From: Aggregatilineales bacterium | Lineage (GTDB): Bacteria > Chloroflexota > Anaerolineae > Aggregatilineales > Ch27 | Direction of reading: 5' to 3' | Length of the DNA stretch: 64,000 nucleotides | Assembly: GCA_029976005.1 (NCBI GenBank) | Contig: JARKOQ010000149.1 | Span: 68,400-132,399, forward strand | Shown here: positions 1 to 64,000 of the stretch, piece after piece | Position numbering within the stretch: the stretch's first letter is position 1 | Layout: each line of letters starts with the position of its first letter | Position numbers and translations under genes: made by a program | The notes under the pieces: model-generated | The model's input: only the letters and a program-made list of their open reading frames with translations | Databases searched by the model: none | Told to the model about the DNA's origin: nothing

Positions 1-1
1 C

Positions 2-289
2 CTCCAGGACGGCCAGGGCGGCGGCGGTGGCGGCGAGACCTACACCGTCCAGATCGCCGACACGCTCGATACCATCGCCCAGGCGTATGACATCGCCATG
101 CTCTCGATCGCCTACGCCAACGACCTGCAAGCCCCCTACCGGATCATGCCCGGCCAGGTGCTCATCATCCCGGCTGACGCCCCGCCCTACGGCGTCATCC
201 CGCCCTTGCCCAATCAAGCCAGCGGCCTCCAGCCCGTCCAACCGGCCAGCGGCGCGGAGGGGCAGAGCAGCGGAGGCAAGAGTGGGTAA
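2..289 (+). CDS. LysM domain protein, C-terminal part (5' end outside window)
   Basis: Frame is open from the window edge to TAA 287-289. Translation ETYTVQIADTLDTIAQAYDIAMLSIAYANDLQAPYRIMPGQVLIIP fits the LysM consensus (YxVxxGDTLxxIA...N.L....I.PGQxLxIP), followed by a Pro/Gln/Ser-rich tail. Confidence 0.7.
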   Translation, partial: LQDGQGGGGGGETYTVQIADTLDTIAQAYDIAMLSIAYANDLQAPYRIMPGQVLIIPADAPPYGVIPPLPNQASGLQPVQPASGAEGQSSGGKSG

Positions 290-341
290 GCCATCCAGGA
301 AGACAGCGCGGCGCTGAAACGCATCCGATCCCGAACGATTC

Positions 342-2243
342 ATGCCTGAGTCCACGCCCAAACCGCGCCGCTGGCTGGTCGTCAAGCTGGCCGACATCGG
401 CGACCTGATCACGATCACCCCGGCCCTGGAACACCTGCGGGAACACGATCTCACAGGTGTGATTCACGTGCTGGCCACCGGGCACAGCGCCGCGATCCTG
501 TGCGAGACCGGCCTGGCCGACGAAGTGATCCTGTTCGACAAGTTTGCTTTCGACCGGCCGGGCGACCTGCTGCGGCCCGCCAACCTCCAGGCCGGGCTGG
601 CCCTGGCGCGCCGCCTGCGCGGCGCGCGCTACGACCACGTCCTGATCCTGCACCACCTGACCACGCGCTTCGGGACGCTCAAATACGCCGGTCTGGCCCT
701 GGCGACCGGCGCGCCTGCCCGCACCGGGCTGGACAACGGGCGAGGCTGGTTCCTGACCGGGCGTTCGGCGGACGAAGGGTTCGGGAGCTATCACGAGGTC
801 AAGTACTGGCTGCGCGTGGTCGATGCCGCGCTGGGGATCGGCGACCGGGCACACAATCCCGCCGATCATCCCCTGCGCGTGGGGATCGCCTCCGCCGACC
901 GGGCCTGGGCGGAAAACCGCCTGCCCGCCGGCGACGGGCCCTGGATCGCCATCCATCCCGGCAGCGGCGGCTATTCGCTGGCCCGCCGCTGGTCGCCCGA
1001 AGGCTTCGCCGCCGTGGCCGACCGGCTGATCGACCAGGGCGCGCGGATCGTACTGGTGGGCGGCCCCGGCGATGATGTCGCCCCCGTGCGCGCGGCCATG
1101 CGCCACCCCCCCCTCGACCTGGCCGGGCAGACCACTCTGGGCCAGTTGGGGGCGCTGCTGGCCCGCTGCGACCTGTTCATCGGAGCCGACAGCGGCGTCA
1201 TGCACCTCGCGGCGGCGGCGGGCACGCGCGTCCTGGCGATCTTTGGGCCGAGCAACGCGGCCGCCTGGGGACCGTGGGCGGCCTCCGAACGGGTGCGCGT
1301 CCTACGCAGCGCCCCGCTGTGCAGTCCGTGCAGCTACGTCTTCGCCGCCGTCGGCCAGCGCGCGGGCTGTCCCGCCCGGACGTGCATGGTTCTGATCACG
1401 CCCGATCAGGTCGTCACGGCCGCGCGGGCGCTGTTGGACGTCCAGCCGCCGCCCGCGCCGCAGGAAGCCTCCCCGCCATCCCCGCGAGCGTGTGTCCGGC
1501 TGCTCGGCGTGCCCCTCGATCCGATCACCTGGGACGACCTGCGCCGGCAGATCGCGGTCTGGGTCGCCGGCGACCGGCCGCGCCAGATTTGCACGGTCAA
1601 CCCGGAATTCGTCATGGTCGCCCAACGCGACATCCACTTCTACGCCATCCTCCAGCGGGCCGACCTGTGCGCCGCCGACGGCATCGGGCTACTGCTCGCC
1701 GCGCGCCTGCGCGGCCAGCCGCTGCCCGACCGGATCACCGGCTCTGACGGGCTGCCCCTAATCACAGGCTGGGCGGCCGAGGCAGGCTGGCGGATTTTCC
1801 TGCTGGGGGCGGCGGAAGGCGTCGCCGCGCGGGCGGCCGACCTGCTGCGGGCGCGCTATCCCGGCGTGCAGATCGTGGGGACCTACGCCGGCTCGCCCGC
1901 CCCGGAGGAAGAAGCGGCCATCGTCGAGCGGATCAATGCCTGCGGCGCGGACATCCTGTTCGTGGCCTACGGCGCGCCCACCCAGGACAAGTGGATCGCG
2001 CGCAACCTGCCCCGGCTGAACGTCAAAGTGGCGATGGGGGTCGGCGGCGCGATCGATTTCGTGACCGGCGCGCAGGTGCGCGCTCCCAAAGGCTGGCAGC
2101 GCCTGGGGCTGGAATGGCTCTACCGCCTGATCCGCGAGCCGTGGCGCTGGAAGCGTATGACCCGCCTGCCGCGCTTCGTGCTGGCCGTTCTGCTGCGCGG
2201 GGAACGCGGCCCGGTGGGAATCGTGGGGCCGCGCCGGGATTAG
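342..2243 (+). CDS. Fused glycosyltransferase: GT9 (heptosyltransferase-like) N-domain + GT26 (WecB/TagA/CpsF) C-domain
   Basis: ATG at 342. N-half motifs RWLVVKLADIGDLITITPALEHLR, IHPGSGG and GADSGVMHLAAAAGTRVLAIFGP are typical of GT9. C-half motifs LLGVPLDPITWDD, CTVNPEFV, FLLGAAEGV, VGGAIDFVTG and LEWLYRLIREPWR are typical of the WecB/TagA/CpsF family. Confidence 0.8.
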   Translation: MPESTPKPRRWLVVKLADIGDLITITPALEHLREHDLTGVIHVLATGHSAAILCETGLADEVILFDKFAFDRPGDLLRPANLQAGLALARRLRGARYDHVLILHHLTTRFGTLKYAGLALATGAPARTGLDNGRGWFLTGRSADEGFGSYHEVKYWLRVVDAALGIGDRAHNPADHPLRVGIASADRAWAENRLPAGDGPWIAIHPGSGGYSLARRWSPEGFAAVADRLIDQGARIVLVGGPGDDVAPVRAAMRHPPLDLAGQTTLGQLGALLARCDLFIGADSGVMHLAAAAGTRVLAIFGPSNAAAWGPWAASERVRVLRSAPLCSPCSYVFAAVGQRAGCPARTCMVLITPDQVVTAARALLDVQPPPAPQEASPPSPRACVRLLGVPLDPITWDDLRRQIAVWVAGDRPRQICTVNPEFVMVAQRDIHFYAILQRADLCAADGIGLLLAARLRGQPLPDRITGSDGLPLITGWAAEAGWRIFLLGAAEGVAARAADLLRARYPGVQIVGTYAGSPAPEEEAAIVERINACGADILFVAYGAPTQDKWIARNLPRLNVKVAMGVGGAIDFVTGAQVRAPKGWQRLGLEWLYRLIREPWRWKRMTRLPRFVLAVLLRGERGPVGIVGPRRD

Positions 2244-2671
2244 CCGCCGGTCTTCTCGCCCATCACCTGGACAACCACCCGGCGTGAGCGGGCGGTATTG
2301 TCGAAGTCCACAAAGAGGATTTGCTGCCAGGTGCCCAGCAGCAGGGCCCGTTCCATGAAGGGCACCGTCAGGGATGGACCCAGCAGCGCGGCGCGGACGT
2401 GGCTGTGCCCGTTGCCATCCCCCCAGCGCAGGTTGTGCTGGTAATGGCGCTCCGGGTCGGCGATCTCGTCGAACAGGCGCCGCAGGTCGCTCAGCGCGCC
2501 GTCCTCGTATTCGATCGTGGTCACGGCGCAGGTCGAGCCGGGACAGAACACCGTGGCGATCCCGCCGTCGAAGCCGCTGTCGCGGACGACCTGGGCCACC
2601 TGGCGGGTAATGTCCACCATGTCGGCGTTGCCGCGAGTCTGAAAGCGCAACGTCGCGGTGTGAATGCCCAT
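2240..2671 (-). CDS. YjbQ/UPF0047 family protein (secondary thiamine-phosphate synthase-like)
   Basis: Internal ATG (cat at 2669-2671) gives 143 aa: MGIHTATLRFQTRGNADMVDIT...HSHVRAALLGPSLTVPF...LLLGTWQQILFVDFD, the YjbQ signature. The upstream part of the 253-aa track ORF is Arg/Ser-rich junk that overlaps rmlC. Confidence 0.85.
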   Translation of the reverse strand: MGIHTATLRFQTRGNADMVDITRQVAQVVRDSGFDGGIATVFCPGSTCAVTTIEYEDGALSDLRRLFDEIADPERHYQHNLRWGDGNGHSHVRAALLGPSLTVPFMERALLLGTWQQILFVDFDNTARSRRVVVQVMGEKTGG

Positions 2672-2693
2672 CGTCTTCCCCCTGGCTGTAAAG

Positions 2694-3248
2694 CTAAAAC
2701 AGATCACCGCTGGCCAGCGTCTCGGCCAGGGAGGGCTGGTGCAGGTCCCGTCCGGACAGGATCGGAGCCGACACCGGCCAGTCAATGCCGATCTGCGGAT
2801 CGTTCCAGGCGATACCGCGCTCATAGGATTTAGCGTAGAAGTCGCTGGTTTTGTACTGGAAGTCCACCGTCTCGCTGAGGACCAGGAACGCGTGCCCGAA
2901 GCCTTTCGGCACCAGGAACATCTGGTGATTGGCCTCGGAGAGCGTAACGGCATTCCACTGCCCGAACGTGGGCGACTCGCGGCGCAGGTCGACCGCCACA
3001 TCGAGGACTTCGCCCTGAGTCACCCACACCAGCTTGTCCTGAGCATAGGGGGGAAGCTGAAAATGAATCCCACGCAGCACCCCCCGCGACGAACGCGAGT
3101 GATTATCCTGCACGAACTCAATATCGATCCCGCCCTGTTCCCGGAAGACGCGCCGATTGTAGCGCTCCAGAAAGAAGCCGCGCTCGTCCGGATGCACGTC
3201 CGGCGTGATCAGCACCAAACCTTGCAGCGATAGGGGTTGAAAGATCAT
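2694..3248 (-). CDS. rfbC: dTDP-4-dehydrorhamnose 3,5-epimerase
   Basis: MIFQPLSLQGLVLITPDVHPDERGFFLERYN...GVLRGIHFQ...QDKLVWVTQGEVLDVAVDLR...FLVPKGFGHAF is a textbook RmlC cupin. Start taken at ATG 3248. Confidence 0.9.
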   Translation of the reverse strand: MIFQPLSLQGLVLITPDVHPDERGFFLERYNRRVFREQGGIDIEFVQDNHSRSSRGVLRGIHFQLPPYAQDKLVWVTQGEVLDVAVDLRRESPTFGQWNAVTLSEANHQMFLVPKGFGHAFLVLSETVDFQYKTSDFYAKSYERGIAWNDPQIGIDWPVSAPILSGRDLHQPSLAETLASGDLF

Positions 3249-3324
3249 GAAAGGGCTTGCCTCTCGGTTGAAATCAGGTCGCAAGCCCCCTCACAATACC
3301 GTCTGCCGGATGGAAAATCAACCC

Positions 3325-4737
3325 TTAGCTCAGCGCCTTCAGCCCTTCCAGGAAGCGCTCGGCCGCCTTGTGCGTGCGCTCCGGCGGCAGGGCATAGCTG
3401 AAGCGAATCCAGTTCGCCCCGGCCTCGCTGAAGTACACTCCTGGCACGACCGCGATCCCGTGCTCCTGGGCCAGGTACTCGCCCAGCCCGGCCGAGTCGG
3501 CGAAACCGCCCGCTTCGATCCAGCGCGTCACGTCCACGAAGGCGTAGTAGCCATCCCCGATCACGTACGTGAAGCCCTGTTCGCCCAGGAAGCGGCGCAG
3601 CCCGGCCCGGCTCTCCGCCGTCGGCCGCACAATCGACTCGCACGCCTCGCCGAAGCCCATCTCGTAGGCGGTGATCGCCACCGCCTGGCTGAAGAAATCC
3701 GGGATCACGCCATGTGAAGCCTGGCTGCTGATGAACTTGATCACGCCCTGATCGGCCAGGACGTGCGCGCTGCGAATATTGCTGGCCCCCAGGCTCTTGG
3801 TCAGGCCGTCCAGCACGATCAGACGCTTGCGCTCCTCCGGCGTGAAAGCCAGCAGCATCTCATTGATGTCGTTGGGCAGGCCGTCCGTCACCCAGTGATA
3901 GATCCAGTCGAAAAGCACGTAGGCCACTCCGGCCTCCAGGGCCGCCTTGGCCAGCGCGATCTGAGCAGTTAGGGGCATGGTGCGCCCGGTCGGGTTGTCG
4001 GGCGAGGTGATGATCAGGCCGCCAATTTTGCGCCCCTGGGCCGCCGCGAAGGCCACGCTCTCGGCCACGCCCTCCGGGGTGATCTTCCAGCCATCGGCGG
4101 GATCGCCCGGCGCGCGCAGCACGTTCATCCCGACCGCGTACGGCCCCCAGTTGTAACTGATCCAGGGTACCGCCGAAGTCAGCAGCGCGTCTCCGACCCG
4201 CCCCGTCCCCAGCCGGATCATGGCCTGGTAAGCCTTGATCAGCCCGTCACGGCCGCCCTGCACCGCCGCCACGTTGTCCGGCCCCCAGCCGGTGGCCGGA
4301 TCGAGCGCCCAGTAGGCCTCGGCGGTGGCCTTCCAGAAGCGCGGCGTGCCGTGCGGCGAATCGTAGGCCGTGCCCTGGGCCTGCTGGAGCCGCAGGGCCG
4401 CTTCCAGGATGTCCCCCGGCACGCCCGGCAGGCTCTCGCCGCCATCGCCCTGGCTGGCGTCGTACGTTTCCGCGTCCGGCCGCCCGACCTTCTGCCTGTA
4501 GGCGGCCAGCCCCTTCTTGATCATGAACATACGCGACGGCGGAATGGTCATCTGCCCGGCCGGATACCCGACCGCCGGGATCAGATGCGCATCGGGAACG
4601 GCAAACACAGGACGATCGCTCACGGTGGGCACTCCCTCTGGTATGCCATTCGGCAGGCTCACAGGCCCGCAAGGAACGGGAATATCAACTGTATCCGCTG
4701 CCCGGACGGAGTCAACGGCGGCTTTTACGATAGCCAT
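3325..4737 (-). CDS. PLP-dependent aminotransferase, class I/II fold (start uncertain)
   Basis: LIITSPDNPTG and the Lys motif LDGLTKSLGASNIRSAH, plus a C-terminal IRFSYA-type motif. Possible starts are TTG 4752, ATG 4737, ATG 4551 and ATG 4530, none with a clear SD. Confidence 0.75.
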   Translation of the reverse strand: MAIVKAAVDSVRAADTVDIPVPCGPVSLPNGIPEGVPTVSDRPVFAVPDAHLIPAVGYPAGQMTIPPSRMFMIKKGLAAYRQKVGRPDAETYDASQGDGGESLPGVPGDILEAALRLQQAQGTAYDSPHGTPRFWKATAEAYWALDPATGWGPDNVAAVQGGRDGLIKAYQAMIRLGTGRVGDALLTSAVPWISYNWGPYAVGMNVLRAPGDPADGWKITPEGVAESVAFAAAQGRKIGGLIITSPDNPTGRTMPLTAQIALAKAALEAGVAYVLFDWIYHWVTDGLPNDINEMLLAFTPEERKRLIVLDGLTKSLGASNIRSAHVLADQGVIKFISSQASHGVIPDFFSQAVAITAYEMGFGEACESIVRPTAESRAGLRRFLGEQGFTYVIGDGYYAFVDVTRWIEAGGFADSAGLGEYLAQEHGIAVVPGVYFSEAGANWIRFSYALPPERTHKAAERFLEGLKALS

Positions 4738-4936
4738 TGTGCACAATAGCAAAGGCGATTTTACTGCCCAATCCGGCCGGATGCATTACAATCACCCTGG
4801 CAGCTTGAGCCACATCTGAAATCCAGACGGACAGGCCGGTCACGGCATCTGTTTCCATCCAGCAGACCGGCCGCTTGCAACGTCTTGGGTTTTGACCAAG
4901 AACCAACCACCGATCACCTTTTTCGAGGAGAATCGC

Positions 4937-5830
4937 ATGACCACCGTCGGTTACATTGGCCTGGGCCTGATGGGCGCGCCGATCGCCCGCAACCTGATGA
5001 AAGCCGGCCACACGCTGGTCGTCCACAACCGCAGCCGCGCCATTGTCGACCAGCTCGTCGCGGAAGGCGCGCGCGCTGCCTTCTCGCCCAGGGAAGTCGC
5101 CGCGCAAGTCGAGATCGTGTTCACCAACCTGCCCGACTCGCCGGATGTCGAACAGGTCGCACTCGGCCCGGATGGAATCATCGAAGGCGCGCACCCCGGC
5201 CTGATCTTCATCGACAACAGCACGATCAAGCCGGAGACAGCCCGCCACATCGCGGCCGAGCTGGCGAAGGCCGGAATCGCGGCCCTGGACGCCCCGGTCA
5301 GCGGTGGGGACGTCGGCGCCAGGGCGGGCACGCTTGCGATCATGGTCGGCGGCGAGGAAGCTGCTTTCCAGACAGCCCTGCCGGTCCTCCAGGCGATGGG
5401 CAAGACCATCACCCACATCGGCGCGAGCGGCGCGGGCCAGGTGACCAAGGCCGCCAACCAGATCATGGTCGTCGCCCAGATGCTCGGCATGGCCGAAGCC
5501 CTGGTGCTCAGCCAGAAGGCCGGGGTCGACCCGGAGCGTGTCGTGCAGGCCATCAGCCGGGGCGCGGCCCAATGCTGGGCGCTGGACACCAAACCCCAGC
5601 GTATCTTCCGCCGCGAGCTGACGCCCGGCTTCAAGGCCCACATGCAGCACAAAGACCTGAACATCGTCCTGGATACCGGGAATGCGTACGGCATCCCCCT
5701 GCCGCTGACGGCCCTGGCCCAGCAGCTTTACCGGGCGATGCTCGCCGCCGGCAACGGCCACCTGGACAACAGCGCGGTCATCACCGTCCTGGAAGCGCTG
5801 GCCGGAGTCACCGTCGGCAAGGCCGAATAA
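4937..5830 (+). CDS. NAD(P)-dependent beta-hydroxyacid dehydrogenase (2-hydroxy-3-oxopropionate / 3-hydroxyisobutyrate reductase family)
   Basis: GAGGAG lies 7 nt before ATG 4937. Rossmann motif VGYIGLGLMGAPIARNL, followed by DAPVSGG and the GAGQVTKAANQ motifs of the family. Confidence 0.85.
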   Translation: MTTVGYIGLGLMGAPIARNLMKAGHTLVVHNRSRAIVDQLVAEGARAAFSPREVAAQVEIVFTNLPDSPDVEQVALGPDGIIEGAHPGLIFIDNSTIKPETARHIAAELAKAGIAALDAPVSGGDVGARAGTLAIMVGGEEAAFQTALPVLQAMGKTITHIGASGAGQVTKAANQIMVVAQMLGMAEALVLSQKAGVDPERVVQAISRGAAQCWALDTKPQRIFRRELTPGFKAHMQHKDLNIVLDTGNAYGIPLPLTALAQQLYRAMLAAGNGHLDNSAVITVLEALAGVTVGKAE

Positions 5831-5950
5831 CAAACGCCATACCGGCGCGATTGTTGGCGTCCGGCATGTTGGTATACAATGAACGCAACATCTGCGCCGC
5901 GGCCTGCACGTGCGGGCTGCGCCATGCCCGGTGAGGATGGAATCAGCGCC

Positions 5951-8029
5951 ATGTCCGAAGATCAAGCTCTCCAGTATCTCCAACAGGGGATCGCGGCCGC
6001 CAAAGCCAAACAGAACGACGAAGCCCGCCGCCTGCTTCAGAACTCGATTCGCCTCAACCCGGCCAATGAAACCGCCTGGCTGTGGTTGAGCAGCGTTGCC
6101 AAGGATCAAAACGAGCGCGTCTTCTGCCTGCGCCAGTTGCTCCAGATCAACCCGAACAACGAGATGGCGATCAAGGGCCTTCAGGCCCTGGGGGTTAGTT
6201 CGGAGCCGGAGAAAGCCGCCGCCCCGCGCAACATCATCCCCCTCCCTCCGGCGGACAAGATCAAGGCGGCGCTTCAGGCGCTCAAACCTATCCTGGAACG
6301 CCTGACCACGACGCAAGACCCCTACGCCGACCTGCTGTGGAAGCACAAGACACGCAACCGCGCCGGGGAGCGCGCCGCGACCCTGCTCACGCTGGCCGTC
6401 CGGAGCATCCCCGTGCTGGCGCTGCTGTGTCTGATCGCCGGGGGCGCTTTCGTCGCCACCCGGCCGGGTGGGATCGCCATGGCCCCCACCTGGACGCCCA
6501 GCCACACCCCCACCCAAACCGCGACGCCCACGCCCGGCTTCACGCCGACGCCCTCGCCCACGCCGCAGCTCACCTATACCCCCAGCCCCACACTGGAACC
6601 GGCGGTCCCGCGCGGCAACCTCTTCTCGGAAATGACGCCGACTCCGGTCTATCCACGCATCAGCAGCGGGCCGCTGCTGCAAGCCGTGGTGCGCATGGAT
6701 CGCCAGGAGTACGCCCAGGTGCTGCCGACCCTGGAAAGCGAGCGCGCCCTGACCTCGTCCAACTTTGACCCGGCCCCCTACTACTACGAGGCGATCGCGC
6801 TGGTCAACACGGGTGATACCGAGCGCGCCCTGCGCACGATGGAAGAGGCCCAGGGCCGGCTGGAAGAACTGCGCGAACTGGATCGCCAGCAGGCTGAGCC
6901 GCTCGTCGAGGCCGGACTGGCTTACGTCTACGCCGCCAGCGGCAACTACACTGCCTCCAATGCGGCCGCCGATCGCGCGCTGGCGGGGGATGCGCGCCTG
7001 CGTATGCCCTACCAGATTCTGGCCCAGAATGCGATGCGGGTGGGCGACCTGCAAGAAGCCGGCGACGTCATCGCGGAAGGGCTGCGCGGCGATCCCGGCG
7101 ACGTCCACCTGTGGATTCTGCGCGGCCGGCTGAACCTGCTGCGCAACCAGCCCGCCGACGCCCAGCAAGATGCCTACGTGGCCCTGAGTATCGATCCCAC
7201 CTCCGAAAGCGCCTACCTGCTGCAAGCCCAGGCGGACATGGCGCGCGGGGACTATGGCCTGGCCGTCCTGCACCTCCAGGGCTATCTGTTCATCTATCCG
7301 GGCAGCATCGACGGCTGGACGCTGCTGGGCGACGCGCGCACCCTGGAAGGCAATTACGACCTCGCCATCGAAGCCTATTCCCAGGCGCTCAACACGGAAG
7401 ACCTGCTGCCGGCCCAGGCCGGTGCCCTGATGCAGCGCGCGGCGCTGTACATGCGGCGCCATCAGTACGGGCTGGCCTCCGAGGATTACAGCGCCGCCCT
7501 GCGCCTGGACGAAGACAATGCCCCGGCACGCGAAGGCCGGGCCATCGCCGCCTATCGCGCCGGGCGCTTCGGGGAAGCGATCGAGGACATCGACGTGCTG
7601 CTGGACGCCATCCCCGGCCGCAACGACCTGCGCCTGCTCAAGGCCCAGGCTCTGGTCGAAGGCGCGAACCCGCGCAACGAATCCGCGTTCGCGGCGGCCA
7701 TGGGCGACGCGCTCGACATCCTGGCCGGCAACTTCCCGGATCAGCTCAACACGGCCGCCCAGCAAGCCACGGCCCTGGAATATCGCGCCCGCGTCCTGTT
7801 CAACCAGGAAGCCTATGGCGACGCGCTGAACGACCTCGACAAAGCGCTCCAGCGCGTCCAGACCGGCTCTCAGCATTACTGGCGGGGGCGCGTCCTGGAA
7901 GCGCGCGGCGAAACGGAAGACGCCCGCCGGGAATACGAATGGGTGCGGCTGTGGGGCCAGGTCTACAACTACCCCTTCCTGGCCGATGCCATCACCCGGC
8001 TGAACGCCCTGACGGCGGCGGAGAGCTAA
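5951..8029 (+). CDS. TPR-repeat protein with one central transmembrane (TM) segment and a Thr/Pro-rich linker
   Basis: N-terminal TPRs (ALQYLQQGIAAAKAKQNDEARRLLQNSIRLNPANETAWLWL), TM segment AVRSIPVLALLCLIAGGAFVA, linker TPSHTPTQTATPTPGFTPTPSPTP, then about 11 TPR-like repeats. Start taken at ATG 5951. Confidence 0.75.
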   Translation: MSEDQALQYLQQGIAAAKAKQNDEARRLLQNSIRLNPANETAWLWLSSVAKDQNERVFCLRQLLQINPNNEMAIKGLQALGVSSEPEKAAAPRNIIPLPPADKIKAALQALKPILERLTTTQDPYADLLWKHKTRNRAGERAATLLTLAVRSIPVLALLCLIAGGAFVATRPGGIAMAPTWTPSHTPTQTATPTPGFTPTPSPTPQLTYTPSPTLEPAVPRGNLFSEMTPTPVYPRISSGPLLQAVVRMDRQEYAQVLPTLESERALTSSNFDPAPYYYEAIALVNTGDTERALRTMEEAQGRLEELRELDRQQAEPLVEAGLAYVYAASGNYTASNAAADRALAGDARLRMPYQILAQNAMRVGDLQEAGDVIAEGLRGDPGDVHLWILRGRLNLLRNQPADAQQDAYVALSIDPTSESAYLLQAQADMARGDYGLAVLHLQGYLFIYPGSIDGWTLLGDARTLEGNYDLAIEAYSQALNTEDLLPAQAGALMQRAALYMRRHQYGLASEDYSAALRLDEDNAPAREGRAIAAYRAGRFGEAIEDIDVLLDAIPGRNDLRLLKAQALVEGANPRNESAFAAAMGDALDILAGNFPDQLNTAAQQATALEYRARVLFNQEAYGDALNDLDKALQRVQTGSQHYWRGRVLEARGETEDARREYEWVRLWGQVYNYPFLADAITRLNALTAAES

Positions 8030-8053
8030 CCGCGCCCGTCCCACATAAAAAGC

Positions 8054-8094
8054 ACACAGGCAGGCGGGAGTCCCCCACCTGCCTGTGTTTTTTC
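8054..8094. terminator. Bidirectional intrinsic terminator between convergent genes
   Basis: ACACAGGCAGG / CCTGCCTGTGT stem (11 bp) with a 13-nt loop. It is followed by TTTTTT on the plus strand and preceded by AAAAA, which reads as a T-tract on the minus strand. Confidence 0.65.
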
Positions 8095-8112
8095 TCCGCA
8101 AGCCAACCCCTT

Positions 8113-9588
8113 CTAGCGCGGGGCGGGCGTCGTCTTGATCCGCTCCAGGGCGTCGGTCACACGCTTGAGGGCGTCGGCGCTCTCCGGCACCTCGCCGTAA
8201 TGGACGCGCACGTAGGCGTCGGTGATGGCGTCGATCTCGGCCTGCACCGCCGGAAAGGCCTGGAGCAGCGTGGCCTGATACTCATACGGCGTCTGCGAGA
8301 CCGGCCGGGGATAGCCCTGTTTGGCGGCCAACCGCGCCATCTGCGCGTAGGCACGCCGGATGGTCAGCGCCGCGAACAGATCGCGCCCCAGGCCAAACTG
8401 GCCGACGGCATGCAGCATCGCGTTCATGGCGTCCAGCCCGCGCTGGAACAGGCCGCGCAGGCCGCCCAGGGCATCGCCCTCCAGGTCTTCGCGCTCCTCG
8501 TCCTGGGGCAGCGCCGCCCGCTGGCGGCGGCCCAGGGTCAGCACGATGATGGCGACCACGATCAGCAGAACCACGATCGTCAGACAGCCGCCCACCCCGC
8601 CAAACAGGTCGAAGAACTGCTGAAGGCGGTTGAACAGGTCTTGCAGCGCCCCGGTCTGCTGCTGGGGAGTCCCCTCGATCACGTTCGAGAACGGGGTGGT
8701 CTGCATGAAGTTGCCCATCAACTGGCCGCCGAAAGCGTTCAGGATGGCTTCCGCGATCGCCTCGATGACCAGGAACAGGGGCGTCATGAGCACCGTGAAC
8801 ACCAGCAGCACAGCGGCGAAAATCGGCTGGAACACCCCGGCAATCGCGTCGGGATCGAGTCCACTCAGACCGGCCGAGATAGCGAAGCCGATCAGGGTCG
8901 TGACCGCCGCCGCCAGGATCATGAAGAACATCCAGCGCGGGCCAAAAGTCACGGCCTGCCCGCCGGTCTCCCGCAGGGAGATCGCGCGGGCCAGGCTGGT
9001 CCCCAGCAGGCCGCAGAAGAAGAAGGGTGAGAGCGAGGCCATGACCGCCCCCTGCGCCTCTGGGACAATCGCCGCCGCCAGGTAGAACAGGATGCCCAAC
9101 CGCATCCCGAAGGCGATCCGGATCGGCGTCGGCATCACGATTCCCAGGCGCAGCCCGCGCCACCACACCAGGCCAAGCAGCGCCAGGATCGGCAGGATGG
9201 GCGGCAGGGTCAGGACTTGCACCGGCTCGACGACGTTCTCGTCGATCACCGGGGCCGTGTCCGGCCCGACCAGGGGGGCCAGCACCGTCCCGGCGGCGAG
9301 CAGTACGGCCAGACCCAGCAGCAGCAAAAACAACGTCTGGCGCAGGTTCTCGTACATGCCACGCGAGTCCAGCAGGCGCACCAGCAGCAGCGCGATCAGC
9401 AGGTTGGCCACTACAAAGGCCAGCAGGCCATACACCGGGATTTGCCGGGCCTGGGGCAGCACGATCGCGAACCAGGGCGCGATCCACAGGGCTTCCATCG
9501 CCCCGGCCAGCAGGTGGGCCGCTTCCTGGCGGGGATCGAGCCGGATGTAGCGAAGCTCCGGATCATGCAGACGGCGAATCAGGTTCAC
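8113..9588 (-). CDS. Polytopic membrane protein with C-terminal DUF4129 domain (TgpA-like, no transglutaminase core seen)
   Basis: GTG 9588 is preceded by GGGAGG and overlaps the upstream stop (GTGA). About 9 hydrophobic helices. C-terminus RRAYAQMARLAAKQGYPRPVSQTPYEYQATLL...AYVRVHYGE matches the DUF4129 pattern (TPxEY...Y..xxYG). Confidence 0.7.
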   Translation of the reverse strand: MNLIRRLHDPELRYIRLDPRQEAAHLLAGAMEALWIAPWFAIVLPQARQIPVYGLLAFVVANLLIALLLVRLLDSRGMYENLRQTLFLLLLGLAVLLAAGTVLAPLVGPDTAPVIDENVVEPVQVLTLPPILPILALLGLVWWRGLRLGIVMPTPIRIAFGMRLGILFYLAAAIVPEAQGAVMASLSPFFFCGLLGTSLARAISLRETGGQAVTFGPRWMFFMILAAAVTTLIGFAISAGLSGLDPDAIAGVFQPIFAAVLLVFTVLMTPLFLVIEAIAEAILNAFGGQLMGNFMQTTPFSNVIEGTPQQQTGALQDLFNRLQQFFDLFGGVGGCLTIVVLLIVVAIIVLTLGRRQRAALPQDEEREDLEGDALGGLRGLFQRGLDAMNAMLHAVGQFGLGRDLFAALTIRRAYAQMARLAAKQGYPRPVSQTPYEYQATLLQAFPAVQAEIDAITDAYVRVHYGEVPESADALKRVTDALERIKTTPAPR

Positions 9589-10958
9589 GACGGCCTCCCA
9601 TCGTGACGCGCCCGCTCCCGCAGGAAGCGCTCGCGCGGAGTCAGATCGACTTCCGCCCCTTCGTCCTCGTCCGGCAGCGGCGGCGGCTCGCTGGCGATGG
9701 GCAGGTGATGGACCAGCACACCGGGGATCAACGGCGGTTCCTGCTTGCCGAGCATGAGCAGCACCAGCCGCCGCCCACTGTCGCGCAGCCGGATCACGGT
9801 CGCCTCGATCTCGTCGTTCATATAGGCGGTCACCAGGACAAGCGTCGCGCCCCACGGCAAATGAGGACTTTCTTCCAGCATGAAGGTGGCGAATCCGGCC
9901 GTGACGATGTAGCTCACCCCGGCCAGGGTTTCCAGAATGCGGGCGAGTTGGTGGCGGCTGCGTCCCGGCAGTACCCGGAAGGGCTGATCGGCGTGGGCCA
10001 GTGTGCCGTTGGCGACCACCCCCACCGCGTAGTGCTGGTCGAAAGCCCAGTAGGCCAGGGACGCCGTCACGCTGACCAGGTATTCCAGCATGTCCGGCCA
10101 GAAGCCGTGCCAGTGTTCTTCATAGGTGCCCACGTTCAGGCACAACACCAGGTTGACGCTGCGCGTCGGCTCGTAGACCTTGGTCTGGAGCGCACCCGTG
10201 CGGGCCGTCGCCTTCCAGTGGACGTGCCGGATATCGTCCTCAGGCCGGTAGTCGCGCGCGCCCATGATCCGGTTGGGGTCCTCGAACAGGCGCTGCTGCC
10301 CGGAAACGTCTCCCAGCGGGTCTTTCATCGGCAGGCCCAGGTCTTCCAGAGGGCGAATCTCCGGGTAGACGATCAGGTAATCCGTGGAAGCCAGCTCGCG
10401 GCCACGCTCGAACAGATTGAACGGGTCGCCGGACAGGCCATAGGCCGGGCCGATCGCGTAGACTCCTCGTTTGCGCGCCAGGATGGGTATCCGCCGCCGC
10501 ACGCGCTGATTCCAGCGCAAGGTGTAGGTGTTGATCAGCACGCCCGCATCCGGCACGGAAGCCGCGTTGAGCCGCGATTCGTCCAGCGGCCCCACCACCA
10601 GCGGCCATTCGTCTTCCACCCGAAGCCAGCCCAGCGGCAGCAGCTTGCGGTTCTCCACCACCACCTGGGCCTCGATCTCCTCGCCGGGAAAGACGCGCCG
10701 GTGTTGGAAGCGGCGCAGGTAGACCACCTTTTGCAGCGCGCGCCGACTCCATAACCAGGACACGCTGACCACGACCAGCATGAAACCTGTAAGGGCCATC
10801 AGCGTGGTATTGCGCAACAGCGCCCCAAGGACAAACAGCAAGACCGCCATGCCCACCCAGCGGTGATCGAGCAGACTGCGCACGGTATCGCCCGCGATCT
10901 GGCGGCGGCCGCTCTGCAACAGCTCGCGCTCTGCCTTTTCGAAGTCAAAAAGAGCCAC
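9585..10958 (-). CDS. DUF58 domain protein
   Basis: GTG start at 10958, 2 nt after the MoxR stop. Two N-terminal TM helices, then the hallmark GARDYRPEDDIRHVHWKATARTGALQTKVYE. Confidence 0.85.
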   Translation of the reverse strand: MALFDFEKAERELLQSGRRQIAGDTVRSLLDHRWVGMAVLLFVLGALLRNTTLMALTGFMLVVVSVSWLWSRRALQKVVYLRRFQHRRVFPGEEIEAQVVVENRKLLPLGWLRVEDEWPLVVGPLDESRLNAASVPDAGVLINTYTLRWNQRVRRRIPILARKRGVYAIGPAYGLSGDPFNLFERGRELASTDYLIVYPEIRPLEDLGLPMKDPLGDVSGQQRLFEDPNRIMGARDYRPEDDIRHVHWKATARTGALQTKVYEPTRSVNLVLCLNVGTYEEHWHGFWPDMLEYLVSVTASLAYWAFDQHYAVGVVANGTLAHADQPFRVLPGRSRHQLARILETLAGVSYIVTAGFATFMLEESPHLPWGATLVLVTAYMNDEIEATVIRLRDSGRRLVLLMLGKQEPPLIPGVLVHHLPIASEPPPLPDEDEGAEVDLTPRERFLRERARHDGRPS

Positions 10959-10960
10959 GG

Positions 10961-11896
10961 TCAGGCTTCCACGGGAACGGGCACGGTATTCACGATATCG
11001 GCCACGATTTCTTCCGGCTTGCGCCCGCGCAGACGCATCTGCGGGCTGAGCATGATCCGGTGGGTCATGACCGCCGGAGCCAGGCGTTTGACATCGTCCG
11101 GCAAGACGAAGTCCCGGCCCTGAATCGCGGCCCAGGCCTGGCTGGAACGGTACAGCGCCAGCGTGGCGCGCGGGCTGGCCCCCAGGTCAACCTCATGATG
11201 CGCGCGGGTCGTCCGGATGACATCCACAATGTAATTGTGGACGCTCTGTTCGACCCGGATCGCGCGCACGTCCCGGATCATCTGCTGCACGGTTTCCGGC
11301 TCGGTCACCGGGGCCAGGGTTTCCATCGGATCATCGGTCCGGAAGCGGGTCAGCAGGTCGCGCTCTTCGTCGAGCGAGGGATAGCCGATGTCGATCCGCA
11401 TCAGGAAGCGGTCGATCTGGGCTTCCGGCAGCGGGAAGGTGCCTTCAAGTTCGATCGGGTTCTGGGTGGCGATCACCAGGAAGGGCCGGGGCAGCTTCTT
11501 GGTCTCCAGATCGACCGTCACCTGGCGCTCCTGCATGGCTTCCAGCAAGGCGCTCTGGGTGCGCGGAGTCGCGCGGTTGATCTCGTCCGCCAGGACAACC
11601 TGGCTCAGAATCGGGCCGGGCCGGTATTCGAATTCCTGGCGCTTCTGGTTGAAGTAGTTGATGCCGGTCACGTCGCTGGGCAGCAGGTCCGGCGTGAACT
11701 GAATCCGGCGGAATTCGCAGCCCAGCGAGGTCGCCAGGGCCTTGGCCAGGGTCGTCTTGCCCGTGCCGGGCACGTCCTCCAGCAGGATATGGCCTTCACT
11801 CAGCACGGCAGCCAGCACGAGGTTGATCACCTCGTCCTTGCCGATGATCACGCGCTGGACGTTCTCCCGAACACGCCGGGCGGTCTCTGCAATCAT
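10961..11896 (-). CDS. MoxR-family AAA+ ATPase
   Basis: ATG 11896 (MIAETARRVRENVQRVIIGKDEV). Walker A LEDVPGTGKT, Walker B VLADEINRA, and sensor/Arg-finger region ATQNPIE. Confidence 0.9.
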   Translation of the reverse strand: MIAETARRVRENVQRVIIGKDEVINLVLAAVLSEGHILLEDVPGTGKTTLAKALATSLGCEFRRIQFTPDLLPSDVTGINYFNQKRQEFEYRPGPILSQVVLADEINRATPRTQSALLEAMQERQVTVDLETKKLPRPFLVIATQNPIELEGTFPLPEAQIDRFLMRIDIGYPSLDEERDLLTRFRTDDPMETLAPVTEPETVQQMIRDVRAIRVEQSVHNYIVDVIRTTRAHHEVDLGASPRATLALYRSSQAWAAIQGRDFVLPDDVKRLAPAVMTHRIMLSPQMRLRGRKPEEIVADIVNTVPVPVEA

Positions 11897-11990
11897 CACC
11901 TTGTCCTTTGGTCGTTCATGAGGGTGATCGAGTTCGTTTTTGAGCGGGCCAAGTATATCCAGTCTCCCAGTGCGGAACAATGCGCCATCA

Positions 11991-12047
11991 AAAAACGATG
12001 GAACCGCCAAAGCGCCAAGAACGCCAGGAAAAATGCGGAGAAAGGCA
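11991..12047 (+). repeat. Dispersed intergenic repeat, copy A (core AACCGCCAAAGCGCCAAGAACGCCA)
   Basis: Hand alignment with the reverse complement of 41583-41642 matches about 50 of 57 positions, with two short indels. The copy contains three CGCCA(A/G) units spaced 8-9 nt apart. Confidence 0.75.
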
Positions 12048-12327
12048 GAATGCAGACGACTCTAAGGTGAAAATCGTCCGCATAGGTTTGAAAAACCCCT
12101 TGTTTCGCGCGCGATCCGCACTTGTTTTTGGCTTCTCGCCTGGCCGCTTGCCGCTTCGACGCTGCCAGCGACTGTGATGAAATGCTTTTGCAGCCGCCCT
12201 CCCGGCCTGCCTGCCGCCGGCCTACACAAATTCCTAACAATCGACCTGTCGCGCGGCAAAACCGCGCTCTTGCATCCGGCCAGCCACTGCCCGCATAATT
12301 AGGGTGATTATCGTGGGGGGAGAAATC

Positions 12328-13458
12328 ATGGCGGAACCACCAACCCAGATCGACTATCGCGCCCTGTTGGATGGCATGGGTGAGGGCGTATTGCTATTCG
12401 ACGCCGACGGAAAGCTCGTGCTGGACAATCTGCCCGCGCGCTCGATCCTGGGTCCTAACCTGATGCACATCCGGACCCGAGGCTGGTCGAGCCTGGCGGA
12501 ACTGCTCGACCAGTCTCGCGCTCAGGACGCGCCCGGCCTCAACCAGCTTCGCGAGCAAGCCCTGCGCTCCCCCAACCCGATTCGCTTTCATACCTTCATG
12601 GGCGGCGTGCATACTCCCGGCTGGATCACCGGCGTCTACAACGCGCGCGGGGCGGTCTTCAGCATGGTCGTCCTGGAGCGCGCCGACTGGCAGCCCCTCA
12701 CCGAGATCATGACCACCTTCCGCAACGAAGCCCGGATGTCAATCTCGGCCACGCGCGGCCACGCCGAGTTGATCAAGCAGATCGTGCTCCAGAACAGCAA
12801 AACGCCAGAAGTGGAACGCCTGGGCAAGCGCGTCCTGGGCTTCACGGACATCATCTCCACCCACATGCTCCGCCTCCAGAACCTGATGAACCTGCTCCAG
12901 CGGCTGGAGCTGCTGCGCACCGGGGCCTTGCCCCGCCTGGTTCGGGAGCAGCGGCGCAAACTGCGCCTGTCCGACTTCCTGGAGGACTTTCTGGAAGAAC
13001 TGGCCGACGAAGCACTCGGCGACCCGGACATGGGCGGCGGCGACTTCCGCGACCGGCTGACCGTCGACGTGCCCGACACGCTGGAAATTCTGGCTTCACC
13101 GGAGCACCTGGGCTATGCCCTGCGCGACCTGCTGCGTAACGCGGCCTGCTACAGTCCGGCCGGATCGCCCATCGATCTGCGCGCCCGGCTGGAGCTGAAT
13201 CGCCAGCACGTCCGGATCGACGTCAACGATCAGGGCTACGGCATTCGCGCCAGCGAGTACGGCCGCGTGTTCGCCCCCTTCCAGCGCGCCCGCCAGCCGC
13301 AGATCATCGGCGTCGACGGCTATGGACTCAGCCTGTATCTGGTGCAGGCCGAAGTGCAGGTCATGGGAGGGCGCATCTGGTTCGAAAGCGTGGAGGGCGC
13401 GGGAAGCACGTTCAGCTTCACCCTGCCCGTCCGGGCCTCAGGGGAAACCCAACTCTAG
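12328..13458 (+). CDS. Cytoplasmic PAS-domain sensor histidine kinase
   Basis: ATG 12328 follows a GGGGGGAG run. PAS-like N-terminus (LLDGMGEGVLLFDADGKLVLDN), candidate phospho-His in SATRGHAELIKQI, and HATPase_c motifs (DQGYGI, GYGLSLYLV, GAGSTFSFTLP). No TM segment. Confidence 0.8.
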   Translation: MAEPPTQIDYRALLDGMGEGVLLFDADGKLVLDNLPARSILGPNLMHIRTRGWSSLAELLDQSRAQDAPGLNQLREQALRSPNPIRFHTFMGGVHTPGWITGVYNARGAVFSMVVLERADWQPLTEIMTTFRNEARMSISATRGHAELIKQIVLQNSKTPEVERLGKRVLGFTDIISTHMLRLQNLMNLLQRLELLRTGALPRLVREQRRKLRLSDFLEDFLEELADEALGDPDMGGGDFRDRLTVDVPDTLEILASPEHLGYALRDLLRNAACYSPAGSPIDLRARLELNRQHVRIDVNDQGYGIRASEYGRVFAPFQRARQPQIIGVDGYGLSLYLVQAEVQVMGGRIWFESVEGAGSTFSFTLPVRASGETQL

Positions 13459-13466
13459 GCAAAAAG

Positions 13467-13493
13467 ACAGCCCCGCTCAAAAAGCGGGGCTGT
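13467..13493 (-). terminator. Intrinsic terminator of metK (also faces the kinase gene)
   Basis: ACAGCCCCGC / GCGGGGCTGT stem (10 bp) with a 7-nt loop. On the minus strand it is followed by TCTTTTTG. Confidence 0.7.
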
Positions 13494-13536
13494 TCGTCGA
13501 ATTCACCTCACACCGCGGCAGGCCACAGGCTTGCTT

Positions 13537-14754
13537 CTACAGGCCGGCTTCCCTGCGGAGCAGGTCGGCCTTGTCGATGCGCTCCCACGGCACATTCAGA
13601 TCGTCGCGGCCGAAGTGGCCGTAAGCGGCCACGGCCCGGTACAGAGGCCGGCGCAGGTCGAGGTCGCGGATGATCGCCGCCGGGCGCAGGTCGAAATACT
13701 TGCGCACCAGCTCCTCGATCTTGGCATCGCTGATCTTGCCCGTGCCAAAGGTTTCCACCGCCAGGCTGGTCGGATGCGCCACGCCGATGGCATAGCTGAC
13801 CTGAAGCTCGACGCGATCCGCCAGACCCGCCGCCACGATGTTCTTGCAGACGTAGCGCGCCATGTACGCCCCGGAGCGGTCCACCTTCGTCGGGTCCTTG
13901 CCGCTGAACGCGCCGCCGCCATGCCGGGCCACACCGCCGTAGGTGTCGACGATGATCTTACGGCCGGTCAGCCCGGCGTCGCCCATCGGGCCGCCGGTCA
14001 CGAAACGGCCGGTCGGGTTGACCAGGATGCGCGTCCGGTCGTCCAACAGCTCACCGGGGACGACCTTGCGGATCACGTGCTCGATGATGTCCGCGCGGAT
14101 CTGATCCTGGGTAACCTCCGGAGCGTGCTGGGTGCTGACGATGATCGTGTCCACGCGCACCGGCTTGCCGTAAGCATACTCGACCGTGACCTGGCTTTTG
14201 CCGTCCGGACGCAGGTATTCCAGCGTGCCGTTCTTGCGGACTTCGGTCAGGCGGCGGGCCAGCTTGTTGGCCAGGCTGCTGGTCAGGGGCATGAATTCCG
14301 GGGTTTCGTTGCAGGCGAACCCGATCATCATGCCCTGGTCGCCCGCGCCAATCGCATCGATCTGGGCATCGGTCATCTCGCCGGTTTTGGCTTCGAGCGC
14401 CTTGTCGACGCCCAGCGCGATGTCCGCGCTCTGTTCCTTGATGGACACGATGACGCCGCATGTCTCCGAGTCAAAACCGTACTTGGCGCGGGTATAGCCG
14501 ATCTCCTCGACCGTCTTGCGCGCCAGGCTGCCGATGTCGACGTAGGTGCTGGTGGTGATCTCGCCCATGACCAGGATCAGGCCGGTGGTCACCGCCGTCT
14601 CGCACGCCACGCGGGCGTCGGGATCATCCTTGATAATGGCGTCGAGGACGGCATCCGAAATCTGGTCGCAGATTTTGTCCGGATGGCCTTCCGTGACGCT
14701 CTCAGACGTAAAGTAATACTTCGGGGACGTCATAAATGTTGTATTGCTGCTCAC
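13537..14754 (-). CDS. metK: S-adenosylmethionine synthetase
   Basis: [51 protein letters not shown] 14754 lies 8 nt after AAGGAG; an alternative ATG is at 14733. Confidence 0.95.
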
Positions 14755-14836
14755 TGAGAAGACTCCTTTAGTTGAACTGTACGGCTATGGCCGGAGCCGG
14801 AGGTTCTTCCGAACCGGCGACTCCTTCGACGAATAC

Positions 14837-14867
14837 GAAAAAATGCCCCCTGATAGACAGGAGGCAT
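14837..14867 (-). terminator. Riboswitch-controlled intrinsic terminator (expression platform)
   Basis: The minus strand reads AUGCCUCCUG-UCUAU-CAGGGGGCAU followed by UUUUUU. The 5' arm can alternatively pair with aptamer segment CAGAGGAGGCAUC, forming an antiterminator. Confidence 0.75.
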
Positions 14868-14890
14868 CTGGAACACGGCGGAATATCCAA

Positions 14891-15002
14891 TCATCTGCCA
14901 GAGGATGCCTCCTCTGCCGGAATTAGCACCTTCCTGGCCGATTGCGACAGGCCAGGGGTTGCCGCGGTTTCGTTGGGCCGGTCCCTCCACCGCTCTGGAT
15001 GA
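14891..15002 (-). promoter_or_regulatory. SAM-I (S-box) riboswitch aptamer upstream of metK
   Basis: The minus strand reads UCAUCCAGAGCGGUGGAGGGACCGGCCCAACGAAACCGCGGCAACC...GGAAGGUGCUAAUUCCGGCAGAGGAGGCAUCCUCUGGCAGAUGA. This matches the conserved S-box cores AGAGxGGUGGAGGGAxxGGCCCxAxGAAxCC..GCAACC and GGUGCUAAxUCC, with P1 closure UCAUC/GAUGA. Confidence 0.9.
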
Positions 15003-15218
15003 CGTATGCAGTTGGCATGCGGTATGGTAGCATGCCAGCCATGCCGTGTCAAGCCAACTCGAATCGGGCCATTCCGAATTGGGAGCAAGGTCATACTCCA
15101 AGTCGGAAATGCCACCCTCGAATCCGGCCAGCGCCGGCTCCCCGCCGGGGAGCGAGCGCGATTGATTTTGACCATATCGGGGGTACACTAGAAGGGGTAG
15201 GCGAGGAGAAAACGTGGC

Positions 15219-15566
15219 ATGGACGAACAGAACAATTCTCAGGATATGCACTGGCTCGACGAGTTTCAATCGCTCGCCAACGACGCGCTGCCCGACGGCT
15301 CGGCCTGCGCCCAGATTCACCCCATCGTGGAAGCCTGGCTGGACGAGCTTCTGGAAGGCGACCCGCCCGACTCACGCGATTCGGTCTGGCAGGCCATGTC
15401 CTGCCTGACCACCGAGGTCATCTACAAGCTCACCCCGGAGAACATCCTCGAAGTCCTCCAGGAGCATTTCGAGGAGGACGAGATCGCGACCTGGCTGGAA
15501 AGCCTGCTGCTGGTCGGGCGCGCCTTTCAGATCGCGCTCGATGAGGGCCGCCTCGACGACCTGTAG
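15219..15566 (+). CDS. Small acidic hypothetical protein (115 aa)
   Basis: GAGGAG lies upstream of ATG 15219. Composition is protein-like (Asp/Glu/Leu-rich, not Arg/Pro-rich). The gene is followed by a strong hairpin terminator. I recognise no family. Confidence 0.55.
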   Translation: MDEQNNSQDMHWLDEFQSLANDALPDGSACAQIHPIVEAWLDELLEGDPPDSRDSVWQAMSCLTTEVIYKLTPENILEVLQEHFEEDEIATWLESLLLVGRAFQIALDEGRLDDL

Positions 15567-15587
15567 CCCCCTCCGCCCGTCCAACAA

Positions 15588-15621
15588 ACAGGGCCGGTCC
15601 AAGCCGGCCCTGTTATCTTTC
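15588..15621. terminator. Intrinsic terminator between convergent genes
   Basis: ACAGGGCCGG / CCGGCCCTGT stem (10 bp) with a 6-nt loop, followed by TATCTTTCT. Confidence 0.65.
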
Positions 15622-15637
15622 TCGCAGGCTCGCCCGC

Positions 15638-16468
15638 CTATTCGTAGCGAATGTCGCCGCGCATCACCTGCTCCAGCCGGAACAGATCGGTGCGCGAAGT
15701 CAGGTCCAGGCTGAGCGGCGTCACGGACACGACCCCGTCCTGGAGGATGGCATAAACGTCCGAATTCGGCTCCGCCCGCGAGGAGTCGGCGGCCAGTTCG
15801 TAGCCGATCTTGCCCACATCGCCCAGGGCGATCCGTTCCGGCCGGGTCGGCCAGAAGACGCGCCGCCGCGACAGGCGCGTCATGCGCCACGGCGTCTGCG
15901 GCGTGGCCTTCATGGGGACGTCGACCTTGATCACGTCTACGTCGTCCGGCAGCCGGCGGCTGGCCAGCAGACGCTCCGCGAACAGCCGCGTGAAATACGC
16001 CGCGGCCGAGAAATCCACGTTCGCGTAGGACATGTGCAGGTCGATCGGGGTTTGCAGGCTCACGGCCAGGGCGCGAATCCCCAGGCTGGCGGCTTCCAGC
16101 GCCGCCCCCACCGTGCCGGAGATCGTCACGCCGTTGCCGGTGTTCTCACCGTAGTTGATCCCGGAGACCACCAGCGACGGCAGCCGGGGCGCCAGCTCCA
16201 ACACACCGTGCTGAACCGTCTGGGCCGGGGTGCCATCCACGGCATAGACCGTGATCTCGGACCCATTCAGCCGCCGCTCGCGCTCGTATATCCGCCCTTC
16301 GCTGGTCACCGGCAGGCTGCGGCCGGTGCCGGACTGCTGCTCGCGCGGGGCGACCACCAGCAGATCGCCCAACCCGTCGAGGGCCTCCACCGCGGCCCAC
16401 AGGCCGGGCGACTCGATCCCATCGTCATTCGTGAACAGAATAATCGGTCGATTCTCGCTCAAACTCAC
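15638..16468 (-). CDS. surE: 5'/3'-nucleotidase SurE
   Basis: ILFTNDDGIESPGLWAAVEAL...VVAPREQQSGTGRSLP...SGINYGEN. Confidence 0.9.
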   Translation of the reverse strand: MSLSENRPIILFTNDDGIESPGLWAAVEALDGLGDLLVVAPREQQSGTGRSLPVTSEGRIYERERRLNGSEITVYAVDGTPAQTVQHGVLELAPRLPSLVVSGINYGENTGNGVTISGTVGAALEAASLGIRALAVSLQTPIDLHMSYANVDFSAAAYFTRLFAERLLASRRLPDDVDVIKVDVPMKATPQTPWRMTRLSRRRVFWPTRPERIALGDVGKIGYELAADSSRAEPNSDVYAILQDGVVSVTPLSLDLTSRTDLFRLEQVMRGDIRYE

Positions 16469-16589
16469 CTCACCGTCTGCCCGTGCAGACTCGTTGCATA
16501 TCGTCTCATGTCCTCACGAGCATAACGCGGAATTGTTAAAAGTCGACCCGAATCCCGTTAAAATTCAGAGAACATAAGTCGCCTGACCA

Positions 16590-16631
16590 ACAAAAAAGGG
16601 CGCTCGCCGGAAAAACCGGACGGACGCCCTT
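16590..16631 (-). terminator. Intrinsic terminator after the GlsB/YeaQ gene
   Basis: The minus strand reads AAGGGCGUCCGUCCGG-UUUUU-CCGGCGAGCGCCCUU followed by UUUUUGUUGG. Confidence 0.7.
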
Positions 16632-16658
16632 CCAGAGTCTCTGGCCTGCGCCGATCGC

Positions 16659-16934
16659 TCACCGGGCAAAATCGGAGTCCAGAACCACCCGCACGCCCAG
16701 CACGAACAGGATCGCGCCGATCGCGGCGATGATGATGTGGCCGCAGATCGCCAGCGGCCCGCTGGGACCGATCCCCAGCAGGTTAAAGACCACGCCGCCG
16801 ACCATGGAGCCGATCAGCCCCAGGGCCAGGTCGCCCACGGGCCCGTATCCCCGCCCGCGAATCAGCCGTCCGGCGAGCGTCCCGGCTACCCCGCCTACGA
16901 TCAGCCACAGAATGCAATTCAGGGGATTCCACAT
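16659..16934 (-). CDS. GlsB/YeaQ/YmgE family (transglycosylase-associated) stress membrane protein
   Basis: 91 aa with three Gly-rich TM helices: ILWLIVGGVAGTLAGRLIRGRGYGPVGDLALGLIGSMVGG. Confidence 0.85.
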   Translation of the reverse strand: MWNPLNCILWLIVGGVAGTLAGRLIRGRGYGPVGDLALGLIGSMVGGVVFNLLGIGPSGPLAICGHIIIAAIGAILFVLGVRVVLDSDFAR

Positions 16935-17009
16935 GACCGTCCATCCTTCCTGTTCAGGCTCAACCCGTCACCCTATCTATACGGATGGACCGGCCAGAAG
17001 TTCCGCGCT

Positions 17010-17858
17010 TCAGTCGGTGGATTTGTCGCGCAGGTACACGAACCAGTACACTGCGGCAACCATCACCACGCCGCCGATGACATTGCCGATCGTGACCGGA
17101 AGCAGGTTATTCACCAGAAAGTTGCCCCAGGTCAGATTGGGCAGGTCGAGGCCCATCTGGGTCATAAACGCCGGATCGAAGTCCTTGATGAACAGGCCCA
17201 GCGGGATGAAGTACATGTTGGCGACACAGTGTTCGAAGCCCGCCGCGACAAAGGCCGTGATCGGGAAAACAATGGCAACAATCTTGTCCGTGGTCGAATG
17301 GGCGCTGTAGGTCAGCCAGACCGCCATGCAGACCAGCGCGTTGCACATGATGCCCAGCGCCAGCGCCTCGACGAAACCCAGGCTGCTCTTGAATGCGGCG
17401 ATGTTGAGCGCAGTCACGCCCACCGCACCGCCGGAAAACGTGTACTGGCGGCAAAAGAACATGATCAACGCGGTGGCGATCGATCCCACGAAGTTGCCCG
17501 TGTAGACGATCAGCCAGTTGCGCAGCAGCCCGCGCGTGCTGACCTTGCCATTGGCCCAGGCCATGACAATCAGGTTGTTGCCGGTGAACAGCTCCGCCCC
17601 GCCCACCACGACCAGGATCAGACCCAGGCAAAAGGCCAGCCCGGCCAGGAGTCGCCCAACCCCATACGGCAGGCCATCCTTGGCCCCGGTCAGCATCACG
17701 GTGGCGAAAATCGCGCCCAGGCTGATAAACGCCCCGGCCAGCACCGCCAGGACGAACATCGTTCTCGCCGGCATAGCCGCCTTCGCCACGCCCACCTTCT
17801 CTGCGTGGCGGGCCATTTCCGCCGGAATCAGTGCATCAATCCGGATTTGTTCGGTCAT
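17010..17858 (-). CDS. Formate/nitrite transporter family channel
   Basis: ATG 17858. Motifs GAELFTGNN and GFEHCVANMYFIP are FNT family signatures. Confidence 0.9.
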   Translation of the reverse strand: MTEQIRIDALIPAEMARHAEKVGVAKAAMPARTMFVLAVLAGAFISLGAIFATVMLTGAKDGLPYGVGRLLAGLAFCLGLILVVVGGAELFTGNNLIVMAWANGKVSTRGLLRNWLIVYTGNFVGSIATALIMFFCRQYTFSGGAVGVTALNIAAFKSSLGFVEALALGIMCNALVCMAVWLTYSAHSTTDKIVAIVFPITAFVAAGFEHCVANMYFIPLGLFIKDFDPAFMTQMGLDLPNLTWGNFLVNNLLPVTIGNVIGGVVMVAAVYWFVYLRDKSTD

Positions 17859-18151
17859 CGACGCGTGTCGCTCCTTCGCCTGGGTCGCCCCTGCGAGCCT
17901 CGCCAACTGGACCTATAGGACATTCTGCTCAGAAATAACTTTCGGAAAATGTGCAATCTGCACCAATGCACCCATTGTAGCAGAGAGCGCCCCAACCGTG
18001 ATCTGACAAACCTCACGGTCTGGCCCGACGCGAAATCCAGAACCGCCCAGGCGTTGGTCGGCCGTCCCGCCGGAGGTACAATCACCCGCCTGAACGGCAG
18101 ACGCCGGGGGAACGCCGCGATGCGCGGCGAGACACGCTCAAAGGTGGCACG

Positions 18152-19156
18152 ATGAAACGCTGGCGCAGCCTGCTGCTGGGTATTCTGCTCAGCGCCCTGT
18201 TCCTGTGGTTTGCCCTGCGCGGGCTTGACTGGTCGCAGGTCGGCGTGGTTCTGCGCGATATTCACTGGGAGGGCCTGGCCCTGGCCGCGGGCATCTGGTC
18301 GCTGGGACTGGCGGCGCGCGCCCTGCGCTGGCGGGCGTTGATGGGCTTCCGCACGCCCTTCCGCCAGACGTTTCACGTCCTCAACATTGGCTTCCTGATC
18401 AACAACACCCTGCCCTTCCGGGTCGGGGAGCTGGCCCGCGCCTATCTGATCGGCCGCGAGGACAACGCCGTTTCCGGCTGGGCCGCTCTGAGCACCATCC
18501 TGGCCGAGCGCCTGCTGGACATGCTGGCCGTCGTGCTGATGCTGGCCGCCGTCCTGCCGGTGCTGGTCGTCGACCCGGCGGCCATCCGTGGCGGGGCGCT
18601 GCTGGGCGGGATCGCCGTCCTGGGATTCTGCACCCTGTTGTTCTTCGCCTTCCGCCCCGGCACAGCGCGCCGCCTGCTGGCCTTCGTGCTGGCGAGAATC
18701 CCCGCCCTGCATCGTCTGAATCCAGAATCCTTGCTGGAGCGCGTCCTGGACGGCCTGCACCCGCTGACCACGGCGAAGGGCCTGTTCGGCACGCTGGCGT
18801 GGACGGCGGTCGCCTGGCTGTGCTCGGCGGCGGGATCGTGGGTCCTGGCGCTGGCCTTCCCAGGCCTGCCCCAGACCCCGGTCATGCGGGCCGCGCTGAC
18901 GCTCTCGGTCGTCGCCGCCTCGTTCAGCATCATCATCCCCTTCACCCTTGCCAGCGTCGGGCCGTTCGAGGCCGCCGCCGTCTTTGCGCTCCTGACGGCC
19001 GGCATCTCCCAGGAAGCCGCCGTCGCCTACGCCCTGATCTGGCATGCCGGAGTCGTGATCACGTACGCCGCGTGGGGAGTCCTGGGTCTGCTGGCGCTGG
19101 GCCTGAATTTCAGCCAGGTCCGGCAGGGCGCGGCCGCGCTCGGCGAGCGGCCCTGA
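18152..19156 (+). CDS. Flippase-like membrane protein (UPF0104 / lysylphosphatidylglycerol-synthase TM-region family)
   Basis: AAGGTGG precedes ATG 18152. MKRWRSLLLGILLSALFLWFALRGLDW...FLINNTLPFRVGELARAYL. About 8 TM helices. Confidence 0.75.
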   Translation: MKRWRSLLLGILLSALFLWFALRGLDWSQVGVVLRDIHWEGLALAAGIWSLGLAARALRWRALMGFRTPFRQTFHVLNIGFLINNTLPFRVGELARAYLIGREDNAVSGWAALSTILAERLLDMLAVVLMLAAVLPVLVVDPAAIRGGALLGGIAVLGFCTLLFFAFRPGTARRLLAFVLARIPALHRLNPESLLERVLDGLHPLTTAKGLFGTLAWTAVAWLCSAAGSWVLALAFPGLPQTPVMRAALTLSVVAASFSIIIPFTLASVGPFEAAAVFALLTAGISQEAAVAYALIWHAGVVITYAAWGVLGLLALGLNFSQVRQGAAALGERP

Positions 19157-19195
19157 ACCGGCGATCGCCACCACTCCATCCAGCGGAACAAAAGC

Positions 19196-19227
19196 GAAGT
19201 CCCTCCCCGCGAACAAGGAGGGACTTC
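19196..19227 (-). terminator. Hairpin terminator between convergent genes
   Basis: GAAGTCCCTCC / GGAGGGACTTC stem (11 bp) with a 10-nt loop. A T-rich run (GCTTTTGTT) follows on the minus strand only. Confidence 0.55.
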
Positions 19228-19267
19228 GGACAGAGTCGGGAACACGGTCTCCGCGAACCCGGAGGAA

Positions 19268-20743
19268 TCAGATCGAGGCCCGCTCGACGGGCGGCTCCGG
19301 GACCCTGTGCCGGACCAGGTAGCTCTCGGTCAGGCCCCACAGCATCACCATGCCAAACGCATAGGCGTAGATGAACGCGAATGGAGCCAGCGACGGGGCA
19401 TTCCGCAGCGCGAGCAGCCCGCCCCCGAACGAATAGATCGCCAGGAAAGCCTCGCCCAGGATCGTCCAGTCGCCGCGCAGAGCGTAGCGCGACTTCTGCC
19501 AGTCGTGCCCGCGAAACTTCGGCGTGCGCTGGAAAACGTTTGGGCCGCCGCGCAAGGCCGACAGCACCGCCAGGGTATTGTTCAGCGCCAACCCGGTGCC
19601 CAGCCCCAGCAGAATCGGGAAGATCATCAACCGGCGCGGCCAGTCGGGATAGAGATAGTGCTGGCTGACCAGGTAAACAATCGGCGCGCCCAGGCTGGCC
19701 AACCCCAGGGGGGCCAGCGCGATCTGGTCCAGGACGTCGAAGTACAGCAGAGGCGGGGTCAGCAGCAGCAGGAGCAGCATGAACGGATGGGCCATGTACT
19801 GGCACAGGTGCGCCGTCCCCATGAGCTTCTGAGCCAGGGTGAAGCGTGGGCTGTGCCATAACTGCCAGGCATGGCGCAGCAGGTTCTGGGTGCTGCCCTT
19901 GGCCCAACGGGCCTGCTGGCGTTTGTAGGCGGCCATCTGGGGCGGAATCTCGGCCGGCACGACCACGTCCGGCAGGTACAGAAAACGCCAGCCCCGGAAC
20001 TGGGCCCGATAGCTCAGGTCGAGGTCTTCCGCCAGCGTGGCAAACGACCAGCCTCCCGCGTCGCGGACACAGGCCGCCCGCCACACGCCGGCCGAGCCGC
20101 TGAAGTTCAGCAGCAGCCCACCCCGGCTGCGCGCCGTCTGCTCGACCACAAAATGACCGTCCAGGCTCAGCGCCTGGGCCCGCACCAGCAAATTCTCGTC
20201 CGCGTTGAGGTGCCCCCAGCGCACCTGAACCATACCCAGGCGCGGCTCCTGGCAGAAGTACGGCACGGTCTTGCGCAGGAAATCCGGCGCGGGCACGAAA
20301 TCGGCATCGAACACGGCCACCAGATCGTCGCCCATCCGCTCCGTCGCGTCGGCCAGCGCGCCGGCTTTGTAGCCGCGCTGCGTCCGGCGCTGGATATGCG
20401 TGATGGATACGCCCATCCGCGTATACTGGGCCACCTTCTGCGCGACCAGATCGGACGTATCGTCGTTCGAATCGTCCAGCACCTGAATGTGCAGCCGGTC
20501 CAGGGGATAGTCCAGCGCGGCAACCGCGTCGATCAGCCGTCCGATGACCTCCCGTTCGTTGAACAGGGGAAGCTGGATCGTCACCGAAGGCAGATTCTCG
20601 TCGCTGACCTCAGGCGGAACGGAAACGCTGCGCTTTTGACGCCACCAGATCGCGAGTAAAACAAACGTGCCCAGGGCGTAGACGGCCAGCGCCAGGGCAC
20701 TCAGGACGTAAGTCCAGATTAGTATGTCCATTATGATAACCAT
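19268..20743 (-). CDS. Family 2 glycosyltransferase, processive-type (D, DxD, QxxRW) with C-terminal TM helices
   Basis: VTIQLPLFNE, VLDDSNDDT, AVFDADF, AEDLDLS and QQARWAKG motifs. Start at ATG 20743 or 20731. Confidence 0.85.
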   Translation of the reverse strand: MVIIMDILIWTYVLSALALAVYALGTFVLLAIWWRQKRSVSVPPEVSDENLPSVTIQLPLFNEREVIGRLIDAVAALDYPLDRLHIQVLDDSNDDTSDLVAQKVAQYTRMGVSITHIQRRTQRGYKAGALADATERMGDDLVAVFDADFVPAPDFLRKTVPYFCQEPRLGMVQVRWGHLNADENLLVRAQALSLDGHFVVEQTARSRGGLLLNFSGSAGVWRAACVRDAGGWSFATLAEDLDLSYRAQFRGWRFLYLPDVVVPAEIPPQMAAYKRQQARWAKGSTQNLLRHAWQLWHSPRFTLAQKLMGTAHLCQYMAHPFMLLLLLLTPPLLYFDVLDQIALAPLGLASLGAPIVYLVSQHYLYPDWPRRLMIFPILLGLGTGLALNNTLAVLSALRGGPNVFQRTPKFRGHDWQKSRYALRGDWTILGEAFLAIYSFGGGLLALRNAPSLAPFAFIYAYAFGMVMLWGLTESYLVRHRVPEPPVERASI

Positions 20744-21275
20744 AAGTTACAAAGCGTAGCCTAATGCGCCTCCAGATGCAAGCGAACGAGGGCGCGGCAG
20801 CGCGCGCCCGTTTACGAATACAACCGCTGCCGGACATCGAAATAAAAACGCTTTCCCGCGAGATGCGGATGCTTGCACGCGGGCAGACATTCAGCCCGCG
20901 CCTGTCCTCGAGGTTGCCAGAAGCGCAGTCGCGCATCCGGGCCTCGGCGTGGCCGGTGTGACATGGCGCCTGGTCAAAAAAGCGAAACACGCCGTTGTTC
21001 TCCCAACCCGCGCGCCACGCTTCAGCCCGCCCGAGGGGCTGCCGGTTCCGCGCCACCGTACAACAACCGCCAGCGGTGGAGAAGTATGCCGCGCGCGATT
21101 GTGGGCCGCACTGACATTCTCCATGATTTCGAGCAACGGACATAATCTATTCTTCAGCCTACCAGATATTACGCATTTTGGAACGACTCCGTTCCCCTCC
21201 GCGAGCCATAAGACACGCCACCCTCCCCAATACAATACAAATGCTGCCTTCTGCACAAAACTGAGTCGGCCGGTC

Positions 21276-21281
21276 TATAAT
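21276..21281 (+). promoter_or_regulatory. Possible -10 box (TATAAT) for the CruF-like gene
   Basis: Exact TATAAT 66 nt upstream of ATG 21347 in a locally AT-richer stretch. The only -35 candidate is weak (TGCACA, 18-nt spacer). Confidence 0.3.
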
Positions 21282-21346
21282 ACTCTCCCATTGCAGTCCT
21301 GGATTGATCCGGCTCGCGCGCCCCTTCTTCCGATAGGAGCCTCGCC

Positions 21347-22213
21347 ATGATTCAACCCGCTTTTCTGGCGTTCGATGTGCTGATGATTGCTTTGTTCGTG
21401 GGCTGCCTGTGGCATGCCGCCCGCCAGAGCCGGGCGCGGGTAGCCGAGCTGATCTTCGGGCTGATCTACGGCGTGCTGCTGGAATGGATGACCCTGCGCC
21501 AGCTTCAGGCCTACGAGTATGGGCAGTTCCTGATCATGTTCGATGGTGCGCCCCTGGCGATCGGGCTGGGCTGGGCCGTCATCATCTACAGCAGCATGGA
21601 GTTCAGCAGCCGCCTTCAGATGCCCGCCCTGGCGCGGCCCTTTCTGGACGGGCTGCTGGCGCTCAACATCGACCTGGCGATGGACACGATCGCCATCCGG
21701 ATGAGGATGTGGACGTGGGGGGTGCTTCCGCTCGATCAGGAATGGTTCGGCGTGCCCTGGGGGAACTTCTGGGCCTGGTTCATCGTGGTGACGTCGTTCT
21801 CGGCCTTCCTGCGCATCTTCCGCGCCGCCAGCAGCTATCGCCTGTGGCGGATTGTCTATGTGCCCTTCGCCTTCATGCTTTCGATTGTCGTGCTGTTCAT
21901 CACCAACCGGCTGTTCGCGGTCGTCCTGCACCCCAACAACCTGGGCTTCGCGGGCATGGCGCTCCTGATTGGCTGCGGACTCGTCATCGTCCTGACCGCG
22001 CGGCCACGGGCCGGGGGCGGACAGCTCGATCCGGTGGTGCTGGCGGTGCCGCTCGTCTTCCACGTCTTCTTCATCGTGTGTGGCCTCTATTTCGGCTTTT
22101 ATGCCCAGCTCCCCATCCTGGCCGTGATCGGCGTGGGCATGGCTCTGATTGGGATGGCGCTCCACCTCTGGCCCTGGTGGGCCAACCGCCGCAAACCGAC
22201 TCCGGTCGCCTGA
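21347..22213 (+). CDS. Polytopic membrane protein, carotenoid-biosynthesis-protein (DUF422/CruF-like) family, tentative
   Basis: AGGAG lies 7 nt before ATG 21347. About 7 TM helices. The LALNIDLAMDTIAIRMRMWTW...WFGVPWGNFWAW pattern resembles PF04240 members. Assignment is from memory of the family only. Confidence 0.5.
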   Translation: MIQPAFLAFDVLMIALFVGCLWHAARQSRARVAELIFGLIYGVLLEWMTLRQLQAYEYGQFLIMFDGAPLAIGLGWAVIIYSSMEFSSRLQMPALARPFLDGLLALNIDLAMDTIAIRMRMWTWGVLPLDQEWFGVPWGNFWAWFIVVTSFSAFLRIFRAASSYRLWRIVYVPFAFMLSIVVLFITNRLFAVVLHPNNLGFAGMALLIGCGLVIVLTARPRAGGGQLDPVVLAVPLVFHVFFIVCGLYFGFYAQLPILAVIGVGMALIGMALHLWPWWANRRKPTPVA

Positions 22214-22217
22214 TCGC

Positions 22218-22241
22218 ACAGGGCGCCTCGCGGCGCCCTGT
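22218..22241. terminator. GC hairpin between convergent genes (no T-tract)
   Basis: ACAGGGCGCC-TCGC-GGCGCCCTGT, a 10-bp perfect stem. Confidence 0.4.
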
Positions 22242-22262
22242 CACAGTCTCCCCAGGCAGCGT

Positions 22263-23429
22263 CTAGCGAGGCGCGAGCCGGGCCTGGGCTGCCTGGAGGG
22301 TCTCCATCTTCTTGCAGAAGGTGAAGCGGGCCAAGCGCTGCCCCAGCGCCCGGCTCCCGGCGCTAAAGAAGGGCGTCGCCGGGATGCAGGCCACCCCCAC
22401 GTCGCGGATCAGGTGCCGGGCGAACTCGAAGTCGTCGCCCTCAAAAATGTCGCTGAAGTCGGCCATGAGGTAAAAAGCGCCCAGCCGGTCGGGCAGCGCC
22501 GGCTTCAGCCCGGCCGCCCGGAGCATCTCCGCCAGCATATCGCGCCGGGGCTGGTAGAACGCGTTCAGCCCATCGAAATAGCTCTGCGGCAGGCGCAGGG
22601 CCTCGGCCACCGCCTGCTGGAGGGGATGGGCCACCGCGTACATGCTGAACTCGTGCAGGCGCTTCATGCCGTCCAGCAAGGCCGCCGTCCCCATCGCCCA
22701 GCCGATCTTGAAGCCCGTCGCGCTGAAGGTCTTGCCCGCGCTGCTGATCGTGATCGTGCGCTCCGCCATGCCGGGCAGTGTGGCCAGCCGGACGTGGGTC
22801 GCGCCGTCATACAACAGGTGCTCGTAGACCTCGTCGCAGATCGCAAGGACGTCCCACTGCTGGCACAGGCGGGCGATCTCGGCCAGCTCCTCCCGGCTGA
22901 AAACCTTGCCGGTGGGATTGTGGGGCGTGTTGAGCAGGATCGCGCGGGTGCGCGGGGTGAAAGCCGCCGCCAGCTCGGCCGGATCGAACGCCCAATCCGG
23001 CGGGCGGAGCGGCACGAAGCGGGCCACGCCCCCGGCCATCTCGATATTGGGCACGTAGGTATCGAAGAATGGCTCGAAGAGAACGACCTCGTCCCCTGGA
23101 TCGATCAGACCCGTGATGGCGAAATACACCGCCAGCGAAGCTCCCCCCAGCACCAGGACGCCCTGATCCGGATCGACCTGATGGCCGTAGAAGCGCCGGG
23201 CGTGCTCGGCGATCCCCTGGCGCAGGGCCTCCGTCCCGGTCGAGGGCGCGTATTGCGTCGTCAGCCCGGATTGCAACGCCGCGACGGCCGCCCCGATCAC
23301 TTCCGGCGGGCCGTCGAAATCCGGCGCGCCCTGGCTAAGGTTGATCGCGCCGTGGGCGCGCGCCAGCGCGTTGATCTCGGCGAATACGCTTGGGCCTACG
23401 TTCTGGACCCGGCTGGCCAAGAGCTTCAT
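22263..23429 (-). CDS. Class I/II aminotransferase (methionine/kynurenine-type)
   Basis: GGGGAG precedes ATG 23429. Motifs INLSQGAPDF, LNTPHNPTG and SAGKTFSATGFKIGW (PLP Lys). Confidence 0.85.
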   Translation of the reverse strand: MKLLASRVQNVGPSVFAEINALARAHGAINLSQGAPDFDGPPEVIGAAVAALQSGLTTQYAPSTGTEALRQGIAEHARRFYGHQVDPDQGVLVLGGASLAVYFAITGLIDPGDEVVLFEPFFDTYVPNIEMAGGVARFVPLRPPDWAFDPAELAAAFTPRTRAILLNTPHNPTGKVFSREELAEIARLCQQWDVLAICDEVYEHLLYDGATHVRLATLPGMAERTITISSAGKTFSATGFKIGWAMGTAALLDGMKRLHEFSMYAVAHPLQQAVAEALRLPQSYFDGLNAFYQPRRDMLAEMLRAAGLKPALPDRLGAFYLMADFSDIFEGDDFEFARHLIRDVGVACIPATPFFSAGSRALGQRLARFTFCKKMETLQAAQARLAPR

Positions 23430-23507
23430 GGTCTCCCCTGCCTTGTGGATGAAAAGCACACCGCTCCGGTCAGGGCCGGAGCGGTATGAAAAACGCCCAG
23501 GATTGTC

Positions 23508-23939
23508 TCACAACTCCGTATCGTCGATGAAGGCGTCCAGCTCGTCGTCGTGGTCGAGATTCTCTTCCCGGAAGCGACGTTTGTAGCGCTGTTTGTAGGC
23601 ATCAACTGCGGGCGCACTGCCGGTTGACGCAGGCGCACCGCCGGATTGAAACTCTCGATCGTACCTCGCCCGAATCTCAGCGACCCGTTGAGATGTGGAC
23701 GAGCGCGACCGAACCCGCGAGCGGACTCGATCCGCGCCCTGATCGCCCAGCAGCCCTTCGTCGCCCAGCGTTTCGTCCTTGCCCCGCAGCGCGCCAAAAA
23801 TGGCGGAGATCAAGTCCCGAACCAGTTCCAGGCGCGTCAATACGTACACCACCCCGATCCCGACGATCAGCAGGCCGCAGAGCACCCCACAGACCAGGGT
23901 CAGTGTCGCAAGCCCGGTTCCCAGAGGCGAGAGGTCCAT
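23508..23939 (-). CDS. Hypothetical membrane-anchored protein
   Basis: One N-terminal TM helix (LATLTLVCGVLCGLLIVGIGVVYVL), then a charged tail. It lies directly downstream of the dehydrogenase gene on the same strand. Confidence 0.5.
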   Translation of the reverse strand: MDLSPLGTGLATLTLVCGVLCGLLIVGIGVVYVLTRLELVRDLISAIFGALRGKDETLGDEGLLGDQGADRVRSRVRSRSSTSQRVAEIRARYDREFQSGGAPASTGSAPAVDAYKQRYKRRFREENLDHDDELDAFIDDTEL

Positions 23940-23961
23940 AGGCGATCCGCTGGCCTCCGCG

Positions 23962-24927
23962 TCAGCCGGCCGGGATGGCGGACGGATTGACGACGTTGTC
24001 GTACTTGTGGTTCAGGAGCGCGTCGCGCACCAGTTCGGCCGCCTGACGGGCCACGGTCAACTGGGCCTCGACCGTACTCGCACCCAGGTGGGGGGTGTGG
24101 ATCACGCCCTTCAGGCCGACCAGCGGGAAGCCCTCGGCGGGCGGCTCGGTCGGATAGACGTCCAGTGCGGCCCCGGCGACCTTGCCGCCGCGAATCGCTT
24201 CCGCCAGCGCCTCGGAGTCGATCAGGCTGCCGCGCGCCGCATTGATGATCCGCACGCCCGTCTTCATTTTCGCCAGGGAAGCCGCGTTGATCATCCCCTT
24301 GGAGGTCTCGTTGGCGGGCGCGTGCAGGGAGATGATGTCGCTCCGCGCGTACAGCTCGTCCAGGGAAACCGGCTCGACGCCACACTCGCGCAGGGACTCC
24401 GCCGTCGCGACCGGATCGAAGCCGATCGTAGTCATCTCGAAGGCCTGGGCGCGCCGGGCCATCGCCTTGCCGATGCGGCCGACGCCGACCAGACCCAGGG
24501 TCTTGCCGCACAGCTCGTTGCCCATGAAGCTCTTGCGATCCCAGCGGCCTTCCAGCATCGACTGGTGCCCGGCGGGAATGTGCCGCACCAGGGCCAGCAT
24601 GAGGCCAAAGGCGTGTTCGGCGGCCGCGATCGTGTTGCCGCCGGGGGTGTTCATCACCACGATGCCGCGCGCCGTCGCGGCGGGCACGTCGATGGTATCC
24701 ACCCCGGCCCCGGCCCGCGCCACCACCTTTAGCCGGGGCGCGGCGGCAATGAAGTCCGCATCGACCTTGGTGGCGCTGCGCACGATGAGCGCGTCGGCAT
24801 CGGCGGCTTCGGCCAGCGCGACGTCGCGGGCAAAAGAGCCGGCTACAATGGTGAACTGCGGTTCGTGCTGAAGAATCTCCAGGCCCACGGAATCAAGATT
24901 ATCGGAAATCAGGATTTTGAAACCCAT
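23962..24927 (-). CDS. D-isomer-specific 2-hydroxyacid dehydrogenase (D-3-phosphoglycerate dehydrogenase-like, no ACT domain)
   Basis: GGGGGAG lies 8 nt before ATG 24927. Motifs GKTLGLVGVGRIGKAMA, NAARGSLID and HTPHLGAST. Confidence 0.85.
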   Translation of the reverse strand: MGFKILISDNLDSVGLEILQHEPQFTIVAGSFARDVALAEAADADALIVRSATKVDADFIAAAPRLKVVARAGAGVDTIDVPAATARGIVVMNTPGGNTIAAAEHAFGLMLALVRHIPAGHQSMLEGRWDRKSFMGNELCGKTLGLVGVGRIGKAMARRAQAFEMTTIGFDPVATAESLRECGVEPVSLDELYARSDIISLHAPANETSKGMINAASLAKMKTGVRIINAARGSLIDSEALAEAIRGGKVAGAALDVYPTEPPAEGFPLVGLKGVIHTPHLGASTVEAQLTVARQAAELVRDALLNHKYDNVVNPSAIPAG

Positions 24928-25006
24928 GACGGCATCTCCCCCCAGGGTAGGAAGAACAAATGGCCCACTGGTAAGTGTAGCGGGCAATCGCGCTCCGTGG
25001 AGATGG

Positions 25007-25492
25007 TTAACTTATCTGAACCCGGATCTCCAAAGCGCCCAAACGCAGCACGTCGCCGCTGACCAGCAAGTGCTGGAAATGGGGCTGCAACCGCCGGCCG
25101 TTCAGAAATGTGCCGTTGGTGCTTTCGAGATCGGCTACGAAGACCGCGCCGCGATCGACTCGCAGGATGGCATGTTGCCGGGAGACGCCCTTCTCACCGC
25201 CCCCGGCCAGAGCCAGATCGATCGCTTCCCGCGCGGCATCGGGAGGAACACAGCGGCCAAGCAGGATGGAAGCCTCACCCTTGACCGAACACTCATACGC
25301 CTGCTGGTCCGCACTGAGGGTAATCGTATGGAGGGGACCGCTGCCCACGCCAGATTTGGTCCGAGGCTGGTTGCTGGACTCGCCCTTGATCTGGAGACGC
25401 CGGGTCAGCATGTCATCCGACTGAAGCGCGCCACAGGTCTGGCAAAGCAACTCGCCTTCCCGGATAGGTGAACCACATTGCGAGCAGTTCAT
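25007..25492 (-). CDS. FHA-domain protein with N-terminal zinc ribbon
   Basis: MNCSQCGSPIREGELLCQTCG (CxxC...CxxC), then LLGRC...VSRQHAIL...DLESTNGTFLNGRRL (FHA core). Confidence 0.85.
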   Translation of the reverse strand: MNCSQCGSPIREGELLCQTCGALQSDDMLTRRLQIKGESSNQPRTKSGVGSGPLHTITLSADQQAYECSVKGEASILLGRCVPPDAAREAIDLALAGGGEKGVSRQHAILRVDRGAVFVADLESTNGTFLNGRRLQPHFQHLLVSGDVLRLGALEIRVQIS

Positions 25493-25543
25493 GTCACCAC
25501 TTGCCTAAGAGTTTAACTAAGCATTTCCTTCAGTCTAACCCAG

Positions 25544-25574
25544 TTCACGAATTATTTCCGGAAAAATTCGTGAA
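25544..25574. promoter_or_regulatory. 31-nt AT-rich near-perfect palindrome (candidate operator or structured RNA)
   Basis: TTCACGAATT-ATTTCCGGAAA-AATTCGTGAA: perfect 10-nt arms with TTTCCGGAAA, itself a palindrome, at the centre. It lies 52-82 nt upstream of the FHA start codon. Confidence 0.4.
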
Positions 25575-25690
25575 TCTTCTGACAATTCCATTGTCACTCC
25601 GGAGGACGCCTCCGACCACCACCCATCAGTACCAATCCACGCGTTCCGCCGCGGGGACGACCGGACAGACTCGCCGGCGTGGCGCCAGGT

Positions 25691-27457
25691 CTATTCGGCC
25701 TGGGTTGGCTCCGGCACCGTCTCGATCTCGCGGCGGAGGGCCTCAAGCTGCGCCGACAGCCCATCCAGGATCTGCACGTCGCGTTCGGCGGCCTGGGCGA
25801 TGACCTCGAACCGGCTGAACACCGGATCAAGAATCTGGTGGCCGTATTGCAGCAGCCGGCTACGCTCGCGCTCCGTCAGCTCGGCCATCGCCTGGCCGTA
25901 ACCGCGCTCGAAAATGTCCATCTGCCCGTTGAAATCCCGCTTGACATCCTGGCGCAGCCGCCGCCAGTAGCTCAAGGCAAAGCCCCCGCCACCCAGAGCA
26001 AACGCCACGCCGCCCACAAACCCTATCATCGCCAGCGGAAAAACCGTGAGCGCGCCCGGCGTGGCGATCCCCAGCAGGGCGGCGATCAGCCCGCCCAAAC
26101 CGACTCCCAGGCTGGTCCCCAACCCGGTCACGTTGGTCTTGAATCGCTCCTGCATGACGTTCAGCATCTGGGTGTTGGAATAGGCCCCCATCTCGACATC
26201 CGCGATGGCGATCGCTTCCTGAAGGGCCTGGCGCTGTTCGGAGTAAACGCCGCCGTCCACCCCGCGCACGTCCTGCTGCAAGATGTCGTCGAGCTGGCTG
26301 AGCCGCCGCACGATGTTTTGCCAGTAGCGGCGGTTGCTATCGACCAGGGCGTTGACATAATCGTTCGAAATGTCGTTGATCTGATCCAGCGCCCGGCCGA
26401 TGACGTGCTCCTCGAACTCGCCGCGCAGCGCCTCGTCGTTGGAAGGCTGGCCGGGCATCCGCACCTTGAAATTCGCGTCGATGAAGCGCATGCCGCGCTG
26501 GCGCACCTCCCCCAGCAAGCGGCCGATCTGGGCCGTACCCGCCGCCAACTGGGCGTCCATCGCCGCCGCGTGAGTCTCCAGTTCCTGTTCGATCTGGGCG
26601 GTCTGATCGCGGTTGCGGCCAATCAGATCCAGGCGGGTCTCCAGCCGCTCGTGGTGCTTCGCCATCTGGCGCTGGGCCAGGTCAAGCTGGGCCCCCAGCT
26701 TCTGGCGGGCGGGCGGCACCTGCTCGAAGGTGGCCCGCAGGTGGGCGCGCACCGCCTCCAGACCGCTGTCCCCCTCCCCCGCCAGGGCGCGTTTGGCCGA
26801 GACCATGAAGATCAGCGGCTTGAGGCCCAGGCGCGTCTCAAGCTGGGACTGGACGAAGCGGCGCACGTCGGCCTGCTCGCGCGGCTCCAGCAGATCGGTC
26901 TGGTTGATGACGACCACGATCTTTTTGCCAAAGTCGCGGATCAGCTCCAGATACAGCCGGTCGGTCTCCCCCAGAGCACGCTTGGCCGACATGACGAAAA
27001 CCACCAGATCGCTGCGATGCAGGAAATTGCGGGCGATCTCCTCGTGCTGGCGGAAAACCGAGCCGGTGCCGGGCGTGTCGACCAGGACGACGCCCGCCCC
27101 GCCCAGGCCGGGGTGCGTCCATTCCCGCACGCCATCGTCGCGCAGCACCGAGCGCCGCGAGACGGCCTCGGCGTAACGAATCAGCTCGATCACCTCGGTA
27201 GTCGGCGTGATGCCGGTCGGCAGCAGGTTATCCTCCAACAGGGCATTGATGAAAGACGATTTGCCCGCGTTGAACTCGCCAACCACGACCACCATGAAGA
27301 ACATGTAGCGCAGGTCGTCGGCTACCTCGCGCAGGCGCTGGCGATCGGCCTCGCCCTCCGGCGAAAGCCCGGCCAGCGCGTCCCCAACCTCGTGCAGCAG
27401 GCGAATCTCCCGCTCGCGCAGATCGGCCAGGGCGCCTTCCAGAACGTGGTCGTTCAT
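25691..27457 (-). CDS. Bacterial dynamin-like GTPase (downstream member of pair)
   Basis: G1 GEFNAGKSSFINALL, G2 TPTT, G3 LVDTPG, G4 INQTD. Hydrophobic hairpin GLIAALLGIATPGALTVFPLAMIGFVGGVAFALGGGGFAL. ATG 27457 overlaps the upstream stop (ATGA) and is preceded by GGAGTGAGG. Confidence 0.85.
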   Translation of the reverse strand: MNDHVLEGALADLREREIRLLHEVGDALAGLSPEGEADRQRLREVADDLRYMFFMVVVVGEFNAGKSSFINALLEDNLLPTGITPTTEVIELIRYAEAVSRRSVLRDDGVREWTHPGLGGAGVVLVDTPGTGSVFRQHEEIARNFLHRSDLVVFVMSAKRALGETDRLYLELIRDFGKKIVVVINQTDLLEPREQADVRRFVQSQLETRLGLKPLIFMVSAKRALAGEGDSGLEAVRAHLRATFEQVPPARQKLGAQLDLAQRQMAKHHERLETRLDLIGRNRDQTAQIEQELETHAAAMDAQLAAGTAQIGRLLGEVRQRGMRFIDANFKVRMPGQPSNDEALRGEFEEHVIGRALDQINDISNDYVNALVDSNRRYWQNIVRRLSQLDDILQQDVRGVDGGVYSEQRQALQEAIAIADVEMGAYSNTQMLNVMQERFKTNVTGLGTSLGVGLGGLIAALLGIATPGALTVFPLAMIGFVGGVAFALGGGGFALSYWRRLRQDVKRDFNGQMDIFERGYGQAMAELTERERSRLLQYGHQILDPVFSRFEVIAQAAERDVQILDGLSAQLEALRREIETVPEPTQAE

Positions 27458-29379
27458 GCCTCACTCCGTTCCCAGAACCCGCCAATCTCCCCCGCGAAGG
27501 CCGCGAACTCCTCCTCCATCCGGCGCAAATCCCCCGCCAACTCGGCCTGCCGGGCCGTCTGCGCGGCGATCAGGCGCGTGAAGGGCGCGGCGACGTCCTG
27601 ACGCATCCGAACGCCGGCGTTGATCTGTTCCGCCGCGGCTTCCCTGACGATCGCCTGATAGCGCTGCCCCAGTTCGAACATCCGCCGGGAAAAGGCCCTG
27701 GCGATCTGGTTGCCTCGGAAGGCCATCAGCGCCACGCCGATCAACATCAGGCCAAGCGCCCCCATCACCAGCAAGATCGGAATGCCCACGTTCGACCAGT
27801 CGACCGCCAGCGTGCCCAGCAGCACGATCGCCACCACCACCGCCAGTTCCCAACCGGCCAGCAGCACCAGGCTGTTGCGCACCGCCTGGTCGAGCCGGCC
27901 CGGCTCGACCTTGCGCGCCTCGCGCTCGACCTCGTCCAGATCGGTCCGAATCCGGCGCAGCGGCTCCCGGTTGTAGCTGACCGGCGGGCGCACCTCGCCG
28001 ATGACTCTGTCCTGCAAGGGCTGCGGCAGGGCCTTGATCGCCTGAGTGGTATGGGCCGCCAGATCGTCGAGGTCCTGCATGTCGCGGCCTTCGATGCGCG
28101 GGCCGAGATCGGCCACGATCTTCGCCAGCTCGTCCAGCGGCCGCATAACCTCGCGCCCGTCGAAAGCGGTCTGGGCGCGCGAGGGGCGGCCAAGCCCGCG
28201 CGCGATCCGGGCCAGTCCCAGCAGTTCGCCCAGGCCCGCCGTGAACTGCCCCAAGGCCCGCGTGGGCTGGAAGAGTTCCCGGATCGCATCCTCGCCGCGC
28301 ATGGAGGCCTCGGCGAAGACCGCCGCCACCTGGCTCATAGATGCCTCCACCAGGGTTTCCTGCTGCTGGCGGGCCACGACAATCTGGGCGTCGATGTTCT
28401 CCTGCACGCTGCGATGGCGATCCAGCGCCTGCTGCTGGAGTTTGACTTCGGCCTGCGCCCTGGTGAGGACGTTCCGGGCGATTTGCAGCGGGGTCTGGAG
28501 CTTCTGGCGCAGCCGTTCCCGATCGTCCAGCGCCCCGACCAGGTACTCCTCGAACGCGGCCATGCCGCTCGCCTGCCAGGCGACGGCATCAGGCGGGTTG
28601 GACCGGCGAGCGGCCAGACCTTGCCGCGCGGACACCAGGAACACATCCGGCTCCGCCCCCAGGTGCAGGCTGGACTGCTCCACGACGAAATCACGAACGG
28701 TCGCGCGCTGCTCGTCATCCAGCAGATCGACCTGGTTGACCACGACCAGCACGTGCTTGCCGTAGGACTTGAGCGTCTCCAGATACTTGAGGTTGCTGGC
28801 GGAAAGGGCCTGCGTTGCCAGCATGACCAGCACCACCCAGTCCGAGCGATGCAGGAAGGAGTCCGTGCGCTCGCTGTGCTGGGCGAAGACCGACTCGAGG
28901 CCGGGGGTATCCACCAGGCTGATCTGGCGCAGCAGGGGCGCGGGGTGGAAGATGGTCTCGACCCCATCCTGAGCGCCCGCCTTCTCGAAGGCGTCCCCGT
29001 GGCGGAGGATCGCCACCTGGCTGGTGGTCGGCACCGGCCCGGTGACGAGCACTTCGTCGCCCAGCAGAGCGTTGATCAGGCTGGACTTCCCTACCCCGAA
29101 CGGCCCGATCAGGGCCAGCAGAAAAGGATGGTCGGAGTGAAAAACGGCGTCCCGCGCCTGGGCTATCGCCGCCGGCTCCAGCCCATCGACTCGCGGCAGG
29201 GTATCCACCAGGCGCAGCAAGGCAGTATTTTCCCGGCGGCGCAGTTCGTCGTACGCGACCAGAATATCCGGAGTGGGTGAAAACAATTTGCCAATCACAC
29301 TCACCACCATGAACCATAAGGCCAGACGCCCAGGATTATACCACCCGGCCGAACCGCGCAGAGACTCTTCAAACTGCAA
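27454..29379 (-). CDS. Bacterial dynamin-like GTPase (upstream member of pair; start uncertain)
   Basis: G1 GPFGVGKSSLINALL, G2 VPTT, G3 LVDTPG, G4 VNQVD. Hydrophobic hairpin near aa 505-560. Start is either TTG 29379 (10 nt after the ferredoxin stop) or ATG 29310. Confidence 0.85.
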   Translation of the reverse strand: MQFEESLRGSAGWYNPGRLALWFMVVSVIGKLFSPTPDILVAYDELRRRENTALLRLVDTLPRVDGLEPAAIAQARDAVFHSDHPFLLALIGPFGVGKSSLINALLGDEVLVTGPVPTTSQVAILRHGDAFEKAGAQDGVETIFHPAPLLRQISLVDTPGLESVFAQHSERTDSFLHRSDWVVLVMLATQALSASNLKYLETLKSYGKHVLVVVNQVDLLDDEQRATVRDFVVEQSSLHLGAEPDVFLVSARQGLAARRSNPPDAVAWQASGMAAFEEYLVGALDDRERLRQKLQTPLQIARNVLTRAQAEVKLQQQALDRHRSVQENIDAQIVVARQQQETLVEASMSQVAAVFAEASMRGEDAIRELFQPTRALGQFTAGLGELLGLARIARGLGRPSRAQTAFDGREVMRPLDELAKIVADLGPRIEGRDMQDLDDLAAHTTQAIKALPQPLQDRVIGEVRPPVSYNREPLRRIRTDLDEVEREARKVEPGRLDQAVRNSLVLLAGWELAVVVAIVLLGTLAVDWSNVGIPILLVMGALGLMLIGVALMAFRGNQIARAFSRRMFELGQRYQAIVREAAAEQINAGVRMRQDVAAPFTRLIAAQTARQAELAGDLRRMEEEFAAFAGEIGGFWERSEA

Positions 29380-29388
29380 GAATGGGGG

Positions 29389-29640
29389 TTACTTTACCCG
29401 GCCGTAATATGCATAGTTGGCGTGAATGTCCGCAAGCAGGAAATCCGGCACCTCAGCCTCCGGCCAGATGGCGTTGTATGGACAGGCAAGCCGGCACAAC
29501 CCGCAGTCGATGCACGCCAGCGGATCAATATAGTAATACGGCCATTCGTCCGGCGGGTTGCCCGCCTGGATGCAGCCAACCGGGCAGACCTCGGCGCACC
29601 CGCCGTGCCGGTTGCACAAGCCGGTGATAACGTGGGTCAT
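29389..29640 (-). CDS. 7Fe-type ([3Fe-4S][4Fe-4S]) ferredoxin-like protein
   Basis: Cys pattern C9-x5-C15-x3-C19P...C43-x2-C46-x2-C49-x3-C53P parallels FdxA-type ferredoxins. The ATG overlaps the upstream stop (ATGA). Confidence 0.85.
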   Translation of the reverse strand: MTHVITGLCNRHGGCAEVCPVGCIQAGNPPDEWPYYYIDPLACIDCGLCRLACPYNAIWPEAEVPDFLLADIHANYAYYGRVK

Positions 29641-31031
29641 CCCCCACCGCCGGCCAGGAAATCACTCAGGGGACGGTTCTGGGGGCCGCTTACCACATGG
29701 CGATCGACCAGTTCGCGCGTCCCCGCCACGTTGAGCTGATTGAACAGGAACGTCAGCCGCTGCTGCCATGTCTCGCGAATGTAGCCGCGCACATCCTCCC
29801 CCAAGGCCCACAACTGCTCCTTGAATGGGCCGAGGGCGCGCTTGCGCTCCCGGTAGTAGAACTGCGCCGCCGATTCGTCCGGCCGCCGGCGGCCGGCGTG
29901 CTGGGCATCCAGGTAGGCATACATCTCGCGCCGCAGGCCGTACGGCAGCGCCGGGTGTTCGAACAAACTGTTCTGGAAGTCCGTGGCGAGATGGATCTCG
30001 GCCGTCTGGCTCTGGATGAACTTGTCGAAGGCGCTCGGCGGCAGGGTACTCGCGCCGTGCTGGACGGACCCGGCCAGGCCATACTCGCGCGCCACCTGGG
30101 AGAGGCGCAGCAGCGCGCCGAAATCGAGCGCGATGCTCGCCACCCGCCCATCCGGCAGGAGCAGCCCGCCCTTGAGCGTGCCCGTCTGAACCGTGACCTT
30201 GCTCAGTCCGGGAACATGCTCGCCCAGGCAGCGCTGGAAGCCCTCCAGAAAAGCGCGCAAATCGGCCTCGGTCGAGTTGGCGCTGGCCTGATCGCCGATC
30301 TCGCCGCCGACGCCAATCGTGATCCCTCCCGGTTGGTGGGCGCGGATGAACGCGGTCAGTTCGGCGGTGAGGGTGTAATTGTCGCGCTGCTGGTGACTCG
30401 CGTTTTTGTGGCCCACCTTGACAAGCGTCGACGCGTCCAGGTCGAAGTGGTAGAAGCCCGCCCGGATAGCCTCGACGATCAAGGCCTGGAGGGCCTTCAG
30501 CTCGGAACCCGCGTCACGGTGGTAGGCGTCCGCGACGATCTTGAAGTGGTCGCCCTGAATGAACACCGGGCCGCGATATCCCACCTGGATCGCCCCGGCC
30601 AGAATGCAGGCTGTGTACTCGGCCGGTTCCTGGGAGGTATAGGCCATCTCGGACCGGGCCAGCTCCAGCACGAAGGCCCCCGCGCGCCGGTTGAGCGCCG
30701 CCCCAAAGACGACCTGGGCCATATCATAGGGCAAGGCGCGCATGTTGAACGCGGGCACGGTGAAGGCCGGTTCCACCTCGCCGCGCCCTCGCGCCCTATA
30801 CAGATCGTGGATCGAAGCGGGGAAAATCTCCAGCCCGGCGGCGATGTGCCAGATCAACCAGCGCGCGGTCGCCCGTTCCGGGTCATGGCCAAAGACGGCC
30901 ACCCGTGTCAGATCGTCCAGGACCGGCCCGCGCAGTGCTTCAATCCGGCTCACGAGCAGCCGGGGGTACTCCTCCAGCAAGGCACTCCCGACCAGCGGAG
31001 CCAGGAGATCATCCAACGCCCTGACCAGCAT
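29637..31031 (-). CDS. Class II ketose/fructose-bisphosphate aldolase family protein (long form)
   Basis: GGAGGAG lies 6 nt before ATG 31031. Motifs FTVPAFN, FIQGDHF (LHLDH-like), FDLDAS, GGEIGD and VQHGASTLP follow the order of PF01116 motifs. Family-level call only. Confidence 0.6.
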   Translation of the reverse strand: MLVRALDDLLAPLVGSALLEEYPRLLVSRIEALRGPVLDDLTRVAVFGHDPERATARWLIWHIAAGLEIFPASIHDLYRARGRGEVEPAFTVPAFNMRALPYDMAQVVFGAALNRRAGAFVLELARSEMAYTSQEPAEYTACILAGAIQVGYRGPVFIQGDHFKIVADAYHRDAGSELKALQALIVEAIRAGFYHFDLDASTLVKVGHKNASHQQRDNYTLTAELTAFIRAHQPGGITIGVGGEIGDQASANSTEADLRAFLEGFQRCLGEHVPGLSKVTVQTGTLKGGLLLPDGRVASIALDFGALLRLSQVAREYGLAGSVQHGASTLPPSAFDKFIQSQTAEIHLATDFQNSLFEHPALPYGLRREMYAYLDAQHAGRRRPDESAAQFYYRERKRALGPFKEQLWALGEDVRGYIRETWQQRLTFLFNQLNVAGTRELVDRHVVSGPQNRPLSDFLAGGGG

Positions 31032-31242
31032 CACGCACTCCTCCAGGCCCGGCCGCTCAAAATGCAACCGGAACACTCGTAATCCTATTCTACTCGATCG
31101 GCGCGCTCATTGAGTATTTTGTACCAAAACCCTTGTTTTTCATGTGGCCTGTTTGTGGTAGTATGTATCTGGCCTCACAGACGATCGTGGTCAGATCACA
31201 CAGAAATTGCGCAGTTTCATATGTGTTCAAGGAGAACCCCCT

Positions 31243-32394
31243 ATGCGTATTGCAGTGTTGACAGGGGGAGGTGACGTTCCAGGCCTCAACCCTGCAATCA
31301 AAGCTATCGTCAATCGCGCGATTGACAACGGCTACGAAGTCCTCGGCATTCGCCGGGGCTGGGCCGGTTTGCTGGAATACAATCTGGAGGACGACCGCGA
31401 CAACTGGCGCTGCGTGATTCCGCTGGACAAGCAGGCCGTTCGCCGCGTCGACCGTTCCGGCGGCACCTTCCTGCACACCTCGCGTACCAATCCGGGCCGT
31501 GTCAAGCCCAAGGACATCCCTGATCTGCTGCGCGAAGAAGGCAAGGAATATACCGACATCCAGGACTTTACGCCGCACGTGCTGAAGGTCATCGAGAAGC
31601 TCGGCATCGACTGCCTGCTCCCGATCGGCGGCGACGACACCCTGAGCTACGGCGAGCGCATGCACAACGAAGGCTGCCGGGTGATCGCCATCCCCAAGAC
31701 GATGGACAACGACGTCTACGGGACGGACTACTGCATCGGCTTCTCGACCGCCGTCACGCGCAGCGTCGAGTTCATCCACAACCTGCGCACGTCCGCCGGC
31801 TCGCACGAGCGGATCGCCGTGGTGGAGCTGTTCGGCCGCAACTCCGGCGAAACCTCGCTGATTTCGGCCTATCTGGCGGGCGTCGATCGCGCCCTGATCT
31901 CCGAAGTCCAGTTTGACGTGGAGAAACTTGCCGAACTCGTCCTCCGTGACAAGCTGGATAACCCCAGCAACTACGCCATGGTGACGGTCTCGGAAGGCGC
32001 TTCTCCGATCGGCGGCATGGTCATGGAGCGCGGCGAAGCCGACGCCTACGGCCACCGCAAGCTGGGCGGCATCGGCGAATGGCTGGGGGAGAAGCTGGAA
32101 GAACTGACCGGCAAGCGCATCCTCTACCAGCAGATCGGCTACCTGATGCGCAGTGGCGTGCCAGACTCGCTCGACCTGATGGTCGCCGCCAACTACGCCC
32201 AGATGGCGATGGGCCTGGTGGAACGCGGCGAGTCGGGCCGGTTGGTCTGTCTGCAACGCGGCGTGTACAGCGACATCCCGATTTCGACCCTGTCCCAGGG
32301 CAAGAAGCGCGTCAACGTGCCCGAACTGTACGACGCCGACCAGTATGTCCCCAAGGTGCGGCATGTCTTCGGCATGCCGATGTTCCTGACCTAG
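31243..32394 (+). CDS. 6-phosphofructokinase, PPi-dependent-type signature
   Basis: AAGGAG lies 8 nt before ATG 31243. Motifs [23 protein letters not shown] (Asp where ATP-PFKs have Gly104), PKTMDND (Lys where ATP-PFKs have Gly124) and MGR-like VELFGRNSG. Confidence 0.9.
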
Positions 32395-32417
32395 ATTTCA
32401 TCCCTGCCACACAGCAA

Positions 32418-32451
32418 AACAGGGGCGGCCTTGGCCGTCCCTGTTGTTTTT
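32418..32451 (+). terminator. Intrinsic terminator after pfk
   Basis: AACAGGGGCGG...CCGTCCCTGTT hairpin followed by GTTTTT. Confidence 0.65.
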
Positions 32452-32467
32452 CCGCCAAACGCCCGGC

Positions 32468-34030
32468 TCAGACCTTCTTGGTGACCTTGAACTGGATCGG
32501 CATGCCCAGCATCAACTGGGTCTGGGCCTGGATGGTCGGGATCGCCAGGATAACGAGCAGCAGGAAGGGCAGCAGCGGGAAGCTGAACACCGTCATCAGC
32601 ACCTCGCGCGCCGTCCAGGGCCGGGGTCGGGGAGGCCGGATGCGCATGTCCAGCAGCCAGAACACGAAGCCCAGGATCGACACGATCGCCAGCGAAATCT
32701 GCAGCAGCAAGAACGGCGCGGTATTCCATTCGGTGAAGAACAGGGTGGGATACAACACCTGCACGACCATCGGCCCCAGGGTCATGATCACCCACCCGGC
32801 CCCGGCCAGGATGATGTCGTGCGCCACCCGAAAGAAGAGCCGCAGCCCGCGCTTGATCTCCATCTCCGGATGCTCGATGATCCGGGCCAGGGCATAACCG
32901 ACTTCCTTCGAGCCCCAGGCGTGACGCAGCGATTGCTGGTAGCGGTTCTTGATGCTGTCCCAGAAGCCGTTGCCGGTGGTCGCCTCTCCGTAGAACGGCA
33001 GGTAGACCCGCTCCAATCGAATCTTCCCGTCGCGCTGAAAGAACGCCTTGATGAACATGTGCCATTCGTCGGCGATCACGTCCGAGTCCCAGTAGCCCAC
33101 GCTGTCCAGCAGGCGCAGACTCAGCGCGTAGGACGACATTGGCAGGGGAAACCAGCCCGGCGCGGAGAGGTAAGCCAGCTCCCAGGCCGAAGAATAGGCG
33201 TGCACCAGGGCGATGGTCGGCGCGACATCCCAGATGTTGCCATGATAGCGAATGGGGGCTTGCCAGAAGCGCCGATAGCGATCCGGCTGGAGGGCGAACA
33301 GGGTCGTCAGACAGGCGAAATGGGCGGGATGCCAGCCCGTGTCGGCGTCCATCGTCGTGACCAGAATATGATCGATGTTGTACCCCTTTTCATCGACCAG
33401 CTTGCGCTTGATCCAGCGCGCCGCCCAGGCTTCGTTGGCGGACTTGCACTGCATCTCTCCAGGCAGTCCTTTGGGGTGAATCGTGAAGTAGATGTGCCGG
33501 AACCGCGTCCGGTATTCGTCACGCAGGTGCTCGGCCACCGGTTGGGCGTTCGGATCGGCGGCTTCCATCGCCAGCACGATCGCCATCTGGCTCGCCGCGT
33601 TCTCCTGGCGCGCCAGCGAATCCAGCGTCCGACACAGAACCTGTACCGGTTCCTTGTAGGCCGCGATGATCACGACATGCAGCACATCCTCCCGGCGCAG
33701 GCTGTCCGGCCCGGCCCGGCGCGCGTATTCCGCCCGCCAGTCGATCCCTTCCCAATGCCGGATACGGCGCAGACCGACGAAATTGGCGGCCGCGCCCACC
33801 GCGAAGCGCAGGGCGGAATAGAAGCCCACGATCGCGGCAATCGTCACCACCAATCGCGGCCGCAGCACGGCCCCGGCCACGGTCAGCAGCAGGGCAATCC
33901 AGGCCAGAAAGCCGGGAATACCATCCAAGATCTGTTCGGGAATGGCCGGAGGTGGCGCGCCTCCCCAGATCGACCGCCCTACGCCAAACTGAACGCTATT
34001 CCGCCGGGTACCACTGGATCGATAAGGCAT
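32468..34030 (-). CDS. Membrane glycosyltransferase, GT2-like (tentative)
   Basis: N- and C-terminal TM helices flank a soluble domain with VVIIAAYKEP (GT-A start), TTMDADT (DxD) and VIADEWHMF. The family call is weak. Confidence 0.5.
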   Translation of the reverse strand: MPYRSSGTRRNSVQFGVGRSIWGGAPPPAIPEQILDGIPGFLAWIALLLTVAGAVLRPRLVVTIAAIVGFYSALRFAVGAAANFVGLRRIRHWEGIDWRAEYARRAGPDSLRREDVLHVVIIAAYKEPVQVLCRTLDSLARQENAASQMAIVLAMEAADPNAQPVAEHLRDEYRTRFRHIYFTIHPKGLPGEMQCKSANEAWAARWIKRKLVDEKGYNIDHILVTTMDADTGWHPAHFACLTTLFALQPDRYRRFWQAPIRYHGNIWDVAPTIALVHAYSSAWELAYLSAPGWFPLPMSSYALSLRLLDSVGYWDSDVIADEWHMFIKAFFQRDGKIRLERVYLPFYGEATTGNGFWDSIKNRYQQSLRHAWGSKEVGYALARIIEHPEMEIKRGLRLFFRVAHDIILAGAGWVIMTLGPMVVQVLYPTLFFTEWNTAPFLLLQISLAIVSILGFVFWLLDMRIRPPRPRPWTAREVLMTVFSFPLLPFLLLVILAIPTIQAQTQLMLGMPIQFKVTKKV

Positions 34031-34142
34031 GCGAAGTTGTCTTCCAGATACAGCGTCGTTGCATCAGCGCAATACGCCCCAAAGCGATGCGCCGCCACAC
34101 GATCACGGCGCTGCTGCTCAGGCAAGGCCCGGCGAGATCGCC

Positions 34143-36818
34143 CTATTCCTGGACGCGCAGAATCAGCCGCGGTTCCACGAACGTCACGTCGTCGATCAGG
34201 CCGTTGTTGTCCTCGGTGGAGAACGCCAGCCGGAACTGGACCGAGCGCGCGCCCGCATCCAGCAGGCCGCGCACCAGTACCGTCACGTCCACCGGTTCGG
34301 CCGGGCAGGTCCGGACTGCGCCAACTACCTGCGCGGAATCCAGCGGCCCGAAGTCGCTGGCGTCGAGCCGGTCGTAGGTCAGGCTTTCGATGGCCAGATC
34401 GCCGAGCGTGACAAACGGCCGTCCGTTGGTCGTGCACTCGCCCGGCAGGAGCGTCGCCCGGCCCAACCCGCCGGACGTTATACCTTCCGGCAGGTCAAAG
34501 GTCAAGAAGGCCTGGTAGAGCGCGTTGCGCACATCATCTCCCGGAAAGAGATCGGGGTACTGGCGGCCCAGTTCGCTCAACGAGCCGCTATTCTCCCGCA
34601 CCAGCACCGCTTCGATCTCGGTCCCGGCCGACCCGGCCCCCGCCAGATCGAGATGGAGCGCAAACGCCCCGCTGGAACTCCCCTGGGCTTCCTGGAAGCG
34701 CGTCGCCACGATGGTATACACGCCGGTCGCGGGCAGCCTGAACCCCAGGATGGCCGAGTCGGTGGCCGAAGCGCCGCCGGTCACCGCGTCGTCATTCGAG
34801 GCAAGCGGGTTGCCGTTTGAGTCAAACAGGTACAGGTAGGTATCCAGTGTATCGGTCAGATTCCTGCGCTGGAGGGTGATGTCGACCGCCTGACCGGCCT
34901 GCCCCGCAAACTCGTATTCCAGGCGCGGCGTCGTATCATCGATGGTGCCTTCGACGGTCGCGCCATAGGTCAGCCTCTCGCGGCCGGCGGCCGGCGTAGG
35001 CAGCGCCTCCGGCTCGATTCGCTCGACGATCAACTCGAACTCGCCCTGGGTCGTGCCCTGCTCCGCCTGGAAGCGCGACACCCGCAGCACATAGACGCCG
35101 CTCGCCTCCAGCTCGAACTGGTCGATATGGGAGTCGGTCGCCACATTGCCGCCCGCCGCATCATCATTCTGCGCCAGAACAGCGCCGTTCAGATCCAGCA
35201 GTTCGAGCGCGGTATCCAGGTCGCCGCCGAGCCGGTTGGCGCGAATGCTGACCCGGTCGCCCTGCCCGCCGTGGAACCCATAGTCCCGGACCGGATGGAC
35301 GTCGTCCAGCATGCCGGTGATCCGGTCGCCGTACAGCAGGACGCGATCCTGCTCCGAGGCCAGGGCCGGATCGTTGCCATCCCGCGTGAGGGTGATCTCG
35401 TAGACGCCCGACGAAGACCCCGCCGCCCCACCCGACCGGCCCGCCAGAAGGGTGTACGATCCGGTGTCCGGCAGTTGGAACTGGCGAATCGCGGCATCTT
35501 CGGGCGGCTCGCCTTCCGCATCGTCGTTAAACGCCAGTCCGCGATTGCCCACCCCCAGCAGCACCAGGCGCGCGTCGAGATCGCCGCTCGTCCGCCGCAT
35601 CGTGATCGTGATCACGTCGTTGCGCGCCCCGAAGAAGGTATAGCGCGTCTCCGGCTGGGCGTCGGTCACCAACCCTCGCGCGGTCGATCCATACGCAATC
35701 GCCGCCCCGCCCGGCCCAGGCAGATCGCTGCCGCGAATCAACAGGGTCAGGGCCAGTTCGTAGGTTCCGCTTGACAAGCCGAACTCGCCCTGGAAGCGCG
35801 TCGCCACGATCGTATAGGTTCCATCCTCCGGCAACGACAGCGCCTCGATCCGGGCGTCGGAGGAGCCGCCGCCGATGTCGTCGTTCTGGGCGACCTCATC
35901 CCCGGCCGCATCCAGCAGGCGCAGCGACGCATCCAGATCGCCCTCAACCCGGCGCAGGTCGACCGTCACCACGTCACCGGCCGCCCCATCGAAGGTGTAG
36001 CGCTGCTCAAAAACGGCATCGTCCAGCCCACCGGTCAGGGTATCGCCATAGGCTACCGCCACAACCTCCGGCGGTGCGGGAGTCGGCGTGATCCCGGCCA
36101 GCGTGACGCTCGCGCCGTCGAACTCGAAGGTGACTTCGTATTGCTGGCCCAGTTCCAGGCTGAACGGCTGCTCCAGCAGGACGGTTTCGCCAAGCTGCAC
36201 GGTCAGCGTCGCCGCCAGCGGCCCGCTATTCCCGCAGGCAGCCTGATAGCGCGCGAACACGGTATAGGTCCCGGTCGGAGCCGTATCGCCCGGCCAGGTG
36301 GCCGCTTCCGAGGCTTCCGGAACGGCCCCGGCGCAGGTCGCATTGGCGTCGCCCAGGAACGTGCCGCCGCTGTCCGCCACGGGCTGGAAGCTGGTCAGCC
36401 GGACACCAGATGGCTCCTGCACGCCCAGGTCGATGTTGCCGGTGGTGGCCCAATGCACCGCGATTGCCAGGGTAGGCGGGACGGCGGTCGCTTCCGGGGT
36501 CTGGGTAGGAGTTGAGGTGGGGGTTTCCGTATCGGTCGGGGTCGCGGTCTCCGTGGCCGTCGGAGTATCCGATGGCACGGGCGTCTCGGTCGCCGTCGCG
36601 GTTTGTGTCAGGGTTGGCGTATCCGATGGAGTCGGCGTCTCGGTCGGCAGCGGCGTGGGCGACGGCCCCTCGGTCGGCGGGATGCGCGTGGGCAGCACCG
36701 CCGCGAGGCGCGGAGTCGGCGTGACCTGGGAAACCGGCCCGCAGGCGGCCAGCAGCCCCATCCCGATCAGGATCATCAGCAGCCCCATCCGCAAGCGCGC
36801 CTGTCCCCTCATGCCCAA
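34143..36818 (-). CDS. Secreted lipoprotein with four tandem PPC (pre-peptidase C-terminal)-like repeats
   Basis: Signal/lipobox LLMILIGMGLLAAC and a Thr/Pro linker. A roughly 110-aa unit occurs four times (YGDTLTG.LDD....YTF.G..GD.V.I...R..GDLD..L.LLD..G..LA.NDD...G...DS.I..F.LP..G.Y.IV..RFQ...G...G.FEL). Confidence 0.75.
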   Translation of the reverse strand: MGMRGQARLRMGLLMILIGMGLLAACGPVSQVTPTPRLAAVLPTRIPPTEGPSPTPLPTETPTPSDTPTLTQTATATETPVPSDTPTATETATPTDTETPTSTPTQTPEATAVPPTLAIAVHWATTGNIDLGVQEPSGVRLTSFQPVADSGGTFLGDANATCAGAVPEASEAATWPGDTAPTGTYTVFARYQAACGNSGPLAATLTVQLGETVLLEQPFSLELGQQYEVTFEFDGASVTLAGITPTPAPPEVVAVAYGDTLTGGLDDAVFEQRYTFDGAAGDVVTVDLRRVEGDLDASLRLLDAAGDEVAQNDDIGGGSSDARIEALSLPEDGTYTIVATRFQGEFGLSSGTYELALTLLIRGSDLPGPGGAAIAYGSTARGLVTDAQPETRYTFFGARNDVITITMRRTSGDLDARLVLLGVGNRGLAFNDDAEGEPPEDAAIRQFQLPDTGSYTLLAGRSGGAAGSSSGVYEITLTRDGNDPALASEQDRVLLYGDRITGMLDDVHPVRDYGFHGGQGDRVSIRANRLGGDLDTALELLDLNGAVLAQNDDAAGGNVATDSHIDQFELEASGVYVLRVSRFQAEQGTTQGEFELIVERIEPEALPTPAAGRERLTYGATVEGTIDDTTPRLEYEFAGQAGQAVDITLQRRNLTDTLDTYLYLFDSNGNPLASNDDAVTGGASATDSAILGFRLPATGVYTIVATRFQEAQGSSSGAFALHLDLAGAGSAGTEIEAVLVRENSGSLSELGRQYPDLFPGDDVRNALYQAFLTFDLPEGITSGGLGRATLLPGECTTNGRPFVTLGDLAIESLTYDRLDASDFGPLDSAQVVGAVRTCPAEPVDVTVLVRGLLDAGARSVQFRLAFSTEDNNGLIDDVTFVEPRLILRVQE

Positions 36819-36872
36819 TCACTCCCTCTACCGATCCGGGTATTCCCCTTGATTGTAGCCTTACCGCCGACT

Positions 36873-37634
36873 CTATGCCGAGTCCGGCCGGAAGGCAATC
36901 AGGCGGTGCGCGTAAGCCTTCCGAAACCGATCCGCAGGGATGATCGCCCCGGCTTGCAGCGCCGCGACCCGGCCCGATGGATTGTGCAGGCGCAGGCTCA
37001 CACAGCGCCCATCCTCCCACGCGAAGCCGTAGACCAGCACCATGTGTCCGCCGTAACGCCGCAGCGGCCCGAACTCCCCCAGCTCCGGCGTGACCGCCGG
37101 CGCGACCAGCCATCCATCCCGGATCAGGCGGCAGATTTCCTCCTGGGGAACATAACCACGCCCCACCGCCCGCAGGCCGTGATCGTGGGCCAGCCGGGCG
37201 ATCGCCGGATAGAACCAGCCTTCGTCCACCAACCGCCCGCGCCCATCGTGGGCGCGGTAGCCGTTATAGGCCAACCCCTGCTGCACCAGCGCCCACAGCG
37301 ACAGCTCGCGGGCCGGGCCGAACGCCTGGATCGCCATCTTGAGGCAAGCCAGGGCGCACACCCGCCGCGCCCAGAAATCGTAGCGATCCGGGTCGGGCGC
37401 GCCAAACCCGGCCCAGGCCGGATCGTCCCGGCCGTGCAGGCCGCCGTGAATGAAGGCGTCGATCAGTTCAGGGCTGGCGAACTGGGGGATGTAGGGCACG
37501 TCGACCGGGGCGCGGTAGTCGCCGTCGGGCAGACCGGCCAGCGCGCGGCGTGCAGTCCGCCGGGCAGGCAGCGCCGCCAGGGGATCGAGGGCACGATGAA
37601 AGAGATTCTTGATCCGCTGGCGGCGTGAAGGCAT
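36873..37634 (-). CDS. Peptidase C39-like (papain-fold) domain protein
   Basis: ATG 37634. Motifs VPYIPQF, Cys in WARRVCALACLKM and His in YGGHMVLVYG, in the order expected for Peptidase_C39_2. Confidence 0.6.
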   Translation of the reverse strand: MPSRRQRIKNLFHRALDPLAALPARRTARRALAGLPDGDYRAPVDVPYIPQFASPELIDAFIHGGLHGRDDPAWAGFGAPDPDRYDFWARRVCALACLKMAIQAFGPARELSLWALVQQGLAYNGYRAHDGRGRLVDEGWFYPAIARLAHDHGLRAVGRGYVPQEEICRLIRDGWLVAPAVTPELGEFGPLRRYGGHMVLVYGFAWEDGRCVSLRLHNPSGRVAALQAGAIIPADRFRKAYAHRLIAFRPDSA

Positions 37635-37654
37635 ACAGGCGATCCGAAGCCGGG

Positions 37655-38845
37655 TTATTTCTTGAGACCCTTGAGGCCCTTCAGCCCGCGCGCGGCTGCG
37701 TGGGCCACCAGCCCGGTCTTGTAGTTGTAGCGAGTCTGGCGCTTCTGGGCATGGGCTTCCAGGGCAAGCCGGATCAACTCGTCCATCAGGGCGCGCGGAG
37801 TCAGCCCTTCCGGCTCCCACAGGTAAATCGCCAGCGAGCCGGGCATGGTGTTGATCTCGTTGACGTAAAACTCGCCGGTCGCCTCGCGCAGCAGGAAGTC
37901 CACCCGCGCGATGCCGCGTCCATCGATCGCCCGGAAGGCGTCGATCGCGGTCTGTTTGATCCGGGCGGTCAGGTCATCGCTCAACGGGGCTGGAATCTGG
38001 CGCTCCGCGCCCTTCATCCCGCCACCCTGGCGCATGTATTTCTCTTCGTAGGTCAGGAATTGCTCGAACGAGATCGGTTTTTCCAGCACCGACGCCCGTA
38101 CCTGGGCATCCATCCCCAGCACCGAGCAGTTGATCTCGCTGCCGCCTTCCACCGCCGGCTCAATCAGCACGCGCCGGTCAAAGTTGAAGGCCACGTCCAG
38201 GTGGTTGCCCAGCATGTCGCGGTCGGTCACGCGGGCGATCCCGATGCTGGAGCCGAGGGTCGCCGGCTTGACGAAAATCGGGTACGCGAATTTCGCCTCG
38301 ATCTGGTTGAGCAGTCCGTCCCGATCGTGCAGCCAGGCCCCGCGCGTCAGGGTCAGCCCGTCCAGCACGGGAATGCCATGCTGGGCCAGGACAGTCTTGG
38401 TCATCGGCTTGTCGATGGCGATGGCCGAGGCCGTGACGCCGCAACCCACGTAGGGCAGGTCGACCAGCTCGCACAGACCTTGCAGGGTGCCATCCTCGCC
38501 GTGCGAGCCGTGCACCACCGGGAAGATCACGTCCAGCTTGCGCAGGCTGTTGCGGCCCACCAGCCCGGAAATCGGCGGGACGATCAGGCCCTTGAACGCC
38601 GTCGAGGAACTCAGCGCGGCTTCCTTGATGCCCAGCATCTCGCCGACTTTGTCGTTTTTGAAGCTACTGATATCGCGCAGTGGATCGCCGACCAGCCAGA
38701 CGCCTTCGCGGTCGATGTACACGGGCACGACCTCGTATTTCTCCGGATCGAGTGCGCGCATAACCTGATGGGCGGACACGATGGACACATCGTGTTCGAC
38801 CGACCGGCTGCCAAACACCACGCCAACTGCCAGTTTTTTGCTCAT
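37655..38845 (-). CDS. ddl: D-alanine--D-alanine ligase
   Basis: VVFGSRSVEHDVS, HGSHGEDGTLQG, ATP-grasp FVKPATLGSSIGI and VNEINTMPG. There is a Lys-rich C-terminal tail KGLKGLKK. Confidence 0.9.
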   Translation of the reverse strand: MSKKLAVGVVFGSRSVEHDVSIVSAHQVMRALDPEKYEVVPVYIDREGVWLVGDPLRDISSFKNDKVGEMLGIKEAALSSSTAFKGLIVPPISGLVGRNSLRKLDVIFPVVHGSHGEDGTLQGLCELVDLPYVGCGVTASAIAIDKPMTKTVLAQHGIPVLDGLTLTRGAWLHDRDGLLNQIEAKFAYPIFVKPATLGSSIGIARVTDRDMLGNHLDVAFNFDRRVLIEPAVEGGSEINCSVLGMDAQVRASVLEKPISFEQFLTYEEKYMRQGGGMKGAERQIPAPLSDDLTARIKQTAIDAFRAIDGRGIARVDFLLREATGEFYVNEINTMPGSLAIYLWEPEGLTPRALMDELIRLALEAHAQKRQTRYNYKTGLVAHAAARGLKGLKGLKK

Positions 38846-38967
38846 GGTCGCTGATTGACTCCCTTGCGAACGCTTCCCCCCAAACCGGCTTCCCAGCCTG
38901 ATTGTCCGCCGGTTGCGTCCGGCGGACTGGTCGGAAGCCGTCCGGCTCCCCGCCGGGCAGTATGCGC

Positions 38968-40590
38968 CTAGAGATAAGTATCCGGCAGATCGTTCAAAAA
39001 CAGAACCGTGTCGCCGCGCTTGCCGTTCTCTTGCAGCCAGGCCACCGACTCGGCATGGGTATCGAAGATGTGCAGGCGATCTTTCTTGAATCCCCTGGCT
39101 GCGATGCCTTCCAGGATCGGCTTGGTCTGCTCGATGCCGACCAGCACGATATCGGTCGCCACCTGGGCCGCCTGCTCGCCCAGCTTGCGGTTTTCCTCCG
39201 CCTGGACCGGCCCCAGTTCGACCATACCGGGGGTGATTAGAATCCGCCGCCCGTTCTTGTGCAGGCTCAGCACGTGCAGGGCGCTGCGCGCCCCGACCGG
39301 GTTGGCGCTGTAGGCGTCATCCAGGATGACGATGCCACTCGGCTGGACCTTGCGCTCCAAGCGGTGCTCGAACGGCTCCAGGCTCGCCACGCGCATGGCG
39401 ATCTCGGCCAGCGAGAGGCCCACCTGCCGGGCCGCGGCCGCGGCCAACAGGATGTTAGATACATTGTGGATGCCATACACCGGAGCGTGGAAATGGCGCT
39501 CTTCCCCGCTGGCGGTGTCCACCACGTCGAAGCTCAGCCCGTCCAGGGTCTCCTGGACATTGCGGGCCAGCAGCCGCGCCCCGGCCAGCTCTTCCCGGCT
39601 GACCAGGATCACGCCCGCCGTCCCGGCCCTGGACGCCATGCCGCGCACCCGCTCATCGTCGCCGTTGAGGATGGCCGTGCCATCCGGCGGCAGCGCCTGG
39701 AGGATTTCTGACTTGGCCTCGACGGTGGCTTCCAGCGTGCCGAAGCGCTCCAGGTGCTGCGGCCCGACCGCCGTCACGAGCGCGATTTGCGGCCGGGTCA
39801 GGGCGCAGATGCGGGCGATCTCGCCCGGCACGTAGGCCCCCATCTCGACCACGAAGTAATCGAGCTGGCGCTCATCCTTGAGCAGGGTGTTGACCGCCAG
39901 CGAGACGCCCATCAGGGTGTTGTAGCTCTTGGGTGTGGCGATGGCGTGGTAGCGCCCGGTGAGCATATGGGTCAGGAAGTGCTTGGTGCTGGTCTTGCCG
40001 AAGCTGCCGGTGATCCCGATCACGGTCGGATCGAGGTCGCGCAGGGTGCGGCGGGCCTTCTCCAGGTAGAAGCGGCGCACCGCCGCCTCCACCGGGATCG
40101 CCGCGACGTTCCCGGCAATCAGGAACAGCGGCGCGACCAGGAACAGGAACAGCCCGGCCAGCGCCGCGAAGAGATCGGCCGCGACCGGCACATCTGGGAT
40201 CGCCAGTTGCGATACCAGCAGCGCCGCCAGGACACTCACTGCGACGAACAGCAGGCCCGTCACCGCCAGCAGCCGCATGGCGCGCGGCGTCCGCACGAAC
40301 GCCTTCTTGACTTCGCGTTCCTTGCCGGGCCAGATCGCGACCAGGGCCGTGCCCACGAACAGGGCCAGCCACAGCCATTCGCTCTGGATCACCCGCAGCA
40401 GCAGAAAACTACCCAGCAGGGCCACCGTCCAGGCGAAAATCGGCCGCCGCCACCCCCAGCGATCGGGGTGGTGAAGCAGCCAGCGCCAGTAGCGCCCATT
40501 CATGTATTCTTCGATCTGGAAGAAGCGCGCCTGCTGGTAGATGCGGACGAGGCCGCCCGCCAGCCAGACCAGTGAGACGATCAGGTGCAT
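38968..40590 (-). CDS. MurF-like Mur ligase with an N-terminal polytopic membrane domain
   Basis: The first ~185 aa contain 4-5 TM helices. Then GITGSFGKTSTK (P-loop), YNTLMGVSL, VVEMGAYVPGEI, VGPQHLERFGTLE and ILDDAYSANP follow in MurF order. Confidence 0.8.
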   Translation of the reverse strand: MHLIVSLVWLAGGLVRIYQQARFFQIEEYMNGRYWRWLLHHPDRWGWRRPIFAWTVALLGSFLLLRVIQSEWLWLALFVGTALVAIWPGKEREVKKAFVRTPRAMRLLAVTGLLFVAVSVLAALLVSQLAIPDVPVAADLFAALAGLFLFLVAPLFLIAGNVAAIPVEAAVRRFYLEKARRTLRDLDPTVIGITGSFGKTSTKHFLTHMLTGRYHAIATPKSYNTLMGVSLAVNTLLKDERQLDYFVVEMGAYVPGEIARICALTRPQIALVTAVGPQHLERFGTLEATVEAKSEILQALPPDGTAILNGDDERVRGMASRAGTAGVILVSREELAGARLLARNVQETLDGLSFDVVDTASGEERHFHAPVYGIHNVSNILLAAAAARQVGLSLAEIAMRVASLEPFEHRLERKVQPSGIVILDDAYSANPVGARSALHVLSLHKNGRRILITPGMVELGPVQAEENRKLGEQAAQVATDIVLVGIEQTKPILEGIAARGFKKDRLHIFDTHAESVAWLQENGKRGDTVLFLNDLPDTYL

Positions 40591-40599
40591 GGGGTGTCT

Positions 40600-41382
40600 T
40601 TATGCTCCCTCGTGGGTCAAAAAATGGGTTACGACCCGCAGATAATCCGCCAGCCGGTCGAGGTAACTGAAGTGCCCTGCCCCAGGATAGACGACAAGCC
40701 CGGCGTCGGGAATCGTCTTTTCGAGCAAGCGGCCCTGTTCCAGGGGCGTGTCCTGATCCTGGTCGCCCCAGATCAGCAATGTCGGGCGGCTGACTCGCGC
40801 CGCGTAGGGCAGCAAATCCTGCTCGATGACCCTGACGAACGTCTCCTGCAACGGGCCGGCATCCAGGTAATCGGTCGAGCCAAGCGCCTCGTAGGTCTTG
40901 CGGCGCAGCGGCTCGTACAGCCGGTTCAGTCCCGGCAGCTTGAAGATCGACTTGCCCGCCTTGACGATGGCGTCGCGCGCCGCGTTGTCCGGCGGCTTCA
41001 CTCCGGCGCTGTCCGCCAGGACCATCTTGTCGATCCGGTCGGGGTGATCCGCGCCCAGGATCAGGCCGATCCGCCCGCCGAACGAATGGCCCAGCAGGTG
41101 CACCCGTTGGAGGCCCAGTTCATCCAGAAAATCGAGCACGAAACGGGCGTATTCCGGCACGCCCCACACGGTGGGCGGCAGCGCCGTCTCGCCAAAGCCG
41201 GGCAGGTCGAGCACGTAGACCCGCAGGCCGCGCGCGGCCAACCCTTCCGCCACCGGCCAGAAGCTGGCGATGCTGCCGCCCCAGCCGTGCAGGGCCAGCA
41301 CATCCGGGCCATCTCCGATCACGGCATAGCTGGTGGACAGGTTTTGAACGGTTGTGTGTTGCCTGGGTGCATCACTCATCAT
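40600..41382 (-). CDS. Alpha/beta-fold hydrolase
   Basis: VLALHGWGGS and the nucleophile elbow LLGHSFGG, with a C-terminal GAGHF. Confidence 0.85.
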   Translation of the reverse strand: MMSDAPRQHTTVQNLSTSYAVIGDGPDVLALHGWGGSIASFWPVAEGLAARGLRVYVLDLPGFGETALPPTVWGVPEYARFVLDFLDELGLQRVHLLGHSFGGRIGLILGADHPDRIDKMVLADSAGVKPPDNAARDAIVKAGKSIFKLPGLNRLYEPLRRKTYEALGSTDYLDAGPLQETFVRVIEQDLLPYAARVSRPTLLIWGDQDQDTPLEQGRLLEKTIPDAGLVVYPGAGHFSYLDRLADYLRVVTHFLTHEGA

Positions 41383-41582
41383 CAGGGTTCCTGAAGGGCG
41401 CGATCCCTTCTGGCGGCCAACGCCGGGCCATTATAGCACACACGCCAGCCCGCTTCGGGAAACGCCCATCCTATCACGCGGAAAAGCATCCCACCGCGGA
41501 GAACGCAGAGGACACGGCGGTAGAAGGATACTTCTCAGGCTCTTCCGCCGCGCTCTCTCCCGGCACAGATTTCCCCATCCTT

Positions 41583-41642
41583 TGCCTTTCTTCGCGTTTC
41601 TCCTTGGCGTTCTTGGCGTTTTGGCGGTTGGTCGTCGTTTTT
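41583..41642 (-). repeat. Dispersed intergenic repeat, copy B (inverted relative to copy A)
   Basis: The reverse complement AAAAACGACGACCAACCGCCAAAACGCCAAGAACGCCAAGGAGAAACGCGAAGAAAGGCA aligns with 11991-12047. Confidence 0.75.
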
Positions 41643-41648
41643 CCTGCC

Positions 41649-42923
41649 CTAACGCTCGATCACCCGGAAACGCGCCCCCAGCGCTTCCAGGCGGGGCAGC
41701 AGGCCGTCGAAGTTCCAGTCGAGCATTTCCGCCCCGTCCATGATCGTCTCGCCCTCGGCGCACAGGGCCGCGCCAAGCAGCCCCAGCCCGGTGCGGATGT
41801 CCGGCGAATCCAGGTAATCGGCGTGGAGGGGCGTCGGCCCGACCACCAGCGCGCGATGTGGATCGGCCAGCACGATCTGCGCCCCGAAGCCCTTGAGCTT
41901 GTCCACGAACAGCAGCCGGTCCTTGAACAGCTTCTCGTGGATCAGGATCGTGCCCTGGGCTTGCGTGGCGATCAATGTCGCGATCCCCACCAGGTCGGAG
42001 GGAAAGCCCGGCCAGGGCGCGGTCTCGATGCTGACGTCGACCTCTTCGTCGCGGCTGGAAATGCTGAAGGTCTCGTGGCGCGGAACGTGGACATGATCGT
42101 CGTCCAGGTCGAGGCGCAGCCCCAGGCGCTCGTACGTCCGGGCGATCAAGCGCAGGTCGGCCGTCTGGACGCCTTCGATGTCGACCCGGCCGCCGGTCAG
42201 CGCAGCCAACGCGGCCACGCTCGCCACCTCGACATGATCCGGCGCGATCGCCTGGGTCGTCCCGCCCAAACCCTGCCGCCCCTGGATGCGCAGCAAATTG
42301 GAGCCGATTCCCTCGATCTGCGCCCCCATCGCCTGGAGCATGAGGAGCAAGTCACGCACGTGCGGCTCCGAGGCCGCGTTGTGGATCACGGTTTCGCCGG
42401 AGTTGGCGGCGGCCAGCATGGCGACCATCGTCGTCGCCGTGACGCTGGTCTGTACCAGGATCAGGTCGCGCTTCTCCCAGGGGACGAGCCGGACTTCCAC
42501 CTCGCCGCTGCTGACCGTCACCCGGCAGCCCAGGTCGCGCAGGGCGGTCAGATGGGGGTACAGGCGGCTGATCGGATAGTCGATTTCCAGGTGGATGTGC
42601 TCGCGCCGGGCCAACAGACCCGCCAGGAAAAGCACCACGCCCACCTTGGCCCCGGTCATCTCCCTGGAGAGCGCGCGCGTCCTGATCGCCGGAGTCGTCA
42701 GGCGGATGGTACGCGGCTCGTCTTCCGGGCGCGACACCTGCGCGCCGAGCAGCTCCGCCACTTCCAGCATCACCTGGACGCTGGCCGAGGCCGGGACGTT
42801 GGTCAGGGTCACGGGCTGGTCGGTCAGAAGGGAGGCGGCGATCAACGCCAGGGCGGCATTGCTGTTGCCGCCGGGCTGGTAGGTTCCCCGCAGGGGCTGC
42901 TTGCCTTGAATCCCGATGCGCAT
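41649..42923 (-). CDS. Enolpyruvyl-transferase family protein, MurA-like but with atypical active-site residues
   Basis: Collinear with MurA over the full length (GGNSNAALALIAASLL, WPGFPSDL, SPDIRTGLGLL). By eye, GGNSNAA replaces GAKNAA (Lys22 position) and LEIDYPISR replaces LPGGCxIGxR (Cys115 loop). Confidence 0.75.
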   Translation of the reverse strand: MRIGIQGKQPLRGTYQPGGNSNAALALIAASLLTDQPVTLTNVPASASVQVMLEVAELLGAQVSRPEDEPRTIRLTTPAIRTRALSREMTGAKVGVVLFLAGLLARREHIHLEIDYPISRLYPHLTALRDLGCRVTVSSGEVEVRLVPWEKRDLILVQTSVTATTMVAMLAAANSGETVIHNAASEPHVRDLLLMLQAMGAQIEGIGSNLLRIQGRQGLGGTTQAIAPDHVEVASVAALAALTGGRVDIEGVQTADLRLIARTYERLGLRLDLDDDHVHVPRHETFSISSRDEEVDVSIETAPWPGFPSDLVGIATLIATQAQGTILIHEKLFKDRLLFVDKLKGFGAQIVLADPHRALVVGPTPLHADYLDSPDIRTGLGLLGAALCAEGETIMDGAEMLDWNFDGLLPRLEALGARFRVIER

Positions 42924-42994
42924 GGACGGCTCCTTCGCGGCAGAGAATCCGGCAGCGCCCGATTATACCAGCCTTCGGCCCACCCCACGCCACG

Positions 42995-43022
42995 AAAAAG
43001 GGCGACCCAATTGGGGCCGCCC
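42995..43022 (-). terminator. Intrinsic terminator after the radical SAM gene
   Basis: The minus strand reads GGGCGGCCCC-AAUU-GGGUCGCCC followed by UUUUUCG. Confidence 0.6.
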
Positions 43023-43033
43023 TCGCCTGTCGA

Positions 43034-44956
43034 TCAACGTGCCGTCAGGGGGATGATCTCCTCCGCCGGCTTGCCGCGCAGGTGTTTGGGCCTGACCGGG
43101 GGACATTCCCAGGCTTCGGCTGGAGTCTGGGAGCGCGCCTCGGAGAACTTGGGCAGGATGCCGCAGGCAAAGCAGCCGTCGCGGCAGTCGTGGCGCGTCT
43201 CGCCCTGCATGGACATCAGGTAGTCCTCCCGCAAGAACTTCTTCTTGACCGCCACGCTGATGTGATCCCAGGGGAAGACTTCGTCCAGCCCGCGCGGGCG
43301 GTGGGTATAGAAGGCGCTGTCCAGCCCGCAGTCGGCGAAAGCCTGCTGCCAGGCTTCCGGGTTGTGGTAGTCCTGCCAGGCATCGAAGCGGCTGCCCAAC
43401 TCCCAGGCGCGCCGGATCACCGCCCCCAGCCGCCGGTCGCCCCGGCTCAGGAACGCTTCCAGCACGGTTTCCTCCGGGCGGTTCCAGCGCAGTTGCAGCC
43501 CGCGCCCGCCCAATTCACGCTTGAGCAGCAGTTGCTTGGCTTTCACGCTGTCCAGCGAATCGAGCGACACCCACTGGAAGGGCGTGTGCGGCTTGGGCAC
43601 GAAGGTGCTCACCCCGACGTTGACGCTGGCCTTGCCGCCGTGCAGCTTGCGCCCCTCGGCCAGCACCGCCTTGCTCAGGTCGGCGATGGCCTGCACGTCT
43701 TCCAGGGTCTCCTCCGGATGGCCGATCATGAAATAAAGCTTGATCGTGCGCCAGCCGCGAGAATAAATCTCGCGCGCGGTGTCGATCACCTGCTGGTGCG
43801 GCACGGCCTTGTTGATGATATTGCGCATCTTCTCGGTGGCCGCTTCCGGGGCCAGGGTGAAGCCGCCCCGCTTGCTGTCTTCCAGGGCATCCAGCAGTTC
43901 GACGCTGGTCGATTCGATGCGCAGGCTGGGCAGGCTGACGCTCAACCCGCTGCCGCCGTAACGGCGCTTGATCTCGGTCACCAGCTCTTTGACAGGGCCA
44001 TAATCCGACGAGGACAGGCTGAGCAGACCGATCTCCTCGAAACCGGTGTGGCGGATGATCTCCTCCACCGCGTCCAGCACCTCGGCGACCGGACGCTCCC
44101 GCACCGGCCGGGTGACCATCCCGGCGTGGCAGAAGCGGCAGCCGCGCGTGCAGCCGCGCATGATCTCGATCGGCGCGCGGTTGTGGACGGTCGCCACGTT
44201 CGGCACCAGGAATTTCGTGAACGGCTTCTCCAGCACCGGCACGATGCGCTTGAGCACGCTGGCCGGCGCTTCGGGCACATTGGGCCGGACGGTCTCGATC
44301 GTGCCATCGGGATGGTAGGTCACGTCGTAGAAGCGAGGCACGTACACCCCATCGAGGCCCGCCAGGGCGCGCAACTGTGCCTCGCGCGGCTGGCCTTTAA
44401 CCGCCTGCACGGCGCGCGCCACCTCGATAATGGCTTCCTCGCCTTCCCCAATCACGAACAGGTCGATGAAATCGGCCATCGGCTCCGGGTTGTAGGCGGC
44501 ATGCCCGCCCGCGATCACCAGCGGGTAGGTCTCATCGCGCTCGGCGGCCCGCAGCGGCATCCCCGCCAGCTCGAGCAGGGTCAGCACGTTGGTGTACAAC
44601 TGCTCGTAGGGCAGCGTGATCGCCAGGATGTCGAACTCGCGCACGGCATGCCGCGATTCCAGGCCGTACAGGGGTATCCCCTCGCGGCGCATCACGGCTT
44701 CCATGTCCACCCAGGGGTTGTAGACGCGCTCGGCCAGCATGTCCGGCTGGCGGTTGATGACACCGTACAGCATCATCAGACCCAGGTTGGACATGCCCAG
44801 GTCATAGATGTCCGGGAAAGCCATGGCGATCCGGAAAGGGACGGTCGCCCAGTCCTTGATCACGCTGTTGTATTCGCCGCCCACGTAGCGGCCCGGCTTC
44901 TCTACGTTCAGCAGCACGCGATCCAGGGTGCGTTCGATCTGTTCTGGAGTCATCAT
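43034..44956 (-). CDS. Radical SAM protein (B12-binding-like N-domain, TIGR03960-type)
   Basis: ATG 44956. Motifs VEKPGRYVGGEYN and the radical SAM cluster RGCTRGCRFCHAG. Confidence 0.85.
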   Translation of the reverse strand: MMTPEQIERTLDRVLLNVEKPGRYVGGEYNSVIKDWATVPFRIAMAFPDIYDLGMSNLGLMMLYGVINRQPDMLAERVYNPWVDMEAVMRREGIPLYGLESRHAVREFDILAITLPYEQLYTNVLTLLELAGMPLRAAERDETYPLVIAGGHAAYNPEPMADFIDLFVIGEGEEAIIEVARAVQAVKGQPREAQLRALAGLDGVYVPRFYDVTYHPDGTIETVRPNVPEAPASVLKRIVPVLEKPFTKFLVPNVATVHNRAPIEIMRGCTRGCRFCHAGMVTRPVRERPVAEVLDAVEEIIRHTGFEEIGLLSLSSSDYGPVKELVTEIKRRYGGSGLSVSLPSLRIESTSVELLDALEDSKRGGFTLAPEAATEKMRNIINKAVPHQQVIDTAREIYSRGWRTIKLYFMIGHPEETLEDVQAIADLSKAVLAEGRKLHGGKASVNVGVSTFVPKPHTPFQWVSLDSLDSVKAKQLLLKRELGGRGLQLRWNRPEETVLEAFLSRGDRRLGAVIRRAWELGSRFDAWQDYHNPEAWQQAFADCGLDSAFYTHRPRGLDEVFPWDHISVAVKKKFLREDYLMSMQGETRHDCRDGCFACGILPKFSEARSQTPAEAWECPPVRPKHLRGKPAEEIIPLTAR

Positions 44957-45162
44957 GGGACGCCACCTGATTTCTCTAACGGCCATCACAATAATTCGGA
45001 TTATAGCGGTCCACACCTGTTCTGTAAACGCGGCGCTTCCTCGGCCGTATGCCAGCTTGGGGGCAATATGACGAAGGAACAGGGTATGGATAGGCACGAA
45101 TGGGCCGGCGCAATCGGGTCAGCTGCATCAATCCAAAAGGAACGGCTTCGCCACACTCTTCT

Positions 45163-45199
45163 ATCCGTGAAAATCCGTGTCTCATCCGTGTCATCCGTG
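45163..45199 (+). repeat. Four phased copies of ATCCGTG
   Basis: Copies start at 45163, 45173, 45184 and 45193 (spacing 10, 11 and 9 nt), in the divergent intergenic region between the radical SAM and nfeD-like genes. Confidence 0.7.
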
Positions 45200-45354
45200 C
45201 CCTATTCCCGCCTTTCCTCGGTTCGGAAGCTATCCCGCGCCGCCCGCACACCCCAATCGCCGCCTATCCCCACGATTTGGGGGGGCGGAAACACCGTTTT
45301 GCCCCGATAATGAGGCTGGGGATGATTCGAAGACTGCTCGGATAGGAACCAACC

Positions 45355-45978
45355 ATGACTCTTGTTGCGGAGTGGAACGCCCTGACCTGCATTTACGCCG
45401 CCGCCTTGCTGATGGGGTTTCTGTACGCCCTGTTCCTGATCTTCTTCCAGGGGGTGGGCCACGCCTTCCACATCGATCTGGACGGCCACCATTTCGACCT
45501 GGGCGGGCATCAGGTCGACCTCGGTCACGCTGGCGGCCATGACCTGCACGCGGAGGGGCACGACAATTCCGAGGCCACCGGCCTGAGCATGCTGGCCATC
45601 AGTGGCTTCGTCACCGCCTTTGGGGCCTTTGGCCTGGCGGCCACCGGTTTGCTGCACGCCGGAGTCCTAGTCAGTCTGGGCCTGGCGATCCTGGGCGGAG
45701 TCGCCGTGGGCGCGGCGGCCCAGCTTCTGTTCATCCGCGTGCTGTCCACCACCACCAGCAGCAACCTGGACCTGAGCGCCCTCAAGGGCAGCCCGGCCCA
45801 GATCATCACCCCCATCCCGGCCGACGGGATGGGCCAGATCGCCTTCGTGCTGCGCGGCCAGCGAGTCACACTGAGCGCACGCTCGTCCAGCGCGACCAGT
45901 CTGCCGCGCGGCACACAGGTCATCATCGACGGCATCCGGGATGGCGTAGCCTACGTCTCCCCTGGTGGGGAGGACTGA
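45355..45978 (+). CDS. NfeD-family membrane protein with a His-rich loop
   Basis: TM helices plus a C-terminal OB-like segment (GSPAQIITPIPADGMGQIAFVLRGQRVTLSARS...VIIDGIRDGVAYVSP). It lies immediately upstream of flotillin, the classical NfeD-SPFH pairing. Confidence 0.75.
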   Translation: MTLVAEWNALTCIYAAALLMGFLYALFLIFFQGVGHAFHIDLDGHHFDLGGHQVDLGHAGGHDLHAEGHDNSEATGLSMLAISGFVTAFGAFGLAATGLLHAGVLVSLGLAILGGVAVGAAAQLLFIRVLSTTTSSNLDLSALKGSPAQIITPIPADGMGQIAFVLRGQRVTLSARSSSATSLPRGTQVIIDGIRDGVAYVSPGGED

Positions 45979-46043
45979 CGCCTCCCTTGAACGAATTCAA
46001 AATCTTTGAATCGGCTGCCATCAACCTAAAAGGAGTGAATACC

Positions 46044-47501
46044 ATGGAAGCCCTGGGTGGAATTGCATTGCTTGTACTGTTCTTCGTGCTGCTCACGGTG
46101 CTGGTGGTCTACCTCAGCCGTATTCGCACCATCGGCCCCAACGAGGTCCTGATCATCTCCGGCCGCAAACGCATCACCGTCAACGCCGTCACCGGCGAGA
46201 AGGAAGAACAGAGCTACCGCGTCGTCAAGGCCGGGCGGGCCTTCATCTGGCCGGTGATCGAGCGCGTGGACGTGCTCTCCCTGGAGCTGTTGACCATCGA
46301 GATCAGCATCGATGACGTCTACACCGCCCAGGGCGTCGCCGTCAGCCTGGATGGCGTGGCCCAGATCAAGATTGCCAGCGACGACGTCAGCATCCGCACC
46401 GCCGCCGAGCGCTTCCTCTCCAAGAGCCGGGCCGAGCTTCAGGAAGTCGCCCATGAGACTCTGGCCGGGCATCTGCGCGCCATCGTCGGCACGCTGACTG
46501 TCGAGGAAATCTACCGCGAGCGCGACAAGTTCGCCCAGAGTGTGCAGTTGGTTTCCGCCGATGACCTCAAGAACATGGGTCTGGCAATCGATAACTTCGT
46601 CATCAAGGACATCCGCGATAGCGAAGGTTATTTGAATGCGCTCGGCCGCCCGCGCATCGCCGACGTGAAACGCCTGGCCGTGATCGCCGAGCAGACCGCT
46701 TCGACCGAAGAAGAAGCCGCCCGGCGCGACTTTGGCGTGAAGAAAGCCGAATACGACCGCGAGGTCGCCCGCCAGCGCGCCGAATCCGACCTGGCCTACA
46801 AGCTCCAGGAAAGCATCACCAACCAGCAGGTGCGCGAGCAGGAAGTCCAGGTGGATGTCGTCTCCAAGCGCAAGCAGATCGAGCTTCAGGAACAGGAAGC
46901 CATGCGCATGGAACGGGAGTTGGAAGCCACCGTCCGCAAACCGGCCGAGGCCGAGCAGTTCCGCATCCAGACCATCGCCAACGCCCAGCGCTTCCAGATC
47001 GAGACGCAGGCGGCCGGTGATGCCGAAGCCATCCGGGCGCGCGGCCTGGCCGAGGCCGAGATCGTCAAGCAGCGCGGTATGGCCGAGGCGGAAGTCGTCC
47101 GGACGCGCGGTCTGGCCGAAGCCGAGGTCGTCCTGAAGCAGGGGTTGGCCGAAGCGGAAGCGATGGAGAAGAAGGCCCTGGCCTGGCAGATGTACAACCA
47201 GGCGGCCATCATCCAGCAGTTGATCGAGGCCATGCCGCGCATCGCTGCCGCCATCGCCGAGCCGCTCTCCAAGACGGAGAAGATCGTGGTCATCAGCAAC
47301 GGGTCGGACGGCGGGGGCGCGGGTGCGTCCAAGGTTTCGGCGGACATTGCCAGCATCATCGCCCAGGTGCCCTCCACCATCGAGGCCCTGACCGGCGTCG
47401 ACCTGATCGAGACGCTCAAGAACCTGCCCGGCGTCCAGACCACGGACGGCGGCAAGGCTGCTCCACGGGCGGAAAGCGGCGACGTCATCGACAACCGCTG
47501 A
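46044..47501 (+). CDS. Flotillin (SPFH/Band 7 family)
   Basis: AAAGGAG lies 8 nt before ATG 46044. N-terminal TM helix, SPFH domain, then Ala/Glu-rich flotillin repeats (RGLAEAEIVKQRGMAEAEVVRTRGLAEAEVV). Confidence 0.9.
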   Translation: MEALGGIALLVLFFVLLTVLVVYLSRIRTIGPNEVLIISGRKRITVNAVTGEKEEQSYRVVKAGRAFIWPVIERVDVLSLELLTIEISIDDVYTAQGVAVSLDGVAQIKIASDDVSIRTAAERFLSKSRAELQEVAHETLAGHLRAIVGTLTVEEIYRERDKFAQSVQLVSADDLKNMGLAIDNFVIKDIRDSEGYLNALGRPRIADVKRLAVIAEQTASTEEEAARRDFGVKKAEYDREVARQRAESDLAYKLQESITNQQVREQEVQVDVVSKRKQIELQEQEAMRMERELEATVRKPAEAEQFRIQTIANAQRFQIETQAAGDAEAIRARGLAEAEIVKQRGMAEAEVVRTRGLAEAEVVLKQGLAEAEAMEKKALAWQMYNQAAIIQQLIEAMPRIAAAIAEPLSKTEKIVVISNGSDGGGAGASKVSADIASIIAQVPSTIEALTGVDLIETLKNLPGVQTTDGGKAAPRAESGDVIDNR

Positions 47502-47525
47502 ACCGGCGGCGGTCGATTGCTTGCA

Positions 47526-47558
47526 GCGGGGATACCACCAGCGTATCCCCGCTTTTTT
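47526..47558 (+). terminator. Intrinsic terminator after flotillin
   Basis: GCGGGGATA-CCACCAGCG-TATCCCCGC followed by TTTTTTG. Confidence 0.8.
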
Positions 47559-47655
47559 GTATCAGAGCGCCGCGGTGCGTTATCGGCAAACCGGGGTCTA
47601 TGGTAGACTTGGAAGTGCCTGGACGCGCCGCAGGCACGTTTTTTGGGGAGGCACC

Positions 47656-48534
47656 ATGCGCCTGAGCACATACTCGATCGCCGCCTATGCACCGGAAGAA
47701 CGGGCCTGGGGCGTCGCGGTCGCCAGCAAGTTCCTGGCCGCCGGAGCCGTGGTGAGTTGGGCGCGCGCCGGTGTTGGCGCGGTCGCCACCCAGGCGTTGG
47801 CACGGGTCAGCTTTGGGCCGGATGGGCTGGCCCTGTTGGCCCAGGGCCGGCGCGCCGCCGCCGTGCTCAACCACCTGCTCGCCAGCGATCCCCATGCCGC
47901 CGATCGCCAGGTCGGAATCGTGGACGCCCACGGCGGTTCGGCCGCCCATACCGGCGCGAACTGCCATGCCTGGGCCGGCCACCGCACCGGGCAAGGCTTC
48001 ACCTGTCAGGGCAACATCCTCACCGGGCCGGAAACCCTGGACGCCATGGCGGACACATTCACGAGCGCTTCCGGCGAGCTGGCCGACCGGCTGGTCGCGG
48101 CCCTGCTGGCCGGGGATACCATCGGCGGCGACCGGCGCGGCAAGCAGGCGGCGGCCGTGCTTGTCGTCCGGCCCAATGGCGGCTACGGCGGCGACACCGA
48201 CCGCTACCTCGACCTGCGCGTCGATGACGACCCCGATCCGGTGCGGCGCTTGAGCGCCCTGGTCGCGCTCCACCATCTCTTCTTTGGGACGGTCGATCCG
48301 GACGACCTGATGCCGATCGGCCCCGACATCGCCCGCGAGCTTCAAACCCTGCTCCGGCGCGAGGGCTACCTGGATCGGGAAGCCTCCGGCGACTGGGACG
48401 AGCCATCCCAAAAGGCCTTCTGGAATCTGGTGAACAATGAAAATCTGGAGGAGCGCTGGGCCATCGACCGCCAGCCCGGCCAGATCGACCGCGTGACTCT
48501 GAACTATCTGCGCCAACGTTTCGATCGGAAGTGA
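47656..48534 (+). CDS. DUF1028 (Ntn-hydrolase-like) protein with C-terminal PG_binding_2-like domain
   Basis: GGGGAGG precedes ATG 47656. MRLSTYSIAAYAPEERAWGVAVASKFLAAGAVVSWARAGVGAVATQA is the DUF1028 N-terminal signature. The tail is REGYLDREASGDWDEPSQKAFWNLV. Confidence 0.85.
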   Translation: MRLSTYSIAAYAPEERAWGVAVASKFLAAGAVVSWARAGVGAVATQALARVSFGPDGLALLAQGRRAAAVLNHLLASDPHAADRQVGIVDAHGGSAAHTGANCHAWAGHRTGQGFTCQGNILTGPETLDAMADTFTSASGELADRLVAALLAGDTIGGDRRGKQAAAVLVVRPNGGYGGDTDRYLDLRVDDDPDPVRRLSALVALHHLFFGTVDPDDLMPIGPDIARELQTLLRREGYLDREASGDWDEPSQKAFWNLVNNENLEERWAIDRQPGQIDRVTLNYLRQRFDRK

Positions 48535-48570
48535 TTGCCCGTCTGTGTGAGCGAAAGTACAATTACAGCC

Positions 48571-49218
48571 ATGTCCGGTCTATTTCAAAAGATAAACACC
48601 CTGCTCAAAGCTCGGATCGACAGCTTCCTGGAAGAAGACCTGCGTCTCTCCCGGCAGCCGGATGAAAACGCGCTTCTGACGGCCGGCCGGCTGGGCAAGG
48701 ATGTCGATCAGGAAGTCGCCGCGCTGCGCCAGCGGATCGAAGAGGCGCTCAACTACGAGGACTCGCTTCAGGAAAAGATCGATGCCCTCCGGCAGGAAGC
48801 CTCCGATCTCGACGGCGAGGCCGATGACGCCCTGCGGGGCGGCCAGGAAGACACGGCTCGGCGCGCCCTGGAGCAAATGCGACGCCTCCAGCAGCAGGCC
48901 CATATGGTGGAAGCCGACCTGGTTCAGCACCGGCGCACGACCGCGGAATTCATCGAGCGCGTGAACGTGCTGGAAGGATTGATCGCCGAAGCCAGACGTA
49001 AAGAAGACACCAGTAGCATGACCGAGCCGCCCGCCGAAACCCTCGATCGCGTCCTGCAAACGGCACGGCAGGACGCCGAAACGCCGGGGCGAGCCGAACC
49101 CGTACGCGTGATTGTGAACCCGCCGCCGCCCGCAGAATCACCATCACCTTCTGCGAATGATGATCTGGCCGCCCGCCGCGCCCGACTGGCCCGGCGCAGC
49201 GCCGAACAAGAGGAGTAA
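48571..49218 (+). CDS. PspA/IM30-like coiled-coil protein (tentative)
   Basis: N-terminus MSGLFQKINTLLKARIDSFLEED resembles the PspA/IM30 amphipathic start (MGLFxR....A..N.LLdkaED). It is followed by about 150 aa of heptad-rich helix. Length is 215 aa. Confidence 0.55.
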   Translation: MSGLFQKINTLLKARIDSFLEEDLRLSRQPDENALLTAGRLGKDVDQEVAALRQRIEEALNYEDSLQEKIDALRQEASDLDGEADDALRGGQEDTARRALEQMRRLQQQAHMVEADLVQHRRTTAEFIERVNVLEGLIAEARRKEDTSSMTEPPAETLDRVLQTARQDAETPGRAEPVRVIVNPPPPAESPSPSANDDLAARRARLARRSAEQEE

Positions 49219-49224
49219 TTCCCG

Positions 49225-49932
49225 ATGCGCCCTTGTGTCCTCACCGTCGATGACGATCTCCATATGCGCACGATGCTGACCGATGCGCTCACCAGCGAAG
49301 GGTATGAGGTGGAACAGGCCAGCTCCGCCAAAATCGCCCTGGCGCTCGTCGAACGGCGTAAACATGATTTGATCATCCTCGATGTCGGCATGCCCGAAAT
49401 GGATGGCGTGACTCTGTGCCGCCGCCTCCGCCAGGACCCGCGCTTCACATCGACTCCGATCCTGTTCCTGACGGCCTATTCCCAGCCGGATGACATCATT
49501 CGCGGCCTGGACGCCGGGGGCGACGACTACACCCTCAAGCCGATCGAGCTGCCCGTCTTCCTGGCCCGGGTTCGCGCCCTGCTGCGCCGCCGCGCGTACG
49601 GGCATGGCGCGGCGGACGACTCGAGCGCGGTGCTGCAAGTCCGCCGGCTCACCCTCAATTCGGATACGTATCAGGTCATGGTGGAGGGACGATCCCCGAT
49701 CCAGCTCACGGCCACCGAGCACCGCCTGCTACGCTACATGATGGAAAACGCGCAGCAGCCGCTTTCGCCCCAGCGCCTGCTGGAAGCAGTCTGGGAATAT
49801 CCCCCCTACACGGGCGACCCGGACCTGGTCCGCGTGCACGTCCGCAATCTGCGCTCCAAGCTGGAGAGCGACACCCGCCAGCCGGAGTTCATCCAGACCG
49901 TGCACGGGGTTGGATACACGCTGACCGGCTAG
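49225..49932 (+). CDS. OmpR-family response regulator
   Basis: REC domain (VDDD, phospho-acceptor LIILDVGMPEMDG, KP) plus a winged-helix domain (LTATEHRLLRYM, RVHVRNLRSKLE, IQTVHGVGY). Confidence 0.9.
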   Translation: MRPCVLTVDDDLHMRTMLTDALTSEGYEVEQASSAKIALALVERRKHDLIILDVGMPEMDGVTLCRRLRQDPRFTSTPILFLTAYSQPDDIIRGLDAGGDDYTLKPIELPVFLARVRALLRRRAYGHGAADDSSAVLQVRRLTLNSDTYQVMVEGRSPIQLTATEHRLLRYMMENAQQPLSPQRLLEAVWEYPPYTGDPDLVRVHVRNLRSKLESDTRQPEFIQTVHGVGYTLTG

Positions 49933-49952
49933 CGAACGAGCGCGACACTTCC

Positions 49953-49974
49953 GGGGGCGAGGCCGCTCGCCCCC
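49953..49974 (+). terminator. GC hairpin after the response regulator (no T-tract)
   Basis: GGGGGCGAG-GCCG-CTCGCCCCC, a 9-bp stem. Confidence 0.4.
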
Positions 49975-50129
49975 ACATTCCCCCATGCTTCACGGACAAA
50001 TCTCTATCATTTCCTCACAAATCGAATCAAAGCCCCGACAGAGTGATATGGTATCATCAACTTAGAGTGAGCCTATCTCTGCGGCATCTGTCATGCTGGC
50101 GTTCAGATAGTGAACCGGGGAATCAAACC

Positions 50130-51107
50130 ATGCGCCGTGTTCTGAAAAACCTGCTCAAAGCCCTGGATGGCGCGCCTTTGCCCGACCCTGCTTCCGGCCG
50201 GAGCCGGCGCGGCCAGAGTCTGGTCGAACTGACCCTGGTCATGCCCATCCTGATCATCATGCTGCTTGGGCTGATCGAAATCGCCTGGCTGGCCAACCAC
50301 TTCCTGATCCTGATGGACGTCTCCCGTTCGGCGGCCCGCTTCGGCGCGCTCAGCGACCCCACGCTGTGGGACGAAGGCGACGAGCGCTACCTGGAGCGGA
50401 TGGACTGCAACGACGTGGATGGCGGATCGTACGTCGACGCGGACAACACCCTCTATCTGCCCATCACGGATTACTCCCACCTGCCCAGCGACTGGTTCGA
50501 GCCAGTCGGGTCGGAATCGGACATCGGCTATTACGATGGCGTCGCCTGCGCGGCGGTCCAGGACCTGGCCCCGCTGGTCTTTGACACCGAGAAGGACGAT
50601 GTTGTCGTCTCGGTCTTTTCGTTCATGTCGGAAGACCTGCACCGCAATGGCAACGTCGGCGTTTATGTCACCGGCCGCTACCCCGCCCACCAGAATGAAT
50701 GCAGCAACGAGACGTACGATCCGTTTGACGTCAACGACAACGGCATCGGCGACGCCACGACCGAAAACGTGGGGCTGATGTACGACGGGATCATCGAAAC
50801 CGGCCCGTTTGACAACTCCGAAAACGTGCGGGGCTACGTGCTGACCGGCCACCATCAGGTTTCCGACGCGCCGGGCTGCATCGGCTCCGAATTCAGCACC
50901 GCTGAAATCGAAGCCATGCTCAACGGGGCGAACAACCTGGAAAACAGCTTCATCCCCAACAACGGCCTGGTCGTCGTGGAGATGTTCTGGCATCACCGCC
51001 AGTTGCTCGGCCTGCGCTTCTTTACGATCATCGGGGATGACTTCGAACTGCACGTCTGGTCCATGTATCCGGTCACGGCCGCCGAACCAACCGCGACGCC
51101 CGGTTAG
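50130..51107 (+). CDS. TadE-like protein (long, 325 aa)
   Basis: RRGQSLVELTLVMPILIIMLLGLIEIAWLANHFLILMDVSRSAARFGA matches the TadE-like N-terminal domain. It is followed by an acidic extracytoplasmic domain. Confidence 0.75.
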   Translation: MRRVLKNLLKALDGAPLPDPASGRSRRGQSLVELTLVMPILIIMLLGLIEIAWLANHFLILMDVSRSAARFGALSDPTLWDEGDERYLERMDCNDVDGGSYVDADNTLYLPITDYSHLPSDWFEPVGSESDIGYYDGVACAAVQDLAPLVFDTEKDDVVVSVFSFMSEDLHRNGNVGVYVTGRYPAHQNECSNETYDPFDVNDNGIGDATTENVGLMYDGIIETGPFDNSENVRGYVLTGHHQVSDAPGCIGSEFSTAEIEAMLNGANNLENSFIPNNGLVVVEMFWHHRQLLGLRFFTIIGDDFELHVWSMYPVTAAEPTATPG

Positions 51108-51122
51108 CACAGGGAACGGTCA

Positions 51123-52889
51123 ATGGCTATGCGCACATTCGCCAAACACCTCAAGCACCGCGTTCTGCACGAGACCCAGGCAGGCCAGGCCATCATCCTG
51201 CTGGCCCTGGCCATGGTCGCCTTGCTCGCTTTCGTCGGCCTCGTGACCGATATCTCGCTTTTGTTCGTGCGGTTCAGCCAACTCCGGCGCGCCATCGACG
51301 CGGCTTCCATTGCGGCGGCCGGGCAGGTCCGCGAGAACCGCGAGTACGCCGACATCGCCCTGGCAGCGCGCCAGTTCATCCGCCTGCACGGCCTGGACCC
51401 TGAGCGCGTGCTGGTCCAGACCTGCGTCACCAATCCCGGCGATCCTGAGCTGTGCACCACCCCGCCCCGCAAACTGGTGCGGGTCCTGGCCCAGATCGAC
51501 TCCCCGACCACCTTCCTGCGGCTGATCGGCTGGCAGAACGTCACCCTGGAGACTTCCGCCGTGGCCGAGACGGCCGCGTTGGATGTGGCCCTGGTGCTTG
51601 ACACCTCGGAATCGATGGCCGACCCAACCACGGCGGCCGACTACACGGCCGTCAATTCCTCCTACGTATTCCGCTCGAACTGCGTGGTCGGCCCCATCAC
51701 CGGAAGACCCAACTACGCCTACTATGAGTGCTGCAACGATCCGGGCAAGGGGACGGTCGCGCTGGATGGCACCATCAGCGACATGGGCAACGGCAGCGAC
51801 ATGGATGGCGACTACAGCGACCTGGTCTGCCAGCCGTTCAAGCAGGTCAAGGACGCGGCCCGCGAATTCGTCGGCCGCCTGGACTTTGTGCGCGGCGACC
51901 GCGTGGTCTTCGTCACGTTCGACCGCAACGCCGCTCCGGTGCTGCCCAACAACCCCAGCGGGCCGGGCACCCTGGACCCATTGATCACGGACGAAGGCGT
52001 GGCCATCCTGACCCTGAACAAGCAGGTCGGCGTGGGGATGAACCACACGGCCCATACCGGCGAACAGGGGCGCTGCATCACCTTCGGCGTTGAGACCATG
52101 TACACCTACAACTGGGCGGCCCCCTGCATGGACACGAACATGGGCGGCGGTGTCCAGGCGGCCACGTCGATCCTGACCGACCCGCGTTACATCCGCCGCA
52201 GCGCCGTGTGGGTCATCATTCTGCTGAGCGACGGCGCGGCCAACGCCACGCCGCCCGCGGTCCAGAGCGATGGCAGCGGGGGGTATGAAAACGTGGTCAG
52301 CGCCTATGGGGAGCACGGGTACTGCCCCTGGTGGACGTTCTGCCGGACCGCCGATGGATTCGCGGAATGCGACAGCATCGACCCCACGGACGAAGAAGGC
52401 ACCCAGCCTTTCTGCTCGGACAATGATCCTGCCTCGCGCCATTTCTGCGTCAACGGCGTGGGCGACATCGCCATCGACGCGCCGGGCTGCGACGTCAGGC
52501 GGTACGATGCCAACGACTACGTGATGGACATGGCGGATATCGCCGGCCTGAACGAAGTCCGCGAAGGGCAGGCAGGCAACTTCATTGCCATGTACACCAT
52601 CGGGTTCGGTACCCCGACCAGTCCGCTCGTGGCCCTGGGTGAAGCCACGCTGCGCTACGTCGCCGATGCCGGCGACAACGGCCTCATCGATAACAACTGG
52701 CAGCAGGACTGCCGTGACGATGGCGTGTGCGGCAACGGCTCCGCCACCAATCTGGGCAGACTGGACGACTGCGAAGGCGCGGCCTACAAAGCGGACTGCG
52801 GCCAGTACTGGTATGCCGACAACCCGGATGACCTCGAGCGCGTTTTTGCCGAGATCGCCAGCCGTCTGTTCACGAGACTGTCGCGGTAG
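51123..52889 (+). CDS. TadG-like (Flp pilus-assembly TadE/G-like) protein with VWA domain
   Basis: The N-terminus QAGQAIILLALAMVALLAFVGLVTDISLLFVRFSQLRRAIDAASIAAA is TadG-like. MIDAS-like motif LDVALVLDTSESM. Confidence 0.75.
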   Translation: MAMRTFAKHLKHRVLHETQAGQAIILLALAMVALLAFVGLVTDISLLFVRFSQLRRAIDAASIAAAGQVRENREYADIALAARQFIRLHGLDPERVLVQTCVTNPGDPELCTTPPRKLVRVLAQIDSPTTFLRLIGWQNVTLETSAVAETAALDVALVLDTSESMADPTTAADYTAVNSSYVFRSNCVVGPITGRPNYAYYECCNDPGKGTVALDGTISDMGNGSDMDGDYSDLVCQPFKQVKDAAREFVGRLDFVRGDRVVFVTFDRNAAPVLPNNPSGPGTLDPLITDEGVAILTLNKQVGVGMNHTAHTGEQGRCITFGVETMYTYNWAAPCMDTNMGGGVQAATSILTDPRYIRRSAVWVIILLSDGAANATPPAVQSDGSGGYENVVSAYGEHGYCPWWTFCRTADGFAECDSIDPTDEEGTQPFCSDNDPASRHFCVNGVGDIAIDAPGCDVRRYDANDYVMDMADIAGLNEVREGQAGNFIAMYTIGFGTPTSPLVALGEATLRYVADAGDNGLIDNNWQQDCRDDGVCGNGSATNLGRLDDCEGAAYKADCGQYWYADNPDDLERVFAEIASRLFTRLSR

Positions 52890-52939
52890 TCTTTCGCCGA
52901 CGAATGTGGTCTGTTCGAATTCATAGAGAGGGCAAGTCT

Positions 52940-55732
52940 ATGGATGCCAAGCTGGAAATTCCTCCCAGCCCCTCATCAACCAGGCGCCGCCGGGGACAGG
53001 CGCTGGCAGAATTTGCGCTCACGCTGCCGATTCTGCTGTTACTACTGTTCGGCATCATCGAGTTCGCCCGGATCTTCCAGGCCTGGGTGACCCTGCAGAA
53101 CGCGGCGCGCACGGCGGCCCGTTATGCCATCACCGGGCAGGTGGAAGCCGCCGAACTGGAAAAAATCGCCGATACCTACGCCATCAGTGTCGGCAACACG
53201 GCGGCGGCGGCCGCGGCCGATACCCGCAACCAGCTCTGTCTGAACGGCGACTATCGCGGGACGCACTCGGCTTTCGGCCCGTACACGCCCGCCGGGTATC
53301 AGGACTACGAGTCGGTCTTCGCCAATCACTGGGACGGCCTCGACTGCGAGCCGGGCAGTGAAGATCACCAGGGTCTGATCAACGACATGGGGCGTATCGG
53401 CTCCATCCGCAACCAGGCGCGCATCGGCGCGGCCGGTCTGGACGTCCGGATGTGGGATGACCAGGCCTACGCCATCGAAGCCGATCCCGGAACCGGCGAC
53501 TTCGTGCGCTGGGCCAATGATACCGTGCCCGGTTGGTTCCACGTCTTCATCTGCTCGTCGCGGCCCACCCTGCGCGAAGGCGACGACGCCACGCCGCGCT
53601 ACACCGCCAATCGTGACAACCTGACCTGCGTCGTTCAGGAATACCGTGGCACGCCGCCTTCCGGCTACACGGACTACCACGACGACGATCAGACCGTCAA
53701 TAACTATCAGAATCTCCAGTGGGACGCCGGCGGCCCCGGCGACGCGGTCGAGATCATCATCACCTTCAACCACCCACTGATCACCCCGCTGGCCCTGCCG
53801 ACCTACGTCCAACTCCAGGCCCGCCGCGTGATGGTCAACGAAGCCTTCCGCTCCTCGCGCGTGGTCAACCTGCCGCCGGCGCTGGCGCGGGCGTCCGCGA
53901 CTCCTTCGGATACGCCGACGGCTTCCGACGTGCCTCCGGCGACCGATACCGCGACGCCGACCGACACCCCGACGGCGACCGCCACGGCGACCCAGACCGG
54001 GACGCCCACCGCCACCGCGACCCCGGACTGCTCGATGCTGTCGATCGTCAGCACCGGCTTCAGCGGGGCCTACTTCCAGGTCAGCATCCGCAACGAGAAC
54101 ATCGCCGCACTCAACCTGGAAGGCGTGCGGCTCGAATGGCCCAAGCACGCGCTGTTCCCGAACATGTACGCCGACCTGATGCAGTGGCAAGGCCAGACGC
54201 ACTGGGATGGCACGGATACCACGCCGCCCACCATCACCGGCGCCGCGCCTGGCCCTGGGACCGACGCGACCTGGATCAGCAGCGCCAACGTGCGTCTGAA
54301 TGGCAACAGCACCGCCAACTGGCAGGTTCGCTTCGCCAACGGCCCGTTCAACATGTCGGCCTACTACAACCGTCCGGACTTCACCGGGTCGACCTGGTAC
54401 TTCAGCAATGGGTGCGTCCTCAGCTACTCGGAGGCGACCCCGACGCCGATACGCGGAACGCCCACCTTCACGCCTACCCCGGTCTGCGGCACCTACAACC
54501 TGCGCTTCGAGGCCTTCTGGCCGCACGGCGTGGTTCAGTTCAGCATCACCAACCCAGGCGGCACGCCGATCCAGATCACCGGTATCGACATGCGCTGGAT
54601 CTATTACTACAGCGGGATGAATCTCGACTTCATCTCCATCGGAGGCACCAACGCCTTCGACCCGGCCACGGTCATCGTCTGGAACGGCAACGACGTGGGG
54701 ACAACCGTCGGGGCGGTAACCAACACGGCGACCGGCACGCTGGGTAGCGAACCGACCTGGCTGATCAACGCCACGGTCAATGTGGGCGACACCGTCTACA
54801 TGTGGCTGGACTACGACGGTACGTCCGAGTCGCTCGATACGGGCTACGGCGCCAAGGACTACGACTTCAACGGCACGCGGATCGCCTTCGACAACGGCTG
54901 CATCATCACGCCGCCCGTCATCAACACGCCCATCCCGCCCCAGTGCGGTGACAGCATCGTTCAGAGTTCGCTCGGCGAGCAGTGCGACGACGGCAACACG
55001 GTCCAGAACGATAGCTGCGACAACAACTGCAAGTTCACCTGCGGCAACAACGTGGTGCTTGCGCCGGAAACCTGCGACGACGGCAACCGGGTCAGCGGCG
55101 ACGGCTGTAACAGCTCGTGCCGCCTTGAGTACTGCGGTGACGGCGCGACCCAGTCGGCCCTCGGCGAGCAGTGCGACGACGGCAACACCAACGACACGGA
55201 TAGCTGCAGCAACACCTGCCGGTACACCTGCGGCAATGGCGTCGTCGCCGGCTCCGAGCAGTGCGACGACGGCAACCGGACCAGCGGCGACGGCTGCAAC
55301 AGCTCGTGCCAGAAGGAATACTGCGGTGACGGCACGATCAACAAGGACTACACCACGGGCGTGGTGGATCAGTGCGACGACGGCAACAAGAACAGCGGCG
55401 ACGGCTGCTCGAGCACCTGCCGCATCGAAGCCCCGGTCTGCGGGAACAGCCGGGTGGAAACGGGCGAGCAGTGCGATCCGCCCAGCAGCGCGAATTACTG
55501 CTCCAGCACCTGCCAGCGTATCCCGTACTGCGGCGACGGCACGGTCAACCAGGCCAGCGAGCAGTGCGAGCCGCCCAATACCTCGACCTGCAATGCGACC
55601 TGCCAGCGTATCATAGCTGCGCCGGTCTGCGGTAACGGCGTGGTGGAAACCGGCGAGGAGTGCGAGCCGCCCAACACCTCGACGTGCAGCTCGACCTGCA
55701 AGATCAGCATCTGCATGGACTGCGGCAGCTAG
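52940..55732 (+). CDS. Giant TadE-like-anchored surface protein with two internal paralogous domains and eight C-terminal Cys-rich repeats
   Basis: GAGAGGG precedes ATG 52940. RRGQALAEFALTLPILLLLLFGIIEFARIFQAWVTLQNAARTAARYA is a TadE-like domain. Thr/Pro linkers are present. The C-terminus carries repeats of the form CGDG....GEQCDDGN...GDGCSS.C. Confidence 0.75.
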   Translation: MDAKLEIPPSPSSTRRRRGQALAEFALTLPILLLLLFGIIEFARIFQAWVTLQNAARTAARYAITGQVEAAELEKIADTYAISVGNTAAAAAADTRNQLCLNGDYRGTHSAFGPYTPAGYQDYESVFANHWDGLDCEPGSEDHQGLINDMGRIGSIRNQARIGAAGLDVRMWDDQAYAIEADPGTGDFVRWANDTVPGWFHVFICSSRPTLREGDDATPRYTANRDNLTCVVQEYRGTPPSGYTDYHDDDQTVNNYQNLQWDAGGPGDAVEIIITFNHPLITPLALPTYVQLQARRVMVNEAFRSSRVVNLPPALARASATPSDTPTASDVPPATDTATPTDTPTATATATQTGTPTATATPDCSMLSIVSTGFSGAYFQVSIRNENIAALNLEGVRLEWPKHALFPNMYADLMQWQGQTHWDGTDTTPPTITGAAPGPGTDATWISSANVRLNGNSTANWQVRFANGPFNMSAYYNRPDFTGSTWYFSNGCVLSYSEATPTPIRGTPTFTPTPVCGTYNLRFEAFWPHGVVQFSITNPGGTPIQITGIDMRWIYYYSGMNLDFISIGGTNAFDPATVIVWNGNDVGTTVGAVTNTATGTLGSEPTWLINATVNVGDTVYMWLDYDGTSESLDTGYGAKDYDFNGTRIAFDNGCIITPPVINTPIPPQCGDSIVQSSLGEQCDDGNTVQNDSCDNNCKFTCGNNVVLAPETCDDGNRVSGDGCNSSCRLEYCGDGATQSALGEQCDDGNTNDTDSCSNTCRYTCGNGVVAGSEQCDDGNRTSGDGCNSSCQKEYCGDGTINKDYTTGVVDQCDDGNKNSGDGCSSTCRIEAPVCGNSRVETGEQCDPPSSANYCSSTCQRIPYCGDGTVNQASEQCEPPNTSTCNATCQRIIAAPVCGNGVVETGEECEPPNTSTCSSTCKISICMDCGS
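54944..55729 (+). repeat. Eight tandem Cys-rich repeats (Myxococcus cysteine-rich repeat / DUF4215-like), coding
   Basis: Units of about 30-38 aa each have 4 Cys, for example CGNGVVAGSEQCDDGNRTSGDGCNSSCQKEY. In the last three units DDGN is replaced by EPPNTSTC. Confidence 0.8.
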
Positions 55733-55762
55733 TCGAGACAGACCTGTCCTGAGCAAGTAAGC

Positions 55763-55797
55763 AAGCGCCCCCGGAGCCTGAGGTTCCGGGGGCGCTT
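55763..55797. terminator. Bidirectional hairpin terminator between convergent genes
   Basis: AAGCGCCCCCGGA-GCCTGAGGT-TCCGGGGGCGCTT, a 13-bp stem. Confidence 0.6.
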
Positions 55798-55828
55798 CGT
55801 TGTCCGTTCGGTGGACGGCGATCGGCGC

Positions 55829-56572
55829 CTACAGCGCGCCGATCCGGCGGAGCTTGGCCCGGACTTCCATCCGCGATTCGCGCATGGCCTCCTCCAGGTA
55901 AGGCAGCGCCAGCCAGCCGTTCATCAACCCAAAGAACGCCCCGGTCACCGTCCGGAACAGCGGCGTCGACTCGCGCACCGGCCACAGGCTGATCGGCGGC
56001 GCGCTGAGGAGCTGGCTCACCCCATCCAGCGCGATCGGCCCCAATCCCAGAAAGGCATACAGTAGCAGGGGCACCGGCCGCAGCCTGCGCCGCACGAAGG
56101 CGAAAAATACGGAAAAGGCCAGCAGCGCGCCATAGGTGGCGATGTCCCGCTCGCACAGCGCGACCTTGTAACCCATCACCTCATTGCCGACAAACGTCCG
56201 GGACAGTTCGATCAGCTCGACCGACCACTGGCTCAGATCGGGCACGTCCTGGAAATACGGGTCGCGGCTGGCATACGTCTCGTACGAAGCCAGCCCATCC
56301 ACCCCGGCAACGGCTCTGGGATAGGCCGCCTGCTCGCCGAACAGGAACCAGGATCGAAAGGCGAACTGGTGGCACAGGGGCGCATACATCGCGTAGATCA
56401 CGCGCGCCGGCCCTTCCGCACCCAGGTGCATCAGCGTGGGGGCGAGAAAAGGCAGTCCCACGAACAGCGCGAAGAAGCCGGTCACCAGCCACAACCAGGT
56501 CTTGCTCAGCCACAATACGGCCCGCTGGGCGCGAATCGCGCGGCGGCGGGCAGCTTCGTCATTGACAGGCAT
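55829..56572 (-). CDS. DUF2085 membrane protein
   Basis: ATG 56572. PLCHQFAFRSWFLFG and ALCERDIATYGALLAF match the DUF2085 Cys/His pattern. Confidence 0.7.
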   Translation of the reverse strand: MPVNDEAARRRAIRAQRAVLWLSKTWLWLVTGFFALFVGLPFLAPTLMHLGAEGPARVIYAMYAPLCHQFAFRSWFLFGEQAAYPRAVAGVDGLASYETYASRDPYFQDVPDLSQWSVELIELSRTFVGNEVMGYKVALCERDIATYGALLAFSVFFAFVRRRLRPVPLLLYAFLGLGPIALDGVSQLLSAPPISLWPVRESTPLFRTVTGAFFGLMNGWLALPYLEEAMRESRMEVRAKLRRIGAL

Positions 56573-56642
56573 GGTTCCTTCCGTATCCAGATCAGGTCCG
56601 GCGACTCCGCGCCGCCCACGGCCAGACTCGCGCATGAACCGC

Positions 56643-58265
56643 TCAACTCGGACTGGCCCCGGTGGGATTGTCCAGAGCAGCCTGCACGTACCTCTCCAGT
56701 TGCTCCGCCGTCAGCACGCCCAGATGGCGGGCCACGATCACACCCTCCCGATTCACGATGAAGGTCGATGGCATGCTGATCACCTGGTAAACGCCCGCCG
56801 TGATCCGCTCGTCGGGATCGAGCACCAGCGGGAAGGTCAGCCCGAACTCCTGGCGGAAGGCGGCCACGCGCCCGGCGGATTCGGCCCGATTCACCCCCAC
56901 GACCAGCACGTCCTGATCGGCATAACGCTCGGCGGCCGCCTGCAAGTCGGGCATCTCGGTCCGGCAGGGACCGCACCAGGTCGCCCAGAAATTGAGCACG
57001 ATCACGCTGCCCCGCGTTTCGCTCAGGGTGAAAGATTGGTTGCCGTCGGTCACGGTCTCGAAATCGGGCGCGATCAGCCCTTCATCCAGCCCGACGGCGG
57101 GCAGATCGGCGGATTCCAGCGGCGCGAGGCTGCCCAGAATGCCCGACGCGGCCGCCTCCCCTCCGGGAGATGCGGGCGCGGCTGCATCGCCCTGCCCCGC
57201 CGGGACGTAGTTCAGGCCCGCGTCCATGCACGCCCCAACCTCGCCCAGACCGATCCGGCCGCTGAACAGCTCCGTCGCGCAATGTTCCAGGTTAATCGAG
57301 AAGTCACCGGCCGAACCAAGCTGGCTGAATTGCTGAAGCTGCCCGGTCAGCACCAGCACTCCGATCACGATCAGGAACAGGCCGCTCACCAGCTCGATCG
57401 TCTTCATGTGGCGCTGCAAGCGGCGCAGCAAGCCCTGCATCCGATCCAGGGCGACGGCAGTCAGCAGGAAAGGCACCCCCAGCCCCAGCGAGTACGCGGT
57501 CAGCAGCAGCCCGGCCTGGCTCAGCGATCCCCCGTTGGCGGCCAGAGTCAGCACCGCGCCATACACCGGGCCGATGCACGGCGTCCACCCGGCGGAAAAG
57601 ACCACGCCCATCAGGGCCGACCCGGCATACCCGGCTTCGCTGCGCGCCTGCATCTGGCGGCGCGTATCGGCATACAGCACCGTTTGCAAGCGAGTCAGAG
57701 TCTTCATCCAGAAATCGCCGGGCCGGGTCAGCGCCCCACCCAGCACCAGCCAGCCTGCGTACAGCCCCACCCCGATCGCGATTGGGATCAGCGTTACCAG
57801 CGACCAGGCCAGCACCAGCCCAACGAGCACTTCGACGGCCAGCGTGATCGCGTAACCTACGCCGTTATTCATCTGGCCGGTCTGGCCCATCACCCAGCCA
57901 ATCACGCGCGGCAGAACGCCCATGACGTGCAACCCGAAGAGCACGATCACAAGGCCGCCCAGGCGGGTCAGGATTTCCTGCACGTCCACCACCGAGCCGC
58001 GCAGGGCCAGCGATCCGGCCGTGGTCAGCAGGCCGAAGGTGACGAAGACAAACGTGAAGCCCAGCACGAAAAAGAGGCCATGGATCAGGGTGTTGAAGCG
58101 ATTCTGGTGCGCGGCGACCGCGCCGCCGCCCGCCGTCGCCGCGACCTGAGTCGTCACCTGCCCGCCCATGTAGCCCACGTAGGCCGGCACCAGTGGCAGC
58201 ACGCAGGGCGAGATAAATGACACCAGCCCGGCGATGAAGGCGATTCCAATCGTGATATCGGCCAT
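56643..58265 (-). CDS. CcdA/DsbD-type thiol-disulfide transporter fused to a TlpA/ResA-like thioredoxin domain
   Basis: N-terminus FIAGLVSFISPCVLPLVPAYVGY and a second GWTPCIGPV (CcdA Cys pair). C-terminus VIVLNFWATWCGPCRTEMPDL (WCGPC). Confidence 0.85.
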   Translation of the reverse strand: MADITIGIAFIAGLVSFISPCVLPLVPAYVGYMGGQVTTQVAATAGGGAVAAHQNRFNTLIHGLFFVLGFTFVFVTFGLLTTAGSLALRGSVVDVQEILTRLGGLVIVLFGLHVMGVLPRVIGWVMGQTGQMNNGVGYAITLAVEVLVGLVLAWSLVTLIPIAIGVGLYAGWLVLGGALTRPGDFWMKTLTRLQTVLYADTRRQMQARSEAGYAGSALMGVVFSAGWTPCIGPVYGAVLTLAANGGSLSQAGLLLTAYSLGLGVPFLLTAVALDRMQGLLRRLQRHMKTIELVSGLFLIVIGVLVLTGQLQQFSQLGSAGDFSINLEHCATELFSGRIGLGEVGACMDAGLNYVPAGQGDAAAPASPGGEAAASGILGSLAPLESADLPAVGLDEGLIAPDFETVTDGNQSFTLSETRGSVIVLNFWATWCGPCRTEMPDLQAAAERYADQDVLVVGVNRAESAGRVAAFRQEFGLTFPLVLDPDERITAGVYQVISMPSTFIVNREGVIVARHLGVLTAEQLERYVQAALDNPTGASPS

Positions 58266-58372
58266 GCCCGCACTCCTCTATCCGCCGGAATCGGTCCGGC
58301 TCCGCGTCCGATCCTTAGACGCCGCACCCCCCGCGATCGTTACCTGACTATCCGCCGAGAGACCGATCCGGC

Positions 58373-59233
58373 TCAGACCACGTCCAGCGGCGCGCCTTCC
58401 GGCAACCAGCCGTACAGCCAGCGCGCCAGCGCGGGATGCACTTCCCAGCCCGCGCCCGTTCCGGCCCGGCCAAACCGGTTGTGCCAGTGCGCGCCATAAA
58501 GACGCACCGGCCCGGCGCGCAAAACCCACGCCGCGCCGGGAGGCAATGCCGCGCCGGAGGGCGCGCGGCCTTCCAGGCGATAGCGGCCCGCTTCCAGCCC
58601 GGCAGGCGGCGCGGCGGGCAGGCGCAGTACAGCCCCCTCGCCTTCGAGCGCGAGGACGATCCCGGCCACCCGGTCGAGGCGCAGGCCGCGCCGGGCGGCC
58701 TCCGCCTGGGGCACCGGGGGGACGTCCACCACCGCCCAGCGATCGGCGGAAGTCCACCCTAGCGGCTCGCTGCCCGGTTGAGGCGCAACGCCCAGCCAGT
58801 CGCCAATCCCAACCAGGCGATCCGAGGCGGCCATTACGCCGCCATACCCGACCCGCCCCACCAGCGGCGCATCCGCCGCGGCCCACGCCCGCAGCGGGGC
58901 GACCGGCGCATTCACGCATACCCAACCACAGCCAACCAGCGGCGCGACCCCGGCCAGGGGAAGCATCGGCTGGGCATCCTCGCGGCGCAGGTAGCCCGCG
59001 CCGGTGGCATACCAGTCCCCGGCCGCTTCGCGGACCCGTACCACGCTATCCGGCCACAAACACCCCACAACCTCGGCCCCGACGGCAGGCTGCCGGTAGA
59101 GGCTGGCGGCGGTCAGGACGCGTGCCTCCACGACCTGCGGCGCGTCCGGCAGGCCCAGATCGATCGGCAGGGTCGAGGCCAGCGCGGCCGCGCCACACCA
59201 GCCCAGAAACGTCCGCCGTGAAATCACGCCCAA
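58373..59233 (-). CDS. Tat-signal exported hypothetical protein
   Basis: SRRTFLGWCGAAALA is a twin-arginine motif. The start is a non-ATG codon (TTG 59233 or GTG 59227). I recognise no catalytic motif. Confidence 0.55.
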   Translation of the reverse strand: MGVISRRTFLGWCGAAALASTLPIDLGLPDAPQVVEARVLTAASLYRQPAVGAEVVGCLWPDSVVRVREAAGDWYATGAGYLRREDAQPMLPLAGVAPLVGCGWVCVNAPVAPLRAWAAADAPLVGRVGYGGVMAASDRLVGIGDWLGVAPQPGSEPLGWTSADRWAVVDVPPVPQAEAARRGLRLDRVAGIVLALEGEGAVLRLPAAPPAGLEAGRYRLEGRAPSGAALPPGAAWVLRAGPVRLYGAHWHNRFGRAGTGAGWEVHPALARWLYGWLPEGAPLDVV

Positions 59234-59341
59234 ACCTGCACCCCGTTCAGCCCTCCCCGATCCTCTACGGATCGACGCGGTCCGGCACGAAAACCGGGGG
59301 ATTACCCCCGGTTCGATCCCCTGGTTTATTGTACTGGCCGA

Positions 59342-59935
59342 TCAGCCTCCGGCAACCAGCCGGTCGAGCGCGGCCTGAAGCTGTTCCTCAGTCTGGTAGC
59401 CGACGAGGCGCTCCACCAGGTTGCCCTCCGCATCCAGCAGGACGATCAGCGGGATGGCGGACACCTCGTAACGGTAAGCCAGATCGCGCGTCGACAGGAG
59501 ATCGACGTTGAGAATATCGAATGTCACCCGGTCTGCATATGCTTCTTCAAGCCGTCGCACGGACGGACGCATCGCGTTGCAAGTACTTCACCACCGGGCC
59601 TGGAACTCGACCAGATGCGGCAGCCCGGTACGCTGGATGGCATACGGCGTCGCGGAAAGGTCCTGGGTCGGGATCAGCCCGGCGATGGCCGTCAGGGTCG
59701 CCAGCGGCCCAGCCACGGGCGGGGCCTCGGTCGGCAGGACAAACACGCTGGGCGGCGGCGTGGCGGTGGCGCTCCCAGGCACGGGCGTCGGCAGCGCGGC
59801 GATCTGCCCGCCCAGCGGCGCGCTCGCCCCAGGCAGGGAGCCAACCACCGTCCTGAGGCCGTCTACCAGCAGGGTACAGGCCCCCGTCGCCAGCGCCAGC
59901 AGCGCCAGGGCCAACAGCAGCAGTGCACGTTTCAT
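59342..59935 (-). CDS. Thioredoxin-fold lipoprotein with in-frame TGA at the first position of the CxxC motif (candidate selenoprotein, otherwise a nonsense pseudogene)
   Basis: ATG 59935 follows GAAAGGGG. Signal/lipobox MKRALLLLALALLALATGAC. Track ORFs 59588..59971 and 59342..59572 are in the same frame, split by a single TGA (59588-59590): LVEFQARW-TGA-STCNAMRPSVRRLEEAY...SAIPLIVLL. Confidence 0.6.
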
Positions 59936-60016
59936 CCACAGCCCCTTTCCCGATCGAGCGTTGCAGGGCAATTGTACCGGCGAGCGCCGTGCGCGACGAA
60001 TGCCAGCGCACCCGGC

Positions 60017-61066
60017 TCAGCCGGAAACCCGCGCCAGGATGACGTGGATCGCGTCAGCCCCTGCGGGATAAGCCCCGGAGTCGGAGCCGGGCATCCGGCT
60101 CTGTACAAAGCCTGTCTCATCCGTTGCGCGCACCGCGATCGAAACGTCGCCGGGCCGGTCGGGAGTCCAGCGGATGTACCACTGCGTCCAGGCGGAACGG
60201 CTCACCACCGGGCGCAGCGTGACCGGCATCCAGGGCCCGCCATCGAGACTGACCTCGACCGCGCGAATGGCCCGATCGCCGGCATAGGCCACCCCTTGCA
60301 GGGCGACCGGCTCCCCCACCCGGACCTGGCTGTGCGAGCGGGGAGTGTCGATCCGCGACCAGGTCTTGACCACGCCGGAAGTCGCCCAGCCATGCGAGGC
60401 GGCCTCCCACGTCCCAACCGGCGCATAATCGACCAGGGTGATGGCCTTCAGCCACTTGGGGGATTGCAGCCCGTACCGGCCGGGATAGACCGCGCGCAGC
60501 GGGTGGCCGTGATCGCGGGGCAGCCGCCCGCCGTTCATCTCATACGCCAGCAGGATTCCGGCCCCGGCCGCCTCGACCAGCGGCAGGCCGAGCGTGTACC
60601 CATCCACCGCCTCGAAGCACAGGTGGGTCGCCTCCGGCCGGACGCCCGTCCGGGCCAGCAGATCGGCCAGCCGGACGCCTCGCCAGGTCGCATTGCCGAT
60701 CTGGTCGCCGCCCGGTGGGTTGCCCATGCACATCAGCGTGCAGGTGTCCAGGGTGCTCGGCAGCGTCCATAACTGGGTGAGCGACAGGAATAGCGGCGTC
60801 TCCACCAGCCCGCCGACCGCCAGCCGCCAGGTGCCCAGGTCGATCTCCGGCGCGGACGCGCCGGGCCGGTAGGTCTGGCAAAAGAACTCGCCGTTGGGGG
60901 TGATCAGGGGCCGCTCGTGCGTGAACGTCACCGCACGCGGGGCCGGCTTCGCCATGGGTCCAAGCGCCTCCACCGCCTTGGGCGGCGAGTCCAAGGCCCC
61001 GGTCAGGGCGCGGAAAAACCCCCGGCGCGAAAAACGAGAAGAGCCGGTCGAATCGGGCATACCCAT
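60017..61066 (-). CDS. Sulfite-oxidase-family molybdopterin oxidoreductase (Tat-exported)
   Basis: Tat motif SRRGFFRAL. Mo-binding domain (CMGNPPGG...WRGVRLADLL...GYTLGLPL...LAYEMNGGRLPRDHGHPLRAVYPGRYG...KWL) plus a C-terminal Ig-like dimerisation domain. Start at ATG 61066 or 61060. Confidence 0.85.
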   Translation of the reverse strand: MGMPDSTGSSRFSRRGFFRALTGALDSPPKAVEALGPMAKPAPRAVTFTHERPLITPNGEFFCQTYRPGASAPEIDLGTWRLAVGGLVETPLFLSLTQLWTLPSTLDTCTLMCMGNPPGGDQIGNATWRGVRLADLLARTGVRPEATHLCFEAVDGYTLGLPLVEAAGAGILLAYEMNGGRLPRDHGHPLRAVYPGRYGLQSPKWLKAITLVDYAPVGTWEAASHGWATSGVVKTWSRIDTPRSHSQVRVGEPVALQGVAYAGDRAIRAVEVSLDGGPWMPVTLRPVVSRSAWTQWYIRWTPDRPGDVSIAVRATDETGFVQSRMPGSDSGAYPAGADAIHVILARVSG

Positions 61067-61094
61067 CCTTCCTGAAGCGCATGGCGAATCGGGA

Positions 61095-61571
61095 TCAGGC
61101 CTGGCGTTCGCGCTGGCGGCGTCTGGCCGCCTCGCGCACCATTGCCACGATCCCCATCAGGCCCTGGCCCTTGCCCATCGAGATATTCCGCCCGAAGATG
61201 GCGAGCACGATGTCGTCGGGAACCTGGGCCACCTGATCCAGCGGCTGGCCGGACAGGGTCTGATCCAGAATAGCCGCCATCGCCATCGCCGACAAGCCCT
61301 GCGGGTTCTCGACGGCGAAATGAAACTTGAGCGTCCCGTCCGGCTGGTCTTCCGACCAGACGTACGCCTCGGATTCGCAGAACGGCACCCGGTGATCGTC
61401 CGGGTAAGGTGGGGCTGCGATCCGGGCGGGCACGGGCTGGAACTGGTCGGCCAGTTCGATCAGATAGGCCGAGCGCTCCTCGCGGTCGGTGAGCAGGCTG
61501 AAATCCTGCAAAACCTGGCTCAACGTTCCGGGAATGTGGGGTGAGTTCACGTATTCATCCTTCCAGGCCAT
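61095..61571 (-). CDS. SufE-family sulfur acceptor protein
   Basis: RSAYLIELADQF, the active-site-type CESEAYVW, and NISMGKGQGLMGI. Confidence 0.8.
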   Translation of the reverse strand: MAWKDEYVNSPHIPGTLSQVLQDFSLLTDREERSAYLIELADQFQPVPARIAAPPYPDDHRVPFCESEAYVWSEDQPDGTLKFHFAVENPQGLSAMAMAAILDQTLSGQPLDQVAQVPDDIVLAIFGRNISMGKGQGLMGIVAMVREAARRRQRERQA

Positions 61572-61648
61572 TGGCAAGCCACACGGCGCGGCGGACGGAC
61601 GCCATCCCGCGCGCCCGCCGCCGCAAATCGACTCTGGATACCTGGGCG

Positions 61649-62512
61649 CTACTTTTCAATCGGGACGCCGACCAGGTTGCCCCACTCCGTCCAACTGCCG
61701 TCGTAGTTGCGCACGGTCTGGAAGCCGAGCAGATAGGTCAGCACGAACCAGGTATGGCTGCTGCGCTCGCCGATCCGGCAGTAGGCCACCGTCGGCCGGG
61801 CCGGGTCCAGCCCGTGTTCCTGCTGGTAGATCGCGCGCAGTTCCTCGGCCGGCTTGAAGGTGCCATCGTCAGGATTGGCCGCCCGCGCCCAGGGGATGTT
61901 GCGCGCACCGGGAATGTGCCCGCCGCGCAGCGCGCCCTCGTTGGGATAGCCCTCCATGTGCGTCCGCTCGCCGCTGTATTCGGCCGGGCTGCGCACATCC
62001 ACAAGCTGGCCCTGGGCCTGAGCATGGGCCAGCACCTGGTCACGGAAGGCCCGGATCCGGCTGTCGTCGCGCGGGTGGGCGCGGTAAGCCGTCGCAGGAT
62101 AGACAGGCTTCTCACGAGTCAATTCGCGGCCCTCCTTTTCCCACTTCAGGCGGCCGCCGTCCATGATCCGGGCGTTGGTATGGCCGAACAACTGGAATAC
62201 CCAGAAGGCATAGCAGGCCCACCAGTTGTTTTTGTCGCCGTAAAAAACAACCGTGGTCGCCGGGGTGATGCCAATCCGCGAGGCCAGGGCCTCGAACCCG
62301 GCCTGATCCAGGTAGTCCCTGCGAACCGGATCGTTCAGGTCAGCCGTCCAGTCTACTTCGACCGCGCCGGGGATGTGCCCCGCCGGATACAGCAGCGGGT
62401 CTTCGTTGGATTCCACGATGCGCACGTCCGGGTCGCCGCGATGCACCGCTACCCACTCGGTCGAAACCAACACGTCAGGCCGCGCGTAACCGCGCTGCGT
62501 GATCTCGGTCAT
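61649..62512 (-). CDS. Thiosulfate/3-mercaptopyruvate sulfurtransferase (tandem rhodanese)
   Basis: AAGGAG lies 8 nt before ATG 62512. Two rhodanese domains with active-site loop [13 protein letters not shown]. Confidence 0.9.
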
Positions 62513-62544
62513 GGCAAGAACTCCTTATTGTCTACAGTCCACCG

Positions 62545-62580
62545 AACAAAAAAGCCGCCTGGAGACCTGTCCGGGCGGCT
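62545..62580 (-). terminator. Intrinsic terminator inside the 5' leader of the rhodanese operon (attenuator or riboswitch expression platform)
   Basis: The minus strand reads AGCCGCCCGG-ACAGGUCU-CCAGGCGGCU (10 bp including one G-U) followed by UUUUUUG. It ends about 33 nt before the start codon, upstream of the AAGGAG SD. Confidence 0.65.
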
Positions 62581-62717
62581 GCGTTCACCGAGCCAATTAC
62601 ATTCCCTGGGTCGACCTAGATCGCCATCCCAACCCGGACCGCATCCATGTCCTCCGGACACAGACAGACGCAGACAAAACAGAAACGGAGGTCGGATCGA
62701 AGGTCACTCATGACCAC

Positions 62718-62745
62718 AGCATAACATGCCCGCGATAAAAGTCAA
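62718..62745 (-). promoter_or_regulatory. Sigma-70-like promoter for the rhodanese operon
   Basis: The minus strand reads TTGACT, then a 16-nt spacer (whose last three nt are TGT), then TATGCT. This gives a good -35 and an extended -10 (TGnTATGCT), in the most AT-rich stretch of the window. Confidence 0.5.
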
Positions 62746-62884
62746 GTTTTTATATCATATTCATCATTTTTATTCCAGAGAGCCTGTATAATAGAGCCTG
62801 GCTGGCCCACGTCTGGCCTGCGATTACCCGTCCGTTTGCCGCCGAACCACGGCAATACCGCCCTCGAGTGTTACAATTACTCGT

Positions 62885-64000
62885 ATGACTACCGCGCACC
62901 GTCCACCTTCCCGCCCCCGCCCCTGGCTCGCGTTGATTCTGTTCGCCATGCTGCTGCTTTTGAGCATGATGGCCTGCAACCTGTCCAGCCCGCCGCCGCC
63001 CACCGTGCCGCCGCGCCTGCCGACCAGCACTCCCCAGGCTCCCCTGGGAATCAGCACCCAGGCGCCGATCGCCCTGCCCACCGGCATCCCGGCCGAGGCC
63101 CCCACCGATCCGGGAATCGATGGGCTGCTGCGCCAGGTCGACCCGGCCCGCCTGATGCAGCATGCCCGGACATTGGCCGAATTCGACACGCGCTACGTGA
63201 ACTCGGCCCAGACCAATTCCGCGCGCGGGATTGGCGCGGCCCGCCAGTACATCCGTGACACGTTCTCCTCCTACAGCGCCCAGGCCCAGGGCCGGATGAC
63301 CGTGTGGGAGCATCCCTTCACCCTGACCTGGGAGGAAAAGGAAACGCTCCAGCACAACATCGTCTGTTCCTTGCAGGGCACGGAAAGCGGCGCGGGCGTG
63401 GTCATCCTGGGCGGGCACTACGACAGCGCGGCTTACGACGTCGACGCCACGATCAACGCCCCCGGCGCGGACGACAACGGCTCCGGCATCGCCGCCATGC
63501 TGGAGATCGCGCGGATCATGAGCCAGACTCCCCAGCGCGCCACGATCATCTTCATCGCCTTCTCGGCGGAAGAGGTCGGGCGCATCGGCAGTATCCGGTT
63601 CATTGACGAATACCTTAAGGAATACGCCATCGACGTGCGCGCCGTGCTGACCCTGGACACGATCGGCAACATCAGCGGGCCGAATAACAGCACCAACGAC
63701 CACCAGATTCGCATCTTCTCGGACGAAGACAATCGCTCGCCCTCGCGCCAGCTCAGCCGGGCCATCCAGCTCGTCGCCAGCACCTACATCCCGGACATGC
63801 AGGTCGTCGTCCAGCCCGCCGGGGATCGGGAAGGCCGCTGGGGCGATCACATGAGCTTCACCTCCCAAGGCTACGCAGCCGTGCGCTTCATCGAGGCGCT
63901 TCAGGACCCGGCCCGCCAGAACAACAGCTACGACACAATCCAATACGTCAATTCCGACTACCTGACTCGCTCCACCCAGGTCGCCCTGGCGACCCTGGCC
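62885..64000 (+). CDS. M28-family aminopeptidase lipoprotein (3' end outside window)
   Basis: Not in the ORF track because no stop falls within the window. ATG 62885. Signal/lipobox LILFAMLLLLSMMAC. Motifs GGHYDS, PGADDNGSG and FSAEEVGRIGS (Zn ligands), then GDHMSF. Confidence 0.85.
   Translation, partial: MTTAHRPPSRPRPWLALILFAMLLLLSMMACNLSSPPPPTVPPRLPTSTPQAPLGISTQAPIALPTGIPAEAPTDPGIDGLLRQVDPARLMQHARTLAEFDTRYVNSAQTNSARGIGAARQYIRDTFSSYSAQAQGRMTVWEHPFTLTWEEKETLQHNIVCSLQGTESGAGVVILGGHYDSAAYDVDATINAPGADDNGSGIAAMLEIARIMSQTPQRATIIFIAFSAEEVGRIGSIRFIDEYLKEYAIDVRAVLTLDTIGNISGPNNSTNDHQIRIFSDEDNRSPSRQLSRAIQLVASTYIPDMQVVVQPAGDREGRWGDHMSFTSQGYAAVRFIEALQDPARQNNSYDTIQYVNSDYLTRSTQVALATLA

Follow-up and report, generated by a model that had tools for sequence, protein, structure and literature searches.

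The aldolase-like, ferredoxin, dynamin-like and FHA-domain genes at positions 25007 to 31031 of the window (the whole 64 kb stretch of DNA analysed here) are best read as a lineage-specific juxtaposition of separate, familiar modules in an inherited gene order, not as a four-gene machine (probability roughly 0.7). The region is not one translationally coupled unit, as the initial annotation had proposed, but two coupled pairs: aldolase-like protein with ferredoxin, and dynamin-like protein 2 (DLP2) with dynamin-like protein 1 (DLP1). The FHA/zinc-ribbon gene that follows is a separate gene. If so, the chief lesson is not to read too much into gene order: the unfamiliar grouping of four genes would be synteny inherited within one uncultured lineage.

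Layout of the locus

Five open reading frames, all on the minus strand, are present where the initial annotation placed them, and their labels are upheld by a Pfam profile search with each of the five products. Together with their spacers and the divergently oriented neighbour they are:

25007..25492, minus strand: FHA-domain protein with N-terminal zinc ribbon, 161 aa; FHA 60 bits
25493..25690, minus strand: DLP1-FHA spacer, 198 nt
25691..27457, minus strand: DLP1, 588 aa; Dynamin_N 81 bits
27454..29298, minus strand: DLP2, 614 aa from a conserved GTG; Dynamin_N 77.5 bits
29299..29388, minus strand: ferredoxin-DLP2 spacer, 90 nt
29389..29640, minus strand: 7Fe-type ferredoxin, 83 aa; Fer4 families
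29637..31031, minus strand: aldolase-like protein, 464 aa; Pfam PF01116 27.5 bits
31032..31206, no strand: divergent intergenic region between phosphofructokinase (PFK) and aldolase-like genes, 175 nt, 49.7% GC
31207..32394, plus strand: PFK, divergent neighbour; Pfam PFK 233 bits, NCBIfam PFK_mixed 276 bits (below cut-off)

The PFK translation includes the motifs GGDDT and PKTMDND, which are taken here to be typical of PPi-dependent enzymes, so that the gene is presumably of the PPi type. An Rfam search of all 64 kb had one match, a SAM riboswitch at 14888-15005, and none in the spacers; a scan of positions 24900-31300 for two-hexamer promoters and for terminators returned nothing exceeding shuffled expectation.

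Junctions between the genes

Two of the junctions are as first described. The aldolase-like stop codon overlaps the ferredoxin start in an ATGA at 29640-29637, and a second ATGA, at 27457-27454, combines the stop of DLP2 with the start of DLP1. Among co-directional bacterial genes the four-nucleotide ATGA is the most frequent kind of overlap, and alone is not unusual.

The third junction is different. The distance of 10 nt originally given between the ferredoxin stop and DLP2 derives from TTG 29379, which is merely the first possible start of the longest open reading frame. In a relative with a 92%-identical DLP2, protein similarity starts only at residue 27-28, and a (G/T)TG-ATY start is conserved in all eight related loci, corresponding to GTG 29298 in the window; the earliest plausible alternative is an in-frame ATG at 29310. 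The gap is accordingly 78-90 nt (90 from GTG 29298), and 87-94 nt in the relatives. Directly 5' of GTG 29298 is a Shine-Dalgarno-like box, GGTGGTGA, and further upstream, at 29343-29335, an extended -10-like element, TGGTATAAT. It is because of this distance, the conserved start, and the Shine-Dalgarno-like and -10-like boxes that the region is described as two coupled pairs.

A -10-like TATAAT or TATGCT lies 33-44 nt ahead of the DLP2 start codon in eight of eight lineage loci (alignment A3), and exact TATAAT occurs at only six sites on both strands of the whole 64 kb. The 90-nt spacer therefore probably holds a separate promoter for DLP2-DLP1, a candidate that came solely from the comparative alignment and consists of the -10 hexamer: no convincing -35 was found for it, and the two-hexamer scan did not report the site. 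The terminator scan found no terminator-like site in this spacer, and with an RNA folding z-score of +1.0 the 90 nt are not expected to form a terminator or attenuator; with neither terminator nor stable hairpin between ferredoxin and DLP2, read-through co-transcription is possible.

Conservation of the gene order

The order ferredoxin-DLP2-DLP1 was seen nowhere but in eight genomes of one Anaerolineae lineage (DLP1 identity 64-92%), each of them an uncultured MAG or a metagenome contig; six of them have the four-gene order aldolase-ferredoxin-DLP2-DLP1. No recurrence in distant genomes beyond general synteny was seen. Within the lineage, gene order is preserved over a stretch of about a dozen genes, from glycosyltransferase through PFK, aldolase (where present), ferredoxin, DLP2, DLP1, FHA, PGDH and a hypothetical gene to aminotransferase. 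PFK is in the same place in all eight genomes, at 82-96% identity. Since this wider neighbourhood is equally collinear, the adjacency of ferredoxin and DLP2 is no better conserved than that of PFK or glycosyltransferase.

Outside the lineage the components occur apart. Of 599 aldolase matches in the genome collection, the 80 best loci were inspected by tblastn and none has a DLP or ferredoxin gene beside it; no ferredoxin-like ORF lies within 3 kb of the aldolase at any of 76 loci. Neither aldolase, ferredoxin nor FHA genes were found near some ten DLP2-DLP1 tandem loci with DLP1 identities of 44-51%. In L166, a sister locus at 62% identity, the two DLPs are split by an inserted restriction-modification gene, and no ferredoxin lies in the ~1 kb of upstream sequence covered. 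Ferredoxin homologues outside the lineage (52-57% identity; two distinct loci) are in unrelated contexts, without DLPs.

The initial annotation had proposed conservation of the order in other genomes as a check on a functional linkage, and had named lack of conservation, or internal promoters together with no predicted or measured interaction, as grounds for abandoning it. The order proves confined to one narrow lineage, and there is a candidate internal promoter, if one for which only the -10 half could be recognized; by its own terms the proposed linkage is thus largely refuted. The evidence favors the annotation's more cautious suggestion, that nothing more than operonic convenience links the genes.

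It is also conceivable that ferredoxin, DLP2 and DLP1 form a functional triad, in which the ferredoxin reports redox or iron status or docks on the DLPs and the aldolase-like protein is an optional passenger. The three genes stay adjacent in all eight genomes, including two without the aldolase (L169 and L170), in one of which (L169) the downstream side is rearranged with the triad still intact; the spacer between ferredoxin and DLP2 is free of terminators; and the ferredoxin subfamily looks small (61 candidate sequences in a word-seeded search), several members being on contigs shared with DLP1 homologues. PFK and glycosyltransferase are equally retained, however, so that shared ancestry explains the retention; beyond the lineage DLP pairs are found without the ferredoxin and ferredoxin homologues without DLPs; and the conserved spacer has -10-like and Shine-Dalgarno-like boxes of its own. 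A literature search found no DLP-ferredoxin link. Together with the composition of the DLPs themselves (below), this makes a triad unlikely.

The dynamin-like pair

Both DLPs score well above the Dynamin_N cut-off of 27 bits. The initial annotation credited them with G1-G4 motifs and a membrane hairpin; G1, G3 and G4 were found, as was a double hydrophobic segment in each. In DLP2 the motifs are GPFGVGKS, DTPG and NQVD, and in DLP1 GEFNAGKS, DTPG and NQTD, the latter set invariant in a 14-sequence DLP1 alignment (A2); the G1 pattern common to both is GxxxxGKS. The hydrophobic segments, called by a 19-residue Kyte-Doolittle average >1.6 and predicted to form hairpins, span residues 473-529 of DLP2 and 443-496 of DLP1. 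An AlphaFold2 model of DLP1 (pLDDT 74) has as its top Foldseek matches BDLP 2J68, IniA 6J72, Cj-DLP1/2 5OWV and LeoA 4AUR, over ~640-730 columns. As modeled, DLP1 has the BDLP architecture of GTPase, helical neck/trunk and membrane-binding tip; for DLP2 the assignment to the BDLPs draws on its sequence.

The DLP2-DLP1 tandem is kept in relatives with DLP1 identities from 92% down to 44%, and across the lineage the two genes overlap by ATGA or are separated by no more than 15 nt, as expected of an operon pair. Operon pairing is the norm for bacterial DLP genes (PMC6104087). The window pair is an ordinary operon-paired BDLP, of a kind widespread in Chloroflexota.

A 1203-aa fused DLP at L083 was considered as a DynA-type fusion and rejected: relative to its 90%-similar sister L082, it has a single extra A (GGAATTC vs. 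GGATTC) just ahead of the conserved EIGGFWE C-terminus. The ENA assembly accessions of the two contigs belong to one series, and L082 has obvious frameshifts in PFK, glycosyltransferase and DLP2.

Neither window DLP contains a single cysteine, 113 of 120 DLP1 homologues likewise have none, and no cofactor motif was found in either protein. Without cysteine, the DLPs have no thiol or Fe-S site at which to take a redox signal. The initial annotation's suggestion that the ferredoxin might be a redox input to the GTPases is weakened by this, and has no support beyond co-inheritance. That the ferredoxin was recruited in this Anaerolineae lineage as a dedicated partner of the DLP pair, coupling redox or iron status to GTP-driven membrane remodeling, seems distinctly doubtful. 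The triad is nonetheless a cheap and specific hypothesis for work on these organisms; if true, it would link redox state or iron to membrane remodeling in a way not described for any dynamin-family protein.

The ferredoxin

The ferredoxin cysteines are arranged as C9-x5-C15-x3-C19P followed by C43xxC46xxC49xxxC53P. The first motif lacks its second cysteine (3Fe-4S type), and the second, CxxCxxCxxxCP, is complete. This pattern and a full-length likeness to solved 7Fe ferredoxins (see below) fit the 7Fe (3Fe-4S + 4Fe-4S) label first given to it, which would make it a putative member of that type. NCBIfam FdxA models score it below their cut-offs (NF058577, 47.5 vs. 65 bits; NF045490, 50.1 vs. 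135; NF045480, 45.6 vs. 125).

The aldolase-like protein

The Pfam score of the aldolase-like product for F_bP_aldolase (PF01116) is marginal, against a cut-off of 25.5 bits, and its TIGR00167 score is 23 bits against 216. Its AlphaFold2 model (pLDDT 89, pTM 0.92) best matches class II aldolases (FBA, SqiA, AgaY) in Foldseek, with target-normalised TM-scores of 0.7-0.8. The protein is a divergent member of a ~470-aa class II aldolase family, with a predicted TIM-barrel fold; the family is large and without a solved close relative, and a literature search for long aldolases of this kind in Anaerolineae turned up nothing relevant. The start at ATG 31031 is backed by 464-aa homologues that align from residue 1, and by a GGAGGAG Shine-Dalgarno sequence a few bases 5' of it.

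Class II aldolases were recognized here by the zinc-binding His83, His180 and His208 (AgaY/SqiA numbering) together with Glu134. The equivalents of His83, Glu134 and His208 are kept, in D-H, GGEIG-Glu and QHGAS-His motifs, and the equivalent of His180, a zinc ligand in AgaY (PMC10665668), is lysine. In alignment with AgaY, His180 is matched by the histidine of the motif QTGTSHGG, which is QTGTLKGG in the window protein and QTGTSHGG in 195 of 195 others (115 of 115 other top homologues and 80 of 80 genome loci). All six lineage copies have lost this histidine, with K, T, L or V in its place, and the loss is seen only in copies adjoining this ferredoxin. One of them (L084) is additionally without the GGEIG Glu, the DxD motif and the His208 equivalent.

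This is the fastest-evolving gene of the block, with 47-82% identity within the lineage (82-96% for PFK) and a dN/dS of 0.13-0.19, compared with 0.04-0.115 in neighboring genes; as this is well below 1, it is under purifying selection. The loss of the His180 equivalent throughout the lineage while purifying selection persists is a new observation. Judging from the residues involved, catalysis has probably been altered or lost, and the lineage aldolase may be regarded as a natural zinc-ligand-loss variant, a candidate pseudoenzyme or altered-metal aldolase. In a neighbor-joining tree, built to tell one ancestral presence of the gene from repeated insertion, the lineage copies are not clearly monophyletic, the rate acceleration making the tree unreliable; the L164 copy has 60% identity to an unrelated Anaerolineae copy and 55% to the window copy.

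These features could suggest that the aldolase-like protein and the ferredoxin are a functional pair of their own, a repurposed aldolase-fold enzyme or non-catalytic subunit teamed with an Fe-S protein and separate from the dynamins. Their genes overlap by ATGA in four of the six aldolase-bearing genomes and are 18-24 nt apart in the other two, the zinc histidine has gone just where this ferredoxin is adjacent, and the low dN/dS means that the protein retains some use. A precedent for class II aldolase paralogues without catalytic activity is known in GatZ/KbaZ, and GatZ (2FIQ) is the best sequence match of the window protein among solved structures. Yet the ferredoxin survives without the aldolase in two genomes, the free variation at the lost histidine and the further losses in L084 resemble decay more than a new active site, and no known partnership of this kind was found; such a pair is improbable.

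A single system of all four genes, acting as a sugar-phosphate or redox-linked membrane-remodeling operon, is very improbable, the phyletic pattern having largely refuted it already. A common strand, two boundaries out of three that are short or overlapping, no intervening terminator and an order kept in six genomes are outweighed by the aldolase missing from two lineage genomes, the absence of the order everywhere outside the lineage, the 90-nt spacer with promoter-like and Shine-Dalgarno-like elements ahead of DLP2, and the degraded aldolase active site.

The FHA gene and its upstream spacer

The FHA protein has the CxxC...CxxC pattern of the initial annotation at residues 3-20, although zinc-ribbon families score it at 19-20 bits, below cut-off. 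Its gene follows DLP1 in seven of the eight lineage genomes, and is near none of the dynamin pairs outside the lineage. The spacer before it was noted as AT-rich; its GC content is 54%, where the window has 65.7%, and falls to 40% in the 108 nt closest to FHA. Two palindromes lie in it, one of 31 bp and near-perfect (25544-25574), the other of 17 bp (25580-25596), along with boxes resembling a -10 (TAGACT) and a Shine-Dalgarno sequence (GTGGTGA). L081 shares GATTAGACT and the TTCACGAA...TTCGTGAA element of this spacer, and L082 and L083 share them in part (alignment A4).

Proposed interpretation

In the preferred reading, that of separate modules in an inherited order, the first module would be a fast-evolving class II aldolase paralogue, translationally coupled to a 7Fe-type ferredoxin and facing a divergent PPi-type PFK. 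The aldolase is dispensable to the arrangement, being absent from two genomes, the fastest to evolve, and without its His180 equivalent. The second would be a heterotypic pair, DLP2 and DLP1 each equivalent to one half of a DynA-type protein. It would begin at GTG 29298, preceded by a ribosome-binding site of its own and probably also by a separate promoter, the ATGA overlap coupling translation of the two subunits. By analogy with characterized relatives, both subunits would insert their hydrophobic hairpins into the cytoplasmic membrane and may assemble with each other as a hetero-oligomer, membrane tethering, fusion or repair being driven by the binding and hydrolysis of GTP. The third would be the FHA/zinc-ribbon protein, under its own regulatory region.

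Comparison with known systems

The ferredoxin aligns over its full length with the solved 7Fe ferredoxins of Bacillus schlegelii (1BC6, 1BQX) and Thermus thermophilus (1H98) (residues 4-78 to 3-74 of 77; E 4e-13), but its first loop is C-x5-C, two residues shorter than the C-x7-C of these proteins. The aldolase-like protein is ~180 residues longer than class II aldolases such as FBA and AgaY, and has no close solved relative.

For the DLP1 model, Foldseek finds the same overall architecture in Nostoc BDLP1 (2J68), mycobacterial IniA/IniC (6J72) and the LeoABC system of ETEC (4AUR; PMC4159319). Against the LeoA/HP0731 model (NF041922) the window DLPs score 16-19 bits, the cut-off being 325, and against the PADLOC LeoA and LeoBC models 61-68 bits, suggesting only remote relatedness. 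PADLOC had no match for the aldolase, ferredoxin or FHA proteins, and no defence-island context is visible; in contrast to LeoABC, the window locus is without an inducible-resistance or pathogenicity-island context.

Campylobacter jejuni DLP1/DLP2 (5OWV/5OXF; PMC6104087) are likewise two paralogous GTPases whose genes are neighbors in a single operon. They are the best solved-structure sequence match for both window DLPs (55-57 bits) and match the DLP1 model in fold over the full length, but with only 12-16% identity over the whole length. Unlike them, the window proteins, a putative complex-forming and tethering pair, each carry a long double hydrophobic segment.

DynA of Bacillus subtilis is a two-headed fused BDLP with roles in membrane fusion and in antibiotic and phage tolerance (PMC8844932). 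It is a single fused protein, whereas the window has two genes, scoring 56 and 71 bits against the DynA equivalog model (NCBIfam NF052648; cut-off 1600). On that model DLP2 fits the first half (43-94) and DLP1 the second (764-950), in the same order as the genes.

Gene Content and Junctions

Five genes lie on the minus strand between 25007 and 31076, as ORF calls and family scans confirm. In transcriptional order, with their neighbors, the features are:

31207–32394, plus strand: phosphofructokinase (PFK), divergent and upstream of the aldolase-family gene
29637–31031, minus strand: aldolase-family protein, 464 aa, start ATG at 31031, with GGAGGAG just before the start
Minus strand: ferredoxin, 83 aa
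27454–29298, minus strand: DLP2, dynamin-family GTPase, ~614 aa
25691–27457, minus strand: DLP1, dynamin-family GTPase, ~588 aa
Minus strand: FHA protein, 161 aa
Downstream neighbors: 2-hydroxyacid (phosphoglycerate-type) dehydrogenase, small hypothetical protein, aminotransferase

The PFK has GGDDT and PKTMDND motifs, with the Asp and Lys signature positions typical of PPi-dependent enzymes; NCBIfam assigns it to the mixed-substrate group, under all cut-offs. The sole Rfam match in the window is a SAM (S-box) riboswitch at 14888–15005 on the minus strand (85 bits, vs. a gathering score of 44).

The initial annotation read the aldolase, ferredoxin, and two dynamin-like genes as one translationally coupled unit, with the FHA gene following. 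Its genes stand, as do two of its junctions: ATGA overlaps are found where it placed them, at 29640–29637 (aldolase/ferredoxin) and 27457–27454 (DLP2/DLP1). The ferredoxin–DLP2 junction does not. The 10-nt gap proposed there was counted from TTG 29379, the first possible start, and the true start is further downstream, for three reasons: the nearest relative, whose DLP2 is 92% identical, aligns with the TTG-29379 protein only from residue 27–28 on; relatives' called DLP2 genes begin 87–94 nt past the ferredoxin; and when the spacer is aligned, first for six genomes and then for eight, a (G/T)TG-ATY start proves conserved, with GGTGGTGA-like purine boxes ahead of it. In the window this start is GTG 29298. 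The gap is thus 90 nt, or 78 nt from a window-specific in-frame ATG (29310), and the region consists of two translationally coupled pairs rather than one unit.

The spacer itself contains TGGTATAAT at 29343–29335. Exact TATAAT occurs at only six sites in the 64 kb, both strands included; at all eight related loci, either it or TATGCT is found 33–44 nt ahead of the DLP2 start codon, while the remainder of the spacer is poorly conserved. Searches of the spacer for a terminator and for unusual RNA structure found neither. DLP2-DLP1 therefore probably has its own promoter, although some read-through from upstream may also reach the pair.

Conservation of the Gene Order

Searches starting from the aldolase, DLP1, and the ferredoxin all find the gene order confined to a single lineage of Anaerolineae. 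The aldolase family is very large (8000 matches, typically of 470 aa, with the source name class II fructose-bisphosphate aldolase). With each species represented by one genome, a scan gave at least 599 matches; the best 80 of these loci, from Gemmatimonadota, Chloroflexota, Acidobacteriota, Desulfobacterota, and others (44–53% identity), include no ferredoxin, DLP, or FHA matches, and none of the 76 with enough flank has a ferredoxin-like ORF within 3 kb. At one Caldilineaceae locus, a PFK gene is adjacent.

DLP1 homologues are common in Anaerolineae. Where they are 44–51% identical to DLP1, the DLP2-DLP1 tandem is kept, the neighbors are different, and aldolase and ferredoxin are absent. Three loci with pairs ~50% identical (L168, L171, and L172) share a neighborhood unlike the window's, with a GAF/guanylate-cyclase or ornithine-decarboxylase gene divergent upstream, and MgtC, histone-deacetylase-family, and AAA ATPase genes downstream. 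A sister locus, L166 (DLP1 62% identical), lacks a ferredoxin in the ~1 kb of upstream sequence examined; an MmeI-type restriction-modification gene (L166 2991–5858) lies on the opposite strand between its DLP2 and DLP1, so separation of the pair into two transcription units is tolerated. For the ferredoxin subfamily, a word-seeded search scored just 61 candidate sequences, and homologues 52–57% identical are in unrelated gene contexts.

The order is present in eight genomes with DLP1 64–92% identical (the window and the relatives' loci L081, L082, L083, L084, L164/165, L169, and L170). These are collinear over a longer block: glycosyltransferase, PFK (opposite strand), aldolase where present, ferredoxin, DLP2, DLP1, FHA, dehydrogenase, hypothetical, and aminotransferase, with Mur and Ddl ligase genes further upstream. 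The ferredoxin–DLP2 adjacency is conserved no better than those of PFK or glycosyltransferase and, given the collinearity of the whole block, is informative about shared descent but not about function. The aldolase is absent from L169 and L170, which keep PFK, ferredoxin, DLP2, and DLP1. In a neighbor-joining tree of DLP1 these two genomes are not an outgroup, L170 pairing with the aldolase-bearing L084, so the aldolase has undergone either two losses or more than one gain. The variable member is the aldolase, and the ferredoxin-DLP2-DLP1 trio is constant.

With an order bound to one lineage, a DLP2 with its own start, and a variable aldolase, there is no support for reading the region as a special four-gene unit. 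In this one lineage, a normal pair of bacterial dynamin-like proteins (BDLPs) has come to sit beside a 7Fe-type ferredoxin and a degenerate paralogue of the aldolase. The only points of further interest are this aldolase subgroup, which lacks a conserved histidine, and the constant trio.

The Aldolase-Like Protein

The predicted structure of the aldolase-like protein is confident (pLDDT 89, pTM 0.92) and matches the class II aldolases FBA, SqiA, and AgaY with target-normalized TM-scores of 0.7–0.8. The ~470-aa family has no solved close relative, and its sequence matches to GatZ and AgaY are weak only. Zinc ligands in class II aldolases are His83, His180, His208, and Glu134 (PMC10665668). In a profile alignment, the family's QTGTSHGG corresponds to AgaY GTAH(180)G, and VQHGAST to VLH(208)GAS. 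The His180 equivalent, residue 287 of the window protein, is replaced in all six lineage copies: by Lys in the window and L081, Thr in L082 and L083, Leu in L084, and Val in L164. It is kept in all 195 others examined (all 115 further top homologues and all 80 genome loci). The L084 copy further lacks the GGEIG glutamate, the DxD motif, and the His208 equivalent.

The lineage copies are 47–82% identical, vs. 82–96% for PFK, and have dN/dS values of 0.13 and 0.19, vs. 0.04–0.115 for their neighbors but far below 1. They evolve faster than the neighboring genes, still under purifying selection, and the simplest reading is a relaxed or changed function rather than a pseudogene. This is not a standard aldolase but a degenerate paralogue. 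It may have become an enzyme with altered metal use or else a non-catalytic protein, for which GatZ/KbaZ provide a precedent among class II aldolase paralogues.

The FHA Gene

The FHA protein does carry the CxxC...CxxC ribbon first ascribed to it, at its N-terminus. The spacer before the gene, described as AT-rich, has the reported length of 198 nt, with 54% GC overall and 40% in the proximal 108 nt, vs. 65.7% for the window. Upstream of the gene are a 31-bp near-perfect palindrome (25544–25574, TTCACGAATTATT-N5-AAAAATTCGTGAA on the plus strand), a 17-bp palindrome (25580–25596, TGACAAT-N3-ATTGTCA), a TAGACT box, and a Shine-Dalgarno-like box. The nearest relatives share these elements, with the 31-bp palindrome conserved in L081 and partly in L082 and L083, and the palindromes look like operators. 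The gene follows the DLPs in seven of the eight lineage genomes and in none of the dynamin loci outside the lineage. It is best regarded as a gene in its own right, with independent regulation.

The Dynamin-Like Pair

Of the GTPase motifs originally noted (G1–G4), G1, G3, and G4 are present in both DLP2 and DLP1, and the membrane hairpin corresponds to a double hydrophobic segment in each. The ferredoxin had been suggested as a redox input to or partner of these proteins, and conservation of the trio in all eight lineage genomes keeps this reading alive. However, neither window DLP (25691–29298) contains a cysteine, nor do 113 of 120 DLP1 homologues, so that they offer neither a thiol switch nor Fe-S ligands that could take a ferredoxin signal, and a literature search found no bacterial dynamin–ferredoxin link. 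A ferredoxin–DLP interaction in the lineage seems quite improbable.

Bacterial DLP genes are typically operon-paired, and their products can form membrane-tethering heterotypic oligomers (PMC6104087). By analogy with these characterized pairs, the ATGA overlap would couple translation so that both subunits are made together, their hydrophobic hairpins would enter the membrane, and GTP would power tethering, fusion, or repair.

An apparent DLP2-DLP1 "fusion" of 1203 aa in L083 (13560–13600) arises from one extra A relative to L082, and is probably a long-read assembly indel rather than a DynA-like protein. In the NCBIfam DynA model, the first half is matched by DLP2 and the second by DLP1, which agrees with the gene order, with scores far under the equivalog cut-off; both proteins fail the LeoA family model. 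The DLP1 structural model (pLDDT 74, with low confidence at the hydrophobic tip) matches BDLP, IniA, Cj-DLP1/2, and LeoA along its full length. In sequence comparisons with solved structures, both DLPs are nearest the Campylobacter DLP1/DLP2 pair, followed by Nostoc BDLP, IniA, and the mitofusins.

Follow-up and report, generated by a model that had tools for sequence, protein, structure and literature searches.

Do three consecutive genes whose products begin with TadE- or TadG-type N-termini, in a neighbourhood free of pilus machinery, serve a pilus encoded elsewhere, or do they build a surface structure of their own? This question is raised by a 64-kb stretch of DNA from an Aggregatilineales bacterium (the window), in which the genes, here called g1, g2 and g3, lie co-oriented on the plus strand with spacings of 15 nt and then 50 nt, exactly as the original prediction had described them, including product lengths of 325, 588 and 930 aa (Table 1). 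With a probability of roughly 0.7, we favour the reading that the trio encodes minor pilins which form the tip or initiation complex of a Tad/Flp (type IVc) pilus encoded elsewhere, one subunit being a modular adhesin.

Table 1. Features of the trio locus, numbered from the first nucleotide of the window.
Feature	Position (nt)	Strand	Basis
OmpR-family response regulator, putative trio regulator	49225-49932	+	Pfam Response_reg and Trans_reg_C
GC-rich hairpin after the regulator gene, parting regulator from trio unit	49953-49974	+	RNA fold, -21.9 kcal/mol, z -2.1
Conserved upstream block GGACAAATCTCTATCATTTCCTCACAAATC with ACAA-type direct repeats, period ~11 nt	49994-50023	+	Comparative alignment
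Extended -10-like element TGGTATCAT	50049-50057	+	~70 nt upstream of g1 start codon
g1, TadE-class minor (pre)pilin, 325 aa	50130-51107	+	Pfam TadE
g2, TadG/CpaL-class protein, 588 aa	51123-52889	+	Pfam Tad, weak VWA and Tad_C
g3, TadE-class protein, 930 aa	52940-55732	+	Pfam TadE
g3 pilin-like module, residues 1-304	52940-53851	+	Pfam TadE, AF2
g3 beta-sandwich domain 1, residues 364-495	54029-54424	+	AF2; bounded by invariant C364 and C492
g3 beta-sandwich domain 2, residues 516-655	54485-54904	+	AF2; bounded by C516 and C654
g3 C-terminal array of eight 4-Cys repeats (DUF4215/TIGR02232), residues 669-920	54944-55699	+	Pfam, NCBIfam
Strong hairpin directly after g3 stop codon	55765-55795	+	RNA fold, -36.8 kcal/mol, z -6.2

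A conserved gene trio without pilus genes nearby

The GC3 of the trio genes (0.80-0.87) matches that of the adjacent genes, their products gave confident AF2 models, and these proteins have hundreds of full-length homologs (28-84% identity) with invariant motifs and cysteines. Each of these observations speaks against chance ORFs or functionless, decayed leftovers of a former tad locus, a reading of negligible probability that conservation rules out. Look-ups by exact sequence, with the proteins of the window and with the NCBI copies, returned no record. A genome scan of neighbourhoods gave 67 complete loci, from Aggregatilineales, Thermoflexus, Anaerolineales and other groups, all with the order g1-g2-g3 and each with only one trio cluster, and this fixed co-occurrence of three genes is compatible with a heterotrimeric tip complex. 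As foreseen, the Pfam scan placed PspA-like and OmpR-type genes upstream of the trio. PspA is found upstream in 26 of 57 loci and a DUF2085 gene with a DsbD/thioredoxin fusion downstream in 31 of 54, and this synteny persists even at 28% identity.

The reported absence of pilus machinery from the window held in three kinds of search: Pfam scans revealed none among the 41 ORFs, phmmer none among all six-frame ORFs with CpaF, TadB, TadC, CpaA, CpaB, CpaE and Chloroflexi peptidase A24 as queries, and a regex search no Flp-like small ORF. For this part of the work, cpa genes were extracted via the Walker-A motif from raw pSymA DNA, a record without annotation. Likewise, a further 76 Anaerolineae loci with the trio (1.38 Mb) had no gene for CpaF, TadB/C, CpaA or Flp within ~10 kb of it, and plasmid sequences yielded no tblastn match to g2. 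The reading of the trio as the edge of an ordinary tad locus was rejected, since its syntenic relatives have no such locus within ~10 kb to either side and housekeeping genes flank the trio on both sides there. The MoxR-DUF58-DUF4129 genes, at 8-12 kb of the window, were also rejected as partners, as these lie 38 kb away and show no synteny in relatives. The label 'orphan' given in the original prediction is accurate as a description, but what it describes is the normal conserved state in this lineage and no peculiarity of this genome.

The lack of pilus genes beside the trio would be equally expected of a pilus-independent, membrane-anchored surface complex, in which the TadE/TadG-type helices, cleaved or not, would do no more than anchor a vWA protein together with an adhesin of long, modular build, under the adjacent regulator and perhaps linked to envelope stress. 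The lack of pilus genes within ~10 kb of the trio in all 76 loci, the deep synteny with PspA, DUF2085 and the DsbD/thioredoxin fusion, and the operon's own promoter and regulator (see below) fit such a complex. We nevertheless consider it unlikely, on account of the N-terminal motifs, the sister clusters and the composition of the trio described in the following section.

N-terminal motifs of putative prepilin-peptidase substrates

In agreement with their assignment as TadE/TadG-type, the three N-termini pass the Pfam TadE and Tad HMMs. Against TadE (PF07811; gathering cut-off 22.9 bits), g1 scores 37.9 bits and g3 59.9 bits, and both begin with a class III signal peptide. The leader extends to G28 in g1, with predicted cleavage between G28 and Q29 and Glu33 at +5 (G28/QSLVE33, the slash marking the site), and to G19 in g3, with cleavage between G19 and Q20 and Glu24 at +5 (G19/QALAE24). 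The motif [RK]GQS[LIM]VE is kept in ~70 g1 orthologs, E33 being invariant, and [RK]GQ[TAS]xxEF in ~70 g3 orthologs. Judged from sequence, the G/Q-x-x-x-E of g1 and g3 is as expected of prepilin-peptidase substrates, and helices that were mere anchors would hardly explain why the Gly(-1)/Glu(+5) pair is invariant in g1 as well as g3. In g2, which matches Pfam Tad (PF13400) over residues 21-67 with 25.3 bits (cut-off 22.3) and weakly Tad_C over residues 64-148, G21/Q22 of the N-terminal Tad helix is kept and the Glu at +5 is absent, and this G/Q without Glu is conserved across orthologs. The pattern resembles that of Aggregatibacter actinomycetemcomitans, where Tomich et al. in 2006 reportedly found the G/xxxxE(F) motif in the two pseudopilins and not in TadG. 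TadE, TadF and TadG of this species belong to the same Pfam families as the trio, although in that species the genes form part of the tad locus and encode small pseudopilins (~190 aa), whereas the trio genes are unlinked and much larger.

Smaller homologous trios lie right behind a Peptidase_A24 gene and co-oriented with it in two distant Chloroflexi lineages (loci L081 and L084) with 36% identity between them; the alignment of g1 with a 226-aa TadE encoded after a peptidase A24 gene covers 91% of the length of g1. The third protein of one distant sister cluster reads G-A-V-E-F, with the Glu at +3 instead of +5. Sister clusters placed straight after a prepilin peptidase gene argue against independence from pili, as does the composition of the trio: two small-headed pilin-like proteins and a TadG/vWA protein are the exact Tad minor-pilin set (PMC6916266, PMC12607857).

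We also considered that the three proteins might be minor pilins of another type IV filament, either a short pseudopilus for secretion or cell-wall crossing or a pilus class other than Flp/Tad. The class III signal-peptide motif is common to all type IV filament subunits, and an archaellum is among the type IV filaments of some Chloroflexota (bioRxiv 10.1101/2025.08.19.671072). However, the N-termini match the Tad-specific families TadE and Tad and not the N_methyl or T2SS pseudopilin families, and Tad is the pilus system reported in filamentous Chloroflexota (PMC7332563, PMC4877987), which makes this explanation very improbable.

Predicted architecture of the three proteins

The AF2 model of g1 (pLDDT 86) comprises a helix (residues 25-73) and a four-stranded sheet, and its comparison with solved structures gave no significant match (best E 0.69). 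Searching the family profiles of g1, g2 and g3 against PDB sequences returned nothing useful. A single g3 match in that search, 8zvk at profile positions 632-716, was not counted as homology.

The VWA/MIDAS motif DTSES noted in g2 is present at residues 160-164 and belongs to a complete MIDAS, whose five positions (D160, S162, S/T164, T338 and D370) are kept in 36/36 homologs. Against Pfam VWA, g2 reaches a borderline score (23.9 bits against 23.8) because the vWA domain contains two large insertions, both Cys-rich; 16 of the 18 cysteines of g2 are invariant among the 36 homologs. CpaL, the TadG ortholog of Caulobacter, is built similarly, with a five-residue MIDAS (D160/T162/S164/T470/D515) and an inserted extra region (PMC12607857).

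The largest protein, g3, has a modular layout in which a pilin-like part (residues 20-300) is followed by a disordered Thr/Pro linker, two beta-sandwiches predicted by AF2 and the eight repeats. In the model, with pLDDT >90 over most of the pilin-like module, an alpha1 helix (residues 21-65) precedes a helical/beta globular part. The claim of two paralogous domains was borne out by BLASTP (~130 aa each, 25% identity, E 1e-6) and by the beta-sandwich fold modelled for each. Foldseek returned weak matches of this tandem to jelly-roll/CBM-like and adhesin modules (E 7.5e-6 to 1e-3, TM ~0.1-0.25). The Cys-rich repeats number eight, as had been counted before, and score 101 bits against Pfam DUF4215 and 173 bits against NCBIfam TIGR02232. 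This distal module varies by lineage, being replaced in orthologs by PA14/GLEYA, DUF11, SpaA-like or PKD modules, or by nothing, and by family assignment these variable C-terminal modules are of adhesin type. The suggestion of enzyme-like ectodomains found no support and was rejected, as catalytic families gave no match.

A stand-alone operon with a putative regulator

The trio forms an operon that stands by itself and is probably regulated separately. Among the 57 loci with enough upstream sequence, 43 carry a homolog of the OmpR-type regulator no more than 1.5 kb upstream of g1. The GGACAAATCTCTATCATTTCCTCACAAATC block differs little or not at all between relatives with 58-68% protein identity, whereas the intergenic DNA on either side of it lacks conservation, and most trio loci have related direct repeats at this position; we infer that the block is a putative operator for the OmpR-type regulator. 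At the extended -10 position, TG[GT]TAT[CGT]AT is found in nearly all trio loci. The hairpin after g3, which none of 200 shuffles equalled in stability, forms a terminator-like end of the operon. A simple terminator/promoter scan called neither the flanking hairpins nor the conserved promoter; the former were found by direct folding and the latter by comparative alignment.

A variant of pilus independence would be that the trio has become uncoupled from pilus assembly in Anaerolineae, as a self-contained, regulator-controlled, pilin-derived adhesin module whose biogenesis is tied to PspA, DUF2085 and the DsbD/thioredoxin fusion and which serves filament-to-filament or floc cohesion. We regard this as quite unlikely.

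A candidate tip complex for Anaerolineae Tad pili

The original prediction had left the choice between tip or accessory subunits of a remote pilus and a pilus-independent complex. The former is better supported, because the G/QxxxE motif is invariant in g1 and g3, the predicted folds of these two, each a long alpha1 helix plus a beta-sheet, look pilin-like, sister clusters are linked to a peptidase gene and published precedents exist. That trio-bearing genomes encode the Tad machinery itself (tadA/cpaF, tadB/C, flp and the peptidase) is taken from the general Anaerolineae literature.

For the tip complex, we propose the following course of events. The OmpR-type regulator would act on the ACAA direct repeats and turn on a single g1-g2-g3 transcript from the extended -10 promoter. 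All three proteins would enter the membrane via their N-terminal hydrophobic helix, and a TadV/CpaA-type peptidase would cut g1 and g3, perhaps g2 as well, behind the invariant Gly of the observed (R/K)G/Q motif. By analogy with the models for CpaJ/K/L and KilL/M/N, the three alpha1 helices may bundle as a heterotrimer, prime Flp polymerisation and finish at the distal tip, with g2, which lacks the Glu at +5, probably at the apex. The tip would show the MIDAS vWA domain of g2 and, on long Thr/Pro stalks, two jelly-roll-like beta-sandwiches and the lineage-variable adhesin module of g3 (here the eight Cys-rich repeats). Their domain make-up suggests that the displayed parts could mediate attachment or filament-to-filament aggregation.

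The closest parallels come from tip complexes of Caulobacter and Myxococcus. CpaJ, CpaK and CpaL of Caulobacter crescentus, a predicted trimer at the pilus tip, are likewise two TadE-class pilin-like proteins and a TadG-class protein with a pilin module and a vWA domain (PMC12607857). Unlike them, the trio, which is known here from its sequence, has a very large, modular second TadE-class protein, and its genes lie together, apart from the machinery and behind their own regulator. In Myxococcus xanthus, the KilL/KilM/KilN 'Tip' proteins are TadE/TadF/TadG homologs whose genes form clusters of three, several of which are unlinked to the pilus machinery. They resemble the trio in their prepilin cleavage sites, in a large number of disulfides and in a distal domain that varies and so customises the tip (PMC12075869). 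However, the Myxococcus Tip functions in predation (PMC12075869), and its large variable subunit is the TadG-like KilN, whereas in the trio it is the TadE-class g3 and the TadG-like g2 has a conserved vWA domain. Since the Tip1-4 HMMs are confined to Myxococcota (PMC12075869) and the trio comes from Anaerolineae, we did not file it in the Tip1-4 families.

Within the phylum, the Chloroflexales are described as having 'rcpC-tadZABC, tadEEG, and flp' separate (PMC7332563), that is, the same three kinds of gene apart from rcpC-tadZABC and flp; the likeness is by description, as 'tadEEG' is given by name only and the order in the trio is E-G-E. Minimal monoderm Tad systems require two minor pilins and TadZ or TadG (PMC6916266), and the host of the trio is presumably a monoderm member of the Chloroflexi. 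Modular type IV pilins are also known from Streptococcus sanguinis, namely PilB with a vWA domain and PilC with a lectin (PMC8179133, PMC9934059, PMC6916266), but these are of the type IVa class and of other pilin families, and in sequence they have only the class III signal peptide in common with the trio.

In wastewater and in anaerobic digesters, flocs and granules have Anaerolineae as their filamentous backbone, and Tad pili have been named as the source of the adhesiveness of these bacteria (PMC4877987, PMC10746286). The published cluster descriptions (pilA, cpaB/E/F, tadB/C) contain no minor pilins. The trio operon probably supplies these missing tip components, with the MIDAS vWA domain, the tandem jelly-roll domains and the swappable distal modules as candidate adhesins, and its locus also offers a candidate regulator and operator. 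The customisable tip as a concept and the unlinked arrangement of tip genes have both been described before in other bacteria; the trio would extend this recently proposed idea to a distant, presumably monoderm phylum, with the variable module on a TadE-class and not a TadG-class subunit. A described species, Aggregatilinea lenta (GCA_003569045.1), has an ortholog of the trio, and its g2 is named 'pilus assembly protein TadG-related protein' by NCBI.

A conserved stand-alone unit in Anaerolineae

The original prediction of three consecutive plus-strand genes (g1, g2 and g3, in that order) agreed with the ORF coordinates, the spacers measuring 15 nt between g1 and g2 and 50 nt between g2 and g3. 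Their third-position G+C of 0.80–0.87 is similar to that of the genes around them, in a window of about 65% G+C. The TadE/TadG-type N-termini proposed for all three were recovered by Pfam: g1 and g3 scored 37.9 and 59.9 bits against TadE (cut-off 22.9), and g2 scored 25.3 bits against Tad/PF13400 (cut-off 22.3). The predicted vWA nature of g2, also part of that proposal, rests on invariant residues of the MIDAS (the metal-ion motif) together with Pfam matches, which were borderline for VWA. For g3, we obtained strong DUF4215 and TIGR02232 matches. As anticipated, its two ~130-aa domains are paralogs (25% identity to each other, E 1e-6), and a regular-expression count of its Cys-rich repeats gave eight 4-Cys repeats at residues 669–920.

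The reported absence of pilus machinery from the 64-kb window was upheld as well, since Pfam, phmmer and Flp pattern searches were all empty. Among 41 likely genes across the window, Pfam assigned housekeeping and envelope functions only and detected no T2SSE ATPase, T2SSF platform, peptidase A24, CpaB/RcpC or secretin. Six queries taken from raw Sinorhizobium pSymA DNA (CpaF, TadB, TadC, CpaE, CpaB, and CpaA) yielded zero phmmer matches in six-frame ORFs of at least 50 aa from the window and all fetched loci. Zero matches were likewise obtained with a Chloroflexi peptidase A24 query from L081 (a related locus, see below), and a sequence-pattern search found no Flp-like short pilins.

Homologs of g2 number in the hundreds, the named sources being Anaerolineae/Chloroflexi MAGs and Aggregatilinea lenta, whose homolog (42% identity) is annotated as 'pilus assembly protein TadG-related protein'. 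Relatives at 65% down to 28% identity carried TadE, TadG/vWA, and a large TadE-like gene in this order every time, and no pilus genes were found within 10 kb of the trio in these neighbourhoods. When one genome per species was scanned, 71 loci were recovered, and their source MAGs all carried the labels Anaerolineae, Aggregatilineales, Thermoflexus, Anaerolineales, Ardenticatenia, Chloroflexia or unclassified Chloroflexota. The comparison set comprised 76 non-redundant loci (1.38 Mb), and gene order was identical in all 67 that were complete. The trio is real and well conserved, forming a unit that stands on its own in Anaerolineae. Because it recurs in this form across the loci, with a synteny that is free of pilus genes, we rejected the possibility that it marks an ordinary locus edge. 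The term 'orphan' used in the original prediction holds as a description but not as an oddity, since an unlinked trio is the normal state across the lineage.

In 43 of 57 loci, the trio has an OmpR-type regulator gene no more than 1.5 kb upstream, and in 26 of 57 it has a PspA-like gene no more than 6 kb upstream. At two loci from other genomes (L082 and L083), the PspA/IM30-like gene adjoins the trio without a regulator in between. Downstream, the convergent DUF2085 and DsbD/thioredoxin fusion genes were present in 31 of 54 loci, down to 28% identity (L082). As g2 and g3 are very Cys-rich (16 of the 18 Cys of g2 are invariant), it is conceivable that this pair handles their disulfides.

Features of the trio, its flanks, the g3 model and the sister clusters (nt positions in the window unless residues or another locus are indicated)
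Feature	Position	Strand	Remarks
PspA/IM30-like gene	48535-49218		Upstream of regulator gene
GC-rich hairpin	49953-49974		After regulator gene; RNA folding
Conserved upstream block	49994-50023		Part of conserved island; spacer alignment of relatives
TGGTATCAT	50049-50057		Part of conserved island; spacer alignment of relatives
g1	50130-51107	+	ORF, 325 aa
g2	51123-52889	+	ORF, 588 aa
g3	52940-55732	+	ORF, 930 aa
Very stable hairpin	55765-55795		After g3; -36.8 kcal/mol, z -6.2
DUF2085 membrane protein and 540-aa DsbD_TM/CcdA-thioredoxin (AhpC-TSA/Redoxin) fusion	55829-58265	-	Tail-to-tail with trio
g3 model, N-terminal helix	residues 21-65		45 residues
g3 model, helical/beta globular part	up to residue ~300
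g3 model, disordered Thr/Pro linker	residues 305-352
g3 model, beta-sandwich domain 1	residues 364-495		Conserved Cys at ends, C364/C492
g3 model, beta-sandwich domain 2	residues 516-655		Conserved Cys at ends, C516/C654
Compact sister cluster, other Chloroflexi	L081 9134-13955		Peptidase_A24, TadE ~226 aa, Tad/vWA ~541 aa, TadE-like
Compact sister cluster, other Chloroflexi	L084 6949-11362		Peptidase_A24, TadE ~226 aa, Tad/vWA ~541 aa, TadE-like

Prepilin-type motifs and peptidase-linked sister clusters

Orthologs of g1 and g3 (~70 each) keep [RK]-G-Q-S-[LIM]-V-E and [RK]-G-Q-[TAS]-x-x-E-F, respectively. Common to both is a Gly at -1 and a Glu at +5 of the predicted cleavage site G|Q, followed by a hydrophobic helix, with E33 (g1) and E24 (g3) being invariant or near-invariant. 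This Gly(-1)/Glu(+5) motif reportedly characterizes prepilin-peptidase substrates, TadE and TadF included. In the case of g2, orthologs keep G-Q-[SA]-I-x-L-L-A, with the same G|Q and without the Glu. Glu5 is typically missing from TadG, as it is from GspK, the tip-most minor pseudopilin of type II secretion.

The weakest match of the g1 search (P0341) came from another Chloroflexi MAG, at a locus with the order Peptidase_A24, TadE (226 aa), Tad/vWA (541 aa), and a third TadE-like gene. A metagenome scan with the TadG of this locus identified a second lineage, only 36% identical, in which the four genes recur in that order. The genomic context of these sister clusters supports the notion that trio-type proteins are peptidase substrates. 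The third protein of L081 has the N-terminus SQGAVEFAL, which places its Glu two residues nearer the Gly than in g3 of the window.

The main rival explanation, in which the trio forms a pilus-independent surface complex, is in keeping with the empty machinery searches of the window and related loci but at odds with the prepilin-type motifs and the peptidase-linked relatives, and we consider it unlikely. Our preferred reading, to which we assign a probability of roughly 0.7, is that the trio constitutes a minor-pilin tip/initiation complex, bearing adhesive display modules, of a Tad pilus encoded elsewhere.

Predicted structures and modular composition

Residues 1–665 of g3 were modelled confidently, with a mean pLDDT of 87.5, using an alignment of 106 homologs. 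Foldseek searches of this model against the PDB gave weak matches only (E 7.5e-6 to 1e-3), all of them beta-sandwiches of tandem jelly-roll, carbohydrate-binding or adhesin type (SGBP-B, tandem CBM22, sialidase CBM, factor VIII C domains, FnBPA, and Als). The predicted tandem domains may thus be read as a binding-module-like fold, which identifies no ligand. The g3 orthologs have the first ~700 residues in common, a stretch that covers the pilin module plus both beta-sandwich domains. What lies beyond is lineage-dependent (PA14/GLEYA, DUF11, SpaA-like, PKD, or nothing), DUF4215 repeats being the distal module in the window's clade, and total length reaches ~2150 aa. The named domain types, DUF4215 included, are found in adhesins. 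Stop-to-stop ORFs of the third gene extend to ~2150 (L077), ~1500 (L043), ~1117 (L071), and ~1097 aa (L072), suggesting more stacked distal modules in these outsized genes.

The g1 model, likewise confident (pLDDT 86, pTM 0.84), consists of a helix (residues 25–73) and a four-stranded sheet, and no solved structure resembled it significantly (best E 0.69). Because 91% of its length aligns with a 226-aa Chloroflexi TadE, g1 is a TadE carrying insertions, not a TadE helix joined to a foreign part.

Putative regulatory region

Alignment of relatives revealed a sharply conserved island in the spacer between the regulator gene and g1, amid diverged surrounding DNA. Within it, TGGTATCAT reads as a putative extended -10. 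An anchored comparison of all loci found this extended -10-like element to be almost universal and preceded by ACAA-type direct repeats with a period of ~11 nt. Tandem direct repeats spaced about one helical turn are the typical binding sites of winged-helix OmpR/PhoB regulators, and from this shared layout we infer that the adjacent OmpR-type regulator may control the trio.

Relation to known systems

The trio belongs to a kind of system that has been described before. Anaerolineae have a conserved pilA(Flp)-cpaB-cpaE-cpaF-tadB-tadC cluster for which tadE/tadG are not listed (PMC4877987, PMC9942424), 'rcpC-tadZABC, tadEEG, and flp' are given as separate items for Chloroflexales (PMC7332563), and Tad functions occur in most Chloroflexota MAGs from wastewater (PMC10746286). 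Caulobacter CpaL, a TadG ortholog, combines a pilin-like module with a vWA domain containing an insertion, and is predicted to form a pilus cap with CpaJ and CpaK (PMC12607857). Of the four 'Tip' clusters of Myxococcus, each made up of three TadE/F/G-like genes, three are encoded away from the kil machinery loci, and the distal domains of these clusters are variable and disulfide-rich (PMC12075869). Streptococcus sanguinis provides established examples of modular pilins onto which vWA or lectin modules are grafted (PMC8179133, PMC9934059). Although the trio is close to the framework of these systems, it differs in that the very large variable subunit is TadE-class rather than TadG-class, a tandem jelly-roll core is conserved, the separation from the machinery is systematic, and there is an apparently dedicated OmpR-type regulator with a putative operator.

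Other genes in the window

A typical MoxR operon (MoxR-type AAA_3 ATPase, DUF58 and DUF4129 proteins in a row; 8113-12010, minus strand) is probably unrelated to the vWA protein g2, as it lies 38 kb from the trio and shows no synteny with it in relatives. The block at 45355-48534 encodes a 207-aa membrane protein without a Pfam match, which might be NfeD-like, then a flotillin (Band_7/Flot) and a DUF1028 protein with a PG_binding_2 domain; its synteny is confined to the closest relatives (6–9 loci). Two adjoining dynamin-family GTPase genes (25691-29379, minus strand; 588 and 641 aa) make up a bacterial dynamin-like pair. At 34143-36818 (minus strand), three PPC (bacterial pre-peptidase C-terminal) domains are the only Pfam matches of an 891-aa protein that is probably secreted. 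Finally, a single ORF with a putative start (342-2243) combines glycosyltransferase family 9 (heptosyltransferase-like) and WecG/TagA/CpsF glycosyltransferase domains.

Follow-up and report, generated by a model that had tools for sequence, protein, structure and literature searches.

A conserved Anaerolineae gene cluster with a putative cysteine attenuator, an atypical molybdoprotein and a predicted selenoprotein thioredoxin

Several described systems resemble parts of the locus analysed here. In mycobacteria, polycysteine leaderless short open reading frames (sORFs) control the cysA2 rhodanese operon (bioRxiv 10.1101/834739), and Cys leader peptides have been reported from actinobacteria (PMC1262725). 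The rhodanese SseA and the SufE-like protein Rv3284 of Mycobacterium tuberculosis are encoded by adjacent genes (PMC12375888). In the CcdA-Etrx-MsrAB2 system of Streptococcus pneumoniae, reductant flows from a CcdA-type membrane transporter to a lipoprotein of the thioredoxin fold whose gene lies alongside, and this lipoprotein supplies an extracytoplasmic repair/reductase enzyme (PMC3914529). The DsbD/ScsB envelope reductive pathways (PMC3322552) are related to that system. In the UxxC selenoproteins of the thioredoxin fold (Trx, SaoT, UGC-TlpA and others; PMC13188914), selenocysteine (Sec) replaces the N-terminal active-site Cys.

The window, a stretch of 64,000 nucleotides from an Aggregatilineales bacterium (contig JARKOQ010000149.1), contains a cluster of seven minus-strand genes separated by gaps of 28-108 nt (Table 1). 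A Pfam search of the window confirmed all seven, upholding the gene list and order of the original prediction. This order is kept in nine other Anaerolineae (Chloroflexota) contigs (L081, L084, L087, L089, L090, L091, L092, L093 and, in part, L085), with molybdoprotein identities down to about 45-50%. Fragments of the cluster also occur in the distant Anaerolineae L004, L006 and L007, where the upstream flanks differ. Since the same order recurs in these nine contigs, the arrangement is not due to chance. Close relatives share flanking M28 peptidase and TadE genes as well, and the conserved order is therefore partly plain synteny. The genes had been proposed to form a single combined module; instead, they proved separable, as the rhodanese-SufE pair occurs without the envelope genes in L085, and the envelope genes without the pair in L093, L004 and L007.

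The best explanation is that the cluster consists of two separable modules which meet at an atypical molybdoprotein and are conserved in one Anaerolineae lineage. The first would comprise the leader, the rhodanese and the SufE-like protein, and the second the molybdoprotein, the Sec-thioredoxin lipoprotein, the SH3b/L,D-transpeptidase-like Tat protein, CcdA-TlpA and DUF2085. We slightly favour the reading that a cysteine-regulated SseA-SufE unit is joined to an envelope relay, running from CcdA-TlpA to the (Sec)thioredoxin, around this molybdoprotein.

Table 1 Features of the cluster and its leader, in order of transcription
Feature	Position	Strand	Observation
Promoter-like site, -35 TTGACT, extended -10 TGTTATGCT	62718..62745	-	TTGACT-16-TATGCT; kept, with A/T-rich upstream region, in 8 relatives
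Leaderless sORF, 31 codons (MSDLRSDLRFCFVCVCLCPEDMDAVRVGMAI)	62616..62711	-	Cys-cluster equivalents in relatives
Antiterminator box (GUCCGGGUUGGGAUGGCG)	62621..62639	-	Complementary to 5' arm of leader terminator; within sORF 3' end
Leader intrinsic terminator (AGCCGCCCGGACAGGUCUCCAGGCGGCU + U6)	62548..62580	-	Immediately 5' of RBS AAGGAG; terminator in 8/8 leaders
Tandem-domain rhodanese, SseA/CysA type (thiosulfate sulfurtransferase)	61649..62512	-	Two Rhodanese domains, Pfam 1.6e-33
SufE-like sulfur acceptor/activator	61095..61577	-	Pfam SufE 3.4e-13; likely start 61571 (orthologue comparison)
Atypical sulfite-oxidase-fold molybdoprotein (Mo and dimerisation domains)	60017..61066	-	Pfam Oxidored_molyb 8e-42 and Mo-co_dimer; likely start 61060 (orthologue comparison)
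Thioredoxin-like lipoprotein, predicted selenoprotein (W-U-S-T-C)	59342..59935	-	Pfam Thioredoxin 1.8e-15
In-frame TGA, predicted Sec codon	59588..59590	-	Kept in 23 distinct DNA sequences
Candidate core of a bacterial SECIS (CCGUC/GACGG stem, CGUGC loop)	59552..59566	-	Small conserved hairpin 26 nt 3' of UGA
Terminator-like hairpin ACCGGGGG-UAAU-CCCCCGGU + UUUU	59288..59312	-	Past thioredoxin (gene 4) stop codon; conserved in L081, L091
Tat-signal protein, two SH3b-like domains and YkuD (L,D-transpeptidase) fold without catalytic Cys	58373..59233	-	Twin-arginine N-terminus
CcdA-type membrane reductant transporter fused to TlpA/ResA-like domain	56643..58265	-	Pfam DsbD_TM and AhpC-TSA/Redoxin, WCGPC
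DUF2085 membrane protein	55829..56635	-	Pfam DUF2085; invariant motifs CHQFAFRS, LCERD; likely start 56572 (orthologue comparison)
GC-rich hairpin between convergent genes	55763..55797	-	Probable terminator, weak T tract

A promoter and leader had been placed ahead of the cluster, and both are present; that the leader seems, from its architecture, to be a cysteine attenuator had been missed. The ATG of the sORF lies 7 nt 3' of the -10 hexamer, and its four Cys codons fall at 62681-62658. All eight leaders compared (8/8) display a promoter, a leaderless ATG at fixed spacing, a terminator ahead of the RBS, and in-frame C-x-C-x-C clusters in peptides that are otherwise unrelated. Matching Cys-cluster sORFs were found in L081, L085, L087 and L089-L092. 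Taken one by one, the sORFs show a Cys enrichment of only modest significance (P 0.02-0.3 each), and the sequences are kin. Box and terminator arm are complementary in about 6/8 leaders, and the two covary, reading UCCGGG/CCCGGA in the window and GCCCGG/CCGGGC in the others.

Based on the combination of a Cys-codon leaderless sORF with an intrinsic terminator and a box for antitermination, induction by cysteine limitation is predicted, and we infer that the cluster is under cysteine regulation. The transcript would begin at the Cys-rich leaderless sORF. With ample Cys-tRNA, the ribosome would reach the sORF stop and mask the box that otherwise pairs with the 5' arm of the terminator, so that the terminator would fold and transcription would end without reaching the rhodanese gene. 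Under cysteine shortage, stalling of the ribosome on the Cys codons would let the box pair with the terminator arm, and RNA polymerase would continue into the operon.

This is reminiscent of the mycobacterial 'Cys ribulon', in which a leaderless Cys-cluster sORF also lies upstream of a CysA2/SseA-type rhodanese operon (bioRxiv 10.1101/834739). For both the window leader and the mycobacterial/actinobacterial leaders, a response to cysteine supply through ribosome stalling is predicted or shown. However, the mycobacterial elements are translational, masking the Shine-Dalgarno sequence without a terminator, whereas the canonical intrinsic terminator and complementary box of the window leader correspond to classical transcription attenuation. 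The window leader also belongs to another phylum, Chloroflexota, and displays C-x-C-x-C in place of the long run of Cys codons found in mycobacterial leaders.

The rhodanese has the active-site motif CRIGERS and matches M. tuberculosis SseA (3hzu, E=1.6e-101) and a Thermus structure (1uar, E=2.8e-114), while the SufE-like protein displays a conserved Cys within PFCES. The predicted cytoplasmic rhodanese/SufE pair is borne out by its parallel with SseA-Rv3284 (PMC12375888), with which it shares the adjacency of the two genes and the conserved SufE Cys. Unlike SseA-Rv3284, the window pair is preceded by the putative Cys attenuator and followed by the molybdoprotein and envelope genes. Once expressed, the rhodanese, of the SseA type, would mobilise cytoplasmic sulfane sulfur together with the SufE-like protein.

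The molybdoprotein has a two-domain SUOX fold, with SorA as nearest solved structure (TM 0.73). Like SorA, SoxC, SorT and MsrP (YedY), it combines this fold with a twin-arginine motif and the Mo-ligand Cys (motif TLMCMGN). The fold of the sulfite-oxidase-family enzyme originally described stands, but SorA residues R55, H57, R109 and Y236, the sulfite-binding Arg and Tyr among them, are replaced or absent. Assignment to SorA, SoxC, SorT or MsrP was rejected, since the protein scores below every curated NCBIfam cut-off (SoxC, 135 against 420; SorA, 128 against 600; SorT, 75 against 570; MsrP, 48 against 207). Unlike in these families, the Cys ligand is not conserved, roughly half of the orthologues (L090-L093 and L006) having lost it, which weakens a catalytic role of this protein in the relay. 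The RR motif is conserved, but it is a twin-arginine remnant only, followed by a degenerate hydrophobic region, and the proposed Tat export is therefore doubtful in the window clade. The reported absence of cytochrome c and MsrQ genes from the cluster was upheld, with none in the window; unlike the SorA and MsrP systems, this locus has no SorB or MsrQ partner gene.

These results bear on the model of the original prediction, in which all seven genes share one transcript and the Mo enzyme is exported and either oxidises sulfite or reduces sulfoxides, fed with sulfur chemistry by the cytoplasmic rhodanese/SufE pair and with DUF2085 or the Tat-exported protein as electron partner. The co-oriented genes with short gaps, the SorA-like fold, the Cys ligand and RR motif kept in the window protein, and the adjoining envelope relay genes in a cluster encoding neither cytochrome c nor MsrQ are all in agreement with it. 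We consider it improbable in view of the missing sulfite-binding residues and cut-offs, the degenerate signal, the orthologues without Cys ligand, and the separate occurrence of the modules (L085, L093, L004, L007). It is further opposed by the conserved terminator-like hairpin after gene 4, which divides genes 1-4 from genes 5-7 and makes a single transcript uncertain. The hairpin said to close the cluster is present at its far end; a terminator scan omitted it because a T run is absent.

The Tat-exported protein is also a poor candidate for electron partner. No Pfam family was found for it, nor any redox or cofactor motif. It resembles YkuD and LdtMt2 with SH3b domains in its C-terminal fold, its SH3b-like N-terminal domains and the conserved His in WHNRFG. 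Unlike these L,D-transpeptidases, it has a Tat signal and lacks the catalytic Cys, which is missing in 15/15 aligned members; it is thus not an active transpeptidase, and the proposed electron transfer by such a fold is implausible.

The thioredoxin-like lipoprotein displays a long Pro/Thr/Ala tether and an in-frame TGA that we predict to be a Sec codon. In one alternative, this TGA would be a true stop, and the gene a pseudogene or two small genes without a selenoprotein; gene callers do divide it into 115- and 76-residue products, and the candidate SECIS hairpin is weak. Nevertheless, the TGA is retained at the identical codon in 23 distinct DNA sequences, with frame and sequence conserved downstream, and the codons from the TGA to the next ATG show synonymous variation only. 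Synonymous sites are frozen over the hairpin only, homologues P0108, P0110, L004 and L006 have Cys at this position, and a split would break the fold at the CxxC active site. A true stop is therefore very improbable. The Sec reading also agrees with the database entries, where every truncated protein (22/22) stops with the Trp directly preceding the TGA, and with the use of TGA as the normal stop in five genes of the operon. A Cys-form homologue of the thioredoxin that stands by itself in an unrelated context counts against the favoured explanation of the cluster.

Sec would be inserted at the UGA with the aid of the small downstream hairpin. In this hairpin, 95.7% of cells are paired, with two compensatory pairs, and the geometry agrees with that of the bSECIS model in PMC13188914. 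The window hairpin folds at -6.7 kcal/mol, more weakly than the -7.5 of that model. Folding of the whole region around the TGA was no better than that of shuffles. No selA, selB, selC or selD was seen within the checked parts of the window, and the lipoprotein reached no cut-off of the curated NCBIfam selenoprotein models. As in UxxC selenoproteins (PMC13188914), the predicted Sec replaces the N-terminal active-site Cys, Sec and Cys forms are paired among homologues, and a hairpin located 16-37 nt past the UGA carries G followed by U in the apical loop. Unlike them, this is a long-tether lipoprotein with the motif W-U-S-[TA]-C-N-A-M, and its hairpin falls short of the usual length and stability. 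The host group, Anaerolineae, goes unmentioned in that review.

The relay from CcdA through TlpA to the thioredoxin-like protein, as originally proposed, is supported, as are the gene identities and order and the conserved neighbourhood. CcdA carries the Cys motifs SPCVLP and TPCIGP, and the TlpA domain WCGPC. We infer that CcdA would move cytoplasmic reducing equivalents to its fused TlpA domain, which would reduce the tethered lipoprotein, with selenocysteine as the attacking residue; the reduced lipoprotein would then serve envelope clients. Two Cys of DUF2085 are invariant, and the protein frequently occurs in fusion with glutaredoxin-like (Glrx-like) domains carrying CxxC, which ties it to thiol redox; it probably joins the same chemistry. 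The molybdoprotein and thioredoxin genes adjoin in the window clade and L006 and lie near each other in L004, and the relay may be linked to the molybdoprotein. The proposed relay differs from CcdA-Etrx-MsrAB2 (PMC3914529) in that CcdA and a TlpA domain form one fused protein, selenocysteine is predicted in the lipoprotein, a sulfite-oxidase-fold molybdoprotein takes the place of MsrAB as neighbouring enzyme, and DUF2085 and the L,D-transpeptidase-like protein are additions.

Alternatively, inherited synteny may have kept three independent units next to each other without functional coupling: SseA and SufE as a pair under cysteine control, a Mo or pterin-binding protein with a function of its own, and a housekeeping envelope thiol-reducing system. 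This last system would be CcdA/ResA-type cytochrome c maturation or the repair of oxidised envelope cysteines. ResA is indeed the best curated match of the TlpA domain, but its score is under the cut-off (113 against 170) and no ResB/ResC genes occur near the cluster. The flanks shared among close relatives, the modules occurring apart in L085 and L093, the internal hairpin between genes 4 and 5, and the existence of Cys-less SUOX-fold pterin binders (PruR) fit such independence. Yet the genes of the molybdoprotein, thioredoxin, Tat-signal protein (TatX), CcdA-TlpA and DUF2085 are linked in L004, L006 and L007 despite differing upstream flanks and 40-47% identity, and the thioredoxin and TatX genes overlap or almost abut in L087, L090 and L093. 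We thus regard uncoupled juxtaposition as unlikely, albeit the more serious of the challenges to the joined sulfur unit and relay that we favour. Also in line with it is a multihaem cytochrome c gene beside the molybdoprotein gene within the cluster of the distant relative L004; at least one lineage thus had a haem partner.

The original prediction described a seven-gene sulfur and thiol-redox operon on the minus strand. All seven reading frames were found in the proposed order, separated by 28-108 nt, with families assigned by Pfam, and both the promoter-like site and the end hairpin were also present. While this gene observation was confirmed, its interpretation as one combined module was supported only in part, as detailed below.

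Features of the gene cluster and its leader (positions within the window)
Feature	Position	Strand	Basis and remarks
Promoter-like site	62745-62718	-	
Leader	62548-62745	-	Leaderless 31-codon ORF, four Cys codons, antiterminator box, intrinsic terminator
Rhodanese (two Rhodanese domains)	61649-62512	-	Pfam
SufE	61095-61577	-	Pfam; orthologues suggest a slightly shorter form (start 61571)
Mo protein (Oxidored_molyb + Mo-co_dimer)	60017-61066	-	Pfam; orthologue-based start 61060
Thioredoxin	59342-59935	-	Pfam, after read-through of in-frame TGA 59590-59588
TatX	58373-59233	-	No Pfam family; twin-arginine N-terminus
CcdA-TlpA (DsbD_TM + AhpC-TSA/Redoxin, WCGPC)	56643-58265	-	Pfam
DUF2085	55829-56635	-	Pfam; orthologue-based start 56572
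GC-rich hairpin	55797-55763	-	

Conservation of this neighbourhood among relatives was borne out by nine further contigs, in which the order was largely kept. These were found by looking up the exact proteins homologous to the Mo protein or to the thioredoxin fragment, and derive from assemblies in NCBI (MAGs), ENA, JGI, and Logan that carry an Anaerolineae or Chloroflexota label. The common arrangement (L081, L084, L087, L089-L092) starts with a divergent M28 peptidase, followed by rhodanese, SufE, the Mo gene, a split thioredoxin, a Pfam-less protein of about 290 residues, CcdA-TlpA, often a second TlpA, and DUF2085. Contig L085 retained rhodanese-SufE-Mo and nothing else of the cluster, L093 carried the cluster without rhodanese and SufE, and L087 and L089 had a MobB and/or a CMD gene inserted 3' of the Mo gene. 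A scan of species-representative genomes gave no close relative, the best match having 41-47% identity. Profiles built from the orthologues were then applied to 80 loci of such genomes. Three distant loci, with Mo protein identities of 40-47% and different upstream flanks, displayed related orders: Mo, multihaem cytochrome c, Trx, Trx, TatX, CcdA/TlpA, and TlpA2 in L004; Mo, TatX, CcdA/TlpA, TlpA2, and DUF2085 in L007; and Mo then Trx in L006. The persistence of the order in relatives and in distant loci with other flanks indicates that the cluster is real and predates the immediate family of the window. It behaves as two modules meeting at the Mo gene: the leader, rhodanese, and SufE on one side, and the Mo protein, thioredoxin lipoprotein, TatX, CcdA-TlpA, and DUF2085 on the other. 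An apparent SufE-Mo fusion (P0006) was considered as Rosetta-stone evidence and rejected, being a frameshifted assembly artefact.

The thioredoxin gene is interrupted by a TGA at the first Cys position of its WCxxC motif (EFQARW-TGA-STCNAMRPSVRRLEE), so that the window motif W-TGA-S-T-C aligns with the active-site Cys of its homologues. The same TGA occurs in L081, L087, and L089-L093, as well as in 16 metagenome contigs found by a pattern spanning W-TGA-S-x-C-N-A-M alone, amounting to 23 distinct DNA sequences. All 22 short database relatives end at the Trp just 5' of the TGA. Meanwhile, the full-length relatives P0108 and P0110 have Cys at this position (WCSAC), as do the cluster-linked orthologues of L004 (WCGPC) and L006 (WCAPC). 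Codons between the TGA and the next ATG vary synonymously only (AGT/AGC, TGC/TGT, AAC/AAT, and GCN with all four bases), suggesting that translation must run through the TGA. Because TGA is the usual stop of five operon genes, this recoding must be local.

Comparative analysis, and this alone, revealed a small hairpin, CCGUC-CGUGC-GACGG, located 26 nt 3' of the UGA, whose synonymous positions are frozen while flanking third positions are free. Its helix is paired in 95.7% of cells, against 24-63% in slid controls, and contains two compensatory pairs: G-C to A-U in L116, where the exchange turns Arg into Trp, and C-G to G-C in L104. Four sequences carry U-G in place of U-A. The bSECIS model requires a stem of 4-16 bp, a loop of 3-9 nt with a G within its first two positions, a distance of 16-37 nt past the UGA, and a minimum free energy of -7.5 kcal/mol or lower (PMC13188914). 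With its 5-bp stem, G-U-containing CGUGC loop, and 26-nt spacing, the candidate falls within this geometry (PMC13188914), and its energy is borderline relative to the -7.5 cut-off (-6.7 kcal/mol in the window, -6.5 to -13.9 among relatives). The fold of the 81 nt around the UGA was no better in energy than shuffles (z=0.12), Rfam gave no match near the UGA at gathering or permissive thresholds, and within the 64-kb window no tRNA-Sec was detected, nor other Sec machinery among the ORFs checked. Based on its conservation, the in-frame TGA is predicted to be a selenocysteine codon.

Thioredoxin-fold selenoproteins with a UxxC motif are a known kind, and the present family reaches no curated selenoprotein model. 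All members display a lipoprotein-type signal (canonical L-A-A-C or V-A-G-C in most, T-G-A-C in the window) and, behind it, a long tether of Pro, Thr, and Ala, defining an Anaerolineae family of predicted Sec-containing thioredoxins tethered to the membrane. Their genes are systematically broken in two by gene callers; hence, the annotation of these genomes should be corrected. Some related cases were also inspected. The 202-residue JGI protein P0105 has Trp at the Sec position (…HARWWSTCNAM…), either because its pipeline read TGA as Trp or because it is a true TGG variant. The neighbourhood of the Cys form P0110 was unrelated to the cluster. A second Sec codon in the AhpD-like CMD genes of L087 and L089 was rejected: L087 has TAG where L089 has Trp, and this in-frame TAG (gene at L087:11612-12018) is likely a mutation or assembly error rather than recoding.

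The leader upstream of the rhodanese gene displayed a conserved organization. Across eight aligned rhodanese-preceding leaders, the promoter is near-invariant (TTGACT, 17 nt, TGTTATGCT), and an ATG 7 nt past the -10 hexamer opens an ORF of 28-40 codons in every case. A block rich in TGY codons is followed by a (G/U)CC(C/G)GG box and, immediately 5' of the RBS, by a strong hairpin with a U run, a terminator found in 8/8 leaders. The encoded peptides share nothing but a Cys cluster, with 2-4 in-frame Cys codons in all eight: CFVCVCLC in the window, and CDCPC..C, CICTC..C, CAACMCMPC, CMC, CMCMAC..C, C...CMCLC, and CCCC among relatives. The TGY codons are kept in frame while the intervening codons vary. 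The box lies about 15-19 nt 3' of the Cys cluster, before the ORF stop, and in about six of the eight leaders its sequence complements the terminator's 5' arm. In the window, this duplex is predicted at -16 to -20 kcal/mol vs -17 for the terminator, and box and arm covary (UCCGGG/CCCGGA in the window, GCCCGG/CCGGGC in others). Enrichment of Cys codons per ORF is modest (P 0.02-0.3) and the sequences are related; thus, the case for an attenuator rests on the conserved architecture.

This anatomy is that predicted for classical ribosome-mediated attenuation by cysteine. A ribosome stalled on the Cys codons would leave the box unoccupied and free to pair with the terminator arm, and one that reaches the stop codon of the short ORF would cover it. 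No such element was found upstream of the Mo gene of L093, where rhodanese and SufE are lost, suggesting that it belongs to the rhodanese-SufE module. Neither gathering nor permissive Rfam thresholds gave a match in the leader, and Rfam holds no such family. In mycobacteria, the Ms5788-cysA2 operon (thiosulfate sulfurtransferase) and five more cysteine loci are under the control of polycysteine leaderless short ORFs, which mask the Shine-Dalgarno sequence and use no terminator (bioRxiv 10.1101/834739). The window leader differs in its intrinsic terminator, hence a cysteine attenuator of this type looks new. It extends the idea of a mycobacterial "Cys ribulon" and offers a testable case of cysteine sensing through classical leader-peptide transcription attenuation in Chloroflexota, whose RNA-level regulation is little studied. 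Elsewhere in the window, a SAM riboswitch (85 bits; 14888-15005, minus strand) sits directly 5' of an S-adenosylmethionine synthetase gene (13537-14754), making it the second RNA switch here with a link to sulfur.

The first genes behind the leader are consistent with a role in sulfur transfer. The tandem-domain rhodanese matched SseA of Mycobacterium tuberculosis (E=1.6e-101), and its active-site loop CRIGERS fits CRxGxR. The adjoining gene encodes a SufE-like protein whose conserved Cys aligns with that of Thermus SufE. This pair resembles the SseA and SufE-like partner of M. tuberculosis (PMC12375888).

A single seven-gene transcript is possible: the short gaps speak for it, and a conserved hairpin after the fourth gene speaks against it. 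This hairpin, ACCGGGGG-UAAU-CCCCCGGU followed by UUUU, lies 3' of the thioredoxin stop and is kept in L081 and L091. The thioredoxin and TatX genes overlap in L087 and L093 and are 7 nt apart in L090. Given the hairpin, the first four genes of the window may form a cysteine-attenuated unit with partial read-through into the last three. A promoter-like site for the latter (59355-59328) was rejected, since it precedes the internal hairpin and overlaps the stop codon of the thioredoxin gene.

The Mo protein departed from expectation. Profile and fold searches grouped it with two-domain sulfite dehydrogenases (SorA 2blf, E=2e-48 and TM 0.73; chicken SO). YedY/MsrP stands outside this grouping: it matched over the Mo domain only (TM 0.43), and the window protein has a dimerisation domain. 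In the curated family models, the protein scored under every cut-off (SoxC 135/420, SorA 128/600, SorT 75/570 bits), MsrP scored 48/207 bits, also below its cut-off, and the cluster has no MsrQ-like gene. In the HMMER alignment to SorA, R55 is replaced by Q, H57 by Y, and Y236 by H, and R109 is missing; mutants of these four residues are in the PDB. These replacements make a sulfite pocket unlikely. The window, L081, L085, L087, and L089 have the Mo-ligand Cys (TLMCMGN); L092, L090, L091, L093, and L006 have Ser, Asn, or His in its place. This Cys is replaced in about half of the orthologues (including P0009-P0011, P0013, P0014, and P0018), and L090, L091, and L093 have also lost the GN motif. 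These Cys-replaced forms may be pterin-binding or non-catalytic. PruR proteins, Cys-less pterin binders of the SUOX fold, were among the distant fold matches. The partner and substrate of this lineage, in which the sulfite pocket appears to be missing and the Mo-ligand Cys frequently is, could point to a novel role for the fold.

The location of this protein also required revision. A Tat signal was taken to comprise an RR motif and, behind it, a hydrophobic stretch free of charges that spans at least some 12 residues. The motif SRRxFL is almost invariant among Mo proteins (SRRGFF in the window), and in the window clade charged residues follow 3-10 residues past it, the best 12-residue hydropathy being 0.1-0.9 (1.5 in L091). 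In the window itself, the longest uncharged run is 6 residues and the best hydropathy 0.54, so the proposed Tat export is doubtful by sequence. The Mo proteins of L001, L004, and L006 have full Tat or Tat-lipoprotein signals (hydropathy 1.6-2.3), a range shared by TatX. A live alternative is that the window protein is cytoplasmic, its twin-arginine motif being a remnant, which would suit the tight rhodanese-SufE-Mo trio kept in L085. Actinobacterial Mo homologues have an N-terminal membrane domain, which showed no homology to profiles of DUF2085, TatX, CcdA, and others. In L004, a NapC/NirT-like multihaem cytochrome c (11097-11918), a possible ancestral electron partner, lies directly 3' of the Mo gene, followed by two thioredoxin-like genes.

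TatX carries a convincing predicted Tat signal, with an RR motif and hydrophobic region (SRRTFLGWCGAAALASTLPI) that includes a 17-residue uncharged run; Pfam matched TAT_signal weakly, below cut-off (E=0.0025). An alignment of 15 homologues pointed to a pair of SH3b-like repeats and, at the C-terminus, a domain resembling YkuD, and the AlphaFold model (pLDDT 77) matched LdtMt2, YkuD, and SH3b-bearing endolysins. L,D-transpeptidases of the YkuD type rely on a catalytic His/Cys pair. TatX shares their fold and the His, the invariant His251 (WHNRFG), but none of the 15 members has Cys at the SHGC position. TatX, once a candidate electron partner, is thus better modelled as a peptidoglycan-associated pseudo-enzyme or scaffold than as an electron carrier. 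The L,D-transpeptidases of Escherichia coli are reportedly known clients of DsbD-DsbG sulfenic-acid repair, which makes an ancestral link between such folds and envelope reductant relays plausible by analogy. Within the collection searched, our literature search found nothing joining DsbG with an L,D-transpeptidase; DsbD does have a role in sulfenic acid reduction (PMC3322552).

The fusion of CcdA to a TlpA-like domain was verified with all its Cys motifs: PF02683 with two transmembrane Cys (SPCVLP, TPCIGP), then PF00578/PF08534 with WCGPC. The best curated match of the TlpA domain, ResA, was under cut-off. In the 81%-identical relative L081, the CcdA gene (12765-13901) was called at 378 residues without the TlpA domain, which may reflect a truncated gene, a frameshift, or faulty assembly. 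In most relatives (L087, L089, L090, L092, L093, L004, and L007), another TlpA/Redoxin gene, standing alone and about 195-204 residues long, lies between CcdA-TlpA and DUF2085; the window, L081, L084, and L091 have none.

Of all proteins in the cluster, DUF2085 shows the strongest conservation, its motifs CHQFAFRS and LCERD being invariant, and 821 relatives were found among 1.8 billion representative proteins. Many forms of 320-350 residues have an N-terminal glutaredoxin-like domain (PF05768), some with CxxC; in examples such as P0155, P0164, P0257, and P0161, this motif is kept in some and lost in others. From its fusions, its two invariant Cys, and its gene neighbourhood, we argue that DUF2085 probably takes part in membrane thiol-disulfide chemistry, which would give a first functional handle on this widespread family.

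The best-supported reading joins a sulfur-transfer unit induced by cysteine limitation to an envelope reductant relay, with an atypical SUOX-fold protein at their junction. The SseA-type rhodanese and its SufE-like partner would form the former. In the latter, CcdA-TlpA would pass reducing power to the Sec-thioredoxin lipoprotein, with DUF2085 taking part, analogous to CcdA-Etrx-MsrAB2 of Streptococcus pneumoniae (PMC3914529). That Mo and thioredoxin genes recur side by side in distant genomes speaks for the two proteins being functionally linked. The main rival holds that independent units are simply juxtaposed, CcdA-TlpA having a housekeeping role in cytochrome c maturation, at which the multihaem cytochrome of L004 hints. 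Within the joined reading, we consider it improbable that the Mo protein is a SUOX-fold reductase or a redox-regulated pterin/Moco protein driven by the relay, with no haem partner and under the cysteine-sensing transcription attenuator. If true, this would be the first case of a SUOX-family protein coupled to electron donors of the thioredoxin type, under an attenuator type so far described solely as translational mycobacterial examples. What looks new here is the proposed cysteine attenuator with a terminator, the predicted Sec-thioredoxin lipoprotein family, and the unusual combination of partners, the kinds themselves being known.

Converging on the operon is the plus-strand gene of a 942-residue protein (52904-55732) with a TadE-like N-terminus, linkers rich in Thr and Pro, and numerous Cys-rich repeats of the DUF4215 type. 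Genes of the TadE family also flank DUF2085 in L081, L087, L089, L091, and L007.
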